A DNA stretch of 64,000 bases, from positions 124,001-188,000 of the IMG/VR virus record IMGVR_UViG_3300008111_000002. One strand, 5' to 3'. The translations under genes were made by a program, and so were the position numbers. The notes beneath the pieces are model-generated. The model saw only the letters and a list, made by a program, of their open reading frames with translations. It did not search any database and had not been told where the DNA came from. Positions 1-64,000 of the stretch are shown piece after piece; position 1 is the first letter of the stretch; each line of letters opens with the position of its first letter.

Positions 1-187
1 GTTAATGACAGATACATCTAGTACTACAGCATACTTTATTAAAGAAACAATTATTCCACCGTTTCAAACGTTAAGAGCAATCAATGGTGGAGAAAAATTA
101 ATTTTAATGAGCGATAACGAAATGAAAGTTGTCAGTACAAAACCAGATTCTGTTGACGTTGTTGTAAGTTACGTAGAAATTACATAA
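1..187 (+). CDS. C-terminal part of a small virion structural protein (probably truncated by the window edge)
   Basis: Frame is open to the window start. The beta-rich end GEKLILM...SVDVVVSYVEIT resembles small fibre-associated proteins of T4-like phages. Confidence 0.5.
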   Translation, partial: LMTDTSSTTAYFIKETIIPPFQTLRAINGGEKLILMSDNEMKVVSTKPDSVDVVVSYVEIT

Positions 188-199
188 GGAATTATAAAA

Positions 200-574
200 A
201 TGAGTCAAACATATTACGTTGGCGCACCAGATCTAGGCTCAATGCTTGGTGAAGGTAATATTAGATATTTTTACGGACTTCGTCGCGATGCAGAAGGTAA
301 CATTTTTTTAAGTAAAGTTGACCAGGTCTTGGGAGACGATATAGTTCCTATTAATGTTGCCGGACCGTTTGACGAAAATTTTAATGATTTTGAATTTGGT
401 GTTGATTTTTTTGATGGTACATTAGAAGATAAAACAAAACCATACCCAAATTTATATTTTGATCAATATAAGTGGGACGAGCGTAACATTTATTATTATA
501 TCAATGAGAATGGTGAACTAGTAGCACGTATCAATAAAAAATACGATTATAGTTTAGTAGATGTTGGACAATAA
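200..574 (+). CDS. hypothetical protein (structural region)
   Basis: 124-aa ORF with AGGA RBS, lying between structural genes. Confidence 0.6.
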   Translation: MSQTYYVGAPDLGSMLGEGNIRYFYGLRRDAEGNIFLSKVDQVLGDDIVPINVAGPFDENFNDFEFGVDFFDGTLEDKTKPYPNLYFDQYKWDERNIYYYINENGELVARINKKYDYSLVDVGQ

Positions 575-577
575 ATA
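572..577 (+). promoter_or_regulatory. T4-like late promoter core (TAAATA)
   Basis: ATAAATA 21 nt upstream of the ATG at 599, followed by a GAGGA RBS; overlaps the upstream TAA stop. Confidence 0.5.
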
Positions 578-598
578 TAAAATTAACGAGGATTAACC

Positions 599-3500
599 AT
601 GGCAGAGTTTAAATTAGGTAGATTGCGTTTTGTATGGAAGAATACATGGACAACATCTACTGCATATGTTAAAGACGATATTGTAAGATATGGTGGCAAG
701 GCTTATGTGTGCGTATCAAGTCACACATCATCTGCAACCGTAGCAGGGGGCTTTTATAGCGATTTATCCACTAGATGGCAGTTAATGAATGACGGTATTC
801 AGTGGGCACAAGCGTGGGCGACCAGTACATATTATAAAGTTGCCGACGTAGTCAAGTACGGAGGCCGCGCTTATATTTGTATTACTGGTCACACTTCTGC
901 TGCTACCGCTGCACTGGGACTAGAACAAAACTCTGCCAACTGGGAAGTTTTAGTAGACGGTATTGCATTTGGCGGTGCATGGTCTTCTGCTGTAAGATAT
1001 AAAGTTAACGATGTTGTTAGTTATGGCGGACAGTTATACATCTGTAATTTACATCACACTAGTACATCAACATTTGATGTAGCTAAGTTCACATTATTTG
1101 CGTCTGGTCTACAATTTGAAGGAGCATATGCTGGAGGCACTTCATATCAACCAGGTGACGTTGTAACATACGGTTCAAACTCATATGTAGCAGTACAGAC
1201 CACATTAGGGAATTTGCCAACTGATCCAGTATACTGGACTGCAATCACAACCGGTGTTCAATTTAGAGGTGCTTACGCAGGAGGGACTGCATATAGAAAA
1301 GGTGATATTGTTAGTTTTGGAGCACATACGTTCGTTGCCAAACAAGATACCACAGGCAATGCTCCAAGTAATGCAACTTTCTGGGATACGCTTAATACTG
1401 GCTCTAAATTTAGCGGCACTTATGCCGGCGGAACAACTTATAATATTGGGGAAGTTGTTCAATACGGCGGATACCAATATATTGCAAAACAAACCACTAC
1501 AGGAAATCTTCCAACTAATGCAACCTATTGGGATGTACTAGTTAAAGGTTATACTTACGTTGGTACTTACAGTACTGCCGGTACTTATAAACCAGGTGAA
1601 TTAGTTGATTATGGTGGTAGTATCTATGCAGCCAAAGTTGATGTAGCAATTAATCAAGAACCATCAGATAATACCAAATGGGATTTATTTGCCAAAGGAT
1701 TCCAGTTTAGAGGAATATGGACAGGAGCTCCAGCACATCCGTATGTTCCAGGAGATTTAGTAAAATACGGCGGACATGTATATGTTAATATTTTAACAGC
1801 AACAAACCAAGTTCCGACAAATGCCACATATTGGACAAAATTTGTCGACGGTTTATCGTTTGTGGGAAATTACGCAAACGCTACAGCTTACAAACCAGGC
1901 GAAGCTGTTAGATACGGTGGTCGTGTTTATCTTTGTATCCTAGCGCACACATCAGATAACGCAACCAATATTGAACCACCAAATGCTACATACTGGGAAC
2001 TATTAAGTTCTGGTATGAAATGGATGGGCACTTGGAGTGCCGGCACTGAATATGATTTAGATGATGTTGTTTCATACTTACAGAGTTCGTATATTTCTAT
2101 TGTTAGTGATAATATTGGAAACGATCCAGTTTCGTCGCCCGGTTCGTGGCAGCTAGTTGCTCAAACAGGTGACTTAGGTCCTGTTTTAACAACCACGGGC
2201 GATACTTATTTTAGAAACTCGGCTGGCTCAGTAGCAAGATTACCAATTGGTACTAATGGTCAAATTTTGGTAGCCAGTGCAGCTGGAATTCCTGGATACG
2301 AAAATAATAATCAAACAGCAAATGTCTATTATGTCACTCCCGAAGGTAGTAATAGTAATAACGGCAGAACACTGAATCGTGCATTTGCATCTATTAGATA
2401 TGCCTGCACACAAGTCACTGGACCCGCAACAATTTATGTTAAGAGCGGAACTTATACAGAACAACTACCTATTGTAGTACCGGCTAGCGTTTCAATCGTT
2501 GGCGACGGTGTAAGAACTACTACTGTAACAGCAGCCGCAGGAACTAGTACAGACGGATCAACATTGAACAGTAGAACAACTATGTTCTTAATGAGTAATG
2601 CTTCGATGGTAAAAGATCTAAATTGTACAGGCATGAACGGGTTTGCAATAAGTGGCGGAACACCAACTAGTATTGAAGCAGCGACTAGAGGCGGTGTATT
2701 CTTTGCACTAAATCCTGACAGTCCTGTAACTACTAAGAGTCCATATATTCAGGATGTTACTACATTTTCTACCGCAGGCATTGGTGCGTTAATTGACGGC
2801 GGAGTTCATAATACCGGCAATAAATCAATGGTCCTAAGTAACTTTACATGTATCAACGATGGGGGTGTTGGAGTCTGGACCAGACATGCAGCTAAAGCAG
2901 AACTAGTTTCTGTGTTCACTTATTATTGTGTGTTTGGATATGCTTCATCAGACGGTGGTCAAATTCGTGCATTAAACGGTAATAATAGTTACGGAACTTA
3001 TGGATCAGCATCAGAAGGATTTGATACATTTGAAACTCCGGTGACTGGTGTATTGCATGGCGGACTAATTACATATCAAAGTATCGTTGGCGGTTCGTTT
3101 AGTCCAGGGCAGACAATTACTGGTAGTGTATCAGGAGCCACTGGAACGGTATTGAGTTCGCAAGAGGGTGTTAGCAGAATTTATTATAAAGCAGTATCTA
3201 ATACATTCCAAGCAGGCGAAACTGTTTCAAATGGTTCTGGAGTAAGCGCAGTTATTGCCACCGGCGGTGTAACAGGACAGAAAGGATTTGTATTAGCATT
3301 ATCTGGATTTAGTTCTGAACCTAGACCAGGTGGCAGTATTACAATTGCCGGCGATTCTCAACCATATATTATTCAAACGGTTGCTGATTATTCAGCAGGT
3401 GGTAGTGGTTATAAACCTGCAGGTTATGCGTTGGTAATTTTAACAACAGAAAAATTAACAGCAAGCGCAGATACTACCGCAGTTACTCTAAGATACAGAT

Positions 3501-3943
3501 TTAGTACAGTCAGACTAACAGGTCACGACTTTTTAAGTGTTGGTACCGGTGGCATTAGTACTACTAATTACCCAGGTGTTCCTTCACAAGCAGCATCACA
3601 AGTAAATGAAGTTATTGAAACATATCCGGGTCGTGTTTATTATGTTACAACAGACCAAGATGGTAATTTCAGAGTTGGTGAATACTTTAAAGTCGATCAA
3701 GCAACTGGTAAAGCAACGTTAAATGCAAGTGCATTCGATCTAAGCGGTTTGACCAGTTTAAGATTAGGTAGTATTGGAGCTCAGTTAGGTGAATTGGTTA
3801 ACGAATTTTCATCAGACACCACACTAAGCGGAAATTCAAATTCAGCAGTTCCAACAGAGGCAGCAGTTAAATCGTATGTTGATACAAACAATACGCAAAC
3901 AAACGTTAACTCGATCGCTTACGCCATTGCGTTAGGCGGATAA
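599..3943 (+). CDS. tail fibre/tailspike-like protein: 10 N-terminal carbohydrate-binding-module-like repeats, a pectin-lyase-like beta-helix and a C-terminal AIALGG
   Basis: Repeats W/Y-x4-Y-x2-GD-V-V-x-YGG-x-Y. The segment VYYVTPEGSNSNNGRTLNRAFASIRYA...TIYVKSGTYTE...VSIVGDG is typical of a beta-helix N-cap. Confidence 0.75.
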   Translation: MAEFKLGRLRFVWKNTWTTSTAYVKDDIVRYGGKAYVCVSSHTSSATVAGGFYSDLSTRWQLMNDGIQWAQAWATSTYYKVADVVKYGGRAYICITGHTSAATAALGLEQNSANWEVLVDGIAFGGAWSSAVRYKVNDVVSYGGQLYICNLHHTSTSTFDVAKFTLFASGLQFEGAYAGGTSYQPGDVVTYGSNSYVAVQTTLGNLPTDPVYWTAITTGVQFRGAYAGGTAYRKGDIVSFGAHTFVAKQDTTGNAPSNATFWDTLNTGSKFSGTYAGGTTYNIGEVVQYGGYQYIAKQTTTGNLPTNATYWDVLVKGYTYVGTYSTAGTYKPGELVDYGGSIYAAKVDVAINQEPSDNTKWDLFAKGFQFRGIWTGAPAHPYVPGDLVKYGGHVYVNILTATNQVPTNATYWTKFVDGLSFVGNYANATAYKPGEAVRYGGRVYLCILAHTSDNATNIEPPNATYWELLSSGMKWMGTWSAGTEYDLDDVVSYLQSSYISIVSDNIGNDPVSSPGSWQLVAQTGDLGPVLTTTGDTYFRNSAGSVARLPIGTNGQILVASAAGIPGYENNNQTANVYYVTPEGSNSNNGRTLNRAFASIRYACTQVTGPATIYVKSGTYTEQLPIVVPASVSIVGDGVRTTTVTAAAGTSTDGSTLNSRTTMFLMSNASMVKDLNCTGMNGFAISGGTPTSIEAATRGGVFFALNPDSPVTTKSPYIQDVTTFSTAGIGALIDGGVHNTGNKSMVLSNFTCINDGGVGVWTRHAAKAELVSVFTYYCVFGYASSDGGQIRALNGNNSYGTYGSASEGFDTFETPVTGVLHGGLITYQSIVGGSFSPGQTITGSVSGATGTVLSSQEGVSRIYYKAVSNTFQAGETVSNGSGVSAVIATGGVTGQKGFVLALSGFSSEPRPGGSITIAGDSQPYIIQTVADYSAGGSGYKPAGYALVILTTEKLTASADTTAVTLRYRFSTVRLTGHDFLSVGTGGISTTNYPGVPSQAASQVNEVIETYPGRVYYVTTDQDGNFRVGEYFKVDQATGKATLNASAFDLSGLTSLRLGSIGAQLGELVNEFSSDTTLSGNSNSAVPTEAAVKSYVDTNNTQTNVNSIAYAIALGG
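632..2160 (+). repeat. ten ~47-55 aa tandem protein repeats (CBM5/12-like)
   Basis: Ten units counted from WKNTWTTSTAYVKDDIVRYGG to WMGTWSAGTEYDLDDVVSYLQ; boundaries approximate. Confidence 0.8.
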
Positions 3944-3946
3944 ATA
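3941..3946 (+). promoter_or_regulatory. T4-like late promoter core (TAAATA)
   Basis: Overlaps the TAA of the upstream gene; AAGGA RBS follows before the ATG at 3966. Confidence 0.45.
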
Positions 3947-3965
3947 TTAAAAAGGATAGAAATAA

Positions 3966-6900
3966 ATGGCTAAGACACTAGTTTTCAATTATACATTTAC
4001 ACCGGGATCAGATTCTATCACGGTCGATGGTAACGTTTCACCTAAAAGGGTGTTGTTAATCACAAACGTTACAAAAAACATTATTTTGTTTAACTTTGCT
4101 GATACTACAAAGAAAATTATCAGTGCAACTTATAGTACTGCAAACGATACAACTACGTTTGTTTTACAATACGATTGTGCAGCAATGCTTGCTGGTGATA
4201 ATCTACAGATTTTCATTGAACAAGATTTCAACGAAATAGAACCAAGCCCGACATTTACAGATCCTGTATCTAAGATGCGTGTTTCACAACCAAACACACT
4301 TATTGATACGGACTTTGAATACGGTTTGCAATCTACCAAGTGGGAAACCGTAGAGCGCATGAATGAAGTTCCAGCGTTCCATAGCATTTTAGGTGATACT
4401 CCGTTAACAAACATTGTTGGCATCACAACCAGTGGTACAAGAATTGTAACAGTAACAACCAGTGTTGCACACGGTATTGTTACTGGTATTCCTATTGATG
4501 TAAGAGGAGTAGGTTCTCCGTCTGCTGAAGGTACATTTGTAGTTAAAAGAACTACAGATTTAACATTCACTTACGAAGCTCGTGCTGTTCAACCAGGTAA
4601 TGTTGCCGTTCCGGCTAGTATTTTTACTCCATATGTAACAATTACATTGGGTAGATTCTATGTAGGATCGCAAGTAGATTTAGATAATTCTGTTGCAAAC
4701 ACCACAGGTATGTTAGTTACTAACGGTTCTAATCCTAGTACCTTAACAGCCTACACTGAACAAAGACATGGCTTTCCAGCAAACAGTACATTCTATTTGG
4801 TAAACAGTCTTGCTAATTTAAAATTAGATTTTAATCCAGTTTCTTTAACTACAGGAACAGGCGAAGTTGACGATCGTATAACTTTAGCAGGAACAAACGC
4901 TGTGTTTACAGCCACTACTAGTACAACAACACTGACCGTTACAGTATTGACCAGTGGAGTGTTAACTATTGGATCTGTTATTACTGGTGGAACATTTACT
5001 CCGGGCTGTATCATTACTGCATTCGGTACTGGAGTAGGCGGTACTGGTACGTATACAATCAGTCAATCAAATACCAACGGTAGTGCGGTATCATATACAG
5101 CAACCAGTTACGGAACTGGCTATTTTAATCCAACTGAGCCATTCCACACCGGTTCAATCAGAAGAAATATTACTCAGCTTGATATTAACATTTCAACAGG
5201 CGTAATTACTATGGCTAAACACGGTCTAGTAACTGGAGACATGGTGGCTTATGTTGGTGTTAGCCCAGCTGGAGTGTTGCCTCAGGTCAATGCTAATGCA
5301 TCTACATGGTTCAACTATGCTGGTGGTCAAATACCACAATACGGTACTGCGGTAAGTGCTACATTGGGCAAATTTATGTTTGTTAATGTAACAGGACCAG
5401 ATACTTTCAAGTTATACATGAACCCAAAAGATGCATATGCCGATACAAGTCAATTAGTTTTTAACGGTATTGGATCAGGTACTCATACATTTGCATTGTT
5501 TAGACGCGGTACTGATGTAATTCCTAATATTGCTTCTATTGAATCAGTTAATGCAACTTCAGTTTATATTGTTACATTAACAGCTGGAAATACATGTCAA
5601 GGACTTAATATTTTTCCTAAACAGCAAATTACAGTTAGCGGGGCAGATGTTGCAGCATTAAACGGTGTATTTAGAGTTATCTCTACCAGTTTTGATAGAA
5701 ATGGCACTACTTTTAGAATGCAGGGACCAACCAATGCAGCTGGTGTTGATATCAATGCAACTGCCAGTCAAGTTTACACTGTATTAAATTCTGGTGGCAA
5801 TGGTACAACCAGTTTTAACAGATATGATGCTGTAACAGGATTCGGTATTAGAGCACAACTACATGAAGATCCGCTTTGGAATAGACATCGTGCGTCTATT
5901 GACGATTGGAGATCTAAAACTGGTAAATGGTTTACTCTGCAACACTGCGGTATTACTGCCAATAGCGATGCAATCTACATTAAAAATCACGGTTTAGAAA
6001 CTGGTGAGCCAGTAATTTTTCAAAACTATGGGCAAGCCAATAGTGGTGGAACTAACGTTCCTACAGGTGATGCAATCTATTTTGTCAATAGAGTAGACGC
6101 TGACTCATTTGAACTATTTTGGGGTGAAAACGTTTCAGTAGCAACAGGACCTTACGCCAGTGCAACTTCTGGTAGTAAACTTGACTTTAGTGCATTGACC
6201 ACAATTGCAGGCGGTTTTATGTGTATTCAGCCAGGATTTACTGTAAACACATTTACTGCAACAGCAACAGGTGGAAGCGGAGCAGCACGTGATCGTGTTG
6301 TCTGTCAATATCAAACTGTGCCAGCAAATATCTACGAAGGACAGAAAATTATTCTAAAATTAGGTGCTGGACCAAGTGCCGCGCCAACTGGCGTGACTAC
6401 CAGTGCCAATACTTTTGGTGCTTTTCAATATTACTATGTAAGAAATGTATGGACTGGTGACGGTGTTGTAGAATTTTCTATTAGCTTAACTCCTACAGGC
6501 TCACCAGTTGACTTTAGTGGCGGTACAATTACCTCTGGTGTCGGTGGCACAGGTGTTACGGGTGGCGGAAGATTTTTCTGCTGCGCAATTGATGAAAATC
6601 CATTTAGCAACAGCTTCTTCCTAGCAAATCACGGCGGAGTACAGACAAATCAACGTGTTGGAAATCTTTCAGGATCCACTGATTTAGTTACAGGAATTGC
6701 ATCACAGGGTGTATATCCTACTGGCCCAGATTATCCTGGTCCACTATTTGACACAGTAACTGATGCAACTGGTGCTAACTGGCCAAGAATTCGTACATAT
6801 CTAACACAGCCTACACAGGTTATTCCTGGATTGACCAGCGGTAGTCAGTACTACATGGTTCCAATCACCAATGATATCTTTAAGGTTCATCTGTTATCGG

Positions 6901-9900
6901 CTGCGTTACCAACAGGTAACCCAACAGTACAGTTAAGCGGAATTGTTCAAACAACTAATGCTTGTACACCAATGGCATTTACTGCACCATTTGTTCAAAA
7001 CATTTACGCCAACAGATTTGTAGTACCTATTCAAGATCAGGTGTTTGTTGATGGTGCTGTTATTCGTTATAAAAATAACGGCGGACTTGATTTAGGTAGC
7101 GGCCTGTCTGGATACCCTGGTCTTGTTAACAACACACAATATATTGTTAGAAATGTTAATAATACTATTCTATGGAATATATCTGGAACATTAAGTGCTG
7201 CAACTGCTGTTGCAACTAGTTTGACAATTACTACCAACACTGGATTAGCAATAGGTGACACTATTAAAGTAGGTACCGAGTTTATTTTAATTACTAACAT
7301 TTCAGGTACTACACTAACAGTTACCAGAGCACAACGAGCAACAACTGCTGCTGCTATTGTAGAAGGAGCATTAGTTGAAAAACTATACGGAAGTTTCCAA
7401 CTATTTGAAACAGAAGCTGGACGTAGTAGACAACTTACAGCCGGTGCCGGTGATGCTACCAACGATTGGTGGACTGTTACTACTCATAACTTAAAAGCAG
7501 GTGAAACTGTAACTGTTGCTGCAACCACAGGCGGTGTTGCTACAGGTGTTAGCGCAGGTAACGGTGTAGTTTATTTTGCAATTATCTTTAATGCGAATAC
7601 ATTTGGATTAGCATTGACACCGGCATTGGCTTATGCAGGATTCCCAATTGATATTACAACTGCAGGTACTAACTGGACATTTATACATTTCTATAATGCT
7701 GTTCCTATCCAAGGTTTAGCCAGCAGTGCTATTGACCATACTTTTGAAGATGTATCGTCTACTGGAACTTTAGATGGCGGTTATACTGCTACCAGCGTTG
7801 GAAATAATACTATTGCTTTACCGATAGGTACTACAGTTTCAAATAGAATATTCTACTTTGAACCTGCAGATTATCTACAAATGGAAACCGGTGAATTCCA
7901 AATTACAAATCATGGATTTAATACTGGTACCAAAGTAACCTACTCAAAAGGAGCATTAGCCAACGCTATTGGTGAAGGTACAGTTCCTCCAACAGGTAAC
8001 AACACTTATAATAGTCTAATCAATAATACTGCATATTATGTAATTAGAACCGGTTTAGACAGTTTCCAATTAGCAACTACCAAAGCAAATGCATTGGCAG
8101 GAATTGCTATTACTAGATTTGCAAGTTTAGGAAGTGCCGGAGCCCATACATTTACTACAGATCAGGTATTTGGCGAAAGCTTATCGGGTGGACTAGCAAC
8201 AATTGTAGCCAGAGATTTAATTGTTAACGGTAGCTCAGCAGCTACAGTGTTAGCTTCATCGGATCGTATTAATTTTACTTCACACGGTTTAGTAACTGGT
8301 GACAGAGTAATTTATAGAGTATGGGCCGGTGGTCGTGTAATTAACGGTCTGGTTGATGGACGCCAGTATTTTGTTAATAATACTGCATCTGGTGCACCTA
8401 GGGGCGGTGGTGGCGCATCAGCGGCCAACAACTTCTCTCTACACAACACTTGGGTTGGTGCGTATACCAATACAGACTTAGTTGATCTTGTTGGTGTAGG
8501 ATTGGGAACTGTTCACCAGTTTAAAGTATCGAATCCGACTCTAAGAGGAACAATTTATAGAGGCGAGTGGAACGCCAGTGATACTTATGTATACGGTGAC
8601 GTTGTTTTATATAACAACACATACTTTATGAGTTTGACTAGTGCCAACACTGGCGCCAGCCAAGTTCCTGTATCACTAACCACTAACTTGGATAATTTAA
8701 GTTGGTTAAGAGTGCCTACATTACCATCATACAGTACTAGATTCCTAGTAAGTTATAGAGGCGGCAATACTGTTAAGGTAAGTAATCAAATTCCAAAACG
8801 TACAATTTATTTTAACGCAAACACTGCACCAAGTGTTGCCAATGATACAATTACAATCACCGCTCACAGATTATTAACAGGTGACGCAGTGCGTTATGAA
8901 ATTGATGCAATTGGCGGAAATCATGCAGGAACAACTCCAGCTGTTGGTACTCAAAGTCAAGTAATTAACACTGCTGGCGCTACTTCGTATCAAACACCAA
9001 TTGGCGGATTAGTAGCTAATAGAATTTACTATGTTAACAGACAAGACGCTAATAATATTACTCTGCACAACACCTACGCTGAAGCTATCGAAGGCGGTAG
9101 TGGTGGTGGCGCAGTTGCTACACAAACAGCAGTAAATATTACAGCAGTAGCTCCAACAGGTAACGCTGCTCATAGATTTGCAGTTATTGAAAACGTAACC
9201 TATGAAATGAATGTATTGTCTGTAGTAAACGATCAAGAAATGATTGTAACTGATCCGTTTACTGCTAGACAAATTCAATTTAATCCACAGGGCAGTTTTG
9301 TTGGTGTGGCTAGCTTGCAAATTGATGTTGTTAATCTTGACACTGATGAAATTTATCTACCAGACCATAATTTATATACTGGTACAAAAGTGGTTTATAC
9401 CTTTGGTTTACCTAACAGTGGTACTGTAATGGCTGGATTAACTGATGGTACTTCCTATTATGTAATTAGAAAAACCAAGGATATCATTCAATTAGCAACC
9501 AACGAAGATAATGCATTGAGAATGATACCAGTTGATATTACAACTCGTGGTACTGGTTTCCAACATTACTTGATTGCATCAACAGTACTAGGTTCTAGCT
9601 ATATTAGATATGACAATACTGGTGCACTGACAACTAATGCACCAACAGGTACGATATTCTTTACTGGTCAACAGGGAAGTAACGTTAGAAACGGTGTGTT
9701 ATTAGCATTACCAATTATTCAGGAAACTGAATTATATGTACGTCCAGATTGTACTAATGTACATAGACCATTTGATGGCGGTGTTGAGATTAATGCATCA
9801 ACTAGTCCAAACGTAAGTATTGTACGTCAGACACGCAAGTATTTCCGCTATCAATCTGGTAAAGGGCTACAATATTCTACAGGTGTTAACTTTAGTCCAA

Positions 9901-11384
9901 GTATTGACGTAAATCGTATCACACACGACGGTACAACTTATGCAACAGTTAAAACACGTAGACCGCATAAATTAGTTGCAACTAATAGAATCAAAATTGA
10001 ACAGGTTGTTGTTGGTTCTGGATCAGCAACTCCGTATACAACTCCAGCAGGCGGACTTGGATATTTTACAGTATTTGATGTAGTTGATGATTTCACTTTC
10101 CGTTATGCTACAAACGGTGTTCCTGGTGATCTTACACCGGGCGGATTTCCAAATCTGTTTGTAACTGAATGGTCGGATGCTCTAGTTCGTGCTGGTATGT
10201 TTGATGATCAGAACGGTCTATTCTACGAATATAACGGACAAGCGTTAGGTTGTGTACGTAGAAGTGCAACTGGACAACTTGGAGGAACTGCTGCAATTAA
10301 TAATAGAGGTAGATTAGTCACAGGTTCCGATACTAATTTCACTAAGCAGTTAGCAGCCGGTGATGTTATTGTAATTAGAGGACAGACTATGAAAGTAGTA
10401 GTTGTAGTCAGTAACACTGAATTACATGTTACACCAAGATACAGAGGAGTGACAGTATCTGGAGCAGTTATTACCAAAGTTGTTGATACCAAGGTTAATC
10501 AAAGTAGTTGGAGTCTTGATAAATGCGATGGTACTGGACCTAGCGGTTTTGTACTTGACGTTAATCGTATGCAAATGGCCTACATTGATTATTCATGGTA
10601 CGGTGCAGGTAAAGTACGTTTTGGATTTAAAGGTCCGGACGGAAAAGTAATTTATGTTCATGAGTTTATTCATAATAATAGAGAAGTAGAAGCATATATG
10701 AGATCTGGTAATTTACCTGCTCGTTACGAGATTAAGAATGGTGCTGCACCAACTTACGCACCAAGCTTATATCACTGGGGTGCTTCGGTAATTATGGATG
10801 GAACATTTGAAGATGATAAGGCATACTTGTTTACTCTTGCAACAGGTTCTGGTGGTAGCGATACTATTAGCATTCCTGCAAACACTAGTGGTACAACTAT
10901 TACTCCAATTTTAAGTCTACGTCTAGCACCAAGTGTTGACAGCAGTATTGTAGGCGCATTGGGTGATCGAGATATTATCAACCGTATGAGTATTACATTA
11001 CAACAGGTAGGTATTGTTGTACAAAATACCAATAGTAGACCTGCTTCAGTAAGATTGATTCTAAACGGTGCATTATCACAACAGGCATATTTTGCTAACT
11101 TTGGTACACCGTCATTAACTCAAGTGATTAAACATACTGGACAAGCAACTGATAGTATTGTGGGCGGAGTTACAATTTATGAATTCCGTGCAACTGCATC
11201 AACTGCTGGAAACGTCACAGTTCAAGATTTGAATGAACTAGTTGATCTAGGAAATTCTGTACTTGGTGGTGACTATGTATTCCCGAACGGTCCTGATGTG
11301 TTAAGTGTTTGTATGGTTCCAACAGATACTTCGGCAGTTACATCAGTTACTGCGCGAATTACTTGGAAAGAATCACAGGCCTAA
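3966..11384 (+). CDS. giant tail fibre/baseplate-associated virion protein (2472 aa), paralogue of 12538..18294
   Basis: Thr/Gly/Ser-rich. Repeated HGLxTGDxVxY...GL..YYV..F.L modules and one CBM-like repeat. Shares DFEYGLQxTKW, HRPFDGGV, RYQSGKG, YSWYGAG and FPNGPDVL blocks with the paralogue. Confidence 0.7.
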   Translation: MAKTLVFNYTFTPGSDSITVDGNVSPKRVLLITNVTKNIILFNFADTTKKIISATYSTANDTTTFVLQYDCAAMLAGDNLQIFIEQDFNEIEPSPTFTDPVSKMRVSQPNTLIDTDFEYGLQSTKWETVERMNEVPAFHSILGDTPLTNIVGITTSGTRIVTVTTSVAHGIVTGIPIDVRGVGSPSAEGTFVVKRTTDLTFTYEARAVQPGNVAVPASIFTPYVTITLGRFYVGSQVDLDNSVANTTGMLVTNGSNPSTLTAYTEQRHGFPANSTFYLVNSLANLKLDFNPVSLTTGTGEVDDRITLAGTNAVFTATTSTTTLTVTVLTSGVLTIGSVITGGTFTPGCIITAFGTGVGGTGTYTISQSNTNGSAVSYTATSYGTGYFNPTEPFHTGSIRRNITQLDINISTGVITMAKHGLVTGDMVAYVGVSPAGVLPQVNANASTWFNYAGGQIPQYGTAVSATLGKFMFVNVTGPDTFKLYMNPKDAYADTSQLVFNGIGSGTHTFALFRRGTDVIPNIASIESVNATSVYIVTLTAGNTCQGLNIFPKQQITVSGADVAALNGVFRVISTSFDRNGTTFRMQGPTNAAGVDINATASQVYTVLNSGGNGTTSFNRYDAVTGFGIRAQLHEDPLWNRHRASIDDWRSKTGKWFTLQHCGITANSDAIYIKNHGLETGEPVIFQNYGQANSGGTNVPTGDAIYFVNRVDADSFELFWGENVSVATGPYASATSGSKLDFSALTTIAGGFMCIQPGFTVNTFTATATGGSGAARDRVVCQYQTVPANIYEGQKIILKLGAGPSAAPTGVTTSANTFGAFQYYYVRNVWTGDGVVEFSISLTPTGSPVDFSGGTITSGVGGTGVTGGGRFFCCAIDENPFSNSFFLANHGGVQTNQRVGNLSGSTDLVTGIASQGVYPTGPDYPGPLFDTVTDATGANWPRIRTYLTQPTQVIPGLTSGSQYYMVPITNDIFKVHLLSAALPTGNPTVQLSGIVQTTNACTPMAFTAPFVQNIYANRFVVPIQDQVFVDGAVIRYKNNGGLDLGSGLSGYPGLVNNTQYIVRNVNNTILWNISGTLSAATAVATSLTITTNTGLAIGDTIKVGTEFILITNISGTTLTVTRAQRATTAAAIVEGALVEKLYGSFQLFETEAGRSRQLTAGAGDATNDWWTVTTHNLKAGETVTVAATTGGVATGVSAGNGVVYFAIIFNANTFGLALTPALAYAGFPIDITTAGTNWTFIHFYNAVPIQGLASSAIDHTFEDVSSTGTLDGGYTATSVGNNTIALPIGTTVSNRIFYFEPADYLQMETGEFQITNHGFNTGTKVTYSKGALANAIGEGTVPPTGNNTYNSLINNTAYYVIRTGLDSFQLATTKANALAGIAITRFASLGSAGAHTFTTDQVFGESLSGGLATIVARDLIVNGSSAATVLASSDRINFTSHGLVTGDRVIYRVWAGGRVINGLVDGRQYFVNNTASGAPRGGGGASAANNFSLHNTWVGAYTNTDLVDLVGVGLGTVHQFKVSNPTLRGTIYRGEWNASDTYVYGDVVLYNNTYFMSLTSANTGASQVPVSLTTNLDNLSWLRVPTLPSYSTRFLVSYRGGNTVKVSNQIPKRTIYFNANTAPSVANDTITITAHRLLTGDAVRYEIDAIGGNHAGTTPAVGTQSQVINTAGATSYQTPIGGLVANRIYYVNRQDANNITLHNTYAEAIEGGSGGGAVATQTAVNITAVAPTGNAAHRFAVIENVTYEMNVLSVVNDQEMIVTDPFTARQIQFNPQGSFVGVASLQIDVVNLDTDEIYLPDHNLYTGTKVVYTFGLPNSGTVMAGLTDGTSYYVIRKTKDIIQLATNEDNALRMIPVDITTRGTGFQHYLIASTVLGSSYIRYDNTGALTTNAPTGTIFFTGQQGSNVRNGVLLALPIIQETELYVRPDCTNVHRPFDGGVEINASTSPNVSIVRQTRKYFRYQSGKGLQYSTGVNFSPSIDVNRITHDGTTYATVKTRRPHKLVATNRIKIEQVVVGSGSATPYTTPAGGLGYFTVFDVVDDFTFRYATNGVPGDLTPGGFPNLFVTEWSDALVRAGMFDDQNGLFYEYNGQALGCVRRSATGQLGGTAAINNRGRLVTGSDTNFTKQLAAGDVIVIRGQTMKVVVVVSNTELHVTPRYRGVTVSGAVITKVVDTKVNQSSWSLDKCDGTGPSGFVLDVNRMQMAYIDYSWYGAGKVRFGFKGPDGKVIYVHEFIHNNREVEAYMRSGNLPARYEIKNGAAPTYAPSLYHWGASVIMDGTFEDDKAYLFTLATGSGGSDTISIPANTSGTTITPILSLRLAPSVDSSIVGALGDRDIINRMSITLQQVGIVVQNTNSRPASVRLILNGALSQQAYFANFGTPSLTQVIKHTGQATDSIVGGVTIYEFRATASTAGNVTVQDLNELVDLGNSVLGGDYVFPNGPDVLSVCMVPTDTSAVTSVTARITWKESQA

Positions 11385-11389
11385 TCAAC

Positions 11390-11416
11390 AAAAACCCCAC
11401 TTAGGTGGGGTTTTTT
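11390..11416 (+). terminator. rho-independent terminator (possibly bidirectional)
   Basis: AAAAACCCCAC-TTAG-GTGGGGTTTTTT directly after the stop at 11384. Confidence 0.9.
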
Positions 11417-11434
11417 GTTACCTTTTGATTATGA

Positions 11435-11440
11435 TAAATA
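11435..11440 (+). promoter_or_regulatory. T4-like late promoter core (TAAATA)
   Basis: GATAAATA between the terminator and the AGGTGG RBS of the gene at 11459. Confidence 0.65.
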
Positions 11441-11458
11441 ATAAAAAGGTGGGATAAC

Positions 11459-12526
11459 ATGCCAACACGTGAGATACTTGCTGCTCGATTAAGATTACTT
11501 CCTGTTAGTTTAAAAACTTTTAGGGAAGGATTTCGCGGCGAAATTACCTATGACTATGATTCAAAAACTTTAAGATTATACGACGGCGAAACTCGTGGAG
11601 GTTTTGAGTTATTACGGTCAGATCTTTCAAATCTTGGTGGTGCAACAACTAATGTAACCTTGGGTACAATTACGGCAGTTACGTCGTTGGTTGGAAATTT
11701 AGATGTAAGAAGCAACGAAAAAATTGAATTTAAAAATTCAAGTAGTCAAAATGCAGGTAGTTTAAGTTTTGACGGCACCGACTTTTTATTACATAGTACA
11801 GTTAATGCTACATCAATTAAACTTCAAAATTCATCAGGTAGTGGACTTGTACAAATAACAGAATCTGGATCGATTGTTATTAACGCCGATCAACGAGTTA
11901 GCATTGAAGGATTTTATTTTCAAAATAATCAAATTGGCGCATCAGATTCTACAACATTAGAAATAAACAGTCCTATTAGATTAAATTACGATCAAACAAA
12001 TAAAGGTAATATTTTATCTTTTACAAACAACACACTACAAATTGGTTCTAATACTAACAGATTTAATAAAATATGGATAGGTAGTGGCGGTGTTGACATT
12101 GAAACTAATATTTTAACAAAGACATCTAGTGGAAAAATTAAACCATCTGCTGGTTTTGAAACTGATGTTGCATTTGATGCCAGCGGCGGAATTAACATGA
12201 GACAATCTGGTTATAATGGAACCTCAGTAACTGGACAAACTTCTTTAGTCATTTCAACTGATGCATTTGCTAAAGGAGCAGGTCAATTAGTTTTAACAAC
12301 CACAAATGTATTAGATAATGATAGAAGATATGTGTTAGTACCGGCAGTAAATAATCAATATGCGTTAGGTAATCCAAGTTATAGATTTAAGGCTGGTTAT
12401 GTATCAGAAATTGTATTTAATGATGGTACAACACAAACAACTGCACCAGAAACTAATACGCTAGTGGCAACAAAAGTTTATGCAAATAGAAAAGCAACTG
12501 CATTAGCAATTGCATTAGGTGGTTAA
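11459..12526 (+). CDS. tail fibre protein with an Mtd-N/hyaluronidase-like N-terminal anchor and a C-terminal AIALGG
   Basis: GEITYDYDSKTLRLYDGETRGG resembles the Mtd N-terminal domain. LGNPSYRFK and FNDGTTQTTA are typical fibre motifs. Confidence 0.65.
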   Translation: MPTREILAARLRLLPVSLKTFREGFRGEITYDYDSKTLRLYDGETRGGFELLRSDLSNLGGATTNVTLGTITAVTSLVGNLDVRSNEKIEFKNSSSQNAGSLSFDGTDFLLHSTVNATSIKLQNSSGSGLVQITESGSIVINADQRVSIEGFYFQNNQIGASDSTTLEINSPIRLNYDQTNKGNILSFTNNTLQIGSNTNRFNKIWIGSGGVDIETNILTKTSSGKIKPSAGFETDVAFDASGGINMRQSGYNGTSVTGQTSLVISTDAFAKGAGQLVLTTTNVLDNDRRYVLVPAVNNQYALGNPSYRFKAGYVSEIVFNDGTTQTTAPETNTLVATKVYANRKATALAIALGG

Positions 12527-12537
12527 AGAGAAAAAAT

Positions 12538-15500
12538 ATGGCAAAAATTCAACTTAGAGAATACAGTTTTAAACCAGGTCTTTCGTATCTTAGTAATGCA
12601 AGACCAAATGCATATGATTTGCTTCTTGCAAATAAAACTTATTTAAAAAAGGAAGCAACGGCATACATCAATGCACAGGTTACTGCAAACATTGCTCCAT
12701 TTGTTGGGTATGTTTTTAATTCTGAAAAATGTGAAAGGGATGTAGGATATATCATCGATGCATATTTGTTTGATTTAAGATATGGCGGAAATGAAGAAAC
12801 TCGTCGTGTATCTTCTAAATATTGGGTAAATGATGTTCCGCAAATTGACGGCGATAGACAGGTAGAAATTCAAACACATATATTTTTAAGAGGTATAATT
12901 AACACATATATTCTTACTAATACCGCAGCACCATCGTATCAGGCAGTGGTATCGCAGGCTATTATTCCCGGAAAAATAACTGAGAATGGAACTACCGCGA
13001 GAGTAACCGAGCTTGTTGGAATTTTAACCAATGTAATTGAAAATGGATTAGGTGCCTTGCCAACAGAAGTTACCGGAGTTGGTAGACTTAAATTTCCTAA
13101 AAAATATGAACAAAATCAAATTCTTTTAATTACCAATACAACTAAAAACGAAATTATATATGATTTTAGTGACCCTACTGCAGGTGCTGTAAGAGAATTT
13201 ATTCGAGACGAAACTGACATATTTCCGAGATTGTTAGAATGGGCACAGGGTTATACACAATTAACTTTATATTACAATACCAGTACACATGCATCTACAG
13301 ATTCTATTCAAATTTTTGTTGATGAAAACGAATTAAGAACTAGACCGTATCAATTTGGTACTGATGCAATGGAGCGACAAAGAATGGCTGCTCCGCAGGC
13401 CATGCTTGATGCTGACTTTGAATACGGATTGCAGCCTACTAAATGGCAAGCCATTTCGACAACTAGAGGATATCCATCGACATACGAAATTCCGGGTAGT
13501 GATATTCTAGTTGTTTCAGTAACAACTGATGCATCATCTACTACAAATAGTATTGGCCCTAGTATAATTACAGTAAATTGTGTTAGTCCTCATTTTTTAA
13601 CAGCAGGAACACCAATTAGTATTAAAGCGTTAGCTAGCTCGGTAACTGGATTTAGTCGTGCTGAAGGAACCTTTTTAGTTAATACTACTCCAACAGCAAC
13701 ATCCTTTACCTATTTTAGTAAATCAAGAGTTGGCTCAATCTCTGGAGAAGTATTATCTACATCCTATACACAGTTGCGTGTTTCTGGATTTTATACTGGA
13801 GCAAATATTGGTGGCCCGACATTCTCTGTAGCTTCTCAAGGTAATAGCGGTAGTTTTATTACAAATTTAGATTATGTTGCAGGAGAAAATACTCTTGCCT
13901 TCACTGGGACAGCCCCACAAGTCGGTGATCCGTTAACTAGCAACTCAGCTCAATTTCAAGCAACATCAAGCGCAACAACAATATTTGCGTCTTCTCTAGT
14001 AAGTGGAAGAATAGCAGTTGGACAAAGATTAACTGGCGGTTCATTGCCTGTTGGAACTAGAATTACTGAACAACAGTATGGCGGAAATAATGATTTTGTA
14101 GTTCAAAGAACTGCAACCGGTACCAGTGGCCAGAGCACAATTGTAGTTAACTCTGCTGCTCAAATTGTTATAGGACAATTAATATCTGGCAACAATACAA
14201 CTATTGCTGGACTTCAACCAGGTACTTTTGTAAACAATATTGCTGGCACAACAATTACTCTTAGTAAAGCGTTAACAGGTAATATCAATACAACAGTGTC
14301 ATTTTATACCCCAGGCGGTATTGGCGCTTATACTACCAGTGTATCCACAAGCCTTGTTATAAGTACCCTAGTTAACGCATCTGCTTATAATGTAGGTACG
14401 CAGGTATCTGCGATAAGAGGATCTGGCGGAGTAGTTGTGACTGCGTTTGCTACACAAAACGTTGAAGTTGGAGCTACCTCTTTTACATTATTAGATGCTA
14501 ATGGAGTTTTGCCAGGACATCTTATCAATAATGGTTCAAATAGAGCGATGGAAGTTAGCTCAGTGGGCGGGAACACTGTAAGTTTTCTTTCAGGAAGAAC
14601 TACAAGATTAGTTGGATCTGATGCAAGTTATACGAATTTAGCAGGAACTTCTATAGCCAGCGATGGCGCCGGCGCAATTTCAAGATTTACAGTTAATGCA
14701 CAAAATCAATACGAATTTGCAACAGCCATTTACGAAGGCGAAAATTATGTACAAAATGATTTGTGCAAAATTAGTGGAGATACCCTAGAAGTTTACGCTA
14801 GCACAAGATTTTTGTCTAGATTTAATATTCCAGAAGGTAGGACAGCTCAAGATTCTATAGATTTTGAAAACTTATATAATGGAACTACTCCATCTACAAG
14901 TGGTGTAGGCCTATCTTACAGTCAGAAAAAATTTGGTAGAACATCAGCTCAAACAGCAAGGATTGTTGGCGGTATGATACAATACGCTGCCAGTAATGAT
15001 TATAATACGTTTGGGAATTTTAGTTTTGAAACATTCATTTATATCCAAACTATTAGCGGCTCAGGCGCAAATTATATTGTTGATCGTAGAAACACTTCTA
15101 CTGACAATACTTGGTGGATCTATGTTGATGGCACCACTGGCAATTTAGTTTTTGGCAATAGTCTTAACAGTATTACAATAACAGGCACAACCGATGTAAG
15201 AACGTTATTAAACCAATGGATCCACATTGCAGTTAATAGATTAAGTGACGAAATAAAACTATGGCTTAATGGGGTACAAGAAGGTCCTACAGCAAATGAT
15301 ACTACAAACTATCAAGGAAATACTCAATTGACATTAGGTGGTACATTTGATATTAGTAGCACTAGCGGAATTAATGCATTTTTTGACGAAACTAGATTAA
15401 GAAATGTGTCAACTTATTCTGACCCATTTACTCCGACGTCGAATCCGTTTCCAGCAGATGCTGTAGGAGCTACTCCTGCTAATGATATAACATTTAGAGT

Positions 15501-18294
15501 AGCTACAATTACATCTGGTGGCGGAATTTTAAGTGCCAGTAATATTACCGGTACACTACCGGCTGGACAATCGTTCTCGACAGGATTTATTGCTAGAGGA
15601 ACGGCAGTTGTACAAACGCCTATAGGTAATGGTGCTTCATTTAACGTGAATAGAGTTTCTGGTTCATACACAGGAATAACACTTAGCCAATCTGGGACAG
15701 GATATTTGGTAGGAAATTTAATAAGAATTCCGGAGAATTTGTTAGACGGGGAAGGAAACCAAAGTAGAAATTTAATCTTATCAGTGACTCAAATTGCTGC
15801 AGGTGGCGGTATTATATCAGTTTCGACTATCTCTGGAACTGCAAGATCAACTGGCGACCCTGTTCAATTCTTGTCTAGTATTGATATAAGTGACGGGCTA
15901 TCCGGTCCATTATTAAATGGAACTACAACAACATATAGTGCTATTGCAAAAATATTGGTAACATTTCCAAGCGGGCATGGATTAACTCCCGGATCATCAA
16001 TATCGGTAGCTATTGGTTCCGGCGGTTCTAATCATGCACTGGCTTCGGGACCTTTCTTTGTTGAAGATGTTCCGACTAAAAATACTTTAAGATATACCGT
16101 AAGATCTGCAGGACTTATTGGTACATCGCCGGGTATAACTGGATTGATCTATCCAAGAACTGATGCATTCTTCCTACATAGACCATTCGATGGAGGTGTG
16201 TTATTAAGCACAGGCACCCCAAGTCATGGTGCTCAAGCAGTACGTATGAGTAAAAAATATATTCGTTACCAGTCTGGTAAAGGTGCAATGTATACTACAG
16301 GTGCTCTTTTTGCACCTAGCTACGATATTAGAGGAATTGTTGCAGACGGAACTGCCGTAAACAGTTTAATAACAATCACCATCGATGATAACGATCACGG
16401 ATTACAAATTAAATCCGATGTAAGAATTAGTGGTGCCATAACTGTTGGATATAACGGTGACTACGAGGTTGTTGAAATCCTTGACGAACGAGTATTTAGA
16501 GTAAGAGCACAAACTCAATTAGGTAATGTAGTTGCTGAAATTGGTGCTCAGTGTCAAATGGCTCATACGGGTTGGCACGGAGCCTATGTAAGAGCTGGCG
16601 CTTTTGATGATCAAAATGGTATTTTCTTTGAATTTAATGGCGATGAAATGGCTTTGGTTAAAAGATCTAGTACTTTTCAATTAGCAGGTACTGTATCAAT
16701 GAATGTTGATTCAAATTTAGTTACCGGAAGTAACACAAGATTTAGGGATCAACTACAAGAAGGCGATAGGATTATTATTAGAGGAATGACACACTTAGTT
16801 AGTGATGTAATAAGTCAAACTTCGATGACTGTTAACCCTGACTTCAGAGGAGTTGTTAACGTAACAAATGCTAAAGTGTGTTTAATTCAAGATTATAGAA
16901 TTCCGCAATCAGAATGGAACCTTGATAAGTGTGACGGTTCAGGTCCAAGTGGTTATATCCTCGATGTAACTAAAATGCAGATGATCGGTATGCAGTACTC
17001 GTGGTACGGTGCTGGATTTATCGACTGGATGTTTAGGGGACCTAACGGTGATTATGTATTTGCACACAGATTAAAAGGAAATAACCTAAATACCGAAGCT
17101 TACATGAGAACTGGTAACTTACCTGTACGATATGAGGTGTTAAATGAGGGCGGTAGATCTAAATTAGCAGCTACAATAACATCATCTAGCACAAACCTTA
17201 CACTAAAAGATGCACAATTTTTTCCCGAGGTTGGCACAGTATATTGTGAAAATGAACTGATCAGCTATACTTCTAAGTCTGGAAATGTATTGGGAGGGTT
17301 GACTAGAGGAACATCTTATGTAAACTTTTCAGCCGGTGCTCAGCGTACATTTACTGCCGGGGCAGCAGCAGGTCATGATGCCAATGTCGGTGTAGTATTA
17401 GTTTCGTCAACAGCTAGTCCTTTAATTAGTCACTGGGGTAGTGCGTATATCATGGACGGTCGTTTTGATACAGATCGCGGATATATCTTTAACTATCAGA
17501 TCACAAATCTTGCAGTTACAAATTTAAAAACCACAGCGTTTGCAATTAGACTTGCACCCAGTGTATCAAATGCTATCACAGGAGATTTAGGAGAACGCGA
17601 GTTATTAAACAGAGCACAATTATTACTTAACTCTCTAGAAGTTGTTGGTGGTAATCCAGCATCATCGGATTCTTTTATTATTGAGGGTGTGTTAAATCCA
17701 TTAAACTATCCGTCATTGGCAGCTGATATTACATGGTTTGGTCTAACTTCAACAGCGCAAGGCGGTCAACCATCATTTGCACAAATTGCCAATGGTTCGT
17801 CAATTACGTTTGCTGGATTTGCTCCAGTGGCAGCAACTCCGACTACTGGTTTTAATACCACTCCTAAAGCTAGATTAAGATCAGCTATTTTTACTAGTAG
17901 TCAAGTAGCCGATGTAAGATTAGGATTTGTAGTTTCTGCAACTGGCGGTGTTCAGTCTGGTACTGTGGTAGAAAGAATCCAAACAGATTCTCCAGGAGCT
18001 GGCCAAACTACAATTACAATTTCCAAAGACGTCACTGCGGCTGTGTCTGGAAGTGTAACATTTACTTCACCAACATACGCACAACCGGGTGAACAGGTAT
18101 TTGCGTTTGCTTCTCCACAGGGCGTTCGCGAAGTGTTAGATCTTAGTGAACTAAAAGAATTGACTTCTACTGCAATTGGCGGAAGAGGTACATTCCCTAA
18201 CGGCCCAGACGTATTGGCAATTAACATTTATTCAACTGGTACTGCTGCTGTTACTGCTAACTTAATTTTACGTTGGGGTGAAGCGCAAGCTTAA
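12538..18294 (+). CDS. giant tail fibre/baseplate-associated virion protein (1918 aa) with a LamG/concanavalin-like domain
   Basis: Paralogous blocks shared with 3966..11384. LamG-like segment FSFETFIY...WIHIAVNR...LWLNGV...FFDETRL at about 14900-15460. Confidence 0.72.
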   Translation: MAKIQLREYSFKPGLSYLSNARPNAYDLLLANKTYLKKEATAYINAQVTANIAPFVGYVFNSEKCERDVGYIIDAYLFDLRYGGNEETRRVSSKYWVNDVPQIDGDRQVEIQTHIFLRGIINTYILTNTAAPSYQAVVSQAIIPGKITENGTTARVTELVGILTNVIENGLGALPTEVTGVGRLKFPKKYEQNQILLITNTTKNEIIYDFSDPTAGAVREFIRDETDIFPRLLEWAQGYTQLTLYYNTSTHASTDSIQIFVDENELRTRPYQFGTDAMERQRMAAPQAMLDADFEYGLQPTKWQAISTTRGYPSTYEIPGSDILVVSVTTDASSTTNSIGPSIITVNCVSPHFLTAGTPISIKALASSVTGFSRAEGTFLVNTTPTATSFTYFSKSRVGSISGEVLSTSYTQLRVSGFYTGANIGGPTFSVASQGNSGSFITNLDYVAGENTLAFTGTAPQVGDPLTSNSAQFQATSSATTIFASSLVSGRIAVGQRLTGGSLPVGTRITEQQYGGNNDFVVQRTATGTSGQSTIVVNSAAQIVIGQLISGNNTTIAGLQPGTFVNNIAGTTITLSKALTGNINTTVSFYTPGGIGAYTTSVSTSLVISTLVNASAYNVGTQVSAIRGSGGVVVTAFATQNVEVGATSFTLLDANGVLPGHLINNGSNRAMEVSSVGGNTVSFLSGRTTRLVGSDASYTNLAGTSIASDGAGAISRFTVNAQNQYEFATAIYEGENYVQNDLCKISGDTLEVYASTRFLSRFNIPEGRTAQDSIDFENLYNGTTPSTSGVGLSYSQKKFGRTSAQTARIVGGMIQYAASNDYNTFGNFSFETFIYIQTISGSGANYIVDRRNTSTDNTWWIYVDGTTGNLVFGNSLNSITITGTTDVRTLLNQWIHIAVNRLSDEIKLWLNGVQEGPTANDTTNYQGNTQLTLGGTFDISSTSGINAFFDETRLRNVSTYSDPFTPTSNPFPADAVGATPANDITFRVATITSGGGILSASNITGTLPAGQSFSTGFIARGTAVVQTPIGNGASFNVNRVSGSYTGITLSQSGTGYLVGNLIRIPENLLDGEGNQSRNLILSVTQIAAGGGIISVSTISGTARSTGDPVQFLSSIDISDGLSGPLLNGTTTTYSAIAKILVTFPSGHGLTPGSSISVAIGSGGSNHALASGPFFVEDVPTKNTLRYTVRSAGLIGTSPGITGLIYPRTDAFFLHRPFDGGVLLSTGTPSHGAQAVRMSKKYIRYQSGKGAMYTTGALFAPSYDIRGIVADGTAVNSLITITIDDNDHGLQIKSDVRISGAITVGYNGDYEVVEILDERVFRVRAQTQLGNVVAEIGAQCQMAHTGWHGAYVRAGAFDDQNGIFFEFNGDEMALVKRSSTFQLAGTVSMNVDSNLVTGSNTRFRDQLQEGDRIIIRGMTHLVSDVISQTSMTVNPDFRGVVNVTNAKVCLIQDYRIPQSEWNLDKCDGSGPSGYILDVTKMQMIGMQYSWYGAGFIDWMFRGPNGDYVFAHRLKGNNLNTEAYMRTGNLPVRYEVLNEGGRSKLAATITSSSTNLTLKDAQFFPEVGTVYCENELISYTSKSGNVLGGLTRGTSYVNFSAGAQRTFTAGAAAGHDANVGVVLVSSTASPLISHWGSAYIMDGRFDTDRGYIFNYQITNLAVTNLKTTAFAIRLAPSVSNAITGDLGERELLNRAQLLLNSLEVVGGNPASSDSFIIEGVLNPLNYPSLAADITWFGLTSTAQGGQPSFAQIANGSSITFAGFAPVAATPTTGFNTTPKARLRSAIFTSSQVADVRLGFVVSATGGVQSGTVVERIQTDSPGAGQTTITISKDVTAAVSGSVTFTSPTYAQPGEQVFAFASPQGVREVLDLSELKELTSTAIGGRGTFPNGPDVLAINIYSTGTAAVTANLILRWGEAQA

Positions 18295-18551
18295 GAAGCA
18301 AGGCGCTCTAGCTGTTGTCTAAGTTCGTGTAATTTAGAAGAGTCCTGTCGTTGAGATGACAGGACTTTTTTTATGTCATCAAACACAATATTTTCAATCT
18401 TAGTATCAATTCTGTTCACAAGGTTTTTGTAATCTCTTAAAAGAGATTGTGCAATAACACGCTCTTGTGCGTCGATAATATTATCAATATATGTTTGATA
18501 TCTAATAATATCAGCATGATACGAATGTAATTCACTGATTTTTAAACTCAT
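18291..18551 (-). CDS. hypothetical helical protein
   Basis: 86-aa ORF ending the minus-strand gp14-gp15 run. Confidence 0.55.
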   Translation of the reverse strand: MSLKISELHSYHADIIRYQTYIDNIIDAQERVIAQSLLRDYKNLVNRIDTKIENIVFDDIKKVLSSQRQDSSKLHELRQQLERLAS

Positions 18552-18933
18552 AGTCTTGACTCATAATTAATACTGTATCTATTTTTGTTCTAATTAAAGG
18601 ATTAGTAATAGTTAATTTTAAACCCGTGTGTAAATTTTTTGGAATATCTTCTAAACTAGACCAGCACATTGTTTGAACCTCTGTAGTCAAAAATTCTTCT
18701 TCAACTAAACATATGTAAGTTCCGTATTCAAATCCTTTATCTTCACTGAGATACAGTTCGATTGGTAATAGTTTTCCTTGCGATTTTTTATATCGTTCTA
18801 TTAATTCTTGACCACTTTCAAAAATATTTTTACTTTTTTCAAAAGTAGGTACAGTCCATTTTAAATTTTCATGGATTAATAAAAATCTTTTAGTTGATGT
18901 ACAAAGAAATAAAATACCTGCACGTTTTTGCAT
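18532..18933 (-). CDS. degenerate NUDIX-fold-like protein
   Basis: Start reassigned to MQKRAGILFLC (ATG 18933). AGILF..FLLI..W.VP and ...W..LEDIPKNLH follow the Nudix layout, but the Nudix box is absent. Confidence 0.45.
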   Translation of the reverse strand: MQKRAGILFLCTSTKRFLLIHENLKWTVPTFEKSKNIFESGQELIERYKKSQGKLLPIELYLSEDKGFEYGTYICLVEEEFLTTEVQTMCWSSLEDIPKNLHTGLKLTITNPLIRTKIDTVLIMSQDYEFKNQ

Positions 18934-18937
18934 CAAG

Positions 18938-18943
18938 TACTTA
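18938..18943 (-). promoter_or_regulatory. late promoter variant (TAAGTA)
   Basis: 4 nt upstream of the ATG at 18933; overlaps the gp15 stop region. Confidence 0.45.
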
Positions 18944-20389
18944 TTAGAGATCCATTCTAAAACGCCAGTAACCTGAACGATATTCTCCCTCAAAACTTTT
19001 GAGCCATTGAGTTCCGTCCCAGCGATATTGAATACCAGTTTTTAAATTTTGAGTATAAACTGGTAACGTATTGTTTACATTGCTAGCATCAAACACTATT
19101 TGCCATCCTGTACCGGTGTATTCAATAATATCATTAGCACCTGCTTGGAATTGTTCCCATGCAAATACGCCTGTTTTTATTTGACCAGTTGTCGGATTGT
19201 TGTCTTGTTCACCGTCATATGTTTTATTTTCTGTAGTTATATCATCTAGTATTAGATATCTGTTTCCAGCCGCAACTGTATTGGCTTTAGGATTAAACTT
19301 AATTGGATCAATAATAGCATCAATTGTTGTTCGTCCGCTAATAATAGTATTTGAGGGTTTTTCATCAATTGTAATTAATAGATATGTCGAATCAACTTCG
19401 TTGACTACAAAAGATCCTCTAATTTCAAATCCGTTAGGTTGTAAGAAATATATTTGACTAATACCAGGACGATATCCTTCATATTGTTCAAGAATAGTAT
19501 TCCAATCTATTCGTTTGCCTAGTTTTGTTGGAGAACCGTTTTCTAATGTTTGAACAGCTTCTCCTGGACTTAGTACACTTAAATTATAATCGTTAGCTTG
19601 ACCGTTATTGCTTTTTAGTAATAACACACCAAAATTACCCGGAGTGTTTACATATTTTAATGGTGGAGTTCCGTTATAAACAAGATCATTGATATTTCCT
19701 ACATCGCCTTGGGTATTAAAAATATTCATAATGATATTCTTAACAACTCCAAGACGCTTGACCTTAGCCGGTGGAGTAATATAAATGGGCATTTCGCATT
19801 CTATCGTACATACATCAATTTCTGATTCCGTACCCTGAGGAATTGTTCTTGAACTAAATGTTAAATTTTTTAAATCAACAACACTTAAACTAGTCCAATC
19901 AATATAGTTATCTGTAGTTTGAATTTCTAAACTAGGGTTAAACAGAACCAATATCTGTTCTATTAATTGCAATTTTTGATCAGTATTACTGGTCCAAATA
20001 TCAGCCTTCATTGTAAGTTTGAAAGGAGTAGGCATTAGTCTTTCAACAGTATAGCCACCACCTTGCCCACCTTGATAGATAGGTTCACCAAAATTATCAA
20101 ATTGATTATAGGTGCGTTCTCTAATGTTTAGTTTACTAACAAAACTAGCATCTGATATTCTAGTGGTGTCTAATTCTAAACCACTGATATAGCAACTAAT
20201 TCTAGGAACTGTTGGTAATTTATTTTCACTATTTTCTTTAATAATAGCAGCTACTGATCTTGATAAATCACCGTACATCACAGGAACATGGCGAAGATCA
20301 CCGTCGCCGGCTTGATATTTAAAACCGATGAAGATTCGCATAAACTGTGTTACGTATCTTCTTATTTGTCCATCATAGAAAAAATCCAT
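18944..20389 (-). CDS. gp15: tail sheath stabiliser/tail completion protein (T4 gp15-like) with C-terminal extension
   Basis: FFYDGQIRRY...VPVMYG...LPTVPRIS...PTPFKLTM..DIW....QKLQLIEQILVLFNP matches the gp15 pattern; adjacent to neck genes. Confidence 0.78.
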   Translation of the reverse strand: MDFFYDGQIRRYVTQFMRIFIGFKYQAGDGDLRHVPVMYGDLSRSVAAIIKENSENKLPTVPRISCYISGLELDTTRISDASFVSKLNIRERTYNQFDNFGEPIYQGGQGGGYTVERLMPTPFKLTMKADIWTSNTDQKLQLIEQILVLFNPSLEIQTTDNYIDWTSLSVVDLKNLTFSSRTIPQGTESEIDVCTIECEMPIYITPPAKVKRLGVVKNIIMNIFNTQGDVGNINDLVYNGTPPLKYVNTPGNFGVLLLKSNNGQANDYNLSVLSPGEAVQTLENGSPTKLGKRIDWNTILEQYEGYRPGISQIYFLQPNGFEIRGSFVVNEVDSTYLLITIDEKPSNTIISGRTTIDAIIDPIKFNPKANTVAAGNRYLILDDITTENKTYDGEQDNNPTTGQIKTGVFAWEQFQAGANDIIEYTGTGWQIVFDASNVNNTLPVYTQNLKTGIQYRWDGTQWLKSFEGEYRSGYWRFRMDL

Positions 20390-21591
20390 TAGTTATCTGC
20401 CTTTGGTCGTAGTGCTTTACTTAAGCTTTGTTTTTCATCAACGGTTTTTCCATTGATATTATCAGTGTTTGTATTATTAATAAAACTGGCTTTTTGTGTA
20501 TTTCTAACATTATAACCTTCAAAACGATCTCCGGATTGTGTATCTGTAGGTCCAATATTGCTCATTGTTGTTCTAGCCACGTCTTCAACTCTCACCCAAT
20601 ATTTTCCATTATATCTAAATAATCTCTTAGGAGTGTAATCTGTTCTAAGATGATATTGACCCTCTTGTGCATTAACTGGAAATGCTAAACCGCTGGTAAA
20701 TGGGGAACCGTTGGGCGCGGAATCCTGACCTAATAGATAACCGTCATATCCTAATCTATCAGCAGTCTGTAATACCATACTGATATCAATTTGACTGTTT
20801 GAAGCCGCAACCTGAGCGGTATCAACAGTTACTAATTCTGGTTTACCTTCTTCGTTTACTTGAACAGTATAAAATGCACTGGTATTGTAACCACTCAGCG
20901 GCGCATCAGCTTCTGCTTGATCTAATACTGCCTGAGTAATTTGCATTTCTCGTTCGTAGGTACTCATAACATCTCGCAGTGTTTGATTTGTACCTTCGCC
21001 CGCAACGCCATCTAAAATATCTTTAAATTCTTGACTATCGACTAGAGGTTTGCACTTAGCACGATATAAATGCGGATACCATGTTGCACTAAACCCTTCT
21101 GCTGCACGAGTAACATCTTCTATAACGTAAAATCTTTTCAATGCAAAATTTAAATCGTTTAATGCAAAATCATCTTTTAAATGAGGAAGTTCTATAACAT
21201 CCCCACTGATTAATTTTCTACCAATTTTTTCAACAGTATCATTTATATGAAAAGTTATAAAAATTGTATCATTTTGTAAAAACAATCCAAATTGACTTAG
21301 ATTAAAATCTAAATCCTGTATGTTATAAACACCACGTAAAATATAAACATCTGGATCATATTTGCGATCTCTATTTTCTAAAAATAGCAGATCTTGTATT
21401 TGTGTTTCGGCTGGACTTCCCTGATATTCTGGGGTGGTAGGAGTATTTTCCAGCGCAGATGTTGATTTTGGTCCTACGTATTTGTGTATTAAAACGTCAG
21501 TACCGCCCACCTGGAACATTTCCCAAATATTTTTATCTATAAATTTGTAATCGTTGCCTTTTTCAGGACGATAAAGTGAAAGTCTTGGCAT
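20389..21591 (-). CDS. gp14: neck/head-closure protein (T4 gp14-like)
   Basis: Start reassigned to MPRLSLYRPEK (ATG 21591). Contains the LSQFGLFLQND..F..H...GDVIELP motif and sits between gp13 and gp15. Confidence 0.7.
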   Translation of the reverse strand: MPRLSLYRPEKGNDYKFIDKNIWEMFQVGGTDVLIHKYVGPKSTSALENTPTTPEYQGSPAETQIQDLLFLENRDRKYDPDVYILRGVYNIQDLDFNLSQFGLFLQNDTIFITFHINDTVEKIGRKLISGDVIELPHLKDDFALNDLNFALKRFYVIEDVTRAAEGFSATWYPHLYRAKCKPLVDSQEFKDILDGVAGEGTNQTLRDVMSTYEREMQITQAVLDQAEADAPLSGYNTSAFYTVQVNEEGKPELVTVDTAQVAASNSQIDISMVLQTADRLGYDGYLLGQDSAPNGSPFTSGLAFPVNAQEGQYHLRTDYTPKRLFRYNGKYWVRVEDVARTTMSNIGPTDTQSGDRFEGYNVRNTQKASFINNTNTDNINGKTVDEKQSLSKALRPKADN

Positions 21592-21598
21592 AGTACTA

Positions 21599-21620
21599 TA
21601 TTTACCGCTACCGATAAATA
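21599..21620. promoter_or_regulatory. back-to-back divergent late promoters (TAAATA on both strands)
   Basis: TATTTA 21599-21604 (minus) lies 7 nt from the gp14 ATG. TAAATA 21615-21620 (plus) lies 4 nt from the gp13 ATG. Both sit in a 33-nt gap. Confidence 0.7.
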
Positions 21621-21624
21621 CTGT

Positions 21625-22383
21625 ATGAGCCAAATTAATCCTGAAAGACAAGCTGTTTACGACTACTGCAAAGCCATGCTGGGCGATGGCATGATCGACG
21701 TAGAACTAGATCCTATACATTACGAAACAGCATTAAACAGAGCCCTAGCAACTTTTCGCCAACGTAGCGACAATGCTGTAGAAGAAAGTATGATATTTTT
21801 AACTACAGAAATTGATCAAAACGAATATATATTACCCAAAGAAATACAACAAGTTCGTCAAATATTTAGACGATCGGTTGGTTCTAGATCGGGTGGCGGC
21901 GGGGGTGGCACTGTATTTGAACCGTTCAATTTAGCCTATACAAATACATACTTGTTATCATCTACTAATATGGGCGGACTAGCTACCTATGAACTGTTTG
22001 CTGGGTATCAAGAAATGGTCGGAAGAATGTTTGGTGCATTTATGAACTTTCATTGGATTCCTCAAAGTAGAAAACTAGTATTACAACAACGACCTAGAAA
22101 TAACGAAGAGCTTATGCTTTGGTGTTATAATACTAGGCCCGATAGTTCAATAATCAACGATACCTATGCTAGTCAGTGGATTAAAGATTATAGTTTGGCT
22201 AACTGTAAAATGATACTAGGTCAAGCCAGAGAAAAATTTGCACAAATTGCCGGCCCAGCTGGCGGAACTAGTCTTAATGGCACTACATTAAAAACAGAAG
22301 CTCAGACTGAAATGGATAAACTAGTTGATGATTTGATGAAATTAGTTCCTGGCGGTCACGGCTATACATTTATTATTGGTTGA
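21625..22383 (+). CDS. gp13: neck protein (T4 gp13-like)
   Basis: YCKAMLG..MIDVEL..., WIKDYSLANCKMILGQAREKFAQI.GP.GG..LNG and C-terminal FIIG. Confidence 0.82.
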   Translation: MSQINPERQAVYDYCKAMLGDGMIDVELDPIHYETALNRALATFRQRSDNAVEESMIFLTTEIDQNEYILPKEIQQVRQIFRRSVGSRSGGGGGGTVFEPFNLAYTNTYLLSSTNMGGLATYELFAGYQEMVGRMFGAFMNFHWIPQSRKLVLQQRPRNNEELMLWCYNTRPDSSIINDTYASQWIKDYSLANCKMILGQAREKFAQIAGPAGGTSLNGTTLKTEAQTEMDKLVDDLMKLVPGGHGYTFIIG

Positions 22384-22408
22384 TTTTTTACTCTAGATAA
22401 ATTATAAT
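22380..22408 (+). promoter_or_regulatory. sigma70-type promoter
   Basis: TTGATT-17 nt-TATAAT upstream of the AGGAG RBS of the dNMP kinase. Confidence 0.65.
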
Positions 22409-22428
22409 ACTCTAGTCTAGGAGATATT

Positions 22429-23127
22429 ATGATTATAGGAATCTGCGGTTTTATTGGCAGCGGTAAAGATACTGTTGCAGACTATCTAGTAAACTTTCAT
22501 GGCTTTAGACGAGAAAGTTTTGCATCTACACTAAAAGACGCAGTATCCTCGGTATTCGGCTGGGACCGTACGTTATTGGAAGGGCGTACAAAAGCCGCTC
22601 GTGAATGGCGAGAACAGGTAGATCCTTGGTGGTCAGAACGCCTTAACATACCCACACTCACTCCTCGCTGGGTACTACAGTATTGGGGCACAGAAGTATG
22701 CCGTAAAGGCTTCCACGATGATATTTGGATTGCAAGTTTAGAAAATAAACTTAGAAACTCTAAAGATTCGGTGGTAATTTCAGATTGTCGTTTTCCTAAT
22801 GAAATTAAATCTATACGAGATGCCGGTGGTATTATTGTATGGGTAAAACGTGGCGCATTACCTGAATGGTACGAATGGGCATTGAATGCAAATCGGGGCG
22901 AGACAGGTAATATGTCTTGGGCAACCAGCAAGCATAATTTAGAAAAAGCGAGAATTCATGCTAGTGAAACTGCTTGGGTCGGTACTAAGTTTGATCACGA
23001 ATTGGATAATGATTCTACTATTGATGAATTATATAGTAAAATTAGAAATCTGGTACAAGATCCCCCTGACGCCAACGAACGCCCTCTTTATGTAGGACTC
23101 TCTGACAGTTTGCACATACAGTCTTAA
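22429..23127 (+). CDS. deoxynucleoside monophosphate kinase (T4 gp1-like)
   Basis: IIGICGFIGSGKDT P-loop, FA..LK, TPRWVLQYWGTE, VISDCRFPNE and HASE motifs. Confidence 0.9.
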   Translation: MIIGICGFIGSGKDTVADYLVNFHGFRRESFASTLKDAVSSVFGWDRTLLEGRTKAAREWREQVDPWWSERLNIPTLTPRWVLQYWGTEVCRKGFHDDIWIASLENKLRNSKDSVVISDCRFPNEIKSIRDAGGIIVWVKRGALPEWYEWALNANRGETGNMSWATSKHNLEKARIHASETAWVGTKFDHELDNDSTIDELYSKIRNLVQDPPDANERPLYVGLSDSLHIQS

Positions 23128-23374
23128 GATTATTTGGCCGACAATTGTTTAAATTTTCGTCTATATGATAAACATCAAACTGTTCTGGATGTTTACTGGT
23201 GTAACCACATTTATCACACTTGGATAATTTTTTATATCCCGCTCTATACCATTTTGGTATAACATCATCATTGCCGTAAAGACAGGTTTCACACTTACTT
23301 CTATAGTAAGTTTTACCATTTTTATGGTAATTAACTGCTGCGGGCCGTAAACCACACTTACATAAGGGTCTCAT
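23042..23374 (-). CDS. small zinc-binding HNH endonuclease-like protein
   Basis: CxC and CxxC pairs plus VYHIDENLNNCRPNNLKTVCANC. Confidence 0.7.
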   Translation of the reverse strand: MRPLCKCGLRPAAVNYHKNGKTYYRSKCETCLYGNDDVIPKWYRAGYKKLSKCDKCGYTSKHPEQFDVYHIDENLNNCRPNNLKTVCANCQRVLHKEGVRWRQGDLVPDF

Positions 23375-23379
23375 AAAAA

Positions 23380-23385
23380 TATTTA
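23380..23385 (-). promoter_or_regulatory. late promoter core (TAAATA)
   Basis: 5 nt upstream of the ATG at 23374. Confidence 0.55.
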
Positions 23386-23440
23386 CCCTTTTTGGCCCCT
23401 TTTCTTCTGGTTGTAAGCTACCGTTTTTTCAAAATGGCAA

Positions 23441-23446
23441 TAAATA
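23441..23446 (+). promoter_or_regulatory. late promoter core (TAAATA) for tail sheath
   Basis: ATAAATA upstream of the GGGAG RBS and the ATG at 23480. Confidence 0.6.
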
Positions 23447-23479
23447 TATTAGAGTATTTAATACCGGGAGATTTATCAG

Positions 23480-26400
23480 ATGGCAACATTAAATTCACCA
23501 GGCGCATCAGTAACCGTCATTGACGAAAGTTTCTATACGCCAGCAGAGCCAGGTACAGTTCCACTAATAGTAGTGGCTACCGGACAGAATAAAACAAATG
23601 GCGCAGGCACAGGCACAGCCGTAGCGACCACAAAAGCAAATGCAGGTAAAGCATTTAAAATTACCAGTCAAAGAGACTTAGTTGATAACTATGGGGTTCC
23701 TTTCTTTGAAAAAACAGTAAGTGGAACACCAGTACATGGATCTGAAAGAAACGAATACGGTCTTTTATCAGCGTACAGCTTATTAGGTGTATCCAATGCT
23801 GCTTTTATTGTAAGAGCAGACATTGATTTAACTCAGCTTGCTGGAAGCACAACAGCCCCGGGAGCGAACCCTGACAATGGTGACTGGTGGTTAGATACTG
23901 CCAACACCGCATGGGGTATTTTTGAATGGAATGGAAACGCAGCCAGCACAACAGGCGGTCAGAAATTTGCATCAAAGACTCCAATTGTGTTAACATCAGA
24001 TGATAACGTTAATCTTGAAAATAGTGGTTCATATGGTCGTGCTCCAAAATCAAGTGTTGGAGTTCCGGGCGACTATGCTGTAGTTGCAGAAATGAATGAG
24101 ACCTACACTGTTGATAAAGAATCTGTAAAGATTTTTTATAAGAGAGATACCACTTTATTAGGTGGCGATGCTTGGGTACTAGTTGGTTCTACTGCATGGG
24201 CTGCTAGTCATGCTACAGTAAAAAGTACAGTAACAAGCCCATCAATTACAGCTGGACAAACATTTTTAATTAACGGTGTAACTGTAACAGCTACTGGCAC
24301 TGATGCAACATCTTTAGTAACAGCAATTAATGCACTTAACATCAACGGCGTAACCGCAGCAAAAAGCTTTGATAGAGTATATCTATACACAGATGCTACT
24401 AACGACGATAATGTTGGCGATTCTGCTAGATCAAATGCAATTATTATTGCCAGTGGCGGCGGAAATTCTGGAACAATCTTAACAGACGTTGGACTTACTG
24501 CTGGTACCTACTACGGTCCACAGTTACAAATGAGTCCACATACACAGGTTCCTGAATTTAGATCAGACGACACAAATCCACGACCAAGCGGTAGTGTATG
24601 GATCAAAACAACAGAACCAAATATTGGATCTCGTTGGAGATTAAAACAATGGAGCAGCGGTACAAGTCTATGGACTGCTAAAGAATCTCCATTATATGCA
24701 ACAACACATGCAGCTATTTTTAATTTAGATAGAACAGGCGGTGGCACAAATATTCCGGTCGATACAGCATTTATTCAATATAATTCAACAGAAGATTTTG
24801 GATACGATAACACTCCACAGACAGCAACTTTCCGTGTATGGAAAAGAAAAGTTGCTGGACAAACTAGAGTAGTATCTGCTCCTGTTGCAGCAAATACATT
24901 TATAGCTGGAACAAATACTTTTACTATTCGAGAAATGGTAAAAGGTCAGTTAGCTCTTGACACAGCAAAAACTGTAACATTTACAGCAACCGCGGGTGCT
25001 TCTGATTCTGACAGAATCGCTACTGCAATTAATGCTTTAGGATTAACACAGGTTGAAGCAAGTGTAACCAGTGCAAATGAAGTTGTAATTGTCCACAAAA
25101 CAGGTGGAGATATTAGATTCACCGACGGAACGAATGTTCCATTGGGTAAAATCTTTACAGCATTTAACCAATCGGCATTAACAGGTACAGCTAATTTATA
25201 TTCTTTAGTTGGTATTGGTACCGGTGGTACTTTCTTAGCAAGTAACTGGTTACCATTGTTTAACGCATCGAATGATTTTAAATCTAAGAGATCTGCGCCG
25301 TTAAACGAGCCAGCTGACGGACAACTATGGTTTAATCCTAGTTTCAGCGATGTAGACATTATGACACATAACGGTACATCATGGAAAGGTTACAAAACAG
25401 TATTTCCAAATACTGACCCAGCAGGTCCAATTGTTGCAGCTTCAAAACCAACAACACAAAGTGACGGCACTGCATTAGTAGACAATGATTTATGGATTAG
25501 TACAGCAGATGCTGAAAACTTCCCAACTATCTACAGATATAATAATAATACTAAGGAATGGGTATTAGTAGATAAAACTGATGATCAATCAGAAGAGGGT
25601 GTTGTGTTTGCTGATGCACGTTACGGTTCAAGCGGTGCTACAGGAAACGTAGCAGCAAGTATTGTGACATTGTTAACAAATGATTTTGTTGATCCAGATG
25701 CTCCAGATCCAGCAAACTATCCAAGAAGTATTTTGTTATACAACACAAGACGTAGCAGTGGCAACGTTAAAAAATACAGAAATAATTATATCGATACAAC
25801 TAAAGACAACACACGTTATCTAGGTCAATCTATGGCTGCTTACGCAACTGATCGTTGGGTAACTGCAAGTGGTAATCAAGAAGACGGTAGTGGAACTTTT
25901 GGACGCATTGCTCAGCGTCAAGTAGTTGTACAGGCACTTAAAGCTGCTGTCGATACAAGTCAAGAAATTCGCGACGAAGAGCGTCGTAACTTTAATTTAA
26001 TTGCTTGTCCGGGGTATCCTGAGCTATTAAGCAATCTAGTTAATTTAAATCTTGATCGCGGTGTAACATCATTTGTTCTTGGGGATAGTCCACTAAGACT
26101 AACAGCAGATTCAACTAGTTTAACCAACTGGGGAACTAATGCTAACGGTGCATTAGACAACGGTGATAAGGGACTAGTAAGCTACGATGAATACAGTGCA
26201 GTTTGGTATCCAAACGGATTCACTACAGATCTAAGCGGTGTGAACGCAGTGGTACCAGCAAGTCACATGATGTTACGTACAATTGCTTTAAGTGATCAAG
26301 TAAGTTATCCATGGTTTGCACCAGCTGGTACAAGACGTGGCGGTATTACAAATGCAACAGCAGTTGGTTATATTGATAGATCAACTGGAGAATTCCAACA

Positions 26401-26836
26401 AGTAGCATTAAACGAAGGACAGCGAGATACATTATATGATATTAAAGTAAATCCAATCGCGTTCTTTAACGGCGTTGGGCATGTTGCATATGGTCAAAAA
26501 ACTCGTGCAAGAAATGCAAGTGCATTAGATAGAATTAATGTAGCACGTTTAGTAGTTTACCTACGTAGTCAATTAAGTAAATTGGCTCGCCCGTACGTGT
26601 TTGAACCAAACGATAAAATTACTCGTGATGAAATCAAACAAGCATGTGACAGTCTATTACTTGAACTAGTAGGTTTAAGAGCAATCTATGACTTCGCAGT
26701 TGTGTGTGATGAATCTAATAACACTCCAACTAGAATTGATAGAAATGAGCTTTATGTAGATATTGCAATCGAACCAGTGAAGGCCATTGAGTTTATCTAC
26801 ATTCCATTACGTATCAAAAATACAGGGGAGATTTAA
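23480..26836 (+). CDS. gp18: tail sheath protein (T4 gp18-like) with large insertions
   Basis: N-terminal SPGASVTVIDES. C-terminal PWFAPAG..RG, RDTLY..VNPI, ALDRINVARL, FEPND and VVCDESNNTP..IDRNEL...I.P.KAIEFI. Confidence 0.95.
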   Translation: MATLNSPGASVTVIDESFYTPAEPGTVPLIVVATGQNKTNGAGTGTAVATTKANAGKAFKITSQRDLVDNYGVPFFEKTVSGTPVHGSERNEYGLLSAYSLLGVSNAAFIVRADIDLTQLAGSTTAPGANPDNGDWWLDTANTAWGIFEWNGNAASTTGGQKFASKTPIVLTSDDNVNLENSGSYGRAPKSSVGVPGDYAVVAEMNETYTVDKESVKIFYKRDTTLLGGDAWVLVGSTAWAASHATVKSTVTSPSITAGQTFLINGVTVTATGTDATSLVTAINALNINGVTAAKSFDRVYLYTDATNDDNVGDSARSNAIIIASGGGNSGTILTDVGLTAGTYYGPQLQMSPHTQVPEFRSDDTNPRPSGSVWIKTTEPNIGSRWRLKQWSSGTSLWTAKESPLYATTHAAIFNLDRTGGGTNIPVDTAFIQYNSTEDFGYDNTPQTATFRVWKRKVAGQTRVVSAPVAANTFIAGTNTFTIREMVKGQLALDTAKTVTFTATAGASDSDRIATAINALGLTQVEASVTSANEVVIVHKTGGDIRFTDGTNVPLGKIFTAFNQSALTGTANLYSLVGIGTGGTFLASNWLPLFNASNDFKSKRSAPLNEPADGQLWFNPSFSDVDIMTHNGTSWKGYKTVFPNTDPAGPIVAASKPTTQSDGTALVDNDLWISTADAENFPTIYRYNNNTKEWVLVDKTDDQSEEGVVFADARYGSSGATGNVAASIVTLLTNDFVDPDAPDPANYPRSILLYNTRRSSGNVKKYRNNYIDTTKDNTRYLGQSMAAYATDRWVTASGNQEDGSGTFGRIAQRQVVVQALKAAVDTSQEIRDEERRNFNLIACPGYPELLSNLVNLNLDRGVTSFVLGDSPLRLTADSTSLTNWGTNANGALDNGDKGLVSYDEYSAVWYPNGFTTDLSGVNAVVPASHMMLRTIALSDQVSYPWFAPAGTRRGGITNATAVGYIDRSTGEFQQVALNEGQRDTLYDIKVNPIAFFNGVGHVAYGQKTRARNASALDRINVARLVVYLRSQLSKLARPYVFEPNDKITRDEIKQACDSLLLELVGLRAIYDFAVVCDESNNTPTRIDRNELYVDIAIEPVKAIEFIYIPLRIKNTGEI

Positions 26837-26839
26837 TAA

Positions 26840-27493
26840 ATGGCAATTACCTCATTAAACAAATACACAGTACCGTTAGCTAGTAATCAATCTAGCTCTA
26901 CGCAAGGTCTGTTAATGCCAAAACTCAAGTATCGCTTTAGAGTGATACTACAAGGATTTGGTGCAACTGGTTCTATTTCAACAGAACTGACCAAGCAGGT
27001 AATGGACATTACCAGACCAAAAGTTAGTTTTGAAGAAATGGAAATTCCTGTATACAATTCTAAAGTTTATCTAGCAGGAAAGTATACTTGGGAAACAATG
27101 ACATTAACTTTAAGAGATGATGCTAGTGGCAACGTTCAACGTCTAGTTGGCGAGCAAATTCAGAAACAATTTGACTTTATGGAGCAAGCCGCAGCACGTT
27201 CTGGTATTGACTATAAGTTTACAACTAAGATTGAAATCTTAGATGGCGGCAATGGTGCAAGTGCTCCAACTACTTTAGAAACTTTTGAAGTATACGGTTG
27301 CTTTATTCAAAACGCAGATTACGGCGAGATGAATTACGGAACTAACGAACCTGCAACAGTAGCATTAACTATTAGATTTGATAATGCCGTACAATACAAA
27401 GGCGGTCAGATCGACGGTATTGGTCGTGCAATTGGTCAGCGTGTTGCTGCTGGCGCTGGAAGTACTGGCGGTGGTTCAGCAACAGTTGGTTAA
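26840..27493 (+). CDS. gp19: tail tube protein (T4 gp19-like)
   Basis: Directly after the sheath gene; PKLKYRFRV, YLAGKYTWE.MTLTLRDD, GCF...DYG and LTIRFD motifs. Confidence 0.88.
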   Translation: MAITSLNKYTVPLASNQSSSTQGLLMPKLKYRFRVILQGFGATGSISTELTKQVMDITRPKVSFEEMEIPVYNSKVYLAGKYTWETMTLTLRDDASGNVQRLVGEQIQKQFDFMEQAAARSGIDYKFTTKIEILDGGNGASAPTTLETFEVYGCFIQNADYGEMNYGTNEPATVALTIRFDNAVQYKGGQIDGIGRAIGQRVAAGAGSTGGGSATVG

Positions 27494-27512
27494 TTAAGAC
27501 TGTAGCAATAAT

Positions 27513-27544
27513 AAAAAGCCCAGAGCAACTTCTGGGCTTTTTTA
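27513..27544 (+). terminator. rho-independent terminator
   Basis: AAAAAGCCCAGA-GCAACT-TCTGGGCTTTTTT. Confidence 0.9.
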
Positions 27545-27549
27545 TTCAA

Positions 27550-27555
27550 TAAATA
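27550..27555 (+). promoter_or_regulatory. late promoter core (TAAATA)
   Basis: Immediately after the terminator and 5 nt before the ATG at 27561; no RBS. Confidence 0.65.
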
Positions 27556-27560
27556 AATGT

Positions 27561-28688
27561 ATGGCAAATAAATTCACACGTTTCTTAAATGGTATTGTTA
27601 ACGGAGCAACAAATCCAAAAGGCAACATGGCCAACTGGAGGCATGCTACTCGAATCTTTGTTGATAATAACTATGCATTGGCGCCAAGAACAAAATTCAT
27701 GTTCTTTGTGCAATTTAATATTAGTAATGAAGCAGTTGGCGCGACCTCATTTAATGAAAGACACAGCGGAGAAGTAGGTCTATTAGTAAAAACTGCAGAT
27801 TTACCAAAATATGCTTTTGATCAAGTTATTAAAAATCAATATAATAGAAAAAAGATTTTATATAAACAAATTAACTATGAACCTATAACTATTACTCTTC
27901 ACGATGATAATACTGGTGTTGTTAATGCTATGTGGGCATTATATTACGGAACCCATATTGCTGATAGATTAGCACCGACTGCTGCATATACCACTGATCA
28001 TTATCGTCCTGCTGCTCAAGACATGGAGAATTATAATTATGGAATGGATAATCGATATTTTTCTCCCTTTTTTAATAGTATTTCAATTTATACAATGAGT
28101 CGTCGAAGATACAACGGATATACATTAATTAATCCAAGAATTACAAATTGGTCGCACGGCAATCTTTCCTATGCAGAAAGTGGAACTGCAGAAAGTCAAA
28201 TGACTCTTTCATATGAAGCTGTTCAATATAGTTCTGGTCAAGTATTTCAAGATGTTCCAGATGGTTTTGCCAAAGGTGCATACTATGACTTGGTACCTAG
28301 TCCGTTAAGTGTTGCTGGCGGTGGCGTCAGTAATTTGTTTGGCGATGGCGGAGTTTTATCAGGAATGGAATCAGTATTTGGAGATGTATCAAAAGGCAAT
28401 ATTTTTACTAAAAAAGGCGGATTTTTAAATACCGCTATTGCCGCAATTAATACTGCAAAAAATCTAAGTAATTTGACTAAAGAAGGTTTAGCAGCAGAAT
28501 TTGCAAATATTTTATCATCACCCGGAGGATTTGATGCTGCCGTTAATACCGTAGGAGGTATTGTTGGAACAGTATTTCCTAAAAATGCCGGAACCAGTCC
28601 ATCAAATAACGACGGAGTAGCATCGCCAAGAACCATTGCAACTGCTGCATTTACCGGAGCTCCTGTGACATCACCATCAGGAGAATAA
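27561..28688 (+). CDS. tail-tube-like baseplate protein (gp48/gp54-type tube initiator)
   Basis: Tube-fold pattern LVKTADLP...NQYNRK...YEPITITLHDD...LINP.I...H..LSY...MTLSYE. Confidence 0.6.
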   Translation: MANKFTRFLNGIVNGATNPKGNMANWRHATRIFVDNNYALAPRTKFMFFVQFNISNEAVGATSFNERHSGEVGLLVKTADLPKYAFDQVIKNQYNRKKILYKQINYEPITITLHDDNTGVVNAMWALYYGTHIADRLAPTAAYTTDHYRPAAQDMENYNYGMDNRYFSPFFNSISIYTMSRRRYNGYTLINPRITNWSHGNLSYAESGTAESQMTLSYEAVQYSSGQVFQDVPDGFAKGAYYDLVPSPLSVAGGGVSNLFGDGGVLSGMESVFGDVSKGNIFTKKGGFLNTAIAAINTAKNLSNLTKEGLAAEFANILSSPGGFDAAVNTVGGIVGTVFPKNAGTSPSNNDGVASPRTIATAAFTGAPVTSPSGE

Positions 28689-28689
28689 T

Positions 28690-29058
28690 ATGCCAACTAA
28701 TTTACCACCAAGACAATATACAGATACTGGTCAAGCAACAAAATTATTTTTTGATAGTTATGGAAGAGCACCTTTAGAATTCAATGCCAACGAAGTTGGA
28801 GCAGCGCAGGCATTTTTTGAAGAAAAAGGATTTGATATCGATGCCGCCGCGTTAACATCGGCTGTTCTTTTAAAACAGGCTAAGATTGATAATGTAAATG
28901 TATTTGAAATATTAGATACATTAAAAGGATTGAACAATCTTCAGTTAAGTTCAATTGTTGCAGAAATTATTAATAATAATAGACCAGCAACATCCACTCT
29001 AGGTTATAGAGCAGTAAAAGTAACTAACGACTCTGTTAATAGAAATATAATACCATAA
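28690..29058 (+). CDS. hypothetical protein (morphogenesis cluster)
   Basis: 122-aa ORF, AGGAG RBS, 1-nt spacing from neighbours. Confidence 0.6.
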   Translation: MPTNLPPRQYTDTGQATKLFFDSYGRAPLEFNANEVGAAQAFFEEKGFDIDAAALTSAVLLKQAKIDNVNVFEILDTLKGLNNLQLSSIVAEIINNNRPATSTLGYRAVKVTNDSVNRNIIP

Positions 29059-29059
29059 T

Positions 29060-29503
29060 ATGTCGTCAAGATTTGCTCAAGGTAAATTTGAAATGAAAAA
29101 TCCCGACAAATACATCGGGAAGAAAACTCCGCTAGCTCGTAGTAGTTGGGAATTTGTTTTTATGAAAATGTTAGATGAACATCCCGGAGTTGAACATTGG
29201 GCTAGTGAAAGTATACAAATACCTTATAGAGATCCATTAACTGGAAAATATACAATATATGTTCCGGATTTTTTTGTTCAGTATACTGATAAAAGTGGAA
29301 AAAAACATGCAGAAGTGGTAGAAGTAAAACCCCAGAGTCAAACACTAAGAGAACACACTGGTAAGAGTCAATATAATCAAGCGCAATATGTTAAAAACTT
29401 AGCCAAGTGGGAAGCTGCCGTTGCTTGGTGTAAACAAAAAGGTATCAAGTTTAGAGTAGTAAACGAAGGCGATATTTTCCATCAGGGTAAAAAACGTAGA
29501 TAA
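29060..29503 (+). CDS. gp4: head completion protein (T4 gp4-like, TnsA-type nuclease fold)
   Basis: QGKF..KNPDKY.G..., RSSWE..FM, WASE.I.IPY, YVPDF, EVKP, N.AKWEAA..WC...GIKFRVV.E. Confidence 0.88.
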   Translation: MSSRFAQGKFEMKNPDKYIGKKTPLARSSWEFVFMKMLDEHPGVEHWASESIQIPYRDPLTGKYTIYVPDFFVQYTDKSGKKHAEVVEVKPQSQTLREHTGKSQYNQAQYVKNLAKWEAAVAWCKQKGIKFRVVNEGDIFHQGKKRR

Positions 29504-29506
29504 GTA
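29501..29506 (+). promoter_or_regulatory. late promoter variant (TAAGTA)
   Basis: 5 nt before the ATG at 29512; overlaps the upstream TAA. Confidence 0.45.
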
Positions 29507-29511
29507 TTGAT

Positions 29512-29988
29512 ATGACTAAAAAACTTGAAGACCTTTTTAACTTACCTGAAAAAAAAGATGAAAAATATGTTTCATCAGTACCTGCCGAACACGAGCAGGT
29601 AAAAGATTTAGATCGTAGCTATAAAGAAGTTGAAGAAATAACCAAATCATTACCTGAAATTAAAGAATTAGAAAATCTTGATGAAAAAGAATTAGACGAT
29701 CTAGCTCAAAAAGCTGAACAAGCATATGATGATTTAATGGATTTGGGCATGAATGTAGAAGTGCGATATGCTAGTAGAATTTTTGAAGTTGCTAGTAGTA
29801 TGTTAGGACACGCAATTACTGCTAAATCTAATAAAGTTGAAAAGAAATTAAAAGCTATTGATTTACAGCTTAAAAAGTACAAAATAGACAAAGATACGCC
29901 AAGTTCAGAAAACGATGTATTAAATGGACAAGGATTTATTATTACAGATAGAAATGAGCTGATGAAAAAACTCAGCCAAAAGGAATAA
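29512..29988 (+). CDS. putative terminase small subunit (gp16-like)
   Basis: Helical protein with RIFEVASSML and C-terminal F..DRNELMKKL, resembling T4-like small terminases; lies upstream of the large terminase. Confidence 0.55.
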   Translation: MTKKLEDLFNLPEKKDEKYVSSVPAEHEQVKDLDRSYKEVEEITKSLPEIKELENLDEKELDDLAQKAEQAYDDLMDLGMNVEVRYASRIFEVASSMLGHAITAKSNKVEKKLKAIDLQLKKYKIDKDTPSSENDVLNGQGFIITDRNELMKKLSQKE

Positions 29989-29991
29989 ATA
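29986..29991 (+). promoter_or_regulatory. late promoter core (TAAATA)
   Basis: 5 nt before the ATG at 29997. Confidence 0.55.
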
Positions 29992-29996
29992 TACGT

Positions 29997-30572
29997 ATGA
30001 AAACTTTTAAAGAATATCTAGCTGAAAGCAAAAAAATGTGGTCCTTTAGGATCAAAGTTGCGGGTGAGCTGCCCGAGGGCTTTCAGTCAACAGTTAAAGA
30101 TCGTCTCCAAAAATTTGGATGCACACGATTTGATAAAACAGCTCAAACTCCAATACAGAAAAATGCTATTGATTTTCCGCAATTGGAAAACATAGAAGTT
30201 TCGATGTTTGAAGTTGAAACAGCATATCCTGTTACACCTCCAGAAATTGCAAGCATTATTAAATCATGTGATTTGATCAAAGAAGAATATGTGTTGGTGA
30301 GATACACTACTGAAGAATTGGAACAAACAGTTGCTGGCGATGAATCTGGTAAATCTTTGTTAACAGACCCGTCATATAGCGAAGTTGCTAAGATTAAACA
30401 TAAAGATTATTTTGGTGATGATTTTAATAAATCATTCTTAAAAGATTTAGAGAAAACAGCTAAAGCACGTAAAAAAGAATTGGGACATGACAAAGGTAAA
30501 CCTGATGTTCTAGGATCAGCTCCCAAAGCTAAAGAAGATAAAGCCGGTGCTAAAAGCGCCGTGGGGAGTTAA
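29997..30572 (+). CDS. hypothetical protein, probable internal head protein
   Basis: N-terminus MKTFKEYLAE resembles the T4 capsid-targeting sequence MKTYQEFIAE. Confidence 0.6.
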   Translation: MKTFKEYLAESKKMWSFRIKVAGELPEGFQSTVKDRLQKFGCTRFDKTAQTPIQKNAIDFPQLENIEVSMFEVETAYPVTPPEIASIIKSCDLIKEEYVLVRYTTEELEQTVAGDESGKSLLTDPSYSEVAKIKHKDYFGDDFNKSFLKDLEKTAKARKKELGHDKGKPDVLGSAPKAKEDKAGAKSAVGS

Positions 30573-30573
30573 T

Positions 30574-31269
30574 ATGAACTTTAATGAATTATATAGAAAA
30601 ATTGCAGATTTAGATAAACCGGTTGGCGAGGAGTGCGGAATGCCATCAGCAATGCCAAGTACACCTCCGGCAAACGAACCACCTCCTAGTATGAGCGTAA
30701 ATTTAAATGCTCAGGGAATGGATAATATTTCAAATCTAATGAAATTAATTTCTAAGGTCAATCCAGATGTAGCTGGACCAAAAGTAGATGCTATGGTTGC
30801 TCCTCTACAAATTAATAAACCGGATGCAATGAATAATGCAGAGTTAGATGACATTGATACCGATGATAACAAATTAGATATTGATGTCGACGGTGATAGT
30901 CAGCCAGACATTGCTCTTAAGAAGGGCGAAGCTTATAGTAACCAACCTAATGAACAATATGCAGACATAGACGACATTACAGTTAATGCAGGTGGCGGAA
31001 TGAATGGTCCAAAACATCCAAAAGATCTACGTGTAAAAGATCCATCACCTTACGAAAATGAAGCATACGAAAACGAGCCAGATGAAAAATATGATGATCA
31101 TTTAAGAATCATTAAACATCTAGCAGGTGGTATGAACAAAGAAAAAACAATGGTTAAGCACAGTTACAAACAAGGCGATAATCCAATGGCTATGCCAGAG
31201 AGCGAAGATCCTTTAGCAGCTATTAAAAATGATCTACGTGCTCGTTTACAAGAATATAAGAATCAGTAA
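30574..31269 (+). CDS. acidic low-complexity protein, possible prohead core/internal protein
   Basis: Start reassigned to MNFNELY (ATG 30574, GGGGAG RBS). Internal duplicated EAYxNxPxExY...xxAGGMNxxK units. Confidence 0.55.
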   Translation: MNFNELYRKIADLDKPVGEECGMPSAMPSTPPANEPPPSMSVNLNAQGMDNISNLMKLISKVNPDVAGPKVDAMVAPLQINKPDAMNNAELDDIDTDDNKLDIDVDGDSQPDIALKKGEAYSNQPNEQYADIDDITVNAGGGMNGPKHPKDLRVKDPSPYENEAYENEPDEKYDDHLRIIKHLAGGMNKEKTMVKHSYKQGDNPMAMPESEDPLAAIKNDLRARLQEYKNQ

Positions 31270-31283
31270 TAAGGATTGACCCC

Positions 31284-32873
31284 ATGAGCAAAAGTCTCGA
31301 CGGGGTCTTAATCAAAAAGGCCCACAAACCTCAGCGTTACACTCTAGAAGAAATTAAACATCTAGAAGCATGTATGGATCCTATAACTGGTCCATTATAC
31401 TTCTGTAAAACCTTCTTAAAAATTCAACATCCTGTTCGTGGTGCTATTGATTTTGTACCCTACGAATATCAAGAAAGATTAATAGACGCATATCATAATA
31501 ACAAGCAGTGTATTGCTATGCTACCCCGCCAGATGGGTAAAACAACCTGTGCCACAGGTTACTTATTATGGTATACAATGTTTGTCCCAGAAGCACAGGT
31601 ACTGATCGCTGCTCACAAGTACGAAGGTGCGCAGGACATTATGAACCGTTATCGTTATGGTTACGAAAACTTGCCAGACTTTATCCGTGCTGGTGTGTAT
31701 TCATATAATAGAAATACAATTGAATATGATAACGGTGCTCGTATACAAGCAACAACAACTACAGAAAATACCGGCCGTGGTAAATCTCTTTCGTTAATTT
31801 ACTGTGATGAGTTTGCGTTTGTACAACCTCCTGAAAAAGCTAAAGAGTTTTGGACTGCACTATCGCCAACATTGTCAACAGGCGGTAAGTGTATTATTAC
31901 ATCAACACCAAACTCAGACGAAGATCAGTTTGCGTTAATTTGGACAGAAGCTAACAAAAAGTTTGACGAATTTGGAAATGAACAAAAGCTAGGAACTAAT
32001 GGTTTTTACAGCTACTTTGCACACTGGAACGAACACCCGGATCGCGATGACGATTGGGCAAGAGTAGAACGTGCAAAAATTGGTGACGAACGTTTTCGTA
32101 GAGAATTTGATTGCGAATTCTTAATCTTTGACGAAACATTAATCAACGCAGTACGTCTTGCAGAAATGAAAGGTGTTGATCCTATTATGACAATGGGTCA
32201 AACACGTTGGTATAAAGATATTAATCCAAATGCTACCTATCTAGTTGCTCTTGATCCTAGCCTAGGAACTGGTGGTGACTATGGTGCTATACAGGTATTT
32301 GAAATGCCCAGCATGGAACAGGTAGCAGAATGGCGCCATAATTTAACTCCTATTCAGCAACAGGTTAAACACCTTAGAGAAATTTGCAAATATATTCACG
32401 ATCGTGGTGAGGAAAAAGGCGGAGTTCCGCAGCTATACTTTAGTGTTGAAAACAATACATTGGGCGAAGCTGCTCTAATAGTTATTAGAGATATTGGTGA
32501 AGAAAACTTTCATGGATTGTTTTTATCAGAACCTATGCGTAAAGGACATGTACGCAAGTTTCGCAAGGGATTTAATACCACACACAAAACAAAAATTACA
32601 GCGTGTAGTCAACTTAAACACATGATTGAAACACAGCAAATGAAGTTAAATTCTAAACCTCTAATTTCAGAGTTAAAAACGTTTGTTGCACACGGTGTAG
32701 GGTTTGGCGCTAAAACCGGAGAACACGACGATTTAGTATCTTCAACTTTATTATGTGTGCGTATGGCCGGAGTTTTAGCTGACTGGGATCCACAAATTTA
32801 CGAAAAAATGACTGAAAAAATTTCGGAAGAACAAATGCCCATGCCATTTTATATGAGCACGGGCATATTCTAA
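31284..32873 (+). CDS. gp17: terminase large subunit (T4 gp17-like)
   Basis: YEYQ adenine-binding motif, Walker A PRQMGKTT, Walker B LIYCDEFAF, ITSTPN; nuclease LDPSLGTGGD and HDDLV. Confidence 0.96.
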   Translation: MSKSLDGVLIKKAHKPQRYTLEEIKHLEACMDPITGPLYFCKTFLKIQHPVRGAIDFVPYEYQERLIDAYHNNKQCIAMLPRQMGKTTCATGYLLWYTMFVPEAQVLIAAHKYEGAQDIMNRYRYGYENLPDFIRAGVYSYNRNTIEYDNGARIQATTTTENTGRGKSLSLIYCDEFAFVQPPEKAKEFWTALSPTLSTGGKCIITSTPNSDEDQFALIWTEANKKFDEFGNEQKLGTNGFYSYFAHWNEHPDRDDDWARVERAKIGDERFRREFDCEFLIFDETLINAVRLAEMKGVDPIMTMGQTRWYKDINPNATYLVALDPSLGTGGDYGAIQVFEMPSMEQVAEWRHNLTPIQQQVKHLREICKYIHDRGEEKGGVPQLYFSVENNTLGEAALIVIRDIGEENFHGLFLSEPMRKGHVRKFRKGFNTTHKTKITACSQLKHMIETQQMKLNSKPLISELKTFVAHGVGFGAKTGEHDDLVSSTLLCVRMAGVLADWDPQIYEKMTEKISEEQMPMPFYMSTGIF

Positions 32874-32879
32874 ATTAAC

Positions 32880-32885
32880 TAAATA
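32880..32885 (+). promoter_or_regulatory. late promoter core (TAAATA)
   Basis: 4 nt before the ATG at 32890; no RBS. Confidence 0.6.
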
Positions 32886-32889
32886 TAAT

Positions 32890-35382
32890 ATGGACTCAAT
32901 GAAAAGCATTGCTACAGATTTATTTTATAAAATTCGCAGCCGTTTTACGGGTTTAAAACTTGGCGAAAGTATGGGCGCCATTACAATTAATCCCGAAGAA
33001 GCTGTGTTTTTTGATTTTGATTACATTGTTGATGAACAGGCATTAGGTCATGTCAGCATTAGTTTAGCTGAACCAAGATCAATGAAAGTATACTTTAGCA
33101 ATGGTATTACAGAAAATATGGATATCGTACAAAAAGAAAAATGGTACGATTTTTTAAGAGAATTAAGACAATTTGCAAAGCGTAGATTACTAACCTTTGA
33201 TACTAGAGACGTTGCTAAAGACAATCTAGATCAAAGAGATTTTGCATTTTTAAGTCAATACAATCAAACAAAGACCGTCGGAGAATCAATTATGAGTGAA
33301 AGCAGCCTGTATGGCTCGAGAACAATTAGCTATCAAAACTTAATGGATACAAAGTTAATCATTAAACATAGTAAACCTATTCAAGATGAGCAAGTTGGTT
33401 CGAGAGCAAGAAACATTTCAGCATTATTTGTTGAAAATCAAGACGGTGAAAGATTTAAATATCCGTTCATCCATTTAGCAGGTGCTCGTGCTATGCAACG
33501 TCATGTGGCTAACGGCGGAGTGCCGTACGATGAAATTGGCAAGCATATTGTAGGAATGAGTGAGCAAATTGCTCAACTTAAAGGCTTTGGAAACTATGTA
33601 GTAAGAAACGATCTTTTAAATTCTGATACAAATTCAATTTACGAAAAAAGCTCAGATGCATTAAACAGGCTACGCGAAGAACTTTCAAAATTATCAAAGC
33701 AAGCATTTTACGAACAATTTAAAACAAATTTTCAATTACAAGATTCATTAGAAGTGCCGCAGGATGTTATAGAAGATTTTACAGAAAAATTCACTGTCAA
33801 AAATTTCAAAGAGGACATTAAGTCTGTGTTTCCAATTTTATACAGACTTATGAAGGAAGAGTCCAAAATAGGCTATGACGACATAGTTGCTATGACAGGT
33901 AATGAAGAACTAGAAATAGAAGAAGATTTTGATTCGAATCTACTTGATCCGTTTGCCAAGTTTGAAAGTTGGGTAGCGTATCTTGGTGAAGACAGTGGAA
34001 TCTTAAGTCAAGATCCAGATGAGAAAAAAATTGCAATCAATGAACTTAACGAACTAACAACACAACATTTTCCTGCAGGCGAAAAGGGGTTAAATGCAAT
34101 TAAAAGTTTAGAAGGCATAATCGAAGATCCAAGACTATTTGCACAAATTAAAGAGGCAGCAGAACAAGACCCCGATACTTGTGTCAGGGGTCTTGTTAAA
34201 AATTGGTTAGAAGAAAATGCTCCAGATATACTAGAAGAATTAGACTTTGGCGATTTTCAAGACGAAGAGGACGTAGAAGATCCAATGCAATATGCTAACG
34301 ATGCAGCAGATGCAGATGCTGTAGCATATGGACAACGTGAAGATATTACTGCCGAAGCATCTAGTTCGGGAGATTACGAATTAGAAGTAAAAACACAAGT
34401 TTTCTTTGAAAGAGATGAAAACGGTAAGGCTGTAATTTCTAAAATTATGTTAGGAGATACAGATATTACTGCAATTACTTCTCCAGAAGAAACCGCAGAT
34501 TATATTGAAGACGGTGAAGAAAGTCCAGTAGAAGGTATCGAATATATCAATGTTGATATTGATTATAGTGTTCACGGTGAATATCTACCTGCTACTTGGG
34601 GATATCATGGCGGATCTCCTGCAGAATATCCAGAAGTTGAAATTAATGAAATCACAGCGTTTGGTAATGGCAAATCAATAAAGATTGATTTTAATGATCT
34701 TGATGGCGATAATCAAAATTATCTACAAGAAAAAGCTGAAGAAGAAGCTTCAGAAAATGGTTCCGATGACGGCGACTATGATGATTACGATCGCTACGAA
34801 TCCGTTGAAACATCAAAAGGACTAGAAGAAAAACAATCAAATGTAAACGAATTAGCACAATTCATTTATTCATTTTATGACAAAGAGTCAGGCACATTCC
34901 CTAAAGGCCCAGAAGGCGTCTGTACTATGGTAGGCAAGAAGTTTGGTGAGCAAGCAGAAAGTCTAGCAAGACGTTTAGTAGAAAAATTAGCACCGCAGCA
35001 ACAGTCATCGGTAAATCCAGATTTAGATCGAATTAAAGAATTATCAGGAATGCACCAACAAGAAGCGGCAGTTGTCGAAGGAAGTGTACATGGCTGGAAC
35101 GTCGCTAAATGGTATGCAAAAACTGGCGACCAGCTAAAACTTACCAAGTGGTTGCGTAAAGAAGCAGGGTTAGATAAAAATGCACCTGTATATTTTGACG
35201 ATGCTGATTTAGTATATATTGATCAAACTATTGTTCCTGAAGCTTTAGTTAACCCTAAGTTAAAGATGCAAGATCTTTTAGATGCAGTCAAACAAGCAGC
35301 CCAATCTCCGAACGAACAAGAATCGATCGAAAATGCTACTCCTGAATTAGAAAGTATCAAAAGATTAGCAGGCATGCGATAA
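32890..35382 (+). CDS. large acidic hypothetical protein (830 aa), probable virion/core protein
   Basis: Late promoter, strongly D/E-rich C-terminal half, duplicated LxxIKxLxGM motif. Confidence 0.6.
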   Translation: MDSMKSIATDLFYKIRSRFTGLKLGESMGAITINPEEAVFFDFDYIVDEQALGHVSISLAEPRSMKVYFSNGITENMDIVQKEKWYDFLRELRQFAKRRLLTFDTRDVAKDNLDQRDFAFLSQYNQTKTVGESIMSESSLYGSRTISYQNLMDTKLIIKHSKPIQDEQVGSRARNISALFVENQDGERFKYPFIHLAGARAMQRHVANGGVPYDEIGKHIVGMSEQIAQLKGFGNYVVRNDLLNSDTNSIYEKSSDALNRLREELSKLSKQAFYEQFKTNFQLQDSLEVPQDVIEDFTEKFTVKNFKEDIKSVFPILYRLMKEESKIGYDDIVAMTGNEELEIEEDFDSNLLDPFAKFESWVAYLGEDSGILSQDPDEKKIAINELNELTTQHFPAGEKGLNAIKSLEGIIEDPRLFAQIKEAAEQDPDTCVRGLVKNWLEENAPDILEELDFGDFQDEEDVEDPMQYANDAADADAVAYGQREDITAEASSSGDYELEVKTQVFFERDENGKAVISKIMLGDTDITAITSPEETADYIEDGEESPVEGIEYINVDIDYSVHGEYLPATWGYHGGSPAEYPEVEINEITAFGNGKSIKIDFNDLDGDNQNYLQEKAEEEASENGSDDGDYDDYDRYESVETSKGLEEKQSNVNELAQFIYSFYDKESGTFPKGPEGVCTMVGKKFGEQAESLARRLVEKLAPQQQSSVNPDLDRIKELSGMHQQEAAVVEGSVHGWNVAKWYAKTGDQLKLTKWLRKEAGLDKNAPVYFDDADLVYIDQTIVPEALVNPKLKMQDLLDAVKQAAQSPNEQESIENATPELESIKRLAGMR

Positions 35383-35400
35383 TATCATTTCCGCCTAGTT

Positions 35401-35427
35401 AAGGACTCTCCGGAGTCCTTTTCTTTT
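35401..35427 (+). terminator. rho-independent terminator
   Basis: AAGGACTC-TCCG-GAGTCCTT followed by TTCTTTT. Confidence 0.85.
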
Positions 35428-35459
35428 GGCAAAATTAATCAAAAAAACGTTGTTTTTTA

Positions 35460-35488
35460 TTGACATTGCTAAATAAAAAACGCATAAT
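35460..35488 (+). promoter_or_regulatory. sigma70-type promoter with a nested late core, upstream of gp32
   Basis: TTGACA(35460)-17 nt-CATAAT(35483), with TAAATA at 35470-35475 in the spacer. Confidence 0.7.
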
Positions 35489-35543
35489 ATATATTGTGCG
35501 TAAGGCATACATTTTAAGGCAAAATAATAGGAGGCAAATTAAA

Positions 35544-36527
35544 ATGGCATCATTAGCAGAAATTCGTGCAAAACTTCAAGAAGCACAAAACAAATCTTCA
35601 GGAAACTCCACCGGCGGTGGCGACAACGCAATTTATCCACATTGGAACATGCAAGAAGGCAAGGAAGCAGTAGTTCGCTTACTTCCAGACGGCGACAGCT
35701 CAAATACTTTCTTTTGGGTTGAACGTGCTATGATCAAATTAGAGTTCGCTGGTATCAAAGGCGAAACTGATAATAAGAAAATTCAAGTACAAGTACCTTG
35801 CGTGGAGATGTACGGTCCAAATGAAACATGCCCAATTCTTTCAGAAGTACGTGGCTGGTTTAAGGACAAGAGTCTAGAAGAAATGGGTCGTAAGTACTGG
35901 AAAAAACGTTCATACATTTTCCAAGGCTTCGTTGTTGAAGATCCACTTAAAGAAGATAGTGTACCAGAAAATCCAATCCGTAGATTTATTATTGGTCCTC
36001 AAATTTATCAAATCATCCGCAACGGCTTGATTGATCCAGAAATCAATGAAACACCTACAGATTATCTACGTGGGTTAGATTTCCGTATTGCTAAAACCAG
36101 TAAAGGCGGCTTTGCTGATTATTCTACTAGTAAGTATAGCCGTAGAGAACGTGCTCTTAGCGATGCAGAAAAAGCAGCAATTGATCAATATGGATTGTTT
36201 GATCTTAAGAGCTTCTTACCTAAGAAGCCAGGTGAGGTCGAACTCAAAGTAATCAAAGAAATGTTTGAAGCAAGTGTTAACGGCGAAGCATATGATCCAA
36301 CTCGTTGGAGTCAATATTACAAGCCAGCTGGCATTGGCAGTGCTACTGGAGATCCAGTGGCTAAAGCAGTCAAACCTGCTTCAACAGAAGAAAGCTACGA
36401 AGAAGAACCAGCACCAGTAGCACCAGTTAAGGGTGTTAACGTAGCTGATGCTGCAAATTCTTCAGCAGAAGGTAACAGTCGTGCGCAAGATATTCTTGCC
36501 ATGATTCGTAACCGTCAAAAGCAATAA
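35544..36527 (+). CDS. gp32: single-stranded DNA-binding protein (T4 gp32-like)
   Basis: Start MASLAEIRAKL (ATG 35544, GGAGG RBS). AVVRLLPD, C...CPI, YWKKRSY, G.DFRI.K..KGGFADYSTS; immediately upstream of UvsX. Confidence 0.9.
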   Translation: MASLAEIRAKLQEAQNKSSGNSTGGGDNAIYPHWNMQEGKEAVVRLLPDGDSSNTFFWVERAMIKLEFAGIKGETDNKKIQVQVPCVEMYGPNETCPILSEVRGWFKDKSLEEMGRKYWKKRSYIFQGFVVEDPLKEDSVPENPIRRFIIGPQIYQIIRNGLIDPEINETPTDYLRGLDFRIAKTSKGGFADYSTSKYSRRERALSDAEKAAIDQYGLFDLKSFLPKKPGEVELKVIKEMFEASVNGEAYDPTRWSQYYKPAGIGSATGDPVAKAVKPASTEESYEEEPAPVAPVKGVNVADAANSSAEGNSRAQDILAMIRNRQKQ

Positions 36528-36539
36528 TAATAAAATAAC

Positions 36540-36568
36540 GAGTATGGGTTCACGCCCATACTCTCTTT
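36540..36568 (+). terminator. stem-loop, probable terminator/attenuator after gp32
   Basis: GAGTATGGG-TTCACG-CCCATACTC followed by TCTTT. Confidence 0.65.
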
Positions 36569-36586
36569 GATTACAGGAAAACAATA

Positions 36587-36775
36587 ATGGCAAAAATAAA
36601 TTTATCTAAAGTTGGCGAAAGTATCACATTCTATCGCTACGATAACGGTTTTATGATTGAAATCAGTGGCCGTAACAAAAAAGAAGAGTGGAAAACTCAA
36701 AAGATTTTGTGTAATACAGAGGACGAGTTATTGGCACTAATTAAAGAAATAAACAGCTTGGAGTTAGATCAATAA
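36587..36775 (+). CDS. hypothetical protein
   Basis: 62 aa, AGGA RBS, TAATG coupling to UvsX. Confidence 0.65.
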   Translation: MAKINLSKVGESITFYRYDNGFMIEISGRNKKEEWKTQKILCNTEDELLALIKEINSLELDQ

Positions 36776-37854
36776 TGGCAAAAGCATTTGATATTTCAAA
36801 ATTTAGAAAATCAATTACTAAATCAATTGAAGGGCTTAGTATTGGTTTTAATGATCCCACAGATTGGATCTCAACAGGTAATTATGCTTTAAATTATCTA
36901 ATCAGCGGAGATTTTCATAAAGGTGTTCCGTTAGGTAAAGTTACAGTATTTGCAGGTGAAAGTGGCGCTGGCAAATCTTATATTTGTTCGGGCAATCTTA
37001 TCAAGGCAGCACAAGCACAAGGCATCTATCCAATCTTAATTGATTCAGAAAATGCTCTTGATGAAGATTGGCTAAAAGCACTTGGCGTGGATACTTCAGA
37101 AGATAAACTTCTTAAACTCAATATGGCAATGATCGATGATGTAGCAAAGACTATTACAGAATTTGTTGCAGAGTATAAAGCAATGCCAGAAGAAACTCGT
37201 CCTAAAGTTTTGTTTGTGCTTGATTCACTTGGTATGTTGCTAACTCCCACTGATGTAAATCAGTTTGAAGCAGGTGACCTTAAAGGTGACATGGGTCGTA
37301 AGCCTAAAGCACTAACAGCACTTGTTCGTAACTGTGTCAATATGTTTGGTTCATTAAACATTGGCCTTGTAGCAACTAATCACACATACGCAAGTCAAGA
37401 TATGTTTGATCCAGATGATAAAATTTCTGGTGGTCAGGGTTTTATCTATGCAAGTTCAATTGTAGTAGCAATGCGTAAATTGAAACTTAAAGAAGATGAT
37501 GACGGCAACAAGATTTCGGAAGTTCGTGGAATTCGTGCTGCCTGCAAAGTAATGAAAACACGTTACGCAAAGCCTTTTGAATCAGTACAAGTGAAAATTC
37601 CTTATGAAACAGGTATGAATCCCTATAGTGGAATGGTAGACCTGGCAGAAGAAAAAGGTCTTCTAAAGAAAGAAGGTAACAGTCTTGTATATGTAACTAG
37701 CGACGGTGAAATTATCAAACAATTCCGCAAAGCGTGGGAACGCAACGAAAACAATGGTCTTGATAAAATCATGGCAGACGTTTCTAAAAACGGCGAAAAT
37801 GTCTCATCTGAGATAATTAATAATGTTGAATTAGAAACGGAGACATCTCAATGA
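36775..37854 (+). CDS. uvsX: RecA-like recombinase UvsX
   Basis: ISTGNYALNYLISG, Walker A GESGAGKS, DSENA, VLDSLG, NHTY and SGGQG..YASS motifs. Confidence 0.95.
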   Translation: MAKAFDISKFRKSITKSIEGLSIGFNDPTDWISTGNYALNYLISGDFHKGVPLGKVTVFAGESGAGKSYICSGNLIKAAQAQGIYPILIDSENALDEDWLKALGVDTSEDKLLKLNMAMIDDVAKTITEFVAEYKAMPEETRPKVLFVLDSLGMLLTPTDVNQFEAGDLKGDMGRKPKALTALVRNCVNMFGSLNIGLVATNHTYASQDMFDPDDKISGGQGFIYASSIVVAMRKLKLKEDDDGNKISEVRGIRAACKVMKTRYAKPFESVQVKIPYETGMNPYSGMVDLAEEKGLLKKEGNSLVYVTSDGEIIKQFRKAWERNENNGLDKIMADVSKNGENVSSEIINNVELETETSQ

Positions 37855-38090
37855 AAGAAGACCTAATTGCCGATCTATGGAATGTGATTGTTGAGCACTT
37901 ACCAGAAAAATCTAAAAGTATTGTTGCAACAGATTTTGTTAATACTTTATTAGATTATGGTATTAAGGATAGTACTATTGAATCTTTATTAGGAGTAGAT
38001 CCCCATCTTGATCAAGCAATTGAATATGCAATTGACGGTGAAGAAATTGAGGATTCTGAAGAAGAAGATTATTACGAAGATGAGGATTAA
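37851..38090 (+). CDS. hypothetical acidic protein
   Basis: 79 aa, ATGA and TAATG coupling on either side. Confidence 0.65.
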   Translation: MKEDLIADLWNVIVEHLPEKSKSIVATDFVNTLLDYGIKDSTIESLLGVDPHLDQAIEYAIDGEEIEDSEEEDYYEDED

Positions 38091-38545
38091 TGAACTGGTA
38101 CGAAGCAGTTTCTAAAGATATCAGTAATATTCCGGATGCAGTGGCATTTTTTGAAAAAGAATTGTTAGATGCAAAACTGGAATGTAAAATCTTTGGCAAT
38201 ATAGAAAAAAATAGTGCTGCAATGCCCGGTGTGGTAGAGAATCGTTTTAATCAATTACAGGAAATTGAAGGTATCCTCGAATATCTTAATATTGAATTAA
38301 GACGACTAAAAAGTCAACACTTTCGTAAATATCTTGAAAGCTATCAACGATCGTTGAGCAGTAGAGACTGTGAAAAGTTTGTAGACGGTGAGGCAGACGT
38401 TGTAGACTTTGAAAAAATTATTAACGATTTTGCATTGTTACGTAACAAATGGCTTGGTATTATTAAAGCACTTGATCAAAAGCAGTGGCACTTGACTAAT
38501 ATTATTAAGTTGCGTGTAGCTGGGTTAGAGGATGCCACCTTGTGA
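38090..38545 (+). CDS. uvsY: recombination mediator UvsY
   Basis: Helical protein with ...KWLGIIKALDQKQWHLTNIIKLRVAG; located after UvsX. Confidence 0.8.
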   Translation: MNWYEAVSKDISNIPDAVAFFEKELLDAKLECKIFGNIEKNSAAMPGVVENRFNQLQEIEGILEYLNIELRRLKSQHFRKYLESYQRSLSSRDCEKFVDGEADVVDFEKIINDFALLRNKWLGIIKALDQKQWHLTNIIKLRVAGLEDATL

Positions 38546-39388
38546 ATTGTTAAACAATTCATCATGTGGAACTTCGTATGGATGGCCCTGATAAAACAGG
38601 GCTTTTTCTTGAGCACTACCGTCGTACCATTCGTCTAAATTATATTGACACCATGCAATGTGTTCATGCCACACATCTCTGTTAACTGGTTCTAACGGAT
38701 CTCTCCAATTGTCTAATGTTCTTTCACATGCTATCCAAGTTGGACACGGGCCTAGACTAATAACTTTTTTTCCGTACCAAAATGCTTCAGCAGTAATTGC
38801 AGAACTATAACTGACAACTAAATCTGCCCATTCAAAATCGCCGTCGATTCCAAACACGCCTTTAAATCCAACACTAGGATTTCCGTAATGTTGTACTCCC
38901 TTTTTACCAACCTTGTATCTAATTTTTACATTTGCACCCCGTGATTCAAAAAATGTTTTTAATTTTTCAGACCATTGTGTAATATCAAATCCTGTGAAAA
39001 TTCCTTGACTTTTTTTACTTGGAGCGATCAATACGTTTTTAATTTCTTTAACTTTCCAAGGCTGTTTTTCTAATCTAGTAGTGTTCCATCGAGAATAGGG
39101 AATTGATTTTAATTTAGTTGGTGCAAAAGAATTTATACTCACCCTGGCTGCTACTCTATGTTTTGAAACCCAAGATCCAAGATAAGGACGATTAATTGCT
39201 ATATAGGGATTTTTTGCCGTCATCCATGGCCCAATAAATCCTATAGGATTAGCGGGCACTATTAATGGTATTCCTGGATCAGCAGTTGTTATATCATGTA
39301 TATGAATTAATCTGCCGGTAAAACGTTCCCAACCTTTAATAAAAGGTTCGTCAAATTCATTAACGAGTATTTGATATTTTAATGCCAT
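38525..39388 (-). CDS. putative GT-B glycosyltransferase (capsule-biosynthesis/KpsS-like), paralogue 1
   Basis: Start MALKYQ (ATG 39388). VLIAPS, VVSYSSAITAEAFWYG and RDVWHEHIAWCQYNLDEW.DG blocks are shared with three paralogues. Confidence 0.55.
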   Translation of the reverse strand: MALKYQILVNEFDEPFIKGWERFTGRLIHIHDITTADPGIPLIVPANPIGFIGPWMTAKNPYIAINRPYLGSWVSKHRVAARVSINSFAPTKLKSIPYSRWNTTRLEKQPWKVKEIKNVLIAPSKKSQGIFTGFDITQWSEKLKTFFESRGANVKIRYKVGKKGVQHYGNPSVGFKGVFGIDGDFEWADLVVSYSSAITAEAFWYGKKVISLGPCPTWIACERTLDNWRDPLEPVNRDVWHEHIAWCQYNLDEWYDGSAQEKALFYQGHPYEVPHDELFNNSQGGIL

Positions 39389-39405
39389 TTTTGTCCGCTC
39401 TTTAA

Positions 39406-39433
39406 TATTTACCATTAACTGCTCTGATAAATA
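39406..39433. promoter_or_regulatory. divergent late promoters
   Basis: TATTTA 39406-39411 (minus) and TAAATA 39428-39433 (plus, 5 nt before the ATG at 39439). Confidence 0.65.
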
Positions 39434-39438
39434 TCAGC

Positions 39439-40131
39439 ATGAAAAACATTGTTTTAATTACTGGTGGTTTTGATCCAATACACTCCGGACACATATCATA
39501 TATCAACGCGGCAAGAGAGCTCGGCGATTCGTTAATTGTTGGAGTTAATTCTGACGAATGGCTACGTCGAAAGAAAGGGCAGAAGTTTATGCCTTGGGAA
39601 GAACGTGCAAGCATTGTAGCTAACTTATACAGTGTTAGTCGAGTGATAAATTTTGACGATAGCGATAATAGTGCTAAAGATGCTATCCGAAAAGTTAGAG
39701 CAATACATCCTAATGCTAATATTATCTTCGCCAACGGCGGAGATCGAACCAAAGAAAATATTCCAGAAATGGATCTACTTAAAGAAATGTTACACCTAGA
39801 ATTTGTATTTGGTGTCGGTGGAGTAGATAAAAAAAATTCTAGCAGTTGGATTTTACAAGAATGGAAAGCTCCCAAAACTGAACGCCCTTGGGGTTATTAT
39901 CGTGTACTACACGAAAATGGCAAGGAAGTTAAAGTTAAAGAATTAACTGTGGAACCAGGACAATGCCTTAGTATGCAACGTCATCAAAACAGAGCAGAAC
40001 ATTGGTTTATTGCAGAAGGTACTGCAGAAATCTACACAATTAATAGAAGCACAGATCAAGAATTAGTTGGAATTTTTCATAAACATCAAAGTTTACATAT
40101 TAAAAAAGACGAATGGCATCAAGGACTGTAA
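39439..40131 (+). CDS. cytidylyltransferase-like (TagD/RfaE family) domain fused to a truncated phosphomannose-isomerase-type cupin
   Basis: TGGFDPIHSGH, VGVNSDEWL.RKKG, FANGGDR and NSSS, then ERPWG.Y, LSMQRH..RAEHW. The cupin stops at WHQ, and its expected DIERK end lies in another frame. Confidence 0.85.
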   Translation: MKNIVLITGGFDPIHSGHISYINAARELGDSLIVGVNSDEWLRRKKGQKFMPWEERASIVANLYSVSRVINFDDSDNSAKDAIRKVRAIHPNANIIFANGGDRTKENIPEMDLLKEMLHLEFVFGVGGVDKKNSSSWILQEWKAPKTERPWGYYRVLHENGKEVKVKELTVEPGQCLSMQRHQNRAEHWFIAEGTAEIYTINRSTDQELVGIFHKHQSLHIKKDEWHQGL

Positions 40132-40152
40132 CGAAAGTGATATAGAAAGAAA

Positions 40153-40839
40153 ATGAAAGATATAATTCCAGTTTTTATTGGTTACGATCCAAGAGAAGCA
40201 ATCGCATATCATACATGTGTTAATAGTATTATTCGTAATTCGTCAAAGCCTGTAAGTATTGTTCCGGTGGCATTAAATTTATTTAAAGATTATTCTGAAA
40301 CACATACTGATGGTAGTAATCATTTTATCTATACTAGATTTTTAGTTCCCTGGTTAATGGGTTGGGCTGGCCATGCAATATTCATCGATGGTGACATGAT
40401 TGTACGTGGTGACATTGCCGAATTATGGGAAATGAGACAAATGTCCTACGATGTAATGGTTGTTAAACACGATTACAAAACAAAAATGCCTGTAAAATAT
40501 TTAGGAGCAAAAAATGAAGACTATCCTCGAAAAAATTGGTCTAGTGTTATTCTGTGGAATTGTAATTCTTTTCCTAACCGGAAACTTACTCCCGAGTTTG
40601 TCCAACAATCCACCGGCAGTTTCCTCCACCGCTTCTCGTGGTTAGATGACGAACGTATAGGAGAATTACCTAAAGAGTGGAATTGGTTACCTGACGAATA
40701 CGGTCCAAATCCAGATGCAAAGTTATTGCATTATACGTTAGGAACACCCTGCTTTCATGAGTTTGCTGGTACGCCAATGGGCAATGAATGGCATAAAGAA
40801 CGAATTCTAACTGAATACTGCCAACAAAGAGATATATGA
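40153..40839 (+). CDS. GT-A glycosyltransferase (GT8-like)
   Basis: VFIGYDPRE, F.YTRFLVP, FIDGDM, YPRKNWSSV, LPKEWNWL and LHYTLGTP motifs. Confidence 0.85.
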   Translation: MKDIIPVFIGYDPREAIAYHTCVNSIIRNSSKPVSIVPVALNLFKDYSETHTDGSNHFIYTRFLVPWLMGWAGHAIFIDGDMIVRGDIAELWEMRQMSYDVMVVKHDYKTKMPVKYLGAKNEDYPRKNWSSVILWNCNSFPNRKLTPEFVQQSTGSFLHRFSWLDDERIGELPKEWNWLPDEYGPNPDAKLLHYTLGTPCFHEFAGTPMGNEWHKERILTEYCQQRDI

Positions 40840-41636
40840 GTTGGATTTTTTTAAACAACACTAAAAAATCTCAATATATAGAAATCTTTGCTAAAGGTTG
40901 CGGCAGTGAAGTAACTTCCTATGAAGATTTTGTATACGAAAACAATACTAACCCGTTAGTAATTCGCGGTATACTTAAAGATAAATTAATTAAACGTTGC
41001 TGGGAAGATCAACGCACGTTTTATTATTTCGATACTGGGTATATTGGTAATGACGTATATAATAAAAACCCAAGTGGTTATAAATTTTGGCATAGAATAG
41101 TAAAAAATAATTTACAACACAGTGAAATTATTTCCAGGCCCGATGATCGTTGGCGTCGATTAGGGAAAGAAATAAAACCCTGGAAGACTCCTGGTAAAAG
41201 AATAATTATAGCTGCTCCTGACGAGAAACCTTGCAAGTTTTATGGAATAAATCTAGATCAATGGTTAGAAAATGTTATTAGTATGTTAAAACAATATACC
41301 GATAGACCTATTGTTATTAGACAACGACCTGCAGATAGAATAGATCGAAAACAAAATATTCCATTAACTCAAGAGTTAGAAAATGATGCATTTGCATTGA
41401 TAACATTCAATAGTGTTGCAGCAACAGAAGCAATTTTAAACGGGATTCCGGCATTTACATTAGCACCTGCTAATGCTGCAAGTCCTGTAAGTTTACAAGA
41501 CTTAACCAAGATAGAAACCCCGTATTACCCTGATAAGGATAAATTATATTCATGGGTATGCCACATGGCTTATGGTCAATTTCATACTGATGAATTAAGA
41601 AACGGTACTGCTAAAAGAATTTTGGAAGAAACATGA
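40836..41636 (+). CDS. putative GT-B glycosyltransferase (KpsS-like), paralogue 2
   Basis: DTGY, TDRPIVIRQRP, TFNSVAATEAILNGIP and W..HMAYGQF..DEL.NG motifs. Confidence 0.6.
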   Translation: MSWIFLNNTKKSQYIEIFAKGCGSEVTSYEDFVYENNTNPLVIRGILKDKLIKRCWEDQRTFYYFDTGYIGNDVYNKNPSGYKFWHRIVKNNLQHSEIISRPDDRWRRLGKEIKPWKTPGKRIIIAAPDEKPCKFYGINLDQWLENVISMLKQYTDRPIVIRQRPADRIDRKQNIPLTQELENDAFALITFNSVAATEAILNGIPAFTLAPANAASPVSLQDLTKIETPYYPDKDKLYSWVCHMAYGQFHTDELRNGTAKRILEET

Positions 41637-42337
41637 AATTACATTTTATTACAAGTATATCAAAAACGTACTGGAACGATACTGCAAGATATTGCATTCC
41701 AACTTGGAAATTACCGGGTAAGACAACCATATACATCGATCAACACGACGGAGATTTAGATTGGATAGTTGAAGTTCCCTTTCACAAAGAATTACTAAGT
41801 GTTCCAGAATTATCAAACAAAGAAGTAGGTAGATCTAAGGTAAGAAAATTTTGGGGCAAGTCGTGGGCGCAAATAGATGCAATCAGAAATAGGGGCGTAG
41901 ATGAAAGAATAATCTGGATTGATTCAGATGTTGAACAAATTGCAGATGTTGGAGAGGAAGATTTTAATTTTAATTTTTCAGAACCATTTGCAATGATGAA
42001 TTCTGGTGATAACGAAGATTGTTGGGAAACTGGTTTAGTAATTTTTAATCAACAATACGGCAAATTAAATGTTGCGACTCGTTTATATGAAAAAGTATGG
42101 CGTGATGAGGAACAATTATTTGGTTTATTTAGACCATATGATGCACACGTATTAGGTTATGTTGCAGAAGAGAGAACCTTTTTAAATTTATGTAATCAAC
42201 CTTGTAAAAATATTGATGCGTTATCTAATTCTAGATTTAGTAAATTTTTTAAACATTGGATTAATAAAGATAATAAAAAACTGTTGCAAGATCTAAAAAC
42301 AACACAACCAAGTGAAAACAGTAGCGATATATCATAA
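41633..42337 (+). CDS. putative GT-A glycosyltransferase
   Basis: RKFWGKSWA, IIWIDSD (DxD), ETGLVIFN and YDAHV; paralogue of 46930..47739. Confidence 0.6.
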   Translation: MKLHFITSISKTYWNDTARYCIPTWKLPGKTTIYIDQHDGDLDWIVEVPFHKELLSVPELSNKEVGRSKVRKFWGKSWAQIDAIRNRGVDERIIWIDSDVEQIADVGEEDFNFNFSEPFAMMNSGDNEDCWETGLVIFNQQYGKLNVATRLYEKVWRDEEQLFGLFRPYDAHVLGYVAEERTFLNLCNQPCKNIDALSNSRFSKFFKHWINKDNKKLLQDLKTTQPSENSSDIS

Positions 42338-43244
42338 ATCAGTTCCTAACGGAAAAAATTTAGAGAAGATACAACTTTTACAAAATTTTTCTCAAGGAGT
42401 TCGTGCAGCAGGTGATACTGTACTTGATGTAGATCACTATAGTGTAGTTGCGGCCGATGTTGGAGTAATACAAGGATGGATATCTGGAAAACCAGATGCG
42501 CAACACACCATATTAAGAAATAATGTAATAACTCAACAAAAATTTCTTAATAGATTTGTTGTATGTGCTGATAGTAATTTATTTCTTTATGCTAATACAG
42601 ATAATCCATTGCATTATCTAAGATATAGTTTTAATGACGTTTTTCCTAATCAAGGAATATATTGTGATACAGAAATAGATCCTATAAGATGGATTAAAAT
42701 CTCACAAAATCTTAATATACATCTTAAACCATATAGAGCATACGGCGATCATATTTTAATACTATTACAACGCAACGGTGGTTGGAGTATGTCTGGATAT
42801 GATGTACAAGATTGGGCTATATCTGTTATTGATACTATACGATCTTTTACAGATAGACCCATAGTAATTAGAGCACACCCTGGAGATAAAGCAGCTAGAA
42901 CTTATCTTAATCCAGACAGTCCGCATTGCAGAATTAAATTTTCTAAACGTGTAAGATTAAGTAATAATACTAGACTAACTGATGATTTAGTAAATTGTTG
43001 GGCTGCTGTAAATTATAATTCAAGTCCAGCAGTCGGTGCAGCAATTGAAGGAATTCCAATTTTTGTAACTGATCCTATTAGAAGTCAAAGTGCGGAAATT
43101 GCTAATAGAGATTTATCACAAATTGAAAACCCAATGTTACCAGATAGGCAAAAGTGGGTTGAAAGATTATCAATGTTTCATTGGAATTTTAACGAATTAA
43201 GATCTGGTGAATGCTGGTCGCATATGAGAAAATTTATTTCATAA
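42312..43244 (+). CDS. putative GT-B glycosyltransferase (KpsS-like), paralogue 3
   Basis: GTG start; HILILLQ, TDRPIVIRAHP, YNSSPAVGAAIEGIP and PDRQKW...W...EL.SG motifs. Confidence 0.6.
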   Translation: MKTVAIYHKSVPNGKNLEKIQLLQNFSQGVRAAGDTVLDVDHYSVVAADVGVIQGWISGKPDAQHTILRNNVITQQKFLNRFVVCADSNLFLYANTDNPLHYLRYSFNDVFPNQGIYCDTEIDPIRWIKISQNLNIHLKPYRAYGDHILILLQRNGGWSMSGYDVQDWAISVIDTIRSFTDRPIVIRAHPGDKAARTYLNPDSPHCRIKFSKRVRLSNNTRLTDDLVNCWAAVNYNSSPAVGAAIEGIPIFVTDPIRSQSAEIANRDLSQIENPMLPDRQKWVERLSMFHWNFNELRSGECWSHMRKFIS

Positions 43245-44058
43245 ATTCTTTTAACTCAGCTAATTGAATATCATAATTATTAACATTAAAACTAAAATCA
43301 GATCTAGTATTAATTAAAATTTTATTAACTGGTTTAGGTCCCTGGGTTCTAATTATTGTTTTATTTAAATTAAAGACCGAGTTTATTTTACATAATAAAT
43401 CATATTTGTTAATTTTAACATTGTTATCAACTAAATGGTATATTCCCGTTATTGTCGGATTTTGAATATACTGATCAATACATTTTGCTAATTGAAGAGT
43501 AGTAATACCATTCCACCAAGCATTATCCCATCCTTGTAATTCTTCATTAATATTGTTGTAGATAAAATTAAACAATCCTGTACCGTTCTTTTTTAATTCA
43601 GGACCAATTATACTCATTCTAAATGTAATATCTTTAGAATTGTTAATTTCACCAAAGGATTTTGATTTACCATATGAATTGGTTTCTGTATGTAAATCTG
43701 TCTCTATGTAGTTTCCTTGTTTGCCGTCAAACACGCAATCAGTTGACAAATGAATTAATTTTGTTTTAGAATCTTTAATTTCGTTTTCAATGCAATGGGG
43801 AAGCCAGGAATTAATAATTGCTGCTCTATCCGGACGATCAATGCTATCCTTGACTAACAGTCCTATGCAGTTAATTATGAAATCAAAATCGTTTTTGGAT
43901 TCATTAAAAAAAGATTTAGTAATTACAGTGTTTTCAATATCTAGTCCATAATCGGCATTATTTCTAGCTAAAGTTTGAACAGTATATCCTTGAGATGTAA
44001 GATATTTTTTAATAACATGACCCGCCATGCCATTAGAGCCAACTATTAAAACTTTCAT
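43234..44058 (-). CDS. NDP-4-keto-6-deoxysugar reductase (RmlD/RfbD-like SDR)
   Basis: GSNGMAG Rossmann motif, INCIG, HLSTDCVFDG and YGKSK. Confidence 0.88.
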   Translation of the reverse strand: MKVLIVGSNGMAGHVIKKYLTSQGYTVQTLARNNADYGLDIENTVITKSFFNESKNDFDFIINCIGLLVKDSIDRPDRAAIINSWLPHCIENEIKDSKTKLIHLSTDCVFDGKQGNYIETDLHTETNSYGKSKSFGEINNSKDITFRMSIIGPELKKNGTGLFNFIYNNINEELQGWDNAWWNGITTLQLAKCIDQYIQNPTITGIYHLVDNNVKINKYDLLCKINSVFNLNKTIIRTQGPKPVNKILINTRSDFSFNVNNYDIQLAELKEFMK

Positions 44059-45035
44059 ATAAATTTACCTTTCTCAAGCATATCTTTTATTTGATCTTTG
44101 TCCATTATCTTTGTTTTAGAAGAAAATTCAGGATATGGAAAATTTTTATGATCTTGGTATCTAGTTGCTAATGCTTGATTATAACCTGCAGGTAGTGTAA
44201 CAAAGTAATGTTCATCATAACAGTATGTTAATTGAGATTCGTGATGTGATATTAACATTTCGTCTAATTTTTCGCCAGGTCTCATTCCAGTTTCAATTAC
44301 CTGAACTTTTCCATATACATCCATTAATACTTCTGCAAGATCTTTAATATAACAAGATGGCATATTCATAACGAATGTTTCACCACCTATGCTATCAATA
44401 GATGCTTTAAACAATAAAAATATAGCCTCTTCTAATGTTAAAAAGAATCTAGTCATTTTCATGTCTGTTATTGTTAACGGCCCACCAGATTTTATTTGTT
44501 CAATAAAATAAGGAATAACCGATCCGCTGGATCCCATTACGTTACCGCCTCTAATACAAACAAATTTTGTATAATCGTTAAGATCATTTGCTTGGATTAT
44601 AATTTTTTCGCCAACAGCTTTTGTCATTCCGTAAAGATTAATAGGTTCGACTGCTTTATCTGAACTTACATCAATTACTTTCTTTACACGATTTTCAATG
44701 GCAGCATTGACTATATTAGTAGTACCGTTGATATTTGTTTTAATTGTTTCCTGAACATTTTCTTCACACACGGGCACATGTTTTAATGCAGCAAGATGGA
44801 AAATGTAATCAACTCCTTTAGTTGCTTGTCTTACTGTATCATAGTCTCTAACATCTCCTATTACAAATTTTAACTTAGGATTGTTAAATTTTCTTTTCAT
44901 CAATACTTGTTGTAATTCTCCACGAGAAAAACAAATAATTTCTGCAACTTCGTACTTTTTAAGAAGTAAACTGATTAAAGTCTGCCCCCACGATCCTGTT
45001 GCCCCACTAACAAAAATTCTAGTTCCGTTAAACAT
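44055..45035 (-). CDS. UDP-GlcNAc 4,6-dehydratase (PseB/CapE/FnlA family)
   Basis: GATGSWG, GDVRD, HLAALKHVP.CE, SSDKAVEPINLYGMTK, GNVMGSSGSVIP, MTRF and RPGEKL. Confidence 0.9.
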   Translation of the reverse strand: MFNGTRIFVSGATGSWGQTLISLLLKKYEVAEIICFSRGELQQVLMKRKFNNPKLKFVIGDVRDYDTVRQATKGVDYIFHLAALKHVPVCEENVQETIKTNINGTTNIVNAAIENRVKKVIDVSSDKAVEPINLYGMTKAVGEKIIIQANDLNDYTKFVCIRGGNVMGSSGSVIPYFIEQIKSGGPLTITDMKMTRFFLTLEEAIFLLFKASIDSIGGETFVMNMPSCYIKDLAEVLMDVYGKVQVIETGMRPGEKLDEMLISHHESQLTYCYDEHYFVTLPAGYNQALATRYQDHKNFPYPEFSSKTKIMDKDQIKDMLEKGKFI

Positions 45036-45588
45036 TATTGTTCCTTAAAATTTCAATCATTTCGCTGTCATTGTATAGTTTTATAGTATTAATAAATTCT
45101 TTAAATTCGTAATATGATATATTTTGATATTCGAGTGGGGGATTTATTTTAGCCGCCGGTATACGAATAAATGTAAGACCGAAATTGTTATTCATAGTGT
45201 ATATTTCAAAATTAGTTTCTTTTATAAAATACATTAGTAATCTAAAAGAATCAGAACAAAATTTTGACGAGGTATGTTTTAGCGATGGAGGAACCATGTC
45301 ATGCATAATAACCCATTTATTAGCATGGTTAACTGAATTATTAAAATCTTTGAGAACATATTCGTAATCATGATTTGCATCAATAAAAATAATATCAAAC
45401 TTTTTTGAATTATCTATACTAGAAAAATATTCATCAGTTGTACCGGTAAACAATGCATTGCCGTTAATATCAACTGAAAATTTTTCTTTACAGTTTATAG
45501 ATCGAAAGTTTTCATTTCTAAAAACACCAAGCTCTAAATAGGTATATTTTTCTATTTCTGGAATGTTATTAATTATTGAACAAGACAC
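45028..45588 (-). CDS. class I SAM-dependent methyltransferase
   Basis: YLELGV, FDIIFIDANHDYE and IMHD motifs. Confidence 0.8.
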   Translation of the reverse strand: MSCSIINNIPEIEKYTYLELGVFRNENFRSINCKEKFSVDINGNALFTGTTDEYFSSIDNSKKFDIIFIDANHDYEYVLKDFNNSVNHANKWVIMHDMVPPSLKHTSSKFCSDSFRLLMYFIKETNFEIYTMNNNFGLTFIRIPAAKINPPLEYQNISYYEFKEFINTIKLYNDSEMIEILRNNNV

Positions 45589-46256
45589 TATTTTGCTCCT
45601 TTAGTTTGGATCCAACCTCTAGCCTTAGATGGTTGTATAACAGAATGAGAAAAATCTAAAAATGTGTCATTGGTAACTGTACCCAAATCATATAAATGAG
45701 AATAATTTTCTTCTGCAATTTTTCTTTTAATAAATGATGCTGATCGTTTTGCTTGCGGATGCCATTCTGGATGAGATTGATCTACCCATTTTGCCCAAAA
45801 ATGTGGTCTTGATAGATCGTAATTCCAACTCGAATGAGACTTGTTATATACTGCTTCTTCGGTAATATACATCGATATATTTGCTTCCTTCATTCTTATA
45901 TAAAAATCATCATCTTCATAACCGCCACCGACATATCTTTCATCTAACATACCAACTCTACGAAATAATTCTTTTTTAAATCCAAAAAATCCAAAGCGAT
46001 AAAGTGCAACTAGCCCGTACCCTTGCTTAATAAGTTCTACAATTTTTTGTATTTGTTCTTGAGTTGGACGAACCTTATCACTAAGCACAATTACTATTTC
46101 AGATGGACATTGAGATATACAACTATTAACTAATTTTGAAAACGAAGGATACCCTGTACCATCAAAATAATTAATTTCTTCTGGGGCTGCGCCGGTCTGT
46201 ATTTCTGGATATATCCAAGGTTTGTTAGATATTACATAACAGTTATAATCTTTCAT
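45588..46256 (-). CDS. GT-A glycosyltransferase (GT2/GT7-like)
   Basis: FSKLVN and VGMLDERYVGGGYEDDDF.IR motifs. Confidence 0.75.
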   Translation of the reverse strand: MKDYNCYVISNKPWIYPEIQTGAAPEEINYFDGTGYPSFSKLVNSCISQCPSEIVIVLSDKVRPTQEQIQKIVELIKQGYGLVALYRFGFFGFKKELFRRVGMLDERYVGGGYEDDDFYIRMKEANISMYITEEAVYNKSHSSWNYDLSRPHFWAKWVDQSHPEWHPQAKRSASFIKRKIAEENYSHLYDLGTVTNDTFLDFSHSVIQPSKARGWIQTKGAK

Positions 46257-46933
46257 TGATAGTTATCCCAAAATGTTGTTCTTGTTAAACTCTTTTTTCC
46301 ATCTTTTTTAATCAATGCAATTCCCATAACATGACTATGAATTTCAATAATTACATGATGTTGATTTATAGCATTGTCTGCTGGAAGATAGGTATTTTTA
46401 TATGTATCCACAAGTTTTTTTGCTGCATGTGGCTTTAATGCATATCCACAACATCCCGGCATTGAACTTTGAAAATATGGTTCTGCTTTTGGATCTCCTT
46501 GTGGATCTTCAAGATACTGCCGATACTTTTCAGTCTTAGTTGGATGCCCTAATGCTAAAACTAGTACGTCTGTCCAATCAATTGGAATAAATGGTCTTCT
46601 TAAAACAATATCATCTTCCCATATAATAATTGGTTCATTTAATTCTACACATTTTTGCCATAGTCTATAATGACTATAAAAGCATCCTTTAACACCAGGG
46701 GAACTTCCTTTTAAATTAGGAACAGCATCGGGATCAATTTCAATATCTGGACCTTTAATGCCAAACGGATGCCAAGTTCTATGTTCAAGTTCCATCATTT
46801 TCACAGCATCGGTGCCATATGTTCCTTCAAACAACTCAACAGGCATATTGTATTCTTCTAATTGTTTTTGTAGGGTTAGTGCTGTTTCAAAAGATGATTG
46901 TATTTTAGAAAGACAAATGATAAAACTTTTCAT
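46253..46933 (-). CDS. glycosyltransferase family 25
   Basis: Start MKSFIICL (ATG 46933); GCFYSHYRLWQKC, IIWEDD and GYAL.P.AAKKL...PAD motifs. Confidence 0.85.
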   Translation of the reverse strand: MKSFIICLSKIQSSFETALTLQKQLEEYNMPVELFEGTYGTDAVKMMELEHRTWHPFGIKGPDIEIDPDAVPNLKGSSPGVKGCFYSHYRLWQKCVELNEPIIIWEDDIVLRRPFIPIDWTDVLVLALGHPTKTEKYRQYLEDPQGDPKAEPYFQSSMPGCCGYALKPHAAKKLVDTYKNTYLPADNAINQHHVIIEIHSHVMGIALIKKDGKKSLTRTTFWDNYQ

Positions 46934-47739
46934 TTCCAATAATCCTCTTTTCTTTTAATTCTTAGATCTTTTTGATGACTGCGGCCATACTGTTTTCTTT
47001 CGCCTTTGAGGTGATCTAAGTATCCACCCCATTCGCAGTTTATTAACGGGTGACCTTCTCCTGTAATAACACCTTGACTCCAGTTGTGCTGTATTAAAAA
47101 AGGAAATCTTTTACGTACATCATCAAATACATAACTGTCATGCCATTCATCTAAGTTAAAGATTCCCGCTTCGGCTTTGTCATACATCCATTGAAATTGA
47201 TTTAAAAAATTTCTAGTCATTTCAGAACGTAAATTAAGAGAATATAAACCACATTCTGAAAATTTGTTGTCTCTACCTAGGTAACACAGATCTTTATCGA
47301 TTGGTATTAGACGCTGTATCTCACTTAGACTAATCGGACTATGACAAACCATATCTGCGTCCATCCATATTAACACATCTGCATCACAATTTTTAGCACA
47401 ATGGAAGATAGTATAAACTTTATGAGCAAATCTTATTGCATCCCATTTGAAAGGTTTATGACTGTCTTTTCTAGCAGCCAATCTTGGAAAACTTGAGATG
47501 TCTCCACTGGCATGGGGAACATTTTTCCAACGTTCTTTGAAGGCTGTGAGTTCAGGAACACCGGTATCGAGATCAATTAATTCAACATTAGCGCCTTGCG
47601 GTACATATGGGTTAACTCTTTCGGGATACAGGTATAACTTTACTTCTTTTGGCCAATTGATCAAAAAAGATTCGATCATTTTTTTAGCATAAGACTTATA
47701 ACCATCTTCATTAAATGTTGTAACTACTGCATATTTCAT
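46930..47739 (-). CDS. putative GT-A glycosyltransferase
   Basis: Start MKYAVVTTF (ATG 47739); RFAHKVY, LIWMDAD, SECG, EWHDSYVFD and DHLKG motifs. Confidence 0.72.
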   Translation of the reverse strand: MKYAVVTTFNEDGYKSYAKKMIESFLINWPKEVKLYLYPERVNPYVPQGANVELIDLDTGVPELTAFKERWKNVPHASGDISSFPRLAARKDSHKPFKWDAIRFAHKVYTIFHCAKNCDADVLIWMDADMVCHSPISLSEIQRLIPIDKDLCYLGRDNKFSECGLYSLNLRSEMTRNFLNQFQWMYDKAEAGIFNLDEWHDSYVFDDVRKRFPFLIQHNWSQGVITGEGHPLINCEWGGYLDHLKGERKQYGRSHQKDLRIKRKEDYWK

Positions 47740-48137
47740 TAGTTTGCCTTTTTCCAAAAATTTATACTTTTATGATTACCCAAACTTTCATAATTATATT
47801 GCCAAAGATGTTTTAAGATCTTTTTACCCACCGGTTCACCATGTATTAAAATGATTCCTGCTCTATTAAGGCTGGCAACTGGTGTGAAATTACCAATCTC
47901 CCATAGACATGGCTCATCCACTACTAGTAAATTAAATTCTGGTAATGTTTTTATATCAGTAAAGTTTAGTCTTGGTATTAAATTTTTACTTTTAATCTCT
48001 GGTCGTTGAGTGTCATAGACAAACACCGTGTTGAATCCTTCAAGAAGATCTGGAATATTAATAAAATTACTACCTAATACCACAGCGGTATCACGTTTTG
48101 TAATAATTGGTTCTATACGTTTTAAAAATTTACTCAT
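47739..48137 (-). CDS. hypothetical protein (glycosylation island)
   Basis: 132 aa, TAATG-coupled to the downstream GT. Confidence 0.55.
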   Translation of the reverse strand: MSKFLKRIEPIITKRDTAVVLGSNFINIPDLLEGFNTVFVYDTQRPEIKSKNLIPRLNFTDIKTLPEFNLLVVDEPCLWEIGNFTPVASLNRAGIILIHGEPVGKKILKHLWQYNYESLGNHKSINFWKKAN

Positions 48138-48149
48138 TACGACAAGAAT

Positions 48150-48167
48150 TAAATACTCTGTTATTTA
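48150..48167. promoter_or_regulatory. face-to-face late promoter cores
   Basis: TAAATA 48150-48155 (plus) and TATTTA 48162-48167 (minus) in the 40-nt gap between divergent genes. Confidence 0.5.
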
Positions 48168-48177
48168 TTTTTAAAAA

Positions 48178-49011
48178 ATGCGCATAAAATTATATCGTGA
48201 AAATGGTGCTCTTGGCAGTAACGTGGTTTTTGACGCTTTAGAACAAGGTTTTAAACGTCTTGGACATCAAATTGTTGACAGCAACGAGGACATTCCGGTG
48301 ATATGGAGTGTACTTTGGTTCGGCCGTATGCAGCCCAATCAACAAATTTACAATTTTTTTAAAAATAAAAATAAACCGGTAATGATAGTCGAAGTCGGTT
48401 CACTGAAAAGGGGAATTTCATGGAAACTTTCATTGGAAAATATCAACGGTGACGGAAAATTTAATCAAGAAAATCATTTACAAAAAAATAGACAAAAAGT
48501 TTTAGGTGTTGAGTTAAAAGATTTTCAAACAAACAGAAAACCCTCAATCCTATTATTGGGTCAACATGATCGCAGCCTCCAATGGGAAGGACTGCCATCA
48601 GTTAGTGACTGGATTTTTCAAAAAATTTCAGAAATTAGAAAATTTACCGATCGTACAATTGTAGTAAGACCACATCCACGTTGTCGTATTAATTATTTTT
48701 CAATACCAAATGTTGTTATCGAAACAACAAATCCAATACCTAACACATATTCTGAATTTGATATTAATTTTTCTCATCACTGCGTAATAAATCATAATAG
48801 TGGTACCACAGTACAGGCAGCAATTAATGGAGTTCCATTAATTTGTGATCCTAGTGCATTAGCACATCCGGTATCCTGTCAACTTAACGAAATAGAGACG
48901 CCATACCTCAAAGATAGAACACAGTGGTTTGAATACATTCTTCATACAGAATGGTTGTTGGACGAATTCATCCAGGGAACTCCACAAGAAAGGTTGATTT
49001 CATCGATGTGA
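48178..49011 (+). CDS. putative GT-B glycosyltransferase (KpsS-like), paralogue 4
   Basis: EVGSLKR, ILLLGQ..RSLQ, TDRTIVVRPHP, HNSGTTVQAAINGVP and DRTQW...EW..DE..QG motifs. Confidence 0.62.
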   Translation: MRIKLYRENGALGSNVVFDALEQGFKRLGHQIVDSNEDIPVIWSVLWFGRMQPNQQIYNFFKNKNKPVMIVEVGSLKRGISWKLSLENINGDGKFNQENHLQKNRQKVLGVELKDFQTNRKPSILLLGQHDRSLQWEGLPSVSDWIFQKISEIRKFTDRTIVVRPHPRCRINYFSIPNVVIETTNPIPNTYSEFDINFSHHCVINHNSGTTVQAAINGVPLICDPSALAHPVSCQLNEIETPYLKDRTQWFEYILHTEWLLDEFIQGTPQERLISSM

Positions 49012-49022
49012 GATGCTATTAT
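48994..49022 (+). promoter_or_regulatory. sigma70-type promoter (extended -10)
   Basis: TTGATT-17 nt-TATTAT with TGn, 6 nt before the ATG at 49029. Confidence 0.55.
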
Positions 49023-49028
49023 TTTAGC

Positions 49029-50228
49029 ATGACCATCATCAGATATGTTGAAGACGTATTCATTGAATTTGCTCATGCAGTTGACCTGCGGCAAGTTTCT
49101 GTTCAGCCCCAGGACATACCAGCCATTAATAGTTTTCAGAATGTAATTCTCACAGGCAAACCGTTAACTAGAGCGCAATCTTCGTTTGTGTTGAAAATTT
49201 TAACCAAATACAAAATTGGCTCAAAGATGGTCGGTATTGACTACCACGACTCAATTGACAATCCCACATGGCGCCATCCGTTTAGAGTTATTGACAACAG
49301 TCGAAGTGTATCTGTAGAGCAGGACGAAGATGGTGGTTTACAAATTTTGATGAAATTTCCATATCAAATTAAAGAACCATTTGAAAAGGAATTACCTAAT
49401 TTAAAATCAATGTGGGATTCTACGTTAATGTCTAGAGTTATTAAACTAAAAGATGCTAACGTAATTGCCATTAGAGAATTCTGTGAAAAATACGAATTTG
49501 TGTTAGATCAAAGTTTCGTCGATTTGTGCGATTCAGTGGAAGAAATCTGGAATCAAGAAGAAAATTTTCTTCCACACTCTGTTGTCAAAAATAAGTTTGT
49601 AACATTGATTAATGCTAATGAAGATGCAAAAGAATATTTTGAAATCAATAAAACAGACAGTTTAGAAGAAAACATGTTCCTAGCAAAGAGCATGAATTTT
49701 TGCCTAAAATTGGAAGAAAAAAATCCAACGTTAATTCAAAAAATTGCCACTGCTCACGACAATTACTTTTATACCAACGACATTAAAAATGTGTTTGAAA
49801 TTTTAAAATCATTACCAACTGCAAAAGTAGCAGTGCTTGTTGATCGTACCTCCGAGACTCTAAACTTTGTTAAAAATTTTGTAAATTTTGCAGAAAATAC
49901 AAATTTTCCAAAAAACAATATTCGTGTATGTTTTAGGCTAAGTGCCGAAGAGGATAAAGATTTAAAATTTAATCAATGGATCAAAGAAAATCAAATGAAT
50001 GGTCCTGTGGACTCTGGAAGAATTTATATTTTTCGTCATAAGCCCGCAAAGTGGTTGTTTGCAGGAAAAGAAAATGTTAAAATTATAGTTACAAACAGTT
50101 TATTTACAAACACTAATATGAGCATTAGTCATTGGATGGACTCACACCCGTGTGTGATTTTTGTTGGAGAACAAAAACCTGCAATGAGAGCATTGTCAAC
50201 TAAGGAAAAAAAGATTGTCAACTTGTAA
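49029..50228 (+). CDS. hypothetical protein upstream of UvsW
   Basis: Start reassigned to MTIIRY (ATG 49029); 399 aa, overlapping the UvsW start. Confidence 0.65.
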   Translation: MTIIRYVEDVFIEFAHAVDLRQVSVQPQDIPAINSFQNVILTGKPLTRAQSSFVLKILTKYKIGSKMVGIDYHDSIDNPTWRHPFRVIDNSRSVSVEQDEDGGLQILMKFPYQIKEPFEKELPNLKSMWDSTLMSRVIKLKDANVIAIREFCEKYEFVLDQSFVDLCDSVEEIWNQEENFLPHSVVKNKFVTLINANEDAKEYFEINKTDSLEENMFLAKSMNFCLKLEEKNPTLIQKIATAHDNYFYTNDIKNVFEILKSLPTAKVAVLVDRTSETLNFVKNFVNFAENTNFPKNNIRVCFRLSAEEDKDLKFNQWIKENQMNGPVDSGRIYIFRHKPAKWLFAGKENVKIIVTNSLFTNTNMSISHWMDSHPCVIFVGEQKPAMRALSTKEKKIVNL

Positions 50229-51669
50229 GTTAATAATAAAAGACGAAGTCAACATAAAAATAGAAGGACTTGCTGTTGAAACTCGTAGAAAGATTGTCAA
50301 CAAATTAAAATTTGATCTTCCCTACGCTCGTCACATGCCTGCTTATAAATTAGGGCGGTGGGACGGAACAAAAACTTACTTTGGCATAGGCGGCAATGGG
50401 TATCTTGCACACCTAGATGTTATTCTTCCTATTATTGAAGAAAGCGGCTACGAGATTGAAGTAGACGACTTACGATTACATAAACAAATTTCTTTTGAAA
50501 GAGTCAACAAAAATTACTGGGCTGACAAAGGCAAGACCTGGCCCAAAGGTCATCCATCTGCGGGTCAACCTATTGTATTACGTGATTATCAATACGATGT
50601 TGTTAATAAATTTTTAGAAAATCCTCAGGCATTACAGGAAGTAGCAACTGGTGCAGGTAAGACTATTACCACTGCTACACTCAGTCATCTTTGTGAGCCC
50701 TATGGTCGTACAATGGTCATTGTTCCTAACAAGTCGTTAGTTGTTCAGACTGAAGAAGATTATAAAAATCTAGGACTTGATGTTGGTGTGTACTTTGGTG
50801 ATCGTAAAGAATTAGGAAAGACTCATACTATCTGTACATGGCAAAGTTTAAATGTATTAGACAAAAATAGTTATGATGAAGACGTTCTTTCTTTAGCGGA
50901 ATTTACTGAAGGAGTAGCAGCAATTATTGTCGACGAAGTTCATCAAGCCAAAGCAGACGTATTAACTAAACTATTAACACAAAATTTTAAAAACTGTGCT
51001 ATTAGATGGGGACTAACTGGAACTATTCCTAAAGAAGCATGGGAGTTCCAAGGCATCTTAGCCAGCATCGGGCCAGTAATTAATCAAGTGTCGGCACACG
51101 ATTTGCAAGAAAAGGGTGTGTTGGCAAATTTGCAAATTAATGTTTTACAAACAACCGATGTTCAAGTATTTAGAAGTTTTCAAGAAGAATATAGCTTTTT
51201 AGTTACTGATGCAACTAGACTAACGTGGATGGCAAATAAAATTAAAGAATTAGCACTAACAGGTAATACGCTGGTATTAATTAATAGGATTGACACAGGC
51301 AATCAACTAATTGAAAGAATACCCGAAGCGGTCTTTGTCAGTGGCGGTATGAAACTAAACGACAGGAAAGAAGAATATGATGAGATTAAGACAGCTGATA
51401 ACAAGATTATTGTGGCGACTTATGGTGTGGCCGCTGTGGGTATTAATATTCCAAGGATTTTTAATTTGGTTCTTATTGAGCCCGGAAAGAGCTTTGTCCG
51501 CGTTATACAAAGTATTGGGCGAGGCATTAGAAGAGCGGAAGACAAAGACTTTGTCCAAATTTGGGACATCACGAGCACCTGCAAGTACGCCAAGCGGCAT
51601 CTTACGGAAAGGAAGAAATATTACAAAGAGGCCAAATACCCCTTTACATTAACCAAGGTAACATTATGA
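50215..51669 (+). CDS. uvsW: SF2 DNA helicase UvsW
   Basis: TTG start after AAGGA; WDG, LRDYQ, ATGAGKT, DEVH, GLTGT and QSIGRGIR motifs. Confidence 0.92.
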   Translation: MSTCKLIIKDEVNIKIEGLAVETRRKIVNKLKFDLPYARHMPAYKLGRWDGTKTYFGIGGNGYLAHLDVILPIIEESGYEIEVDDLRLHKQISFERVNKNYWADKGKTWPKGHPSAGQPIVLRDYQYDVVNKFLENPQALQEVATGAGKTITTATLSHLCEPYGRTMVIVPNKSLVVQTEEDYKNLGLDVGVYFGDRKELGKTHTICTWQSLNVLDKNSYDEDVLSLAEFTEGVAAIIVDEVHQAKADVLTKLLTQNFKNCAIRWGLTGTIPKEAWEFQGILASIGPVINQVSAHDLQEKGVLANLQINVLQTTDVQVFRSFQEEYSFLVTDATRLTWMANKIKELALTGNTLVLINRIDTGNQLIERIPEAVFVSGGMKLNDRKEEYDEIKTADNKIIVATYGVAAVGINIPRIFNLVLIEPGKSFVRVIQSIGRGIRRAEDKDFVQIWDITSTCKYAKRHLTERKKYYKEAKYPFTLTKVTL

Positions 51670-52172
51670 GAATTTTAACATTAAACAACACGGCCTTTGA
51701 TTTAAATGATCTGCCGGAAGAAGTAGAAGACGATGCTAGATTTAGCGTACTAGATAATAGCAATCCTTATGAACCAGATTTTTATTTTATGCCTCTTATT
51801 TTCTTAGAGTCATTTAACAGTCCAGCAATTCTATTACGCATAGGAGAGCACGAAATACAAATGCCATTAGATTGGTGCATGGTAGTTGGAGATAAAGACT
51901 GTGGGCAAGACCCAGAAGTATTACCACTGACCAGTATTAATGAACGAGGATTTGATGCATTAATCTTTAATCCTATTAAAGGATTTAAAATTGAATACAA
52001 GCCCATTGAAATTGTTAATATCTTTCAAGATGTTAGATGGTATTTTCCTAAAATGAAAAATGGACAATTACTAACAGTACCAATTAGTGATGATCATAAT
52101 CCACCTTGCGCATTTTTTGTCAAAGAAGTCAGTCGTCAAAGCGAAATTATTCAATTAGATAAAATTTTATAA
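51666..52172 (+). CDS. hypothetical beta-rich protein
   Basis: Start reassigned to MRILTLNN (ATG 51666, ATGA overlap with uvsW); 168 aa. Confidence 0.7.
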   Translation: MRILTLNNTAFDLNDLPEEVEDDARFSVLDNSNPYEPDFYFMPLIFLESFNSPAILLRIGEHEIQMPLDWCMVVGDKDCGQDPEVLPLTSINERGFDALIFNPIKGFKIEYKPIEIVNIFQDVRWYFPKMKNGQLLTVPISDDHNPPCAFFVKEVSRQSEIIQLDKIL

Positions 52173-52399
52173 TGCCTATACCGTTTATGGACAACGAAAA
52201 CTTTAAACGTAGATGTATTGGTTGGAAATTAAAGTACAGTTTATGGCCACGACGCTGTCATTATACAAATAAAATATTATGGTTTACAATGGCCTATCAC
52301 GGTGTTGGAATGATCTGTGGTCCCGGAGAACCTGTATTTGAAGATAGATGGTGCGAACGAAAAGAGTATCTTTTTTTAAAGATTAAAGGAACAATATGA
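52172..52399 (+). CDS. hypothetical protein
   Basis: 75 aa, coupled on both sides; W/C-rich. Confidence 0.55.
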   Translation: MPIPFMDNENFKRRCIGWKLKYSLWPRRCHYTNKILWFTMAYHGVGMICGPGEPVFEDRWCERKEYLFLKIKGTI

Positions 52400-52752
52400 A
52401 AGCAGGTAAAATATGGGGAGTAACAAAATTACTCGAAGCTAACGGTGTATTAGAATTTCATCGCATTGAAGCTAACGCCGGTGGGGTGTGTTCGAAGCAC
52501 AAGCACAAATATAAATGGAATGGTTTCTTTGTTGAAAAAGGCAAAATGATCATCCGAGTGTGGAAAAACAACTACGACTTAATTGATGAGACACTACTAG
52601 AGGCAGGGCAATATACTAAGGTTGCTCCCGGTGAATATCATCAATTTGAAGCTGTAGAAGACACCGTAGCTTTTGAATTATATTGGGCAGAATTTGATCA
52701 TGATGATATCGAAAGAGAAACTATAGGATACAAAAATCATGGGACAACTTAA
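52396..52752 (+). CDS. cupin-domain protein
   Basis: KIWG, CSKHKH..KWNGF.V..G and V.PGEYHQF cupin motifs. Confidence 0.8.
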   Translation: MKAGKIWGVTKLLEANGVLEFHRIEANAGGVCSKHKHKYKWNGFFVEKGKMIIRVWKNNYDLIDETLLEAGQYTKVAPGEYHQFEAVEDTVAFELYWAEFDHDDIERETIGYKNHGTT

Positions 52753-52993
52753 ACCTGGAGCAACTTATGTTTATGAATCACCGGATGGGGGAGAAACTGT
52801 CTATGCTAGAGAAATGGGTAGTACAGAGCGCCGTCTTATTGGCAAAAGTTACAAAGCAGTTCTTAAAGAAGAACTAAACAGCGAAGTTGAACTGTTCAAA
52901 AAAATTCACATGGCTGCAAAGAATGATCCTGTCTTGAAAGAAGCTGTAGAACGTGTTAAACTATTGTATCACTTAGGTAAAAAAGATGAGTAA
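52739..52993 (+). CDS. hypothetical protein
   Basis: 84 aa with YESPDGGETVYARE motif; AGGA RBS. Confidence 0.65.
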   Translation: MGQLKPGATYVYESPDGGETVYAREMGSTERRLIGKSYKAVLKEELNSEVELFKKIHMAAKNDPVLKEAVERVKLLYHLGKKDE

Positions 52994-53462
52994 ATTAGAC
53001 CTATTCAAAGATATCATTCCAGCTGTTGATTCTGGCATTAAAGATCTTTGGGACGCTTTAGAAGAGGATCAACAGAAAGAATTAAAAAAACTTTTGTTTG
53101 TTCTTGGACGCTGGATCAGCAGCCCAGTCTCTAGTGATCCGGATGTTCAAGCTCACTATATTTTAACTGTTAACGAATATTATAATAAAAATTATTATAA
53201 GTTTTATAACCATCCTAAACTGTTATGGTTACTGTTAACTATGTGTGCTAATCCTAAAGGAAAAGTTGTTAGAAGAGAATATATAAAGTTATCTAGAAAG
53301 GCAGAAGGTTCTAGTAAAAAACATAAATTTTTATTAGATAGATATCCTAGCGCCAAGTTAGATGACGTTGAACTATTGGCTAAAATTTTAACTGACGACG
53401 AAGTTAAACAAATTGCCAAAGACATGGGACTTGATAATAAACAAATCAAAGAACTTCTATAA
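52986..53462 (+). CDS. putative clamp-loader small subunit (T4 gp62-like)
   Basis: F.L.RW.S...VNE..N...HPKL.W.LL...YIK...KILT.DE pattern is reminiscent of gp62; replication context. Confidence 0.45.
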   Translation: MSKLDLFKDIIPAVDSGIKDLWDALEEDQQKELKKLLFVLGRWISSPVSSDPDVQAHYILTVNEYYNKNYYKFYNHPKLLWLLLTMCANPKGKVVRREYIKLSRKAEGSSKKHKFLLDRYPSAKLDDVELLAKILTDDEVKQIAKDMGLDNKQIKELL

Positions 53463-54133
53463 TGTTTGTTTGTGAATACTGTAAAAAAGAATTTGTCAAA
53501 GAAAAGACTCTGTTTGTTCATGTATGTGAACAGAAGCGTAGACACTTGAACAAAGGAGAAAAACATGTACAGGCTGGGTTTATGGCCTATACCAAGTTCT
53601 ATGAGGTAGCACAAAAAAATACTAAAAAAACTTTTGAAGACTTTGTAGAAAGCCCTTACTACACAGCATTTGTAAAGTTTGGCAGTTTTTTCGTTAACAC
53701 AAATCCAATTTATCCAGAACGATTTATAGAATTTGTAATACGCAGTAATACAAAATTAGATGCGTGGTGTAGTGATAATTTATATGACATATACATTGCT
53801 GAGTTAATCAAACAAGAACCAGCAGATGGTTCTATACAAAGAACTATACAAACAATGATGGACTGGGCTGATAAAAATAACTCAACTTGGGAACACTATT
53901 TTTTGTATGTGAATTTAAACAGACTAACACATGATATAAAAGAAGGATTAATCAGTCCGTGGATGTTGTTAAATATTCAATCAGGAAAAGACGCACTGCA
54001 AAAAATGAATGATGAACAGTTGGAAATTATCAGTACTATAATTGATCCACAATTTTGGAAACGTAAATTTAAAAACTATCCTGCAGATGTTGAACTAATT
54101 AAAGATGTTATCAAAGAAGCGAAAATATTATAA
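53462..54133 (+). CDS. hypothetical protein with N-terminal C2HC zinc finger
   Basis: CEYCKKEF..EKTL..HVC. Confidence 0.65.
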   Translation: MFVCEYCKKEFVKEKTLFVHVCEQKRRHLNKGEKHVQAGFMAYTKFYEVAQKNTKKTFEDFVESPYYTAFVKFGSFFVNTNPIYPERFIEFVIRSNTKLDAWCSDNLYDIYIAELIKQEPADGSIQRTIQTMMDWADKNNSTWEHYFLYVNLNRLTHDIKEGLISPWMLLNIQSGKDALQKMNDEQLEIISTIIDPQFWKRKFKNYPADVELIKDVIKEAKIL

Positions 54134-54360
54134 TGCCTAAGAAAAAACAAGAACCGGAAGTAGTAGAACAAGATCTAGCAGAAAACGAAGAACCTCTTTC
54201 TAGAGATGATTTAGATATCGAAGTTGCTGTTGGTAGCGAGGAACCTGTTGTATATGTAAAGTTCAGCGGCTTTGAGGACATTGAAGATGCTGAAGAATAT
54301 GCAGAGTTTCTTGCAGAAACTTTACCACTATTGTTATTTGAGTCAACAAGGTTACAGTAA
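54133..54360 (+). CDS. small acidic hypothetical protein
   Basis: 75 aa, TAATG-coupled on both sides. Confidence 0.6.
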   Translation: MPKKKQEPEVVEQDLAENEEPLSRDDLDIEVAVGSEEPVVYVKFSGFEDIEDAEEYAEFLAETLPLLLFESTRLQ

Positions 54361-54938
54361 TGCCAGATATTGATATTGACTTTGCAGATAGAACAAAAGC
54401 ATTGGCTTTGTTCAAACATCACAGAGCCAGCAGAGTAGAAGATAACAAATTAGTAGTTCATAACACAGGTGTTTATTTTCATCCTGTGCCAATTGATGCA
54501 AGAACTAATCTTTCGTCAATACCATATGATCAAGCAGAAGAACAAGGATTTTTTAAAATTGATTTTCTCAATGTAGGAATCTATAAAAATATCAAAGATG
54601 AAAATCATCTTAAGACTTTAATGGAGACTGAACCACTATGGGATTTACTGTTACAGGACGACTTCGTGAACTTATTGTTCCATGTGAATGGGCATGGGTC
54701 TATTCTAAGAGAGATGGAACCAAAATCTATAGAAGAATTGGCAGCAGTACTGGCAATGATAAGACCCGCGAAACGTTATCTGATTGGGAAGCCATGGACT
54801 ACGGTGATGAACGAGATCTGGACGAAACCAGAGAATGACGAATACTACTTTAAAAAGAGTCATGCTACTGCGTATGCTCTTTCAATTATAGTTCAAATGA
54901 ATCAAATTTGTGAAAGTATTAGTTACGGTTATAGTTAA
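54360..54938 (+). CDS. miniature DNA polymerase III alpha (DnaE)-like catalytic core, 192 aa
   Basis: MPDIDIDF, HNTGVY, GFFKIDFLNV, PKSIEELAAVLAMIRP and YYFKKSHATAYA correspond in order to DnaE palm/finger motifs. Confidence 0.85.
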   Translation: MPDIDIDFADRTKALALFKHHRASRVEDNKLVVHNTGVYFHPVPIDARTNLSSIPYDQAEEQGFFKIDFLNVGIYKNIKDENHLKTLMETEPLWDLLLQDDFVNLLFHVNGHGSILREMEPKSIEELAAVLAMIRPAKRYLIGKPWTTVMNEIWTKPENDEYYFKKSHATAYALSIIVQMNQICESISYGYS

Positions 54939-55306
54939 CCAGCTTTTCTAATTAATACTATGCTTCTACGTTTAATTCTTTTGGTGATAATTTGATTTAG
55001 ACTTACGCAAGGCCCAAGCATTAATTTAACATCTTTGGTACTGAAATTTCTAATAGCGTATCTAAAAGGTTGTATTTCTTTAGCTAGAAAAATACTAATA
55101 GGAATTTGTCTATTTGATTCCCACCACCAAGCTTCCCCTAGTTCTAAAAATCTAGTTTTTTCTTCTTCGCTTTTTAAAGAAGTGTAATCATACATGCTAG
55201 TGATACTAGAGTCTTGATTAATAATAATGCCCACATATTCTTTGTCAACGTAGTTTATAACACTTATAAATGGGAAGTTTTGTTGTAAGTTTTCTGTTAT
55301 TCTCAT
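54935..55306 (-). CDS. hypothetical protein
   Basis: 123 aa with FPFIS, EYVGII.N and WWWESNR.IPI motifs. Confidence 0.65.
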   Translation of the reverse strand: MRITENLQQNFPFISVINYVDKEYVGIIINQDSSITSMYDYTSLKSEEEKTRFLELGEAWWWESNRQIPISIFLAKEIQPFRYAIRNFSTKDVKLMLGPCVSLNQIITKRIKRRSIVLIRKAG

Positions 55307-55309
55307 AGG

Positions 55310-55315
55310 TAAATA
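55310..55315 (+). promoter_or_regulatory. late promoter core (TAAATA)
   Basis: Upstream of the AAGGA RBS of the gene at 55337. Confidence 0.55.
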
Positions 55316-55336
55316 TTATTAATCAAAGGACCAATA

Positions 55337-56092
55337 ATGCAATTTAATCCAAGTTATTTATACGCAAACAAAGTGGACGTTTTCAGCGATCTTGGCTCCT
55401 GGCAAACTGAGAGGTATCGCAAAGTGTATCAACGCACCCTAAAAATTTATCGCGGAGTCGATAATCCTATAGATTTTCAAGTTCGCAACTCTGATCAAAA
55501 ACCCCAATCCATTGCTGGACAAACTGTGGTATTTAATCTTTTTGCTTATGAGTCGCAAGAACTTATTATGTCCAGAGATTGTACAGTTGTAGATGCTGTT
55601 AAAGGTAAAGTATCTGTAACTATCAGTGAAGGAGAAGCATTAACGCTAACTCCTGGATTTTATACATTTTCTTTATATACTCTATCCAATGGTATTAAAA
55701 AACCATTGTACGGAGACAGCCAATTTGGCGCACTGGGTAGATTAGAATTAATTGGTAACGTGTATGGTAATGTTATACCTACAGATATCATAACAACTTT
55801 TAATACAGAAAGTACGTATAAAGTCAGCAGCATCATTGATGCCAAACCGCATTTGAATAATAATTCTGCACTGCATACTTTTGCGTTCTATGGAACTGCA
55901 TATAGTGGTAGTGTAGTAATTCAAGCAAGCATGGACGAAAATACCACTACTGGAAATTGGATTGATCTAGCAACAATTCCATTAACCAATTCTTCAATAT
56001 CATATAAAAATATAGAAGGCGTTTGGAGTTGGTTTAGAATCAAGCATACTCAAACTGCTGGAACACTTGACAAAGTATTGTATAGATATTAA
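55337..56092 (+). CDS. putative virion structural protein (BppU-like/Ig-like beta domains)
   Basis: KIYRGVDNPIDFQV.N.DQKP...GKVSVTI...L..G.Y.FS pattern; late promoter. Confidence 0.55.
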   Translation: MQFNPSYLYANKVDVFSDLGSWQTERYRKVYQRTLKIYRGVDNPIDFQVRNSDQKPQSIAGQTVVFNLFAYESQELIMSRDCTVVDAVKGKVSVTISEGEALTLTPGFYTFSLYTLSNGIKKPLYGDSQFGALGRLELIGNVYGNVIPTDIITTFNTESTYKVSSIIDAKPHLNNNSALHTFAFYGTAYSGSVVIQASMDENTTTGNWIDLATIPLTNSSISYKNIEGVWSWFRIKHTQTAGTLDKVLYRY

Positions 56093-56095
56093 AAT
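56067..56095 (+). promoter_or_regulatory. sigma70-type promoter
   Basis: TTGACA-17 nt-TAAAAT, 6 nt before the primase ATG. Confidence 0.7.
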
Positions 56096-56101
56096 GTATC
56101 T

Positions 56102-57118
56102 ATGACTCTGGTCTTAGATACCCTACGTACATTACTGCCATATAAAAGAAAGCAAACACCAAGTGGTTGGATTAGCTTTAATGCTCCCTGTTGTCATCAT
56201 CGTGGTCACAAATCAGATGATAGACTAAGAGGCGGAGTCACATTTAATGAAGGTTTTGTATATCACTGTTTTAACTGTGGATTTTCTACAGGTTGGCAAC
56301 CAGGTCGTCCAATATCTTTTAAATTACGAGAATTATGTAGTTGGTTGGGTGCGTCAGATGATACTATAAAACGATTAATATTTGAAGCTTTAAAAACCGA
56401 ACGACCAGATTATGTAAATCAACATTACACCCCTCCAGTTGAATTTACCAAAAAAGAATTACCAGAAGGTAGTTTGCCGTTAATAGAATGGATGCAGGAA
56501 AAATTAGATGTAGAAACTGAACAAAAAATATTGTTAGTGATACAATATCTTATTGATCGTGGATTTAATCCGTTGGCAGAAAACTTTTATTGGTCACCGT
56601 TAGCGGGTTATGACAATAGAGTTATAATTCCGTTTTTGTATCATGGTCAAACTGTAGGTAGTACTGCAAGACGCATTACACCTGGAAAGCCAAAGTATCT
56701 TTCAGATCAGCATCCAAACTTTGTATTCAATATGGATGCACAGGCTAATGATAGAAAATATGTAATTGTCTGCGAAGGTCCATTTGATGCACTGGCAATT
56801 GGCGGTGTTGCACTTCTCACAAACGAAATTTCTGAACAACATGCTAGGATAATTAATAGTCTATCCCGTCAAGTTATTTTCGTTCCAGATCAAGATAAAG
56901 CAGGTATAGCAGGTATCGATAAAGCTAGAGAATTGGGTTGGAGCGTAGCATTCCCTAATTGGAATAGCAGTATCAAAGATTGTGCCGATGCAGTGAAAGA
57001 ATACGGAAAAATGTTTACTATTGTTGATATTATAAAGACATCAGTTAGTGGTAATATAAAAATTAATTTGATGAAAAATCAAATGATTAAAAGGATTAAA
57101 AATGTTCAGACTAATTGA
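56102..57118 (+). CDS. gp61: DNA primase (T4 gp61-like)
   Basis: Zn ribbon PCC...YHCFNC, YL..RG, RVIIPF and KYL; TOPRIM VCEGPFDA and PDQD. Confidence 0.9.
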   Translation: MTLVLDTLRTLLPYKRKQTPSGWISFNAPCCHHRGHKSDDRLRGGVTFNEGFVYHCFNCGFSTGWQPGRPISFKLRELCSWLGASDDTIKRLIFEALKTERPDYVNQHYTPPVEFTKKELPEGSLPLIEWMQEKLDVETEQKILLVIQYLIDRGFNPLAENFYWSPLAGYDNRVIIPFLYHGQTVGSTARRITPGKPKYLSDQHPNFVFNMDAQANDRKYVIVCEGPFDALAIGGVALLTNEISEQHARIINSLSRQVIFVPDQDKAGIAGIDKARELGWSVAFPNWNSSIKDCADAVKEYGKMFTIVDIIKTSVSGNIKINLMKNQMIKRIKNVQTN

Positions 57119-57194
57119 AAAAATAAAAGAATACATTAAAAGAAAACGTAGATTAAAAGAACTACGTAAAAGAGATCCGTTTATCTATAAATGA
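57102..57194 (+). CDS. 30-aa basic microprotein MFRLIEKIKEYIKRKRRLKELRKRDPFIYK (absent from the ORF track)
   Basis: AAGGA RBS at 57091, ATG 57102; stop overlaps the carbamoyltransferase start (ATGA). Confidence 0.7.
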   Translation: MFRLIEKIKEYIKRKRRLKELRKRDPFIYK

Positions 57195-58660
57195 TTACTT
57201 GGGGGATTTCGGCTAACAGTCACAATGCTGCACTTGCAGTATTTGATGAAGATCATTTAATATTTGCCAGTGAATCGGAAAGATTTAGCAAAATTAAAAA
57301 TGATCCGCATCTACATCACGATTTAATTGACTACGCAAAAACTATTGCGGGCGAACCTGATCTAGTATGTTGGTATGAAAAGCCGTGGCTGAAAACCATG
57401 CGTCAAATATTTGCAGGACAAGATTTTGAATACAATAGTGTTAAAAAATATTTGTCTAGGTACAGCATTAATGCCCCTATAAAAACATTTAGACATCATC
57501 ACAGTCATGCAGCAGCAGGTTATTATACCAGTACATTTAAAGATGCATGTGTTATTGTTATTGATGCAATTGGAGAATTTGAAACTTTATCAATTTGGAA
57601 AGGTCAAGGTAAGAATTTAACAAAAGTATATTCACTTTCTTATCCTGACAGCATTGGTTTATTTTACTCTGCAATGACACAACGATGTGGTTTAAAACCC
57701 AATGAAGAAGAGTACATTCTTATGGGCATGGCCGCATATGGTGACTATTCAGTGTTATTGAGAGACGTAACAAAAGATTTTATACATTTTCCAACTGATT
57801 ATAAACATCCTGTGTTGTTTAAACAAAATTTACATAGAGGATGCAACTGGTGGAAACCTGAACTACAATCTCCTAAGCAGTTATTTGATATTGCAGCCGC
57901 AACACAGAAGATGTATGAAATTTGTTTTGTTAGAATTTTACAGTTCGCACAACAACTTGTTGAAAGTGAAAATTTAGTGTTAATGGGAGGCTGTGCTTTA
58001 AATTGCTCAGCTAATTCAAAAATCTTTGATTACTTTAATGATGCATGGATCATGCCTGCACCAGGGGATAGCGGATCAGCCATTGGTGCAGTGTTAGCAC
58101 ACAAAGGAACACGTATTAAATGGACAGGACCGTATTTAGGTTACGATATTAGTCCACGAAAATTAAACAGAGAAATTGTTGAATACTTACAGATAAACAA
58201 AATATGTGGAGTAGCTAGAGGCCCTGCAGAATTTGGTCCACGTGCATTGGGCAATAGGAGCTTACTGGCAGATCCCAGGGATCCTAGTATAAAAGATCGT
58301 GTAAACGAAATAAAGAAAAGAGAAACATTTAGACCATTTGCGCCTGCTATATTAGAAGAACATGCCAACAGGTATTTTGTAATGCCTACAAAGAAAAGTC
58401 CATATATGCAATACACTGCATATTGTCTACAACCAAATTTATTTCCTTCTATTGTTCACAAAGACGGAACCAGTAGAGTTCAAACAGTTGGTCCTAATGA
58501 TAATCCTAAATTTAGAGAACTGTTAGAAATGTGGTATGCTAAAACAGGATGCCCTATGTTGTTGAATACCAGTTTGAATATAAAAGGCGAACCTATAGTA
58601 AACGACCTAGCAGATTCAATGACTTGGGCCAGTACCTATGGTTTACCTGTTTTTAATTAG
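57191..58660 (+). CDS. carbamoyltransferase (NodU/CmcH/TobZ family)
   Basis: ERFSKIKND, HHHSHAA, DAIGE, MGMAAYG, GGCALN, PGDSG, EFGPRALGNRS, KKRE.FRPFAP, H.DGTSRVQTV and LLNTSLN motifs. Confidence 0.93.
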   Translation: MITWGISANSHNAALAVFDEDHLIFASESERFSKIKNDPHLHHDLIDYAKTIAGEPDLVCWYEKPWLKTMRQIFAGQDFEYNSVKKYLSRYSINAPIKTFRHHHSHAAAGYYTSTFKDACVIVIDAIGEFETLSIWKGQGKNLTKVYSLSYPDSIGLFYSAMTQRCGLKPNEEEYILMGMAAYGDYSVLLRDVTKDFIHFPTDYKHPVLFKQNLHRGCNWWKPELQSPKQLFDIAAATQKMYEICFVRILQFAQQLVESENLVLMGGCALNCSANSKIFDYFNDAWIMPAPGDSGSAIGAVLAHKGTRIKWTGPYLGYDISPRKLNREIVEYLQINKICGVARGPAEFGPRALGNRSLLADPRDPSIKDRVNEIKKRETFRPFAPAILEEHANRYFVMPTKKSPYMQYTAYCLQPNLFPSIVHKDGTSRVQTVGPNDNPKFRELLEMWYAKTGCPMLLNTSLNIKGEPIVNDLADSMTWASTYGLPVFN

Positions 58661-58670
58661 AATGTATAAT
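58642..58670 (+). promoter_or_regulatory. sigma70-type promoter
   Basis: TTTACC-17 nt-TATAAT, 7 nt before the helicase ATG. Confidence 0.5.
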
Positions 58671-58677
58671 AATAACT

Positions 58678-60102
58678 ATGATTGACAATTACAGTCCCGA
58701 AACACAAAAAATATTCTTAGAAATGATGATGGCTGATGCTGAATCTTATTTCAGATGTCAAAGCATCTTTGATCACAGTCTATTTGATCGACGTTATCAA
58801 GAATCTGCCGAATTTATTAAAGTATACGTTGATCAATATCGAGCAATGCCAGAATATAACATGGTCAATGCTGCCTGTAACACAGATTTTAAAAAGCCAG
58901 ACAGCGTTAAAGAAGGCCATGTAGATTGGCTATTGGATAGTTTTGAAAAATTTGTAAGACACAAAAGTATTGAACGTGCAATCATTAATTCTGCAGATCT
59001 ATTAGACAAAGGCGATTATGGATCTGTTGAAACTATGATTAAAGAAGCAGTACAGATTGGTCTTGCTAAAGATATGGGCACTGACTACTTTGCAGATCCT
59101 AAATCACGATTAATGGGATTAAAAGATAAAAACGGACAAATATCTACTGGCTGGAAAAATCTTGATAATAGATTGTTTGGCGGTATGAATCGTGGCGAGC
59201 TTAATATTTTTGCTGGTGGTAGTGGTGCAGGTAAATCATTATTTCTTGCAAACCTTGGTCTTAATTGGGCAATGGCTGGATTAAATGTTGTCTATGTAAC
59301 ATTAGAACTTAGTGAAGCATTAGTTAGTATGCGTATTGACAGTATGCTAACAGGAATTCCAACAAAAGAAATTTTTAAAGATATTGAAAACGTTGAAACC
59401 AAAGTTAAACTGATTGGAAAGAAGGCAGGTGCATATCAGATCAAATATGTACCAAGTGGTAAAAATGTTAACGATCTAAGAGCGTATATTAAAGAATTTG
59501 AAATTAAAACAGAACGTAAGGTTGATGTTATCTTAGTTGACTACTTAGACTTACTAATGCCAATCAGCAGAAAGATTAGTCCTGCAGATTTGTTCATCAA
59601 AGACAAATATGTTTCTGAAGAACTGCGTAACTTTGCAGTTGAACGTAAAGCTATTCTAGTCACAGCCGCACAGTTGAATCGAGGTGCTGTAGAAGAAGTA
59701 GAATATGATCACAGTCATATCTCAGGAGGACTTAGTAAGATTCAAACTGCAGATAATGTGTTTGGTATTTTTACATCACGTGCTATGAGAGAGCGAGGAC
59801 GTTATCAATTACAATTAATGAAAACTAGATCATCAAGCGGTGTAGGAATGAAAGTAGATCTAGAATTTAATTTAGAAAGTCTAAGGATCAGCGATCTACC
59901 CGAAGATGAACAAGAATCCAGTGGAGGTATGCGTCCTACTTCTGGAATATTAGATGACATAAAACGCAAAGCCACAGTAAAGGCCCATCAAGAGGACTCT
60001 GAACCAAATCCATTCCAAGGTGCTGCTGTACCTAAAGTAAGAGCCAATGTTGAGAGCACGAAACTGCGGGATCTGCTGAACAATATTGGTAATGAAGAAT
60101 AG
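58678..60102 (+). CDS. gp41: replicative DNA helicase (T4 gp41/DnaB-like)
   Basis: ISTGW..LD..L.GG, Walker A GGSGAGKS, YVTLEL, VDYLDL, TAAQLNR and MKTR. Confidence 0.93.
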   Translation: MIDNYSPETQKIFLEMMMADAESYFRCQSIFDHSLFDRRYQESAEFIKVYVDQYRAMPEYNMVNAACNTDFKKPDSVKEGHVDWLLDSFEKFVRHKSIERAIINSADLLDKGDYGSVETMIKEAVQIGLAKDMGTDYFADPKSRLMGLKDKNGQISTGWKNLDNRLFGGMNRGELNIFAGGSGAGKSLFLANLGLNWAMAGLNVVYVTLELSEALVSMRIDSMLTGIPTKEIFKDIENVETKVKLIGKKAGAYQIKYVPSGKNVNDLRAYIKEFEIKTERKVDVILVDYLDLLMPISRKISPADLFIKDKYVSEELRNFAVERKAILVTAAQLNRGAVEEVEYDHSHISGGLSKIQTADNVFGIFTSRAMRERGRYQLQLMKTRSSSGVGMKVDLEFNLESLRISDLPEDEQESSGGMRPTSGILDDIKRKATVKAHQEDSEPNPFQGAAVPKVRANVESTKLRDLLNNIGNEE

Positions 60103-60331
60103 AAGAGTAAAACTTTGTGATTGGACCCAAAGTCGTAGTATCGATACTGTTGATTTAAATTGGGTTAGAATAAGACAACTAATAGGATCGCCTAAAGTAG
60201 ATTGGTTGTTAGATCAACCGCAAACTAAATGTCAATTAGTAGTTGATAAACTCAACGAAAATATATCCTTAGTAGCTGAATTTTACGATGATGCTACATT
60301 AGTGCTTTACCATTTAACTTGGGCTAAATAA
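60092..60331 (+). CDS. hypothetical protein
   Basis: 79 aa from the ATG at 60092. Confidence 0.5.
   Translation: MKNRRVKLCDWTQSRSIDTVDLNWVRIRQLIGSPKVDWLLDQPQTKCQLVVDKLNENISLVAEFYDDATLVLYHLTWAK
60325..60330 (+). promoter_or_regulatory. late promoter core (TAAATA)
   Basis: 4 nt before the ATG at 60335. Confidence 0.55.
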
Positions 60332-60334
60332 TGG

Positions 60335-60679
60335 ATGCGAGCAAAAGAGTTTATTTTTGAAAGAGAATTTTCTAAAAGAAAAAGTGCTACTCTAAGTACT
60401 ACTTACGAGTATCCTTCTATGCCCAGTGCCGATGCCTATAGAATTTATAGATTTGGTATGGCTATGGCAAATCATACTATGGCCAATAAAGAAGGACCTA
60501 CTGGTAATCATGCTGTTATTGTTGCTTATACCGATGGTGACGATGAGATTATCAAAGGTGCTGAAAAAACTACCGGACATAAAGGAAATCTAGCTGCGGA
60601 TCGTGGAAGTCACGAACCAACAGATACCAACAACGTAAGTCCGGTATCTAAACTAAAACGTAACAAATACGGAGTTTAA
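60335..60679 (+). CDS. hypothetical protein, probable internal head protein
   Basis: N-terminal MRAKEFIFE resembles a capsid-targeting peptide; late promoter. Confidence 0.6.
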   Translation: MRAKEFIFEREFSKRKSATLSTTYEYPSMPSADAYRIYRFGMAMANHTMANKEGPTGNHAVIVAYTDGDDEIIKGAEKTTGHKGNLAADRGSHEPTDTNNVSPVSKLKRNKYGV

Positions 60680-60680
60680 T

Positions 60681-61394
60681 ATGTGGTTACGTGAGTTTGA
60701 TTCTTCTAATAAAATTGTTACTGTTAACAAACGATTAAATCCTAAAATTTGGAATGATAGTGAACTTAATTCTGAAGTAACTAAAAAGCTATTAGAAATT
60801 GCTCGTGCATTTGAAGAATTTATTGGTATTGATCTTGATGTAATTGATTATACTATTACAGGATCTAATGCCAATTATACTTGGACTGAATACAGTGATT
60901 TGGACCTACATCTTATCATTCCGGGTACGCCCTCGGAAGAACAACGTGAACTTTTCAATGCTAAGAAAGCTCTTTGGGGCGAGCAACACAACATCACAAT
61001 AAAAGGGTTACCTGTAGAATGCTACGTACAGGGCCAAGACGAACCTCATCACAGCACAGGCGTGTATAGCATTGCTCAAAATCAATGGTTGGTTGAGCCA
61101 AAGAAAGTCAAACCAAAAGTAGATGATGCTGCTGTTGAGGCCAAAAAAGATGCAGTCATGCATGATATCGAAACAGCTATGTTAAGCAAAGATCTCAACA
61201 AGCTACGTATAGTTAAAGAGAAAATTACCAAGATGCGTAAAGCAGGACTTGAACGTGCTGGCGAATGGTCAGTGGAAAACTTGGTATTTAAAATTCTACG
61301 TAATCTAGGCCTTATTGATCAAATCACAGAAAAGATTCGTGAACTAGAAGATCAAGAACTCAGCCTGGAACAACAAACAAATATTCTAAACTAA
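60681..61394 (+). CDS. Pol-beta superfamily nucleotidyltransferase
   Basis: hGS motif ITGSNANY, SDLDLH (DxD), third acid in VECY and a helical C-terminal domain. Confidence 0.78.
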   Translation: MWLREFDSSNKIVTVNKRLNPKIWNDSELNSEVTKKLLEIARAFEEFIGIDLDVIDYTITGSNANYTWTEYSDLDLHLIIPGTPSEEQRELFNAKKALWGEQHNITIKGLPVECYVQGQDEPHHSTGVYSIAQNQWLVEPKKVKPKVDDAAVEAKKDAVMHDIETAMLSKDLNKLRIVKEKITKMRKAGLERAGEWSVENLVFKILRNLGLIDQITEKIRELEDQELSLEQQTNILN

Positions 61395-61397
61395 ATA
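61392..61397 (+). promoter_or_regulatory. late promoter core (TAAATA)
   Basis: Overlaps the upstream TAA; 55 nt before the ATG at 61453. Confidence 0.4.
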
Positions 61398-61452
61398 TTT
61401 CTGCGTGTGAGGCGATCTGAGCTAGGCCTAAATCAACTTTAAGGAGATTTAG

Positions 61453-62316
61453 ATGGCCAGAGGCAAAAAGCAAGAACAGGCAGCAACCCCTGAAAAGTCC
61501 GAAATGGACATGATTAAAGAGTTGCAGGATGAACTACGCTTTCTAAGAGAACAGCGTACAGCCAAATCTGCTGATCCAGAGCAGGTGGCTAAACAACAAG
61601 ATCTTATTGCTAAGAATACTCGTAGAGCCTGGGACTCAGAAGCTCTAGTGCAGTTCAATGTGGCTCAAGTTCAAGTAGCTCGTAGTATTGTTGAAGAAAA
61701 CGTTACAGATGCCATGCAAAGTTACACTATTAATGCAGGCGGTAATCGTGAACTGATCATGCGTACTACAGACGATGTTTATCGCAATCGTATGATGATG
61801 TTGACACAATTACAACCTGCAACACCTATGCAGGCGTTATTCCAAGATTCAATGATTACCAAAACTAAGCTAGAATATCTGCATCATCGTAATCATGTTA
61901 ATCAAGAAATGGTTACTATTATTCAAGAAATGGCCGCAGCTATTCGTGCAATTGGGGATGTGTCAGAGCGGTTCTATGCTATCAATGAATATATGGTTGA
62001 GCACTGTGACGAAGTCAGCGATGAAAATGCATTATGGTTTGATGGTGAATTACAGAACATGATGCAGTCAGCCACACAAGATGGTAACAGTCAGCGTGTA
62101 GAATTATCAGAAACAGAAACTGATATCCTTCTAAAAGCAGCAGAACTAAACCGTTTAGAAATTCGTGCTCTAGCAGGATTGGCTGATAGTTTAGGTGAAC
62201 ACCTACAAGAATGTCAGGATCACGGTAATGAACTACGTGATGAAGTTATTAACTTGCGTGAAAAAGTTGACGGTACACAAAAACGTATCGCTAATCGTAT
62301 TGCACCTTCAAAATGA
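61453..62316 (+). CDS. long coiled-coil hypothetical protein
   Basis: 287 aa, E/Q/M/A-rich heptads, AAGGAG RBS. Confidence 0.7.
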   Translation: MARGKKQEQAATPEKSEMDMIKELQDELRFLREQRTAKSADPEQVAKQQDLIAKNTRRAWDSEALVQFNVAQVQVARSIVEENVTDAMQSYTINAGGNRELIMRTTDDVYRNRMMMLTQLQPATPMQALFQDSMITKTKLEYLHHRNHVNQEMVTIIQEMAAAIRAIGDVSERFYAINEYMVEHCDEVSDENALWFDGELQNMMQSATQDGNSQRVELSETETDILLKAAELNRLEIRALAGLADSLGEHLQECQDHGNELRDEVINLREKVDGTQKRIANRIAPSK

Positions 62317-62513
62317 TATTTCCAGACAAGCCTAGGCCTCCGTGGCAGTACGCCAAACCTAAGTCGACTACGGGCAAGGTCCCAGTGATCCTGCCTGTAG
62401 AAAAACCTAAAAAAGAACCTAAGCCTGCGGGGTATTATCGTGAACGTATTGAATTTGCTGCAATTGTTATTGGCATGTATTTTTGGATACAATATTGGAT
62501 TCAGTATCAATAG
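62313..62513 (+). CDS. small Pro/Lys-rich protein with C-terminal hydrophobic helix
   Basis: ATGA coupling; IEFAAIVIGMYFWIQYW. Confidence 0.55.
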   Translation: MIFPDKPRPPWQYAKPKSTTGKVPVILPVEKPKKEPKPAGYYRERIEFAAIVIGMYFWIQYWIQYQ

Positions 62514-62737
62514 TATTTGATCGTTTGACACCTGACTTGGTGTTGCCTTTTAGACGTTGGAGTCGTATTAGACGTATAAGAAATGCACTAAGAGGAATTC
62601 AAAGGTGTCATCCGGCGATCAAATTTAAAACTATACGCAAGGATAATATTATTACTGTAGAATTTGAAACTGGGTCGATGTTGACCCAGTTTGCACTTTT
62701 GTGGCGAGCTGATTTGCCCGCTTGGCGTAGACTTTAG
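62483..62737 (+). CDS. hypothetical basic protein (start uncertain)
   Basis: Fills the gap up to the convergent BI-1 gene; TTG start. Confidence 0.4.
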   Translation: MDTILDSVSIVFDRLTPDLVLPFRRWSRIRRIRNALRGIQRCHPAIKFKTIRKDNIITVEFETGSMLTQFALLWRADLPAWRRL

Positions 62738-63420
62738 TCGTTACGTTGACCAAATAGCTGTAGAAGGCTAAGAAAGATATTGATAAAGTTCAAGTACAGA
62801 CTTAGTGCGCCCCATACTTCCATCTTACCGTCATTTTCATAGCTGATCATCTGGCGAATGTTCTGTGTGTCGTAGGCAGTTAGTCCTAGAAAGATCACAA
62901 TGGCAATTGCCGAAATCACCATCTGCATTACCGAGCTGCCAATAAAAATGTTAATAATGCTGGCAATGACAATGGCAATCAAACCCACAAACATAAACTG
63001 ACCCATACTGGTCAAATCACGTTTGGTAAAATAACCATAACCACTCATAACACCAAACAACACTGCTGCGGCCATGAATGCTGACACAATTGACCCCATG
63101 TTATAGACCACAAAGATCGTGGCAAAACTCAGACCCATGATGGCAGCAAAACCATGTAGGAAAATCTGTAGGGTACTTTTGCTCATACGCTCGTAGGCAA
63201 AGCCTGCGGCCAAAATAGCTACCAGCGGAGCAAACATCACTAGCCATTTTAAGGGTGTGCCAAACAGCAGAGCCATCAATGCAGGACTGCCAGCTACCAG
63301 AGCACTGACAATCATACTGGTCAACACAGCCAATCCCATGTGACCATAGACTCGACCCATGGCTGAATTGATTTCTCTAGCGGAACGGTAGATTCCCGTA
63401 CCTAGTGTAGCGTCAAACAT
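62734..63420 (-). CDS. Bax inhibitor-1/YccA family membrane protein
   Basis: About 7 hydrophobic helices; RVY.HM.L, YGY.TKRDL, GLTAYDTQ.I and GALSLYLNFINIFLSLL; AGGAG RBS. Confidence 0.92.
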   Translation of the reverse strand: MFDATLGTGIYRSAREINSAMGRVYGHMGLAVLTSMIVSALVAGSPALMALLFGTPLKWLVMFAPLVAILAAGFAYERMSKSTLQIFLHGFAAIMGLSFATIFVVYNMGSIVSAFMAAAVLFGVMSGYGYFTKRDLTSMGQFMFVGLIAIVIASIINIFIGSSVMQMVISAIAIVIFLGLTAYDTQNIRQMISYENDGKMEVWGALSLYLNFINIFLSLLQLFGQRND

Positions 63421-63450
63421 AAAAAGACTCCTTGAAGTTAATGTAAGTAT

Positions 63451-63479
63451 AGTTTAGCAGAAATATTTATAGTTGTCAA
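63451..63479 (-). promoter_or_regulatory. sigma70-type promoter with nested full T4 late consensus
   Basis: Minus strand TTGACA (63479-63474)-17 nt-TAAACT (63456-63451); TATAAATA at 63471-63464. Confidence 0.6.
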
Positions 63480-63511
63480 TTGCAGATCAGGCAATTTTCT
63501 TGTAAAATTAT

Positions 63512-63517
63512 TAAATA
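63512..63517 (+). promoter_or_regulatory. late promoter core (TAAATA)
   Basis: Upstream of the AAGGT RBS and the ATG at 63541. Confidence 0.45.
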
Positions 63518-63540
63518 CGCATATAACCAAAGGTAACATC

Positions 63541-63978
63541 ATGTTAAGCATCATTACACAAATCACAGAAGAAATACAGGAACTGATCAAGGACGATCCA
63601 GTTCGTCCGGAAATTCCTCTAGAGCAGCGCATCAATCAACAGAGTAAAATCTACGTGTTAAAAGACGACGGTACCGGTAAGGCCAGTGCTGTGGTATGTG
63701 TGAAATTTTTACCCAAAATCCCCGAATCAGTTGATGAACTGTTGAACACCATGAATGGCAGTTCTACCGCAGTGTTCTATACCATTTGGTCATATGCACA
63801 GGGTGCCGGACGAACATTGATAGAACAAGCTCAAGCAGAAATCAAACAGCACAATCCCGAAGTAACTACCTTTGTGACCCTAAGCCCCAAAACAGAAATG
63901 GCCCGCAAATTCCACCACAAAAACGGTGCCACTACCTACAGAGAAAATGCTGACTCAGTTAACTATCTTTACAAATAA
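63541..63978 (+). CDS. small GNAT-fold protein resembling the malonyl-CoA decarboxylase catalytic core
   Basis: TAVFYTIWS...GAGRTLI...E....PEVTTFVTLSP and ARKFHHKNGA motifs. Confidence 0.6.
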   Translation: MLSIITQITEEIQELIKDDPVRPEIPLEQRINQQSKIYVLKDDGTGKASAVVCVKFLPKIPESVDELLNTMNGSSTAVFYTIWSYAQGAGRTLIEQAQAEIKQHNPEVTTFVTLSPKTEMARKFHHKNGATTYRENADSVNYLYK

Positions 63979-64000
63979 CTAGACTGTGTTCGGGCCACTG

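What the first reader, a model, noticed from the sequence alone, without database searches (positions are those of the whole stretch)
54360..54938. A 192-aa minimal C-family (DnaE) polymerase with all three catalytic aspartates
Seen: an intact ORF with PDIDIDF, HNTGVY, KIDFL, PxSxEELAAVLAMIRP and FKKSHATAY in the correct order. Known: bacterial DnaE is >1000 aa, with catalytic Asp residues in PDxDxD and KxDxL and nucleotide-binding finger motifs RPG and FNKSH. Here PHP, thumb, most of the fingers, HhH and OB regions are removed by several separate in-frame internal deletions, which argues for selection rather than decay. Inference: a stripped-down nucleotidyltransferase with a new job (primer extension or hand-off near the primase and helicase, end-tailing, or use of modified dNTPs) in a phage type that normally replicates with a family B polymerase.
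Basis: partly seen in the sequence, partly recalled or inferred. Interest (0 to 1): 0.8.

Follow-up and report, generated by a model that had tools for sequence, protein, structure and literature searches.

The report
Half of a split mini-DnaE polymerase
The 192-residue gene is real and conserved, but it is the already described C-terminal half of a two-piece miniature DnaE-type DNA polymerase of T4-like jumbo phages, not a complete polymerase.

Summary
D3, D5 and D68 (E. coli alpha D401, D403, D555) and the steric-gate His (H168 = H760) are invariant or nearly so across about 400 sequence clusters. Length is fixed at 188-193 aa in close relatives and dN/dS is about 0.1. An AlphaFold model (pLDDT 96.6) matches only PolIII-alpha/PolC structures in the PDB.

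It is not a stand-alone enzyme. It starts exactly at the DxD strand and lacks the GRGS nucleotide-binding element of the same fold. That element sits in a separate ~170-aa protein (PHROG 11127, Pfam PF07733) that ends six residues before the split point. This partner occurs in the same cultured jumbo phages (Atu_ph07, Paride/PA5oct, RaK2-like). Rare natural 375-aa proteins carry both halves fused.

Iyer et al. 2021 (PMC7824862) already described this "split minimal PolIII alpha" of group 2.2 jumbo phages. No biochemical characterisation turned up in the literature searches.

New here:
- The C-half lies in a conserved UvsW-primase-DnaB block.
- The N-half lies in a Cpn10-clamp-loader cassette.
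- Unsplit forms exist.

The N-half of this phage's own genome was not found in the 187 kb examined. That leaves roughly a quarter to a half of the genome unexamined.

The parts
54360..54938 (+). C-terminal (Mg2+-binding palm plus reduced fingers) subunit of the split minimal PolIII-alpha, 192 aa
   Evidence: (phrog_11778 E 9e-70)
54366..54380 (+). DxDxD strand: D3, D5 (= E. coli D401, D403) and D7
   Evidence: D3 and D5 invariant in 92 diverse representatives, D7 conserved in at least 90%; alignment to Mtb/Taq alpha MPDIDIDF
54555..54569 (+). KIDFL: K66 and third catalytic Asp D68 (= E. coli K553, D555)
   Evidence: K66 and D68 invariant; aligned to KFDFLG of E. coli alpha 538-641
54720..54767 (+). 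PKSIEELAAVLAMIRP finger helix ending in R135-P136 (= E. coli ALFRPG, about 636-641)
   Evidence: P136 invariant, R135 conserved in at least 90%; alignment
54849..54875 (+). FKKSHATAY O-helix start; H168 = steric-gate H760 of E. coli alpha
   Evidence: K165 and H168 conserved in at least 90%; alignment 739-768; H760 role from PMC8485763
54133..54360 (+). 75-aa acidic ORF, stop overlapping the polymerase ATG by one base (likely translationally coupled); function unknown
   Evidence: no family hit
53462..54133 (+). conserved upstream neighbour (phrog_11058; Paride_0016 and Atu gp077 homologue)
54935..55306 (-). conserved convergent 123-aa neighbour (phrog_11637; Paride_0018, Atu gp073). A similarly placed reverse ORF next to the unsplit gene in L422 matches Paride_0018 but gave no direct hit to the window copy.
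55337..56092 (+). conserved neighbour annotated virion structural protein in Atu_ph07 (gp072)
56102..57118 (+). DnaG-type (Toprim) primase
58678..60102 (+). DnaB-type replicative helicase
   Evidence: (PF03796)
50215..51669 (+). UvsW-like SF2 helicase opening the conserved block
   Evidence: (ResIII, DEAD, Helicase_C)

Best explanation
The ORF encodes the C-terminal subunit of a two-polypeptide, miniature C-family (DnaE-type) DNA polymerase found in T4-like 'group 2.2' jumbo phages. This subunit carries the metal-binding strands (D3, D5, D68), the template/nucleotide-contacting finger helices (IRP, FKKSH) and the steric-gate His, which points to dNTP rather than rNTP use. It cannot form the Pol-beta-like nucleotidyltransferase core alone, because it lacks the helix-loop with the GRGS motif that holds the incoming triphosphate. 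A separate ~170-aa protein supplies that part (E. coli alpha 239-392). It ends at '...DLDxxEFL[KR]', six residues before the point where this ORF starts. Inferred: the two chains associate non-covalently (there is no room for intein halves) into a ~370-aa polymerase core. That core has no PHP, thumb, clamp-binding or OB domains, so it should be distributive unless other replisome proteins hold it. The C-half gene is fixed in a UvsW-primase-DnaB block and the N-half gene in a Cpn10-clamp-loader cassette. The most likely job is therefore an auxiliary replisome polymerase beside the main family B enzyme, for example extending primase products or gap/repair synthesis. Shown here: homology, fold, residue conservation, purifying selection, the partner family, natural fusions and gene neighbourhoods. 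Inferred: heterodimer assembly, DNA polymerase activity and the replisome role.
For: Family: phrog_11778 E 9e-70; 96 cultured jumbo phages at 35-54% identity; at least 7969 90%-clusters; 408 50%-clusters. Fold: AF2 pLDDT 96.6, pTM 0.88; Foldseek top 14 PDB hits all PolIII-alpha/PolC. Mapping: C-half to alpha 399-431, 538-641 and 739-768; N-half profile to alpha 239-392. Partner: Atu_ph07 gp316 ends GVGRGSCVSSYILY...DLDFSEFLE; phrog_11127 E 2e-70 and PF07733; invariant GxGRGS..SY. The partner occurs in the same phage genera with matching record counts (Escherichia 34/34, Pseudomonas 11/11, Erwinia 8/8, Salmonella 8/8, Xanthomonas 4/4, Klebsiella 10/11). Natural fusions P0250, P0304 and P0305 (375-376 aa, three 90%-clusters, ENA and Logan): residues 6-180 match the N-half and 188-375 match this ORF. 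The fused model has pLDDT 88.4 and its top 18 Foldseek hits are all C-family polymerases, best E 1.5e-8. Selection: dN/dS 0.09-0.14 over 926 pairs; 43 invariant residues in 75 sequences. Context: synteny with Atu_ph07 and Paride; N-half cassette with Cpn10 and an RFC-like clamp loader. Literature: Iyer et al. 2021 describe exactly this split minimal PolIII alpha. Steric gate H760: PMC8485763.
Against: The N-half gene of this phage's own genome was not found. It is absent from the window. It is also absent from window-equivalent -9.8 to +177.5 kb, reconstructed from overlapping contigs of the same population. That stretch includes the places where relatives carry it (next to Bax1-I, next to the CTP-transferase-like gene, after S21/Hsp20/ClpS). 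At least 75 kb and possibly about 200 kb remain unexamined. No family B polymerase or clamp loader was seen in the examined part either, so the core replication genes lie in the unexamined part. No biochemistry exists for any member. Assembly of the two chains was not modelled; only the natural fusion was. Expression evidence is two 151-nt metatranscriptome contigs, which could be carried-over DNA.
Confidence: 0.85

Rival explanations
1. Stand-alone 192-aa minimal nucleotidyltransferase: the ORF alone binds metal, primer and nucleotide and does a new job such as tailing or primer hand-off.
For: All three Asp, the IRP and KKSH motifs are conserved. The chain folds confidently on its own in AF2. 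No N-half was found in 187 kb of this genome.
Against: It lacks the GS-motif element that defines Pol-beta-fold nucleotidyltransferases and precedes the DxD in all DnaE. A dedicated partner family ends exactly at the split point and co-occurs in all cultured relatives. Natural fusions exist.
Confidence: 0.05
2. The C-half works with a partner other than the phage N-half in this lineage (for example a host DnaE fragment or another phage protein), or it has a non-polymerase nucleotidyl-transfer or purely structural role in the helicase-primase complex.
For: The usual N-half neighbourhoods in this genome lack it. The gene is always embedded in the UvsW-primase-DnaB block.
Against: Catalytic and steric-gate residues are under strict conservation in this clade as in the cultured phages that have the N-half. 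A quarter to a half of the genome is unexamined, and the clamp loader that travels with the N-half has not been seen yet either. This suggests the whole cassette lies in the unexamined part.
Confidence: 0.08
3. Decaying remnant of a captured bacterial dnaE (pseudogene fragment).
For: It is much shorter than DnaE, and the Pfam hit is below the gathering score (15.5 against 22 bits).
Against: dN/dS is 0.09-0.14. Length is fixed at 188-193 aa in 74 unique CDS (66 of them 192 aa), 72 of which start with ATG. Homologues form 408 clusters at 50% identity with an invariant catalytic triad. Synteny is conserved from Agrobacterium and Pseudomonas phages to this freshwater phage.
Confidence: 0.01

Closest known systems
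Split minimal DNA polymerase III alpha of group 2.2 jumbo phages (Iyer, Anantharaman, Krishnan, Burroughs, Aravind 2021, Viruses 13:63); e.g. Atu_ph07 gp074 + gp316, Paride_0017 + Paride_0087
   Same: Same family (phrog_11778), same length, same start at the DxDxD strand, same neighbours (UvsW helicase, reverse small ORF, primase, DnaB); 51% identity to Atu_ph07, 44% to the PA5oct group.
   Different: It comes from an uncultured freshwater jumbo phage with cyanophage-like auxiliary genes. The partner gene is not at any of the positions seen in relatives and has not yet been located.
Bacterial PolIII alpha (DnaE; E. coli 2HNH, Taq 2HPI/4IQJ, Mtb DnaE1 5LEW) and PolC (3F2B)
   Same: Pol-beta-like palm with D401/D403/D555 equivalents, the K553 equivalent, FRPG and FNKSH finger motifs and steric-gate His; the only structural neighbours in the PDB.
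   Different: It lacks the PHP domain, the N-terminal palm part with GRGS (on another chain), the thumb (~432-510), ~97 residues of fingers (642-738) and everything after ~782 (clamp-binding, HhH, OB, tau-binding). It is 192 aa against 1160 aa.
Natural unsplit mini-PolIII alpha (P0250, P0304, P0305; 375-376 aa, metagenomic)
   Same: The C-terminal 188 residues are 37-38% identical to the window ORF. The gene lies in a similar local context: a reverse small ORF related to Paride_0018 and a downstream gp072-like gene.
   Different: The N-half and C-half are joined in one chain by a ~9-residue linker. The form is rare (3 clusters against hundreds of split ones).
Intein-split DnaE of cyanobacteria (dnaE-n/dnaE-c; from my own knowledge, not tested here)
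   Same: A C-family polymerase encoded by two distant genes.
   Different: There the halves are full-size and are joined by protein trans-splicing at a different site. Here the N-half ends and the C-half begins with polymerase sequence, so there is no room for intein halves and assembly must be non-covalent.
Bacillus subtilis DnaE as primer-extending polymerase beside PolC (PMC3664799, title and abstract seen)
   Same: A second, C-family polymerase working with primase and helicase beside the main replicase. This is the functional analogy proposed for the phage enzyme.
   Different: B. subtilis DnaE is full length. The analogy is inference only.

Membership tests
C-family DNA polymerase catalytic subunit (PolIII alpha / DnaE / PolC) | Pol-beta-like palm with three catalytic carboxylates (E. 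coli D401, D403, D555) | tested here: met
   D3, D5 and D68 aligned to them and invariant; fold match
C-family DNA polymerase catalytic subunit (PolIII alpha / DnaE / PolC) | GS (GRGS) triphosphate-binding motif upstream of the DxD in the same chain | tested here: not met
   The ORF starts at the DxD; no GRGS-type motif in any window ORF of at least 80 aa; the motif lies in the separate N-half family
C-family DNA polymerase catalytic subunit (PolIII alpha / DnaE / PolC) | N-terminal PHP domain | tested here: not met
   No PF02811 hit; the protein begins at the alpha-399 equivalent
C-family DNA polymerase catalytic subunit (PolIII alpha / DnaE / PolC) | Thumb domain and full fingers | tested here: not met
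   The profile alignment skips alpha ~432-510 and 642-738; Foldseek alignments span 361-372 columns for 192 residues
C-family DNA polymerase catalytic subunit (PolIII alpha / DnaE / PolC) | Finger motifs FRPG and FNKSH with steric-gate His | tested here: met
   IRP 134-136 and FKKSH 164-168, conserved; H760 role from PMC8485763
C-family DNA polymerase catalytic subunit (PolIII alpha / DnaE / PolC) | Clamp-binding, HhH, OB and tau-binding C-terminal region | tested here: not met
   The chain ends ~24 residues after H168
C-family DNA polymerase catalytic subunit (PolIII alpha / DnaE / PolC) | Pfam gathering score for PF07733 / PF17657 | tested here: not met
   Only PF17657 at 15.5 bits against a cut-off of 22
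Split minimal PolIII alpha of group 2.2 jumbo phages, C-terminal subunit (PHROG 11778) | ~190-aa protein matching the family profile end to end and starting at the DxDxD strand | tested here: met
   phrog_11778 E 9e-70, residues 3-186 to profile 8-194/197
Split minimal PolIII alpha of group 2.2 jumbo phages, C-terminal subunit (PHROG 11778) | Separate N-terminal (NTP-binding) subunit gene elsewhere in the same genome | tested here: inconclusive
   Present in cultured relatives and many metagenomic contigs. Not found in the window or in 187 kb of this phage's genome.
Split minimal PolIII alpha of group 2.2 jumbo phages, C-terminal subunit (PHROG 11778) | T4-like group 2 jumbo-phage background (gp23-type capsid, UvsW, DnaB, DnaG primase, ATP ligase) | tested here: met
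   PF07068 Gp23 and the S77 prohead protease lie just upstream of the window; UvsW-like helicase, primase, DnaB; ligase; contigs of 209-261 kb
Split minimal PolIII alpha of group 2.2 jumbo phages, C-terminal subunit (PHROG 11778) | Accompanied by a family B DNA polymerase | tested here: inconclusive
   Atu_ph07 has gp276/277. No PolB homologue in the window or the walked region, so it must lie in the unexamined part if present.
Split minimal PolIII alpha of group 2.2 jumbo phages, C-terminal subunit (PHROG 11778) | Template-directed DNA polymerase activity of the two-chain enzyme | not testable with these tools
   No biochemical study found

The most novel reading that the evidence does not exclude
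The two halves are kept in different replisome gene modules: the C-half with UvsW, primase and DnaB, the N-half with a co-chaperonin-like gene and the clamp loader. In this freshwater lineage the N-half has left all its usual positions. The most novel reading not excluded is that the split is functional. The active site would be assembled only when a helicase-primase-bound C-half meets a clamp-loader-associated N-half, acting as a built-in switch for primer hand-off. Alternatively, this lineage may have lost the N-half and the C-half may use another partner.
Probability: 0.1. Interest if true: 0.7.

Novelty: new member of a known kind. Interest (0 to 1): 0.35.

Why it matters
A ~370-aa, two-chain C-family polymerase would be by far the smallest enzyme of the bacterial replicase family. 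It bears on how that family arose: as an ancestral minimal core, as Iyer et al. argue, or by reduction. It is abundant, with thousands of variants in freshwater, soil and gut jumbo phages. It is under strong selection, and I found no report that it has been assayed. For this window the practical message is an annotation one. The gene should be called 'PolIII-alpha-like polymerase, C-terminal subunit', not a complete polymerase. Claims about its activity need the partner chain.

Tried and rejected
1. Search for the partner in the window. Regex for GRGS-type motifs, tblastn with Atu gp316 and 26 N-halves, and a max-sensitivity HMM search all found nothing.

2. Search for the partner near the C-half in 80 related contigs (+/-10 kb): none. 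Near the Bax1-I gene: 3 of 80 relatives, not this phage.

3. Chromosome walk with the look-up of encoding contigs and the search for related loci from the window end to about +177.5 kb and to -9.8 kb. No N-half, Cpn10, clamp loader or PolB was seen. The walk beyond +86 kb runs on other contigs of the same population, linked by 100% identical proteins, so a strain difference cannot be excluded.

4. Alignment-based scans for N-halves in viral contigs and genome-contig hit the 600-row/80-locus caps and never listed this phage's contigs.

5. A syntenic 206-aa ORF upstream of the CTP-transferase-like gene was checked as a possible divergent N-half. It is not one.

6. MAFFT placed N-halves onto the C-part of the fused protein when many distant C-halves were included (A4 and A5). 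Those alignments were discarded and a checked smaller set (A6) was used.

7. P0224 (3678 aa, 48 'stretches') is a 76-aa tandem-repeat protein, a false positive.

8. The small ORFs upstream of the N-half, the C-half and the fused gene are not detectably related to each other.

9. RNA evidence: only two 151-nt contigs in one metatranscriptome, too thin to claim expression.

10. Megablast of window 50-60 kb against cultured phages found no match.

Full report
**1. Observation**

The window holds an intact ATG-initiated ORF at 54360..54938 on the + strand, 192 aa. Its start overlaps the stop of a 75-aa acidic ORF by one base (TAATG).
- PDIDIDF at residues 2-8
- HNTGVY at 34-39
- KIDFL at 66-70
- PKSIEELAAVLAMIRP at 121-136
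- FKKSHATAY at 164-172

A single-sequence search of PDB chains finds only PolIII alpha (Mtb, Taq), and the motifs align in order. Pfam gives only a sub-threshold finger-domain hit (15.5 against 22 bits). PHROGs gives an end-to-end match to phrog_11778 'DNA polymerase' (E 9e-70).

**2. The family**

- tblastn finds a ~190-aa homologue in 96 cultured jumbo phages at 35-54% identity. These include Sinorhizobium Phosso, Agrobacterium Atu_ph07, Pseudomonas PA5oct/Paride, the RaK2/121Q/GAP32/CBB group and a Xanthomonas jumbo phage.
- The metagenomic protein collection holds at least 7969 90%-clusters. Nearly all of the best hits are 192 aa.
- An exhaustive HMMER scan finds 408 clusters at 50% identity, typically 185-215 aa.
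- In 75 unique close relatives, 43 residues are invariant, including D3, D5, D7, K66, D68, R135, K165 and H168. Lengths are 188-193 aa.
- In 92 representatives at 33-60% identity, D3, D5, K66, D68 and P136 are invariant. D7, H34, G37, R135, K165 and H168 are at least 90% conserved.
- Pairwise Nei-Gojobori dN/dS is 0.09-0.14 (926 pairs).

So the gene is functional and its size is selected.

**3. Fold and mapping to DnaE**

AlphaFold2 with the 92-sequence alignment gives pLDDT 96.6 and pTM 0.88. Foldseek against the PDB returns PolIII alpha of Taq, Mtb and E. coli, plus PolC, as the 14 best hits and nothing else credible. TM normalised to the query is up to 0.61 over 361-372 alignment columns, which means large insertions in DnaE.

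The family profile aligns as follows:

| Window residues | E. coli alpha residues | Content |
|---|---|---|
| 1-14 (up to 1-62 on Taq) | MPDIDIDF region, about 399 on | DxD strand |
| 53-139 | 538-641 | D555, FRPG |
| 150-178 | 739-768 | FNKSH |

Relative to DnaE the protein therefore lacks:
- the PHP domain
- the first part of the palm
- the thumb (~432-510)
- ~97 residues of fingers (642-738)
- everything after ~782

H168 corresponds to H760, the proposed steric gate against ribonucleotides (PMC8485763). That argues for dNTP use.

**4. It is half an enzyme**

The literature search showed that Iyer et al. 2021 (PMC7824862) had already described this. [quoted passage not shown] I verified this independently.

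- Atu_ph07 gp316 (177 aa, phrog_11127 E 2e-70) ends '...GVGRGSCVSSYILYIIGVHKVNSIKYDLDFSEFLE'.
- 26 relatives share an invariant GxGRGS..SY.LY..H..S..Y pattern, and most end at or within a residue or two of 'EFL[KR]'. They carry PF07733.
- Their profile aligns to E. coli alpha 239-392, ending at 'FERFL'. The window ORF begins at the equivalent of 'MPDFDVDF' (~399).
- The break therefore falls in a six-residue linker, between the GS motif and the DxD strand of one Pol-beta-like nucleotidyltransferase core.
- The window ORF has no GS element.
- The N-half occurs in the same cultured phages with matching record counts per host genus. It lies 34-44 kb (RaK2, GAP32, PA5oct) or 183-224 kb (Atu_ph07, Phosso) from the C-half.

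Decisive 'Rosetta-stone' evidence comes from three metagenomic clusters (P0250, P0304, P0305; 375-376 aa; ENA and Logan). They carry both halves in one chain, joined by about nine residues. Residues 6-180 match Atu gp316, and residues 188-375 match Atu gp074 and the window ORF. A model of P0250 (alignment A6, checked for correct register) has pLDDT 88.4. Its 18 best PDB neighbours are all C-family polymerases, with a better E-value (1.5e-8) than the C-half alone.

**5. Gene neighbourhoods**

The C-half lies in a block conserved from Atu_ph07 and Paride to this phage:
- UvsW-like helicase
- three to five small genes
- C-half
- convergent ~120-aa ORF (phrog_11637)
- a gp072-like 'virion' protein
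- DnaG-type primase
- (here a carbamoyltransferase)
- DnaB

The unsplit gene sits in a matching context: a reverse ~120-aa ORF related to Paride_0018 and a downstream gp072-like gene.

The N-half lies in a different conserved cassette, the same in Atu_ph07 (gp316-gp312) and Paride (0087-0090):
- tail-fibre gene
- two small genes
- N-half
- a small gene (Atu gp315 / Paride_0088 family)
- Cpn10-like gene
- a variable slot that collects accessory genes
- RFC-like clamp loader

I did not find this two-module arrangement described in the 2021 paper.

**6. The partner in this phage's own genome**

It is not in the window. The window is part of IMG/VR UViG_3300008111_000002, the same sequence as JGI contig Ga0114344_1000002 (209.8 kb). 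I walked along overlapping contigs of the same population. Each hop was linked by a 100% identical protein.
- To the right I reached window-equivalent +177.5 kb.
- To the left I reached -9.8 kb.
- I saw no N-half, Cpn10, clamp loader or family B polymerase.

Three accessory genes flank the N-half in relatives: Bax1-I at window 62734-63420, a CTP-transferase-like gene and a 69-aa gene. All three are present in this genome, but without the N-half next to them.

Paride has the order C-half ... RNR ... S21, Hsp20, ClpS ... ligase ... MazG, N-half, clamp loader, PhoH. This phage shares the S21-Hsp20-ClpS run. The cassette is therefore most likely further to the right, together with the other missing core replication genes.

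The contigs together span at least 261 kb and perhaps ~350-385 kb. At least 75 kb and up to ~200 kb were therefore not examined. I regard presence of the partner as likely but not shown.

**7. Mechanism**

Shown:
- homology, fold, the conserved catalytic triad and steric gate
- purifying selection
- a complementary partner family
- natural fusions
- replisome gene contexts

Inferred:
- The two chains associate non-covalently. The N-half ends and the C-half starts with polymerase sequence, so intein-mediated splicing as in cyanobacterial DnaE is excluded by size. This comparison rests on my own knowledge.
- Together they form a ~370-aa DNA polymerase core without thumb, proofreading PHP or clamp-binding parts.
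- It serves as a second, auxiliary polymerase beside the family B replicase. Possible roles are extension of primase products or gap and repair synthesis. [quoted passage not shown] Rivals:
- Stand-alone activity of the C-half.
- A different partner or a non-polymerase role.
- Gene decay.

These are weighed in the rival section. Decay is excluded by the data.

**8. Novelty and verdict**

- The kind is known: it was published in 2021. JGI labels near-identical proteins 'DNA polymerase III alpha subunit'. GenBank labels relatives 'DNA polymerase' or 'DnaE-like DNA polymerase III alpha'.
- This ORF is a new, uncultured member.
- Its central claim, a complete 192-aa polymerase, is not supported.
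- Points worth keeping: no member appears to have been assayed, unsplit forms exist, and the two halves are tied to the helicase-primase module and the clamp-loader module respectively.

Interest is moderate (0.35).

Noticed in passing
P0250, P0304, P0305; locus L422:519-1649: Natural unsplit 375-376-aa mini-PolIII alpha (N-half + ~9-residue linker + C-half). It lies in a context like that of the C-half: a reverse ~119-aa ORF related to Paride_0018 and a gp072-like gene downstream. It is rare compared with the split form.
   Followed up: yes
L103:2387-6247, L083, L145 and others; Atu_ph07 L002:33821-36381; Paride L425:45805-47939: The N-half sits in a conserved cassette with a small partner gene, a Cpn10/GroES-like gene and the RFC-like clamp loader. 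A variable slot between them collects accessory genes (Bax1-I, a CTP-transferase-like gene and others).
   Followed up: yes
L431:3037-4764 (-), IMGVR_UViG_3300017764_005380: A contiguous ~560-aa DnaE-like ORF with no detectable PHP region (TRGSAGSS ... PDVDIDY ... KVDILANRG ... IRP ... CRAHA, plus a C-terminal extension) lies beside DnaB in a more distant relative. It looks like an intermediate-size C-family polymerase.
   Followed up: partly
L001:6001-6567 (Atu_ph07 gp074, NC_042013.1 58304-58798): The RefSeq CDS starts 72 nt downstream of where homology begins, which cuts off the DxDxD strand with two catalytic Asp. The residue aligned to M1 is Ile, so the true start is unclear.
   Followed up: partly
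window 57191-58660 (+): A carbamoyltransferase (Carbam_trans_N/C, 489 aa) is inserted between primase and DnaB. It is not in that position in Atu_ph07 or Paride.
   Followed up: no
window 62734-63420 (-) and 63541-63978 (+): A Bax1-I family membrane protein and an ORF with a malonyl-CoA decarboxylase (MCD) Pfam hit. In several relatives the Bax1-I gene sits inside the N-half cassette.
   Followed up: partly
window-equivalent about +117 to +150 kb (L272, L376, L412): A cyanophage-like set of auxiliary genes: class I RNR, glutaredoxin, peroxiredoxin, PstS-like protein, porin O/P, ribosomal protein S21, IMPDH, HSP70, HSP20, ClpS, heme oxygenase and a ferredoxin-dependent bilin reductase. The samples are freshwater lake metagenomes, so the host may be a cyanobacterium.
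   Followed up: no
window 599-18294 and 23480-26836 (+); L423:372-3291: Giant structural ORFs (1114, 2472, 1918 and 1118 aa; one with a CBM_5_12 hit). The gp23-type major capsid protein and the S77 prohead protease lie just upstream of the window start.
   Followed up: no
window 40153-43244 and 48178-49011: Several paralogous ~230-310-aa ORFs (40836-41636, 42312-43244, 48178-49011). A homologue sits directly after the N-half in contig L128.
   Followed up: no
window 54626-54776 and 54895-55045: One freshwater metatranscriptome (run X1) holds two 151-nt contigs identical to the window, inside and at the end of the ORF, and nothing on the flanking 4 kb. This is too little to call expression.
   Followed up: partly
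P0224: A 3678-aa protein made of ~48 copies of a 76-aa repeat scored E 3e-32 against the query through summed weak repeats. It is a false positive of the exhaustive search.
   Followed up: yes
P0317, P0318: 540-551-aa proteins with PHP + PF07733 only, seen as weak hits to the fused query. They may be truncated or differently split DnaE forms.
   Followed up: no
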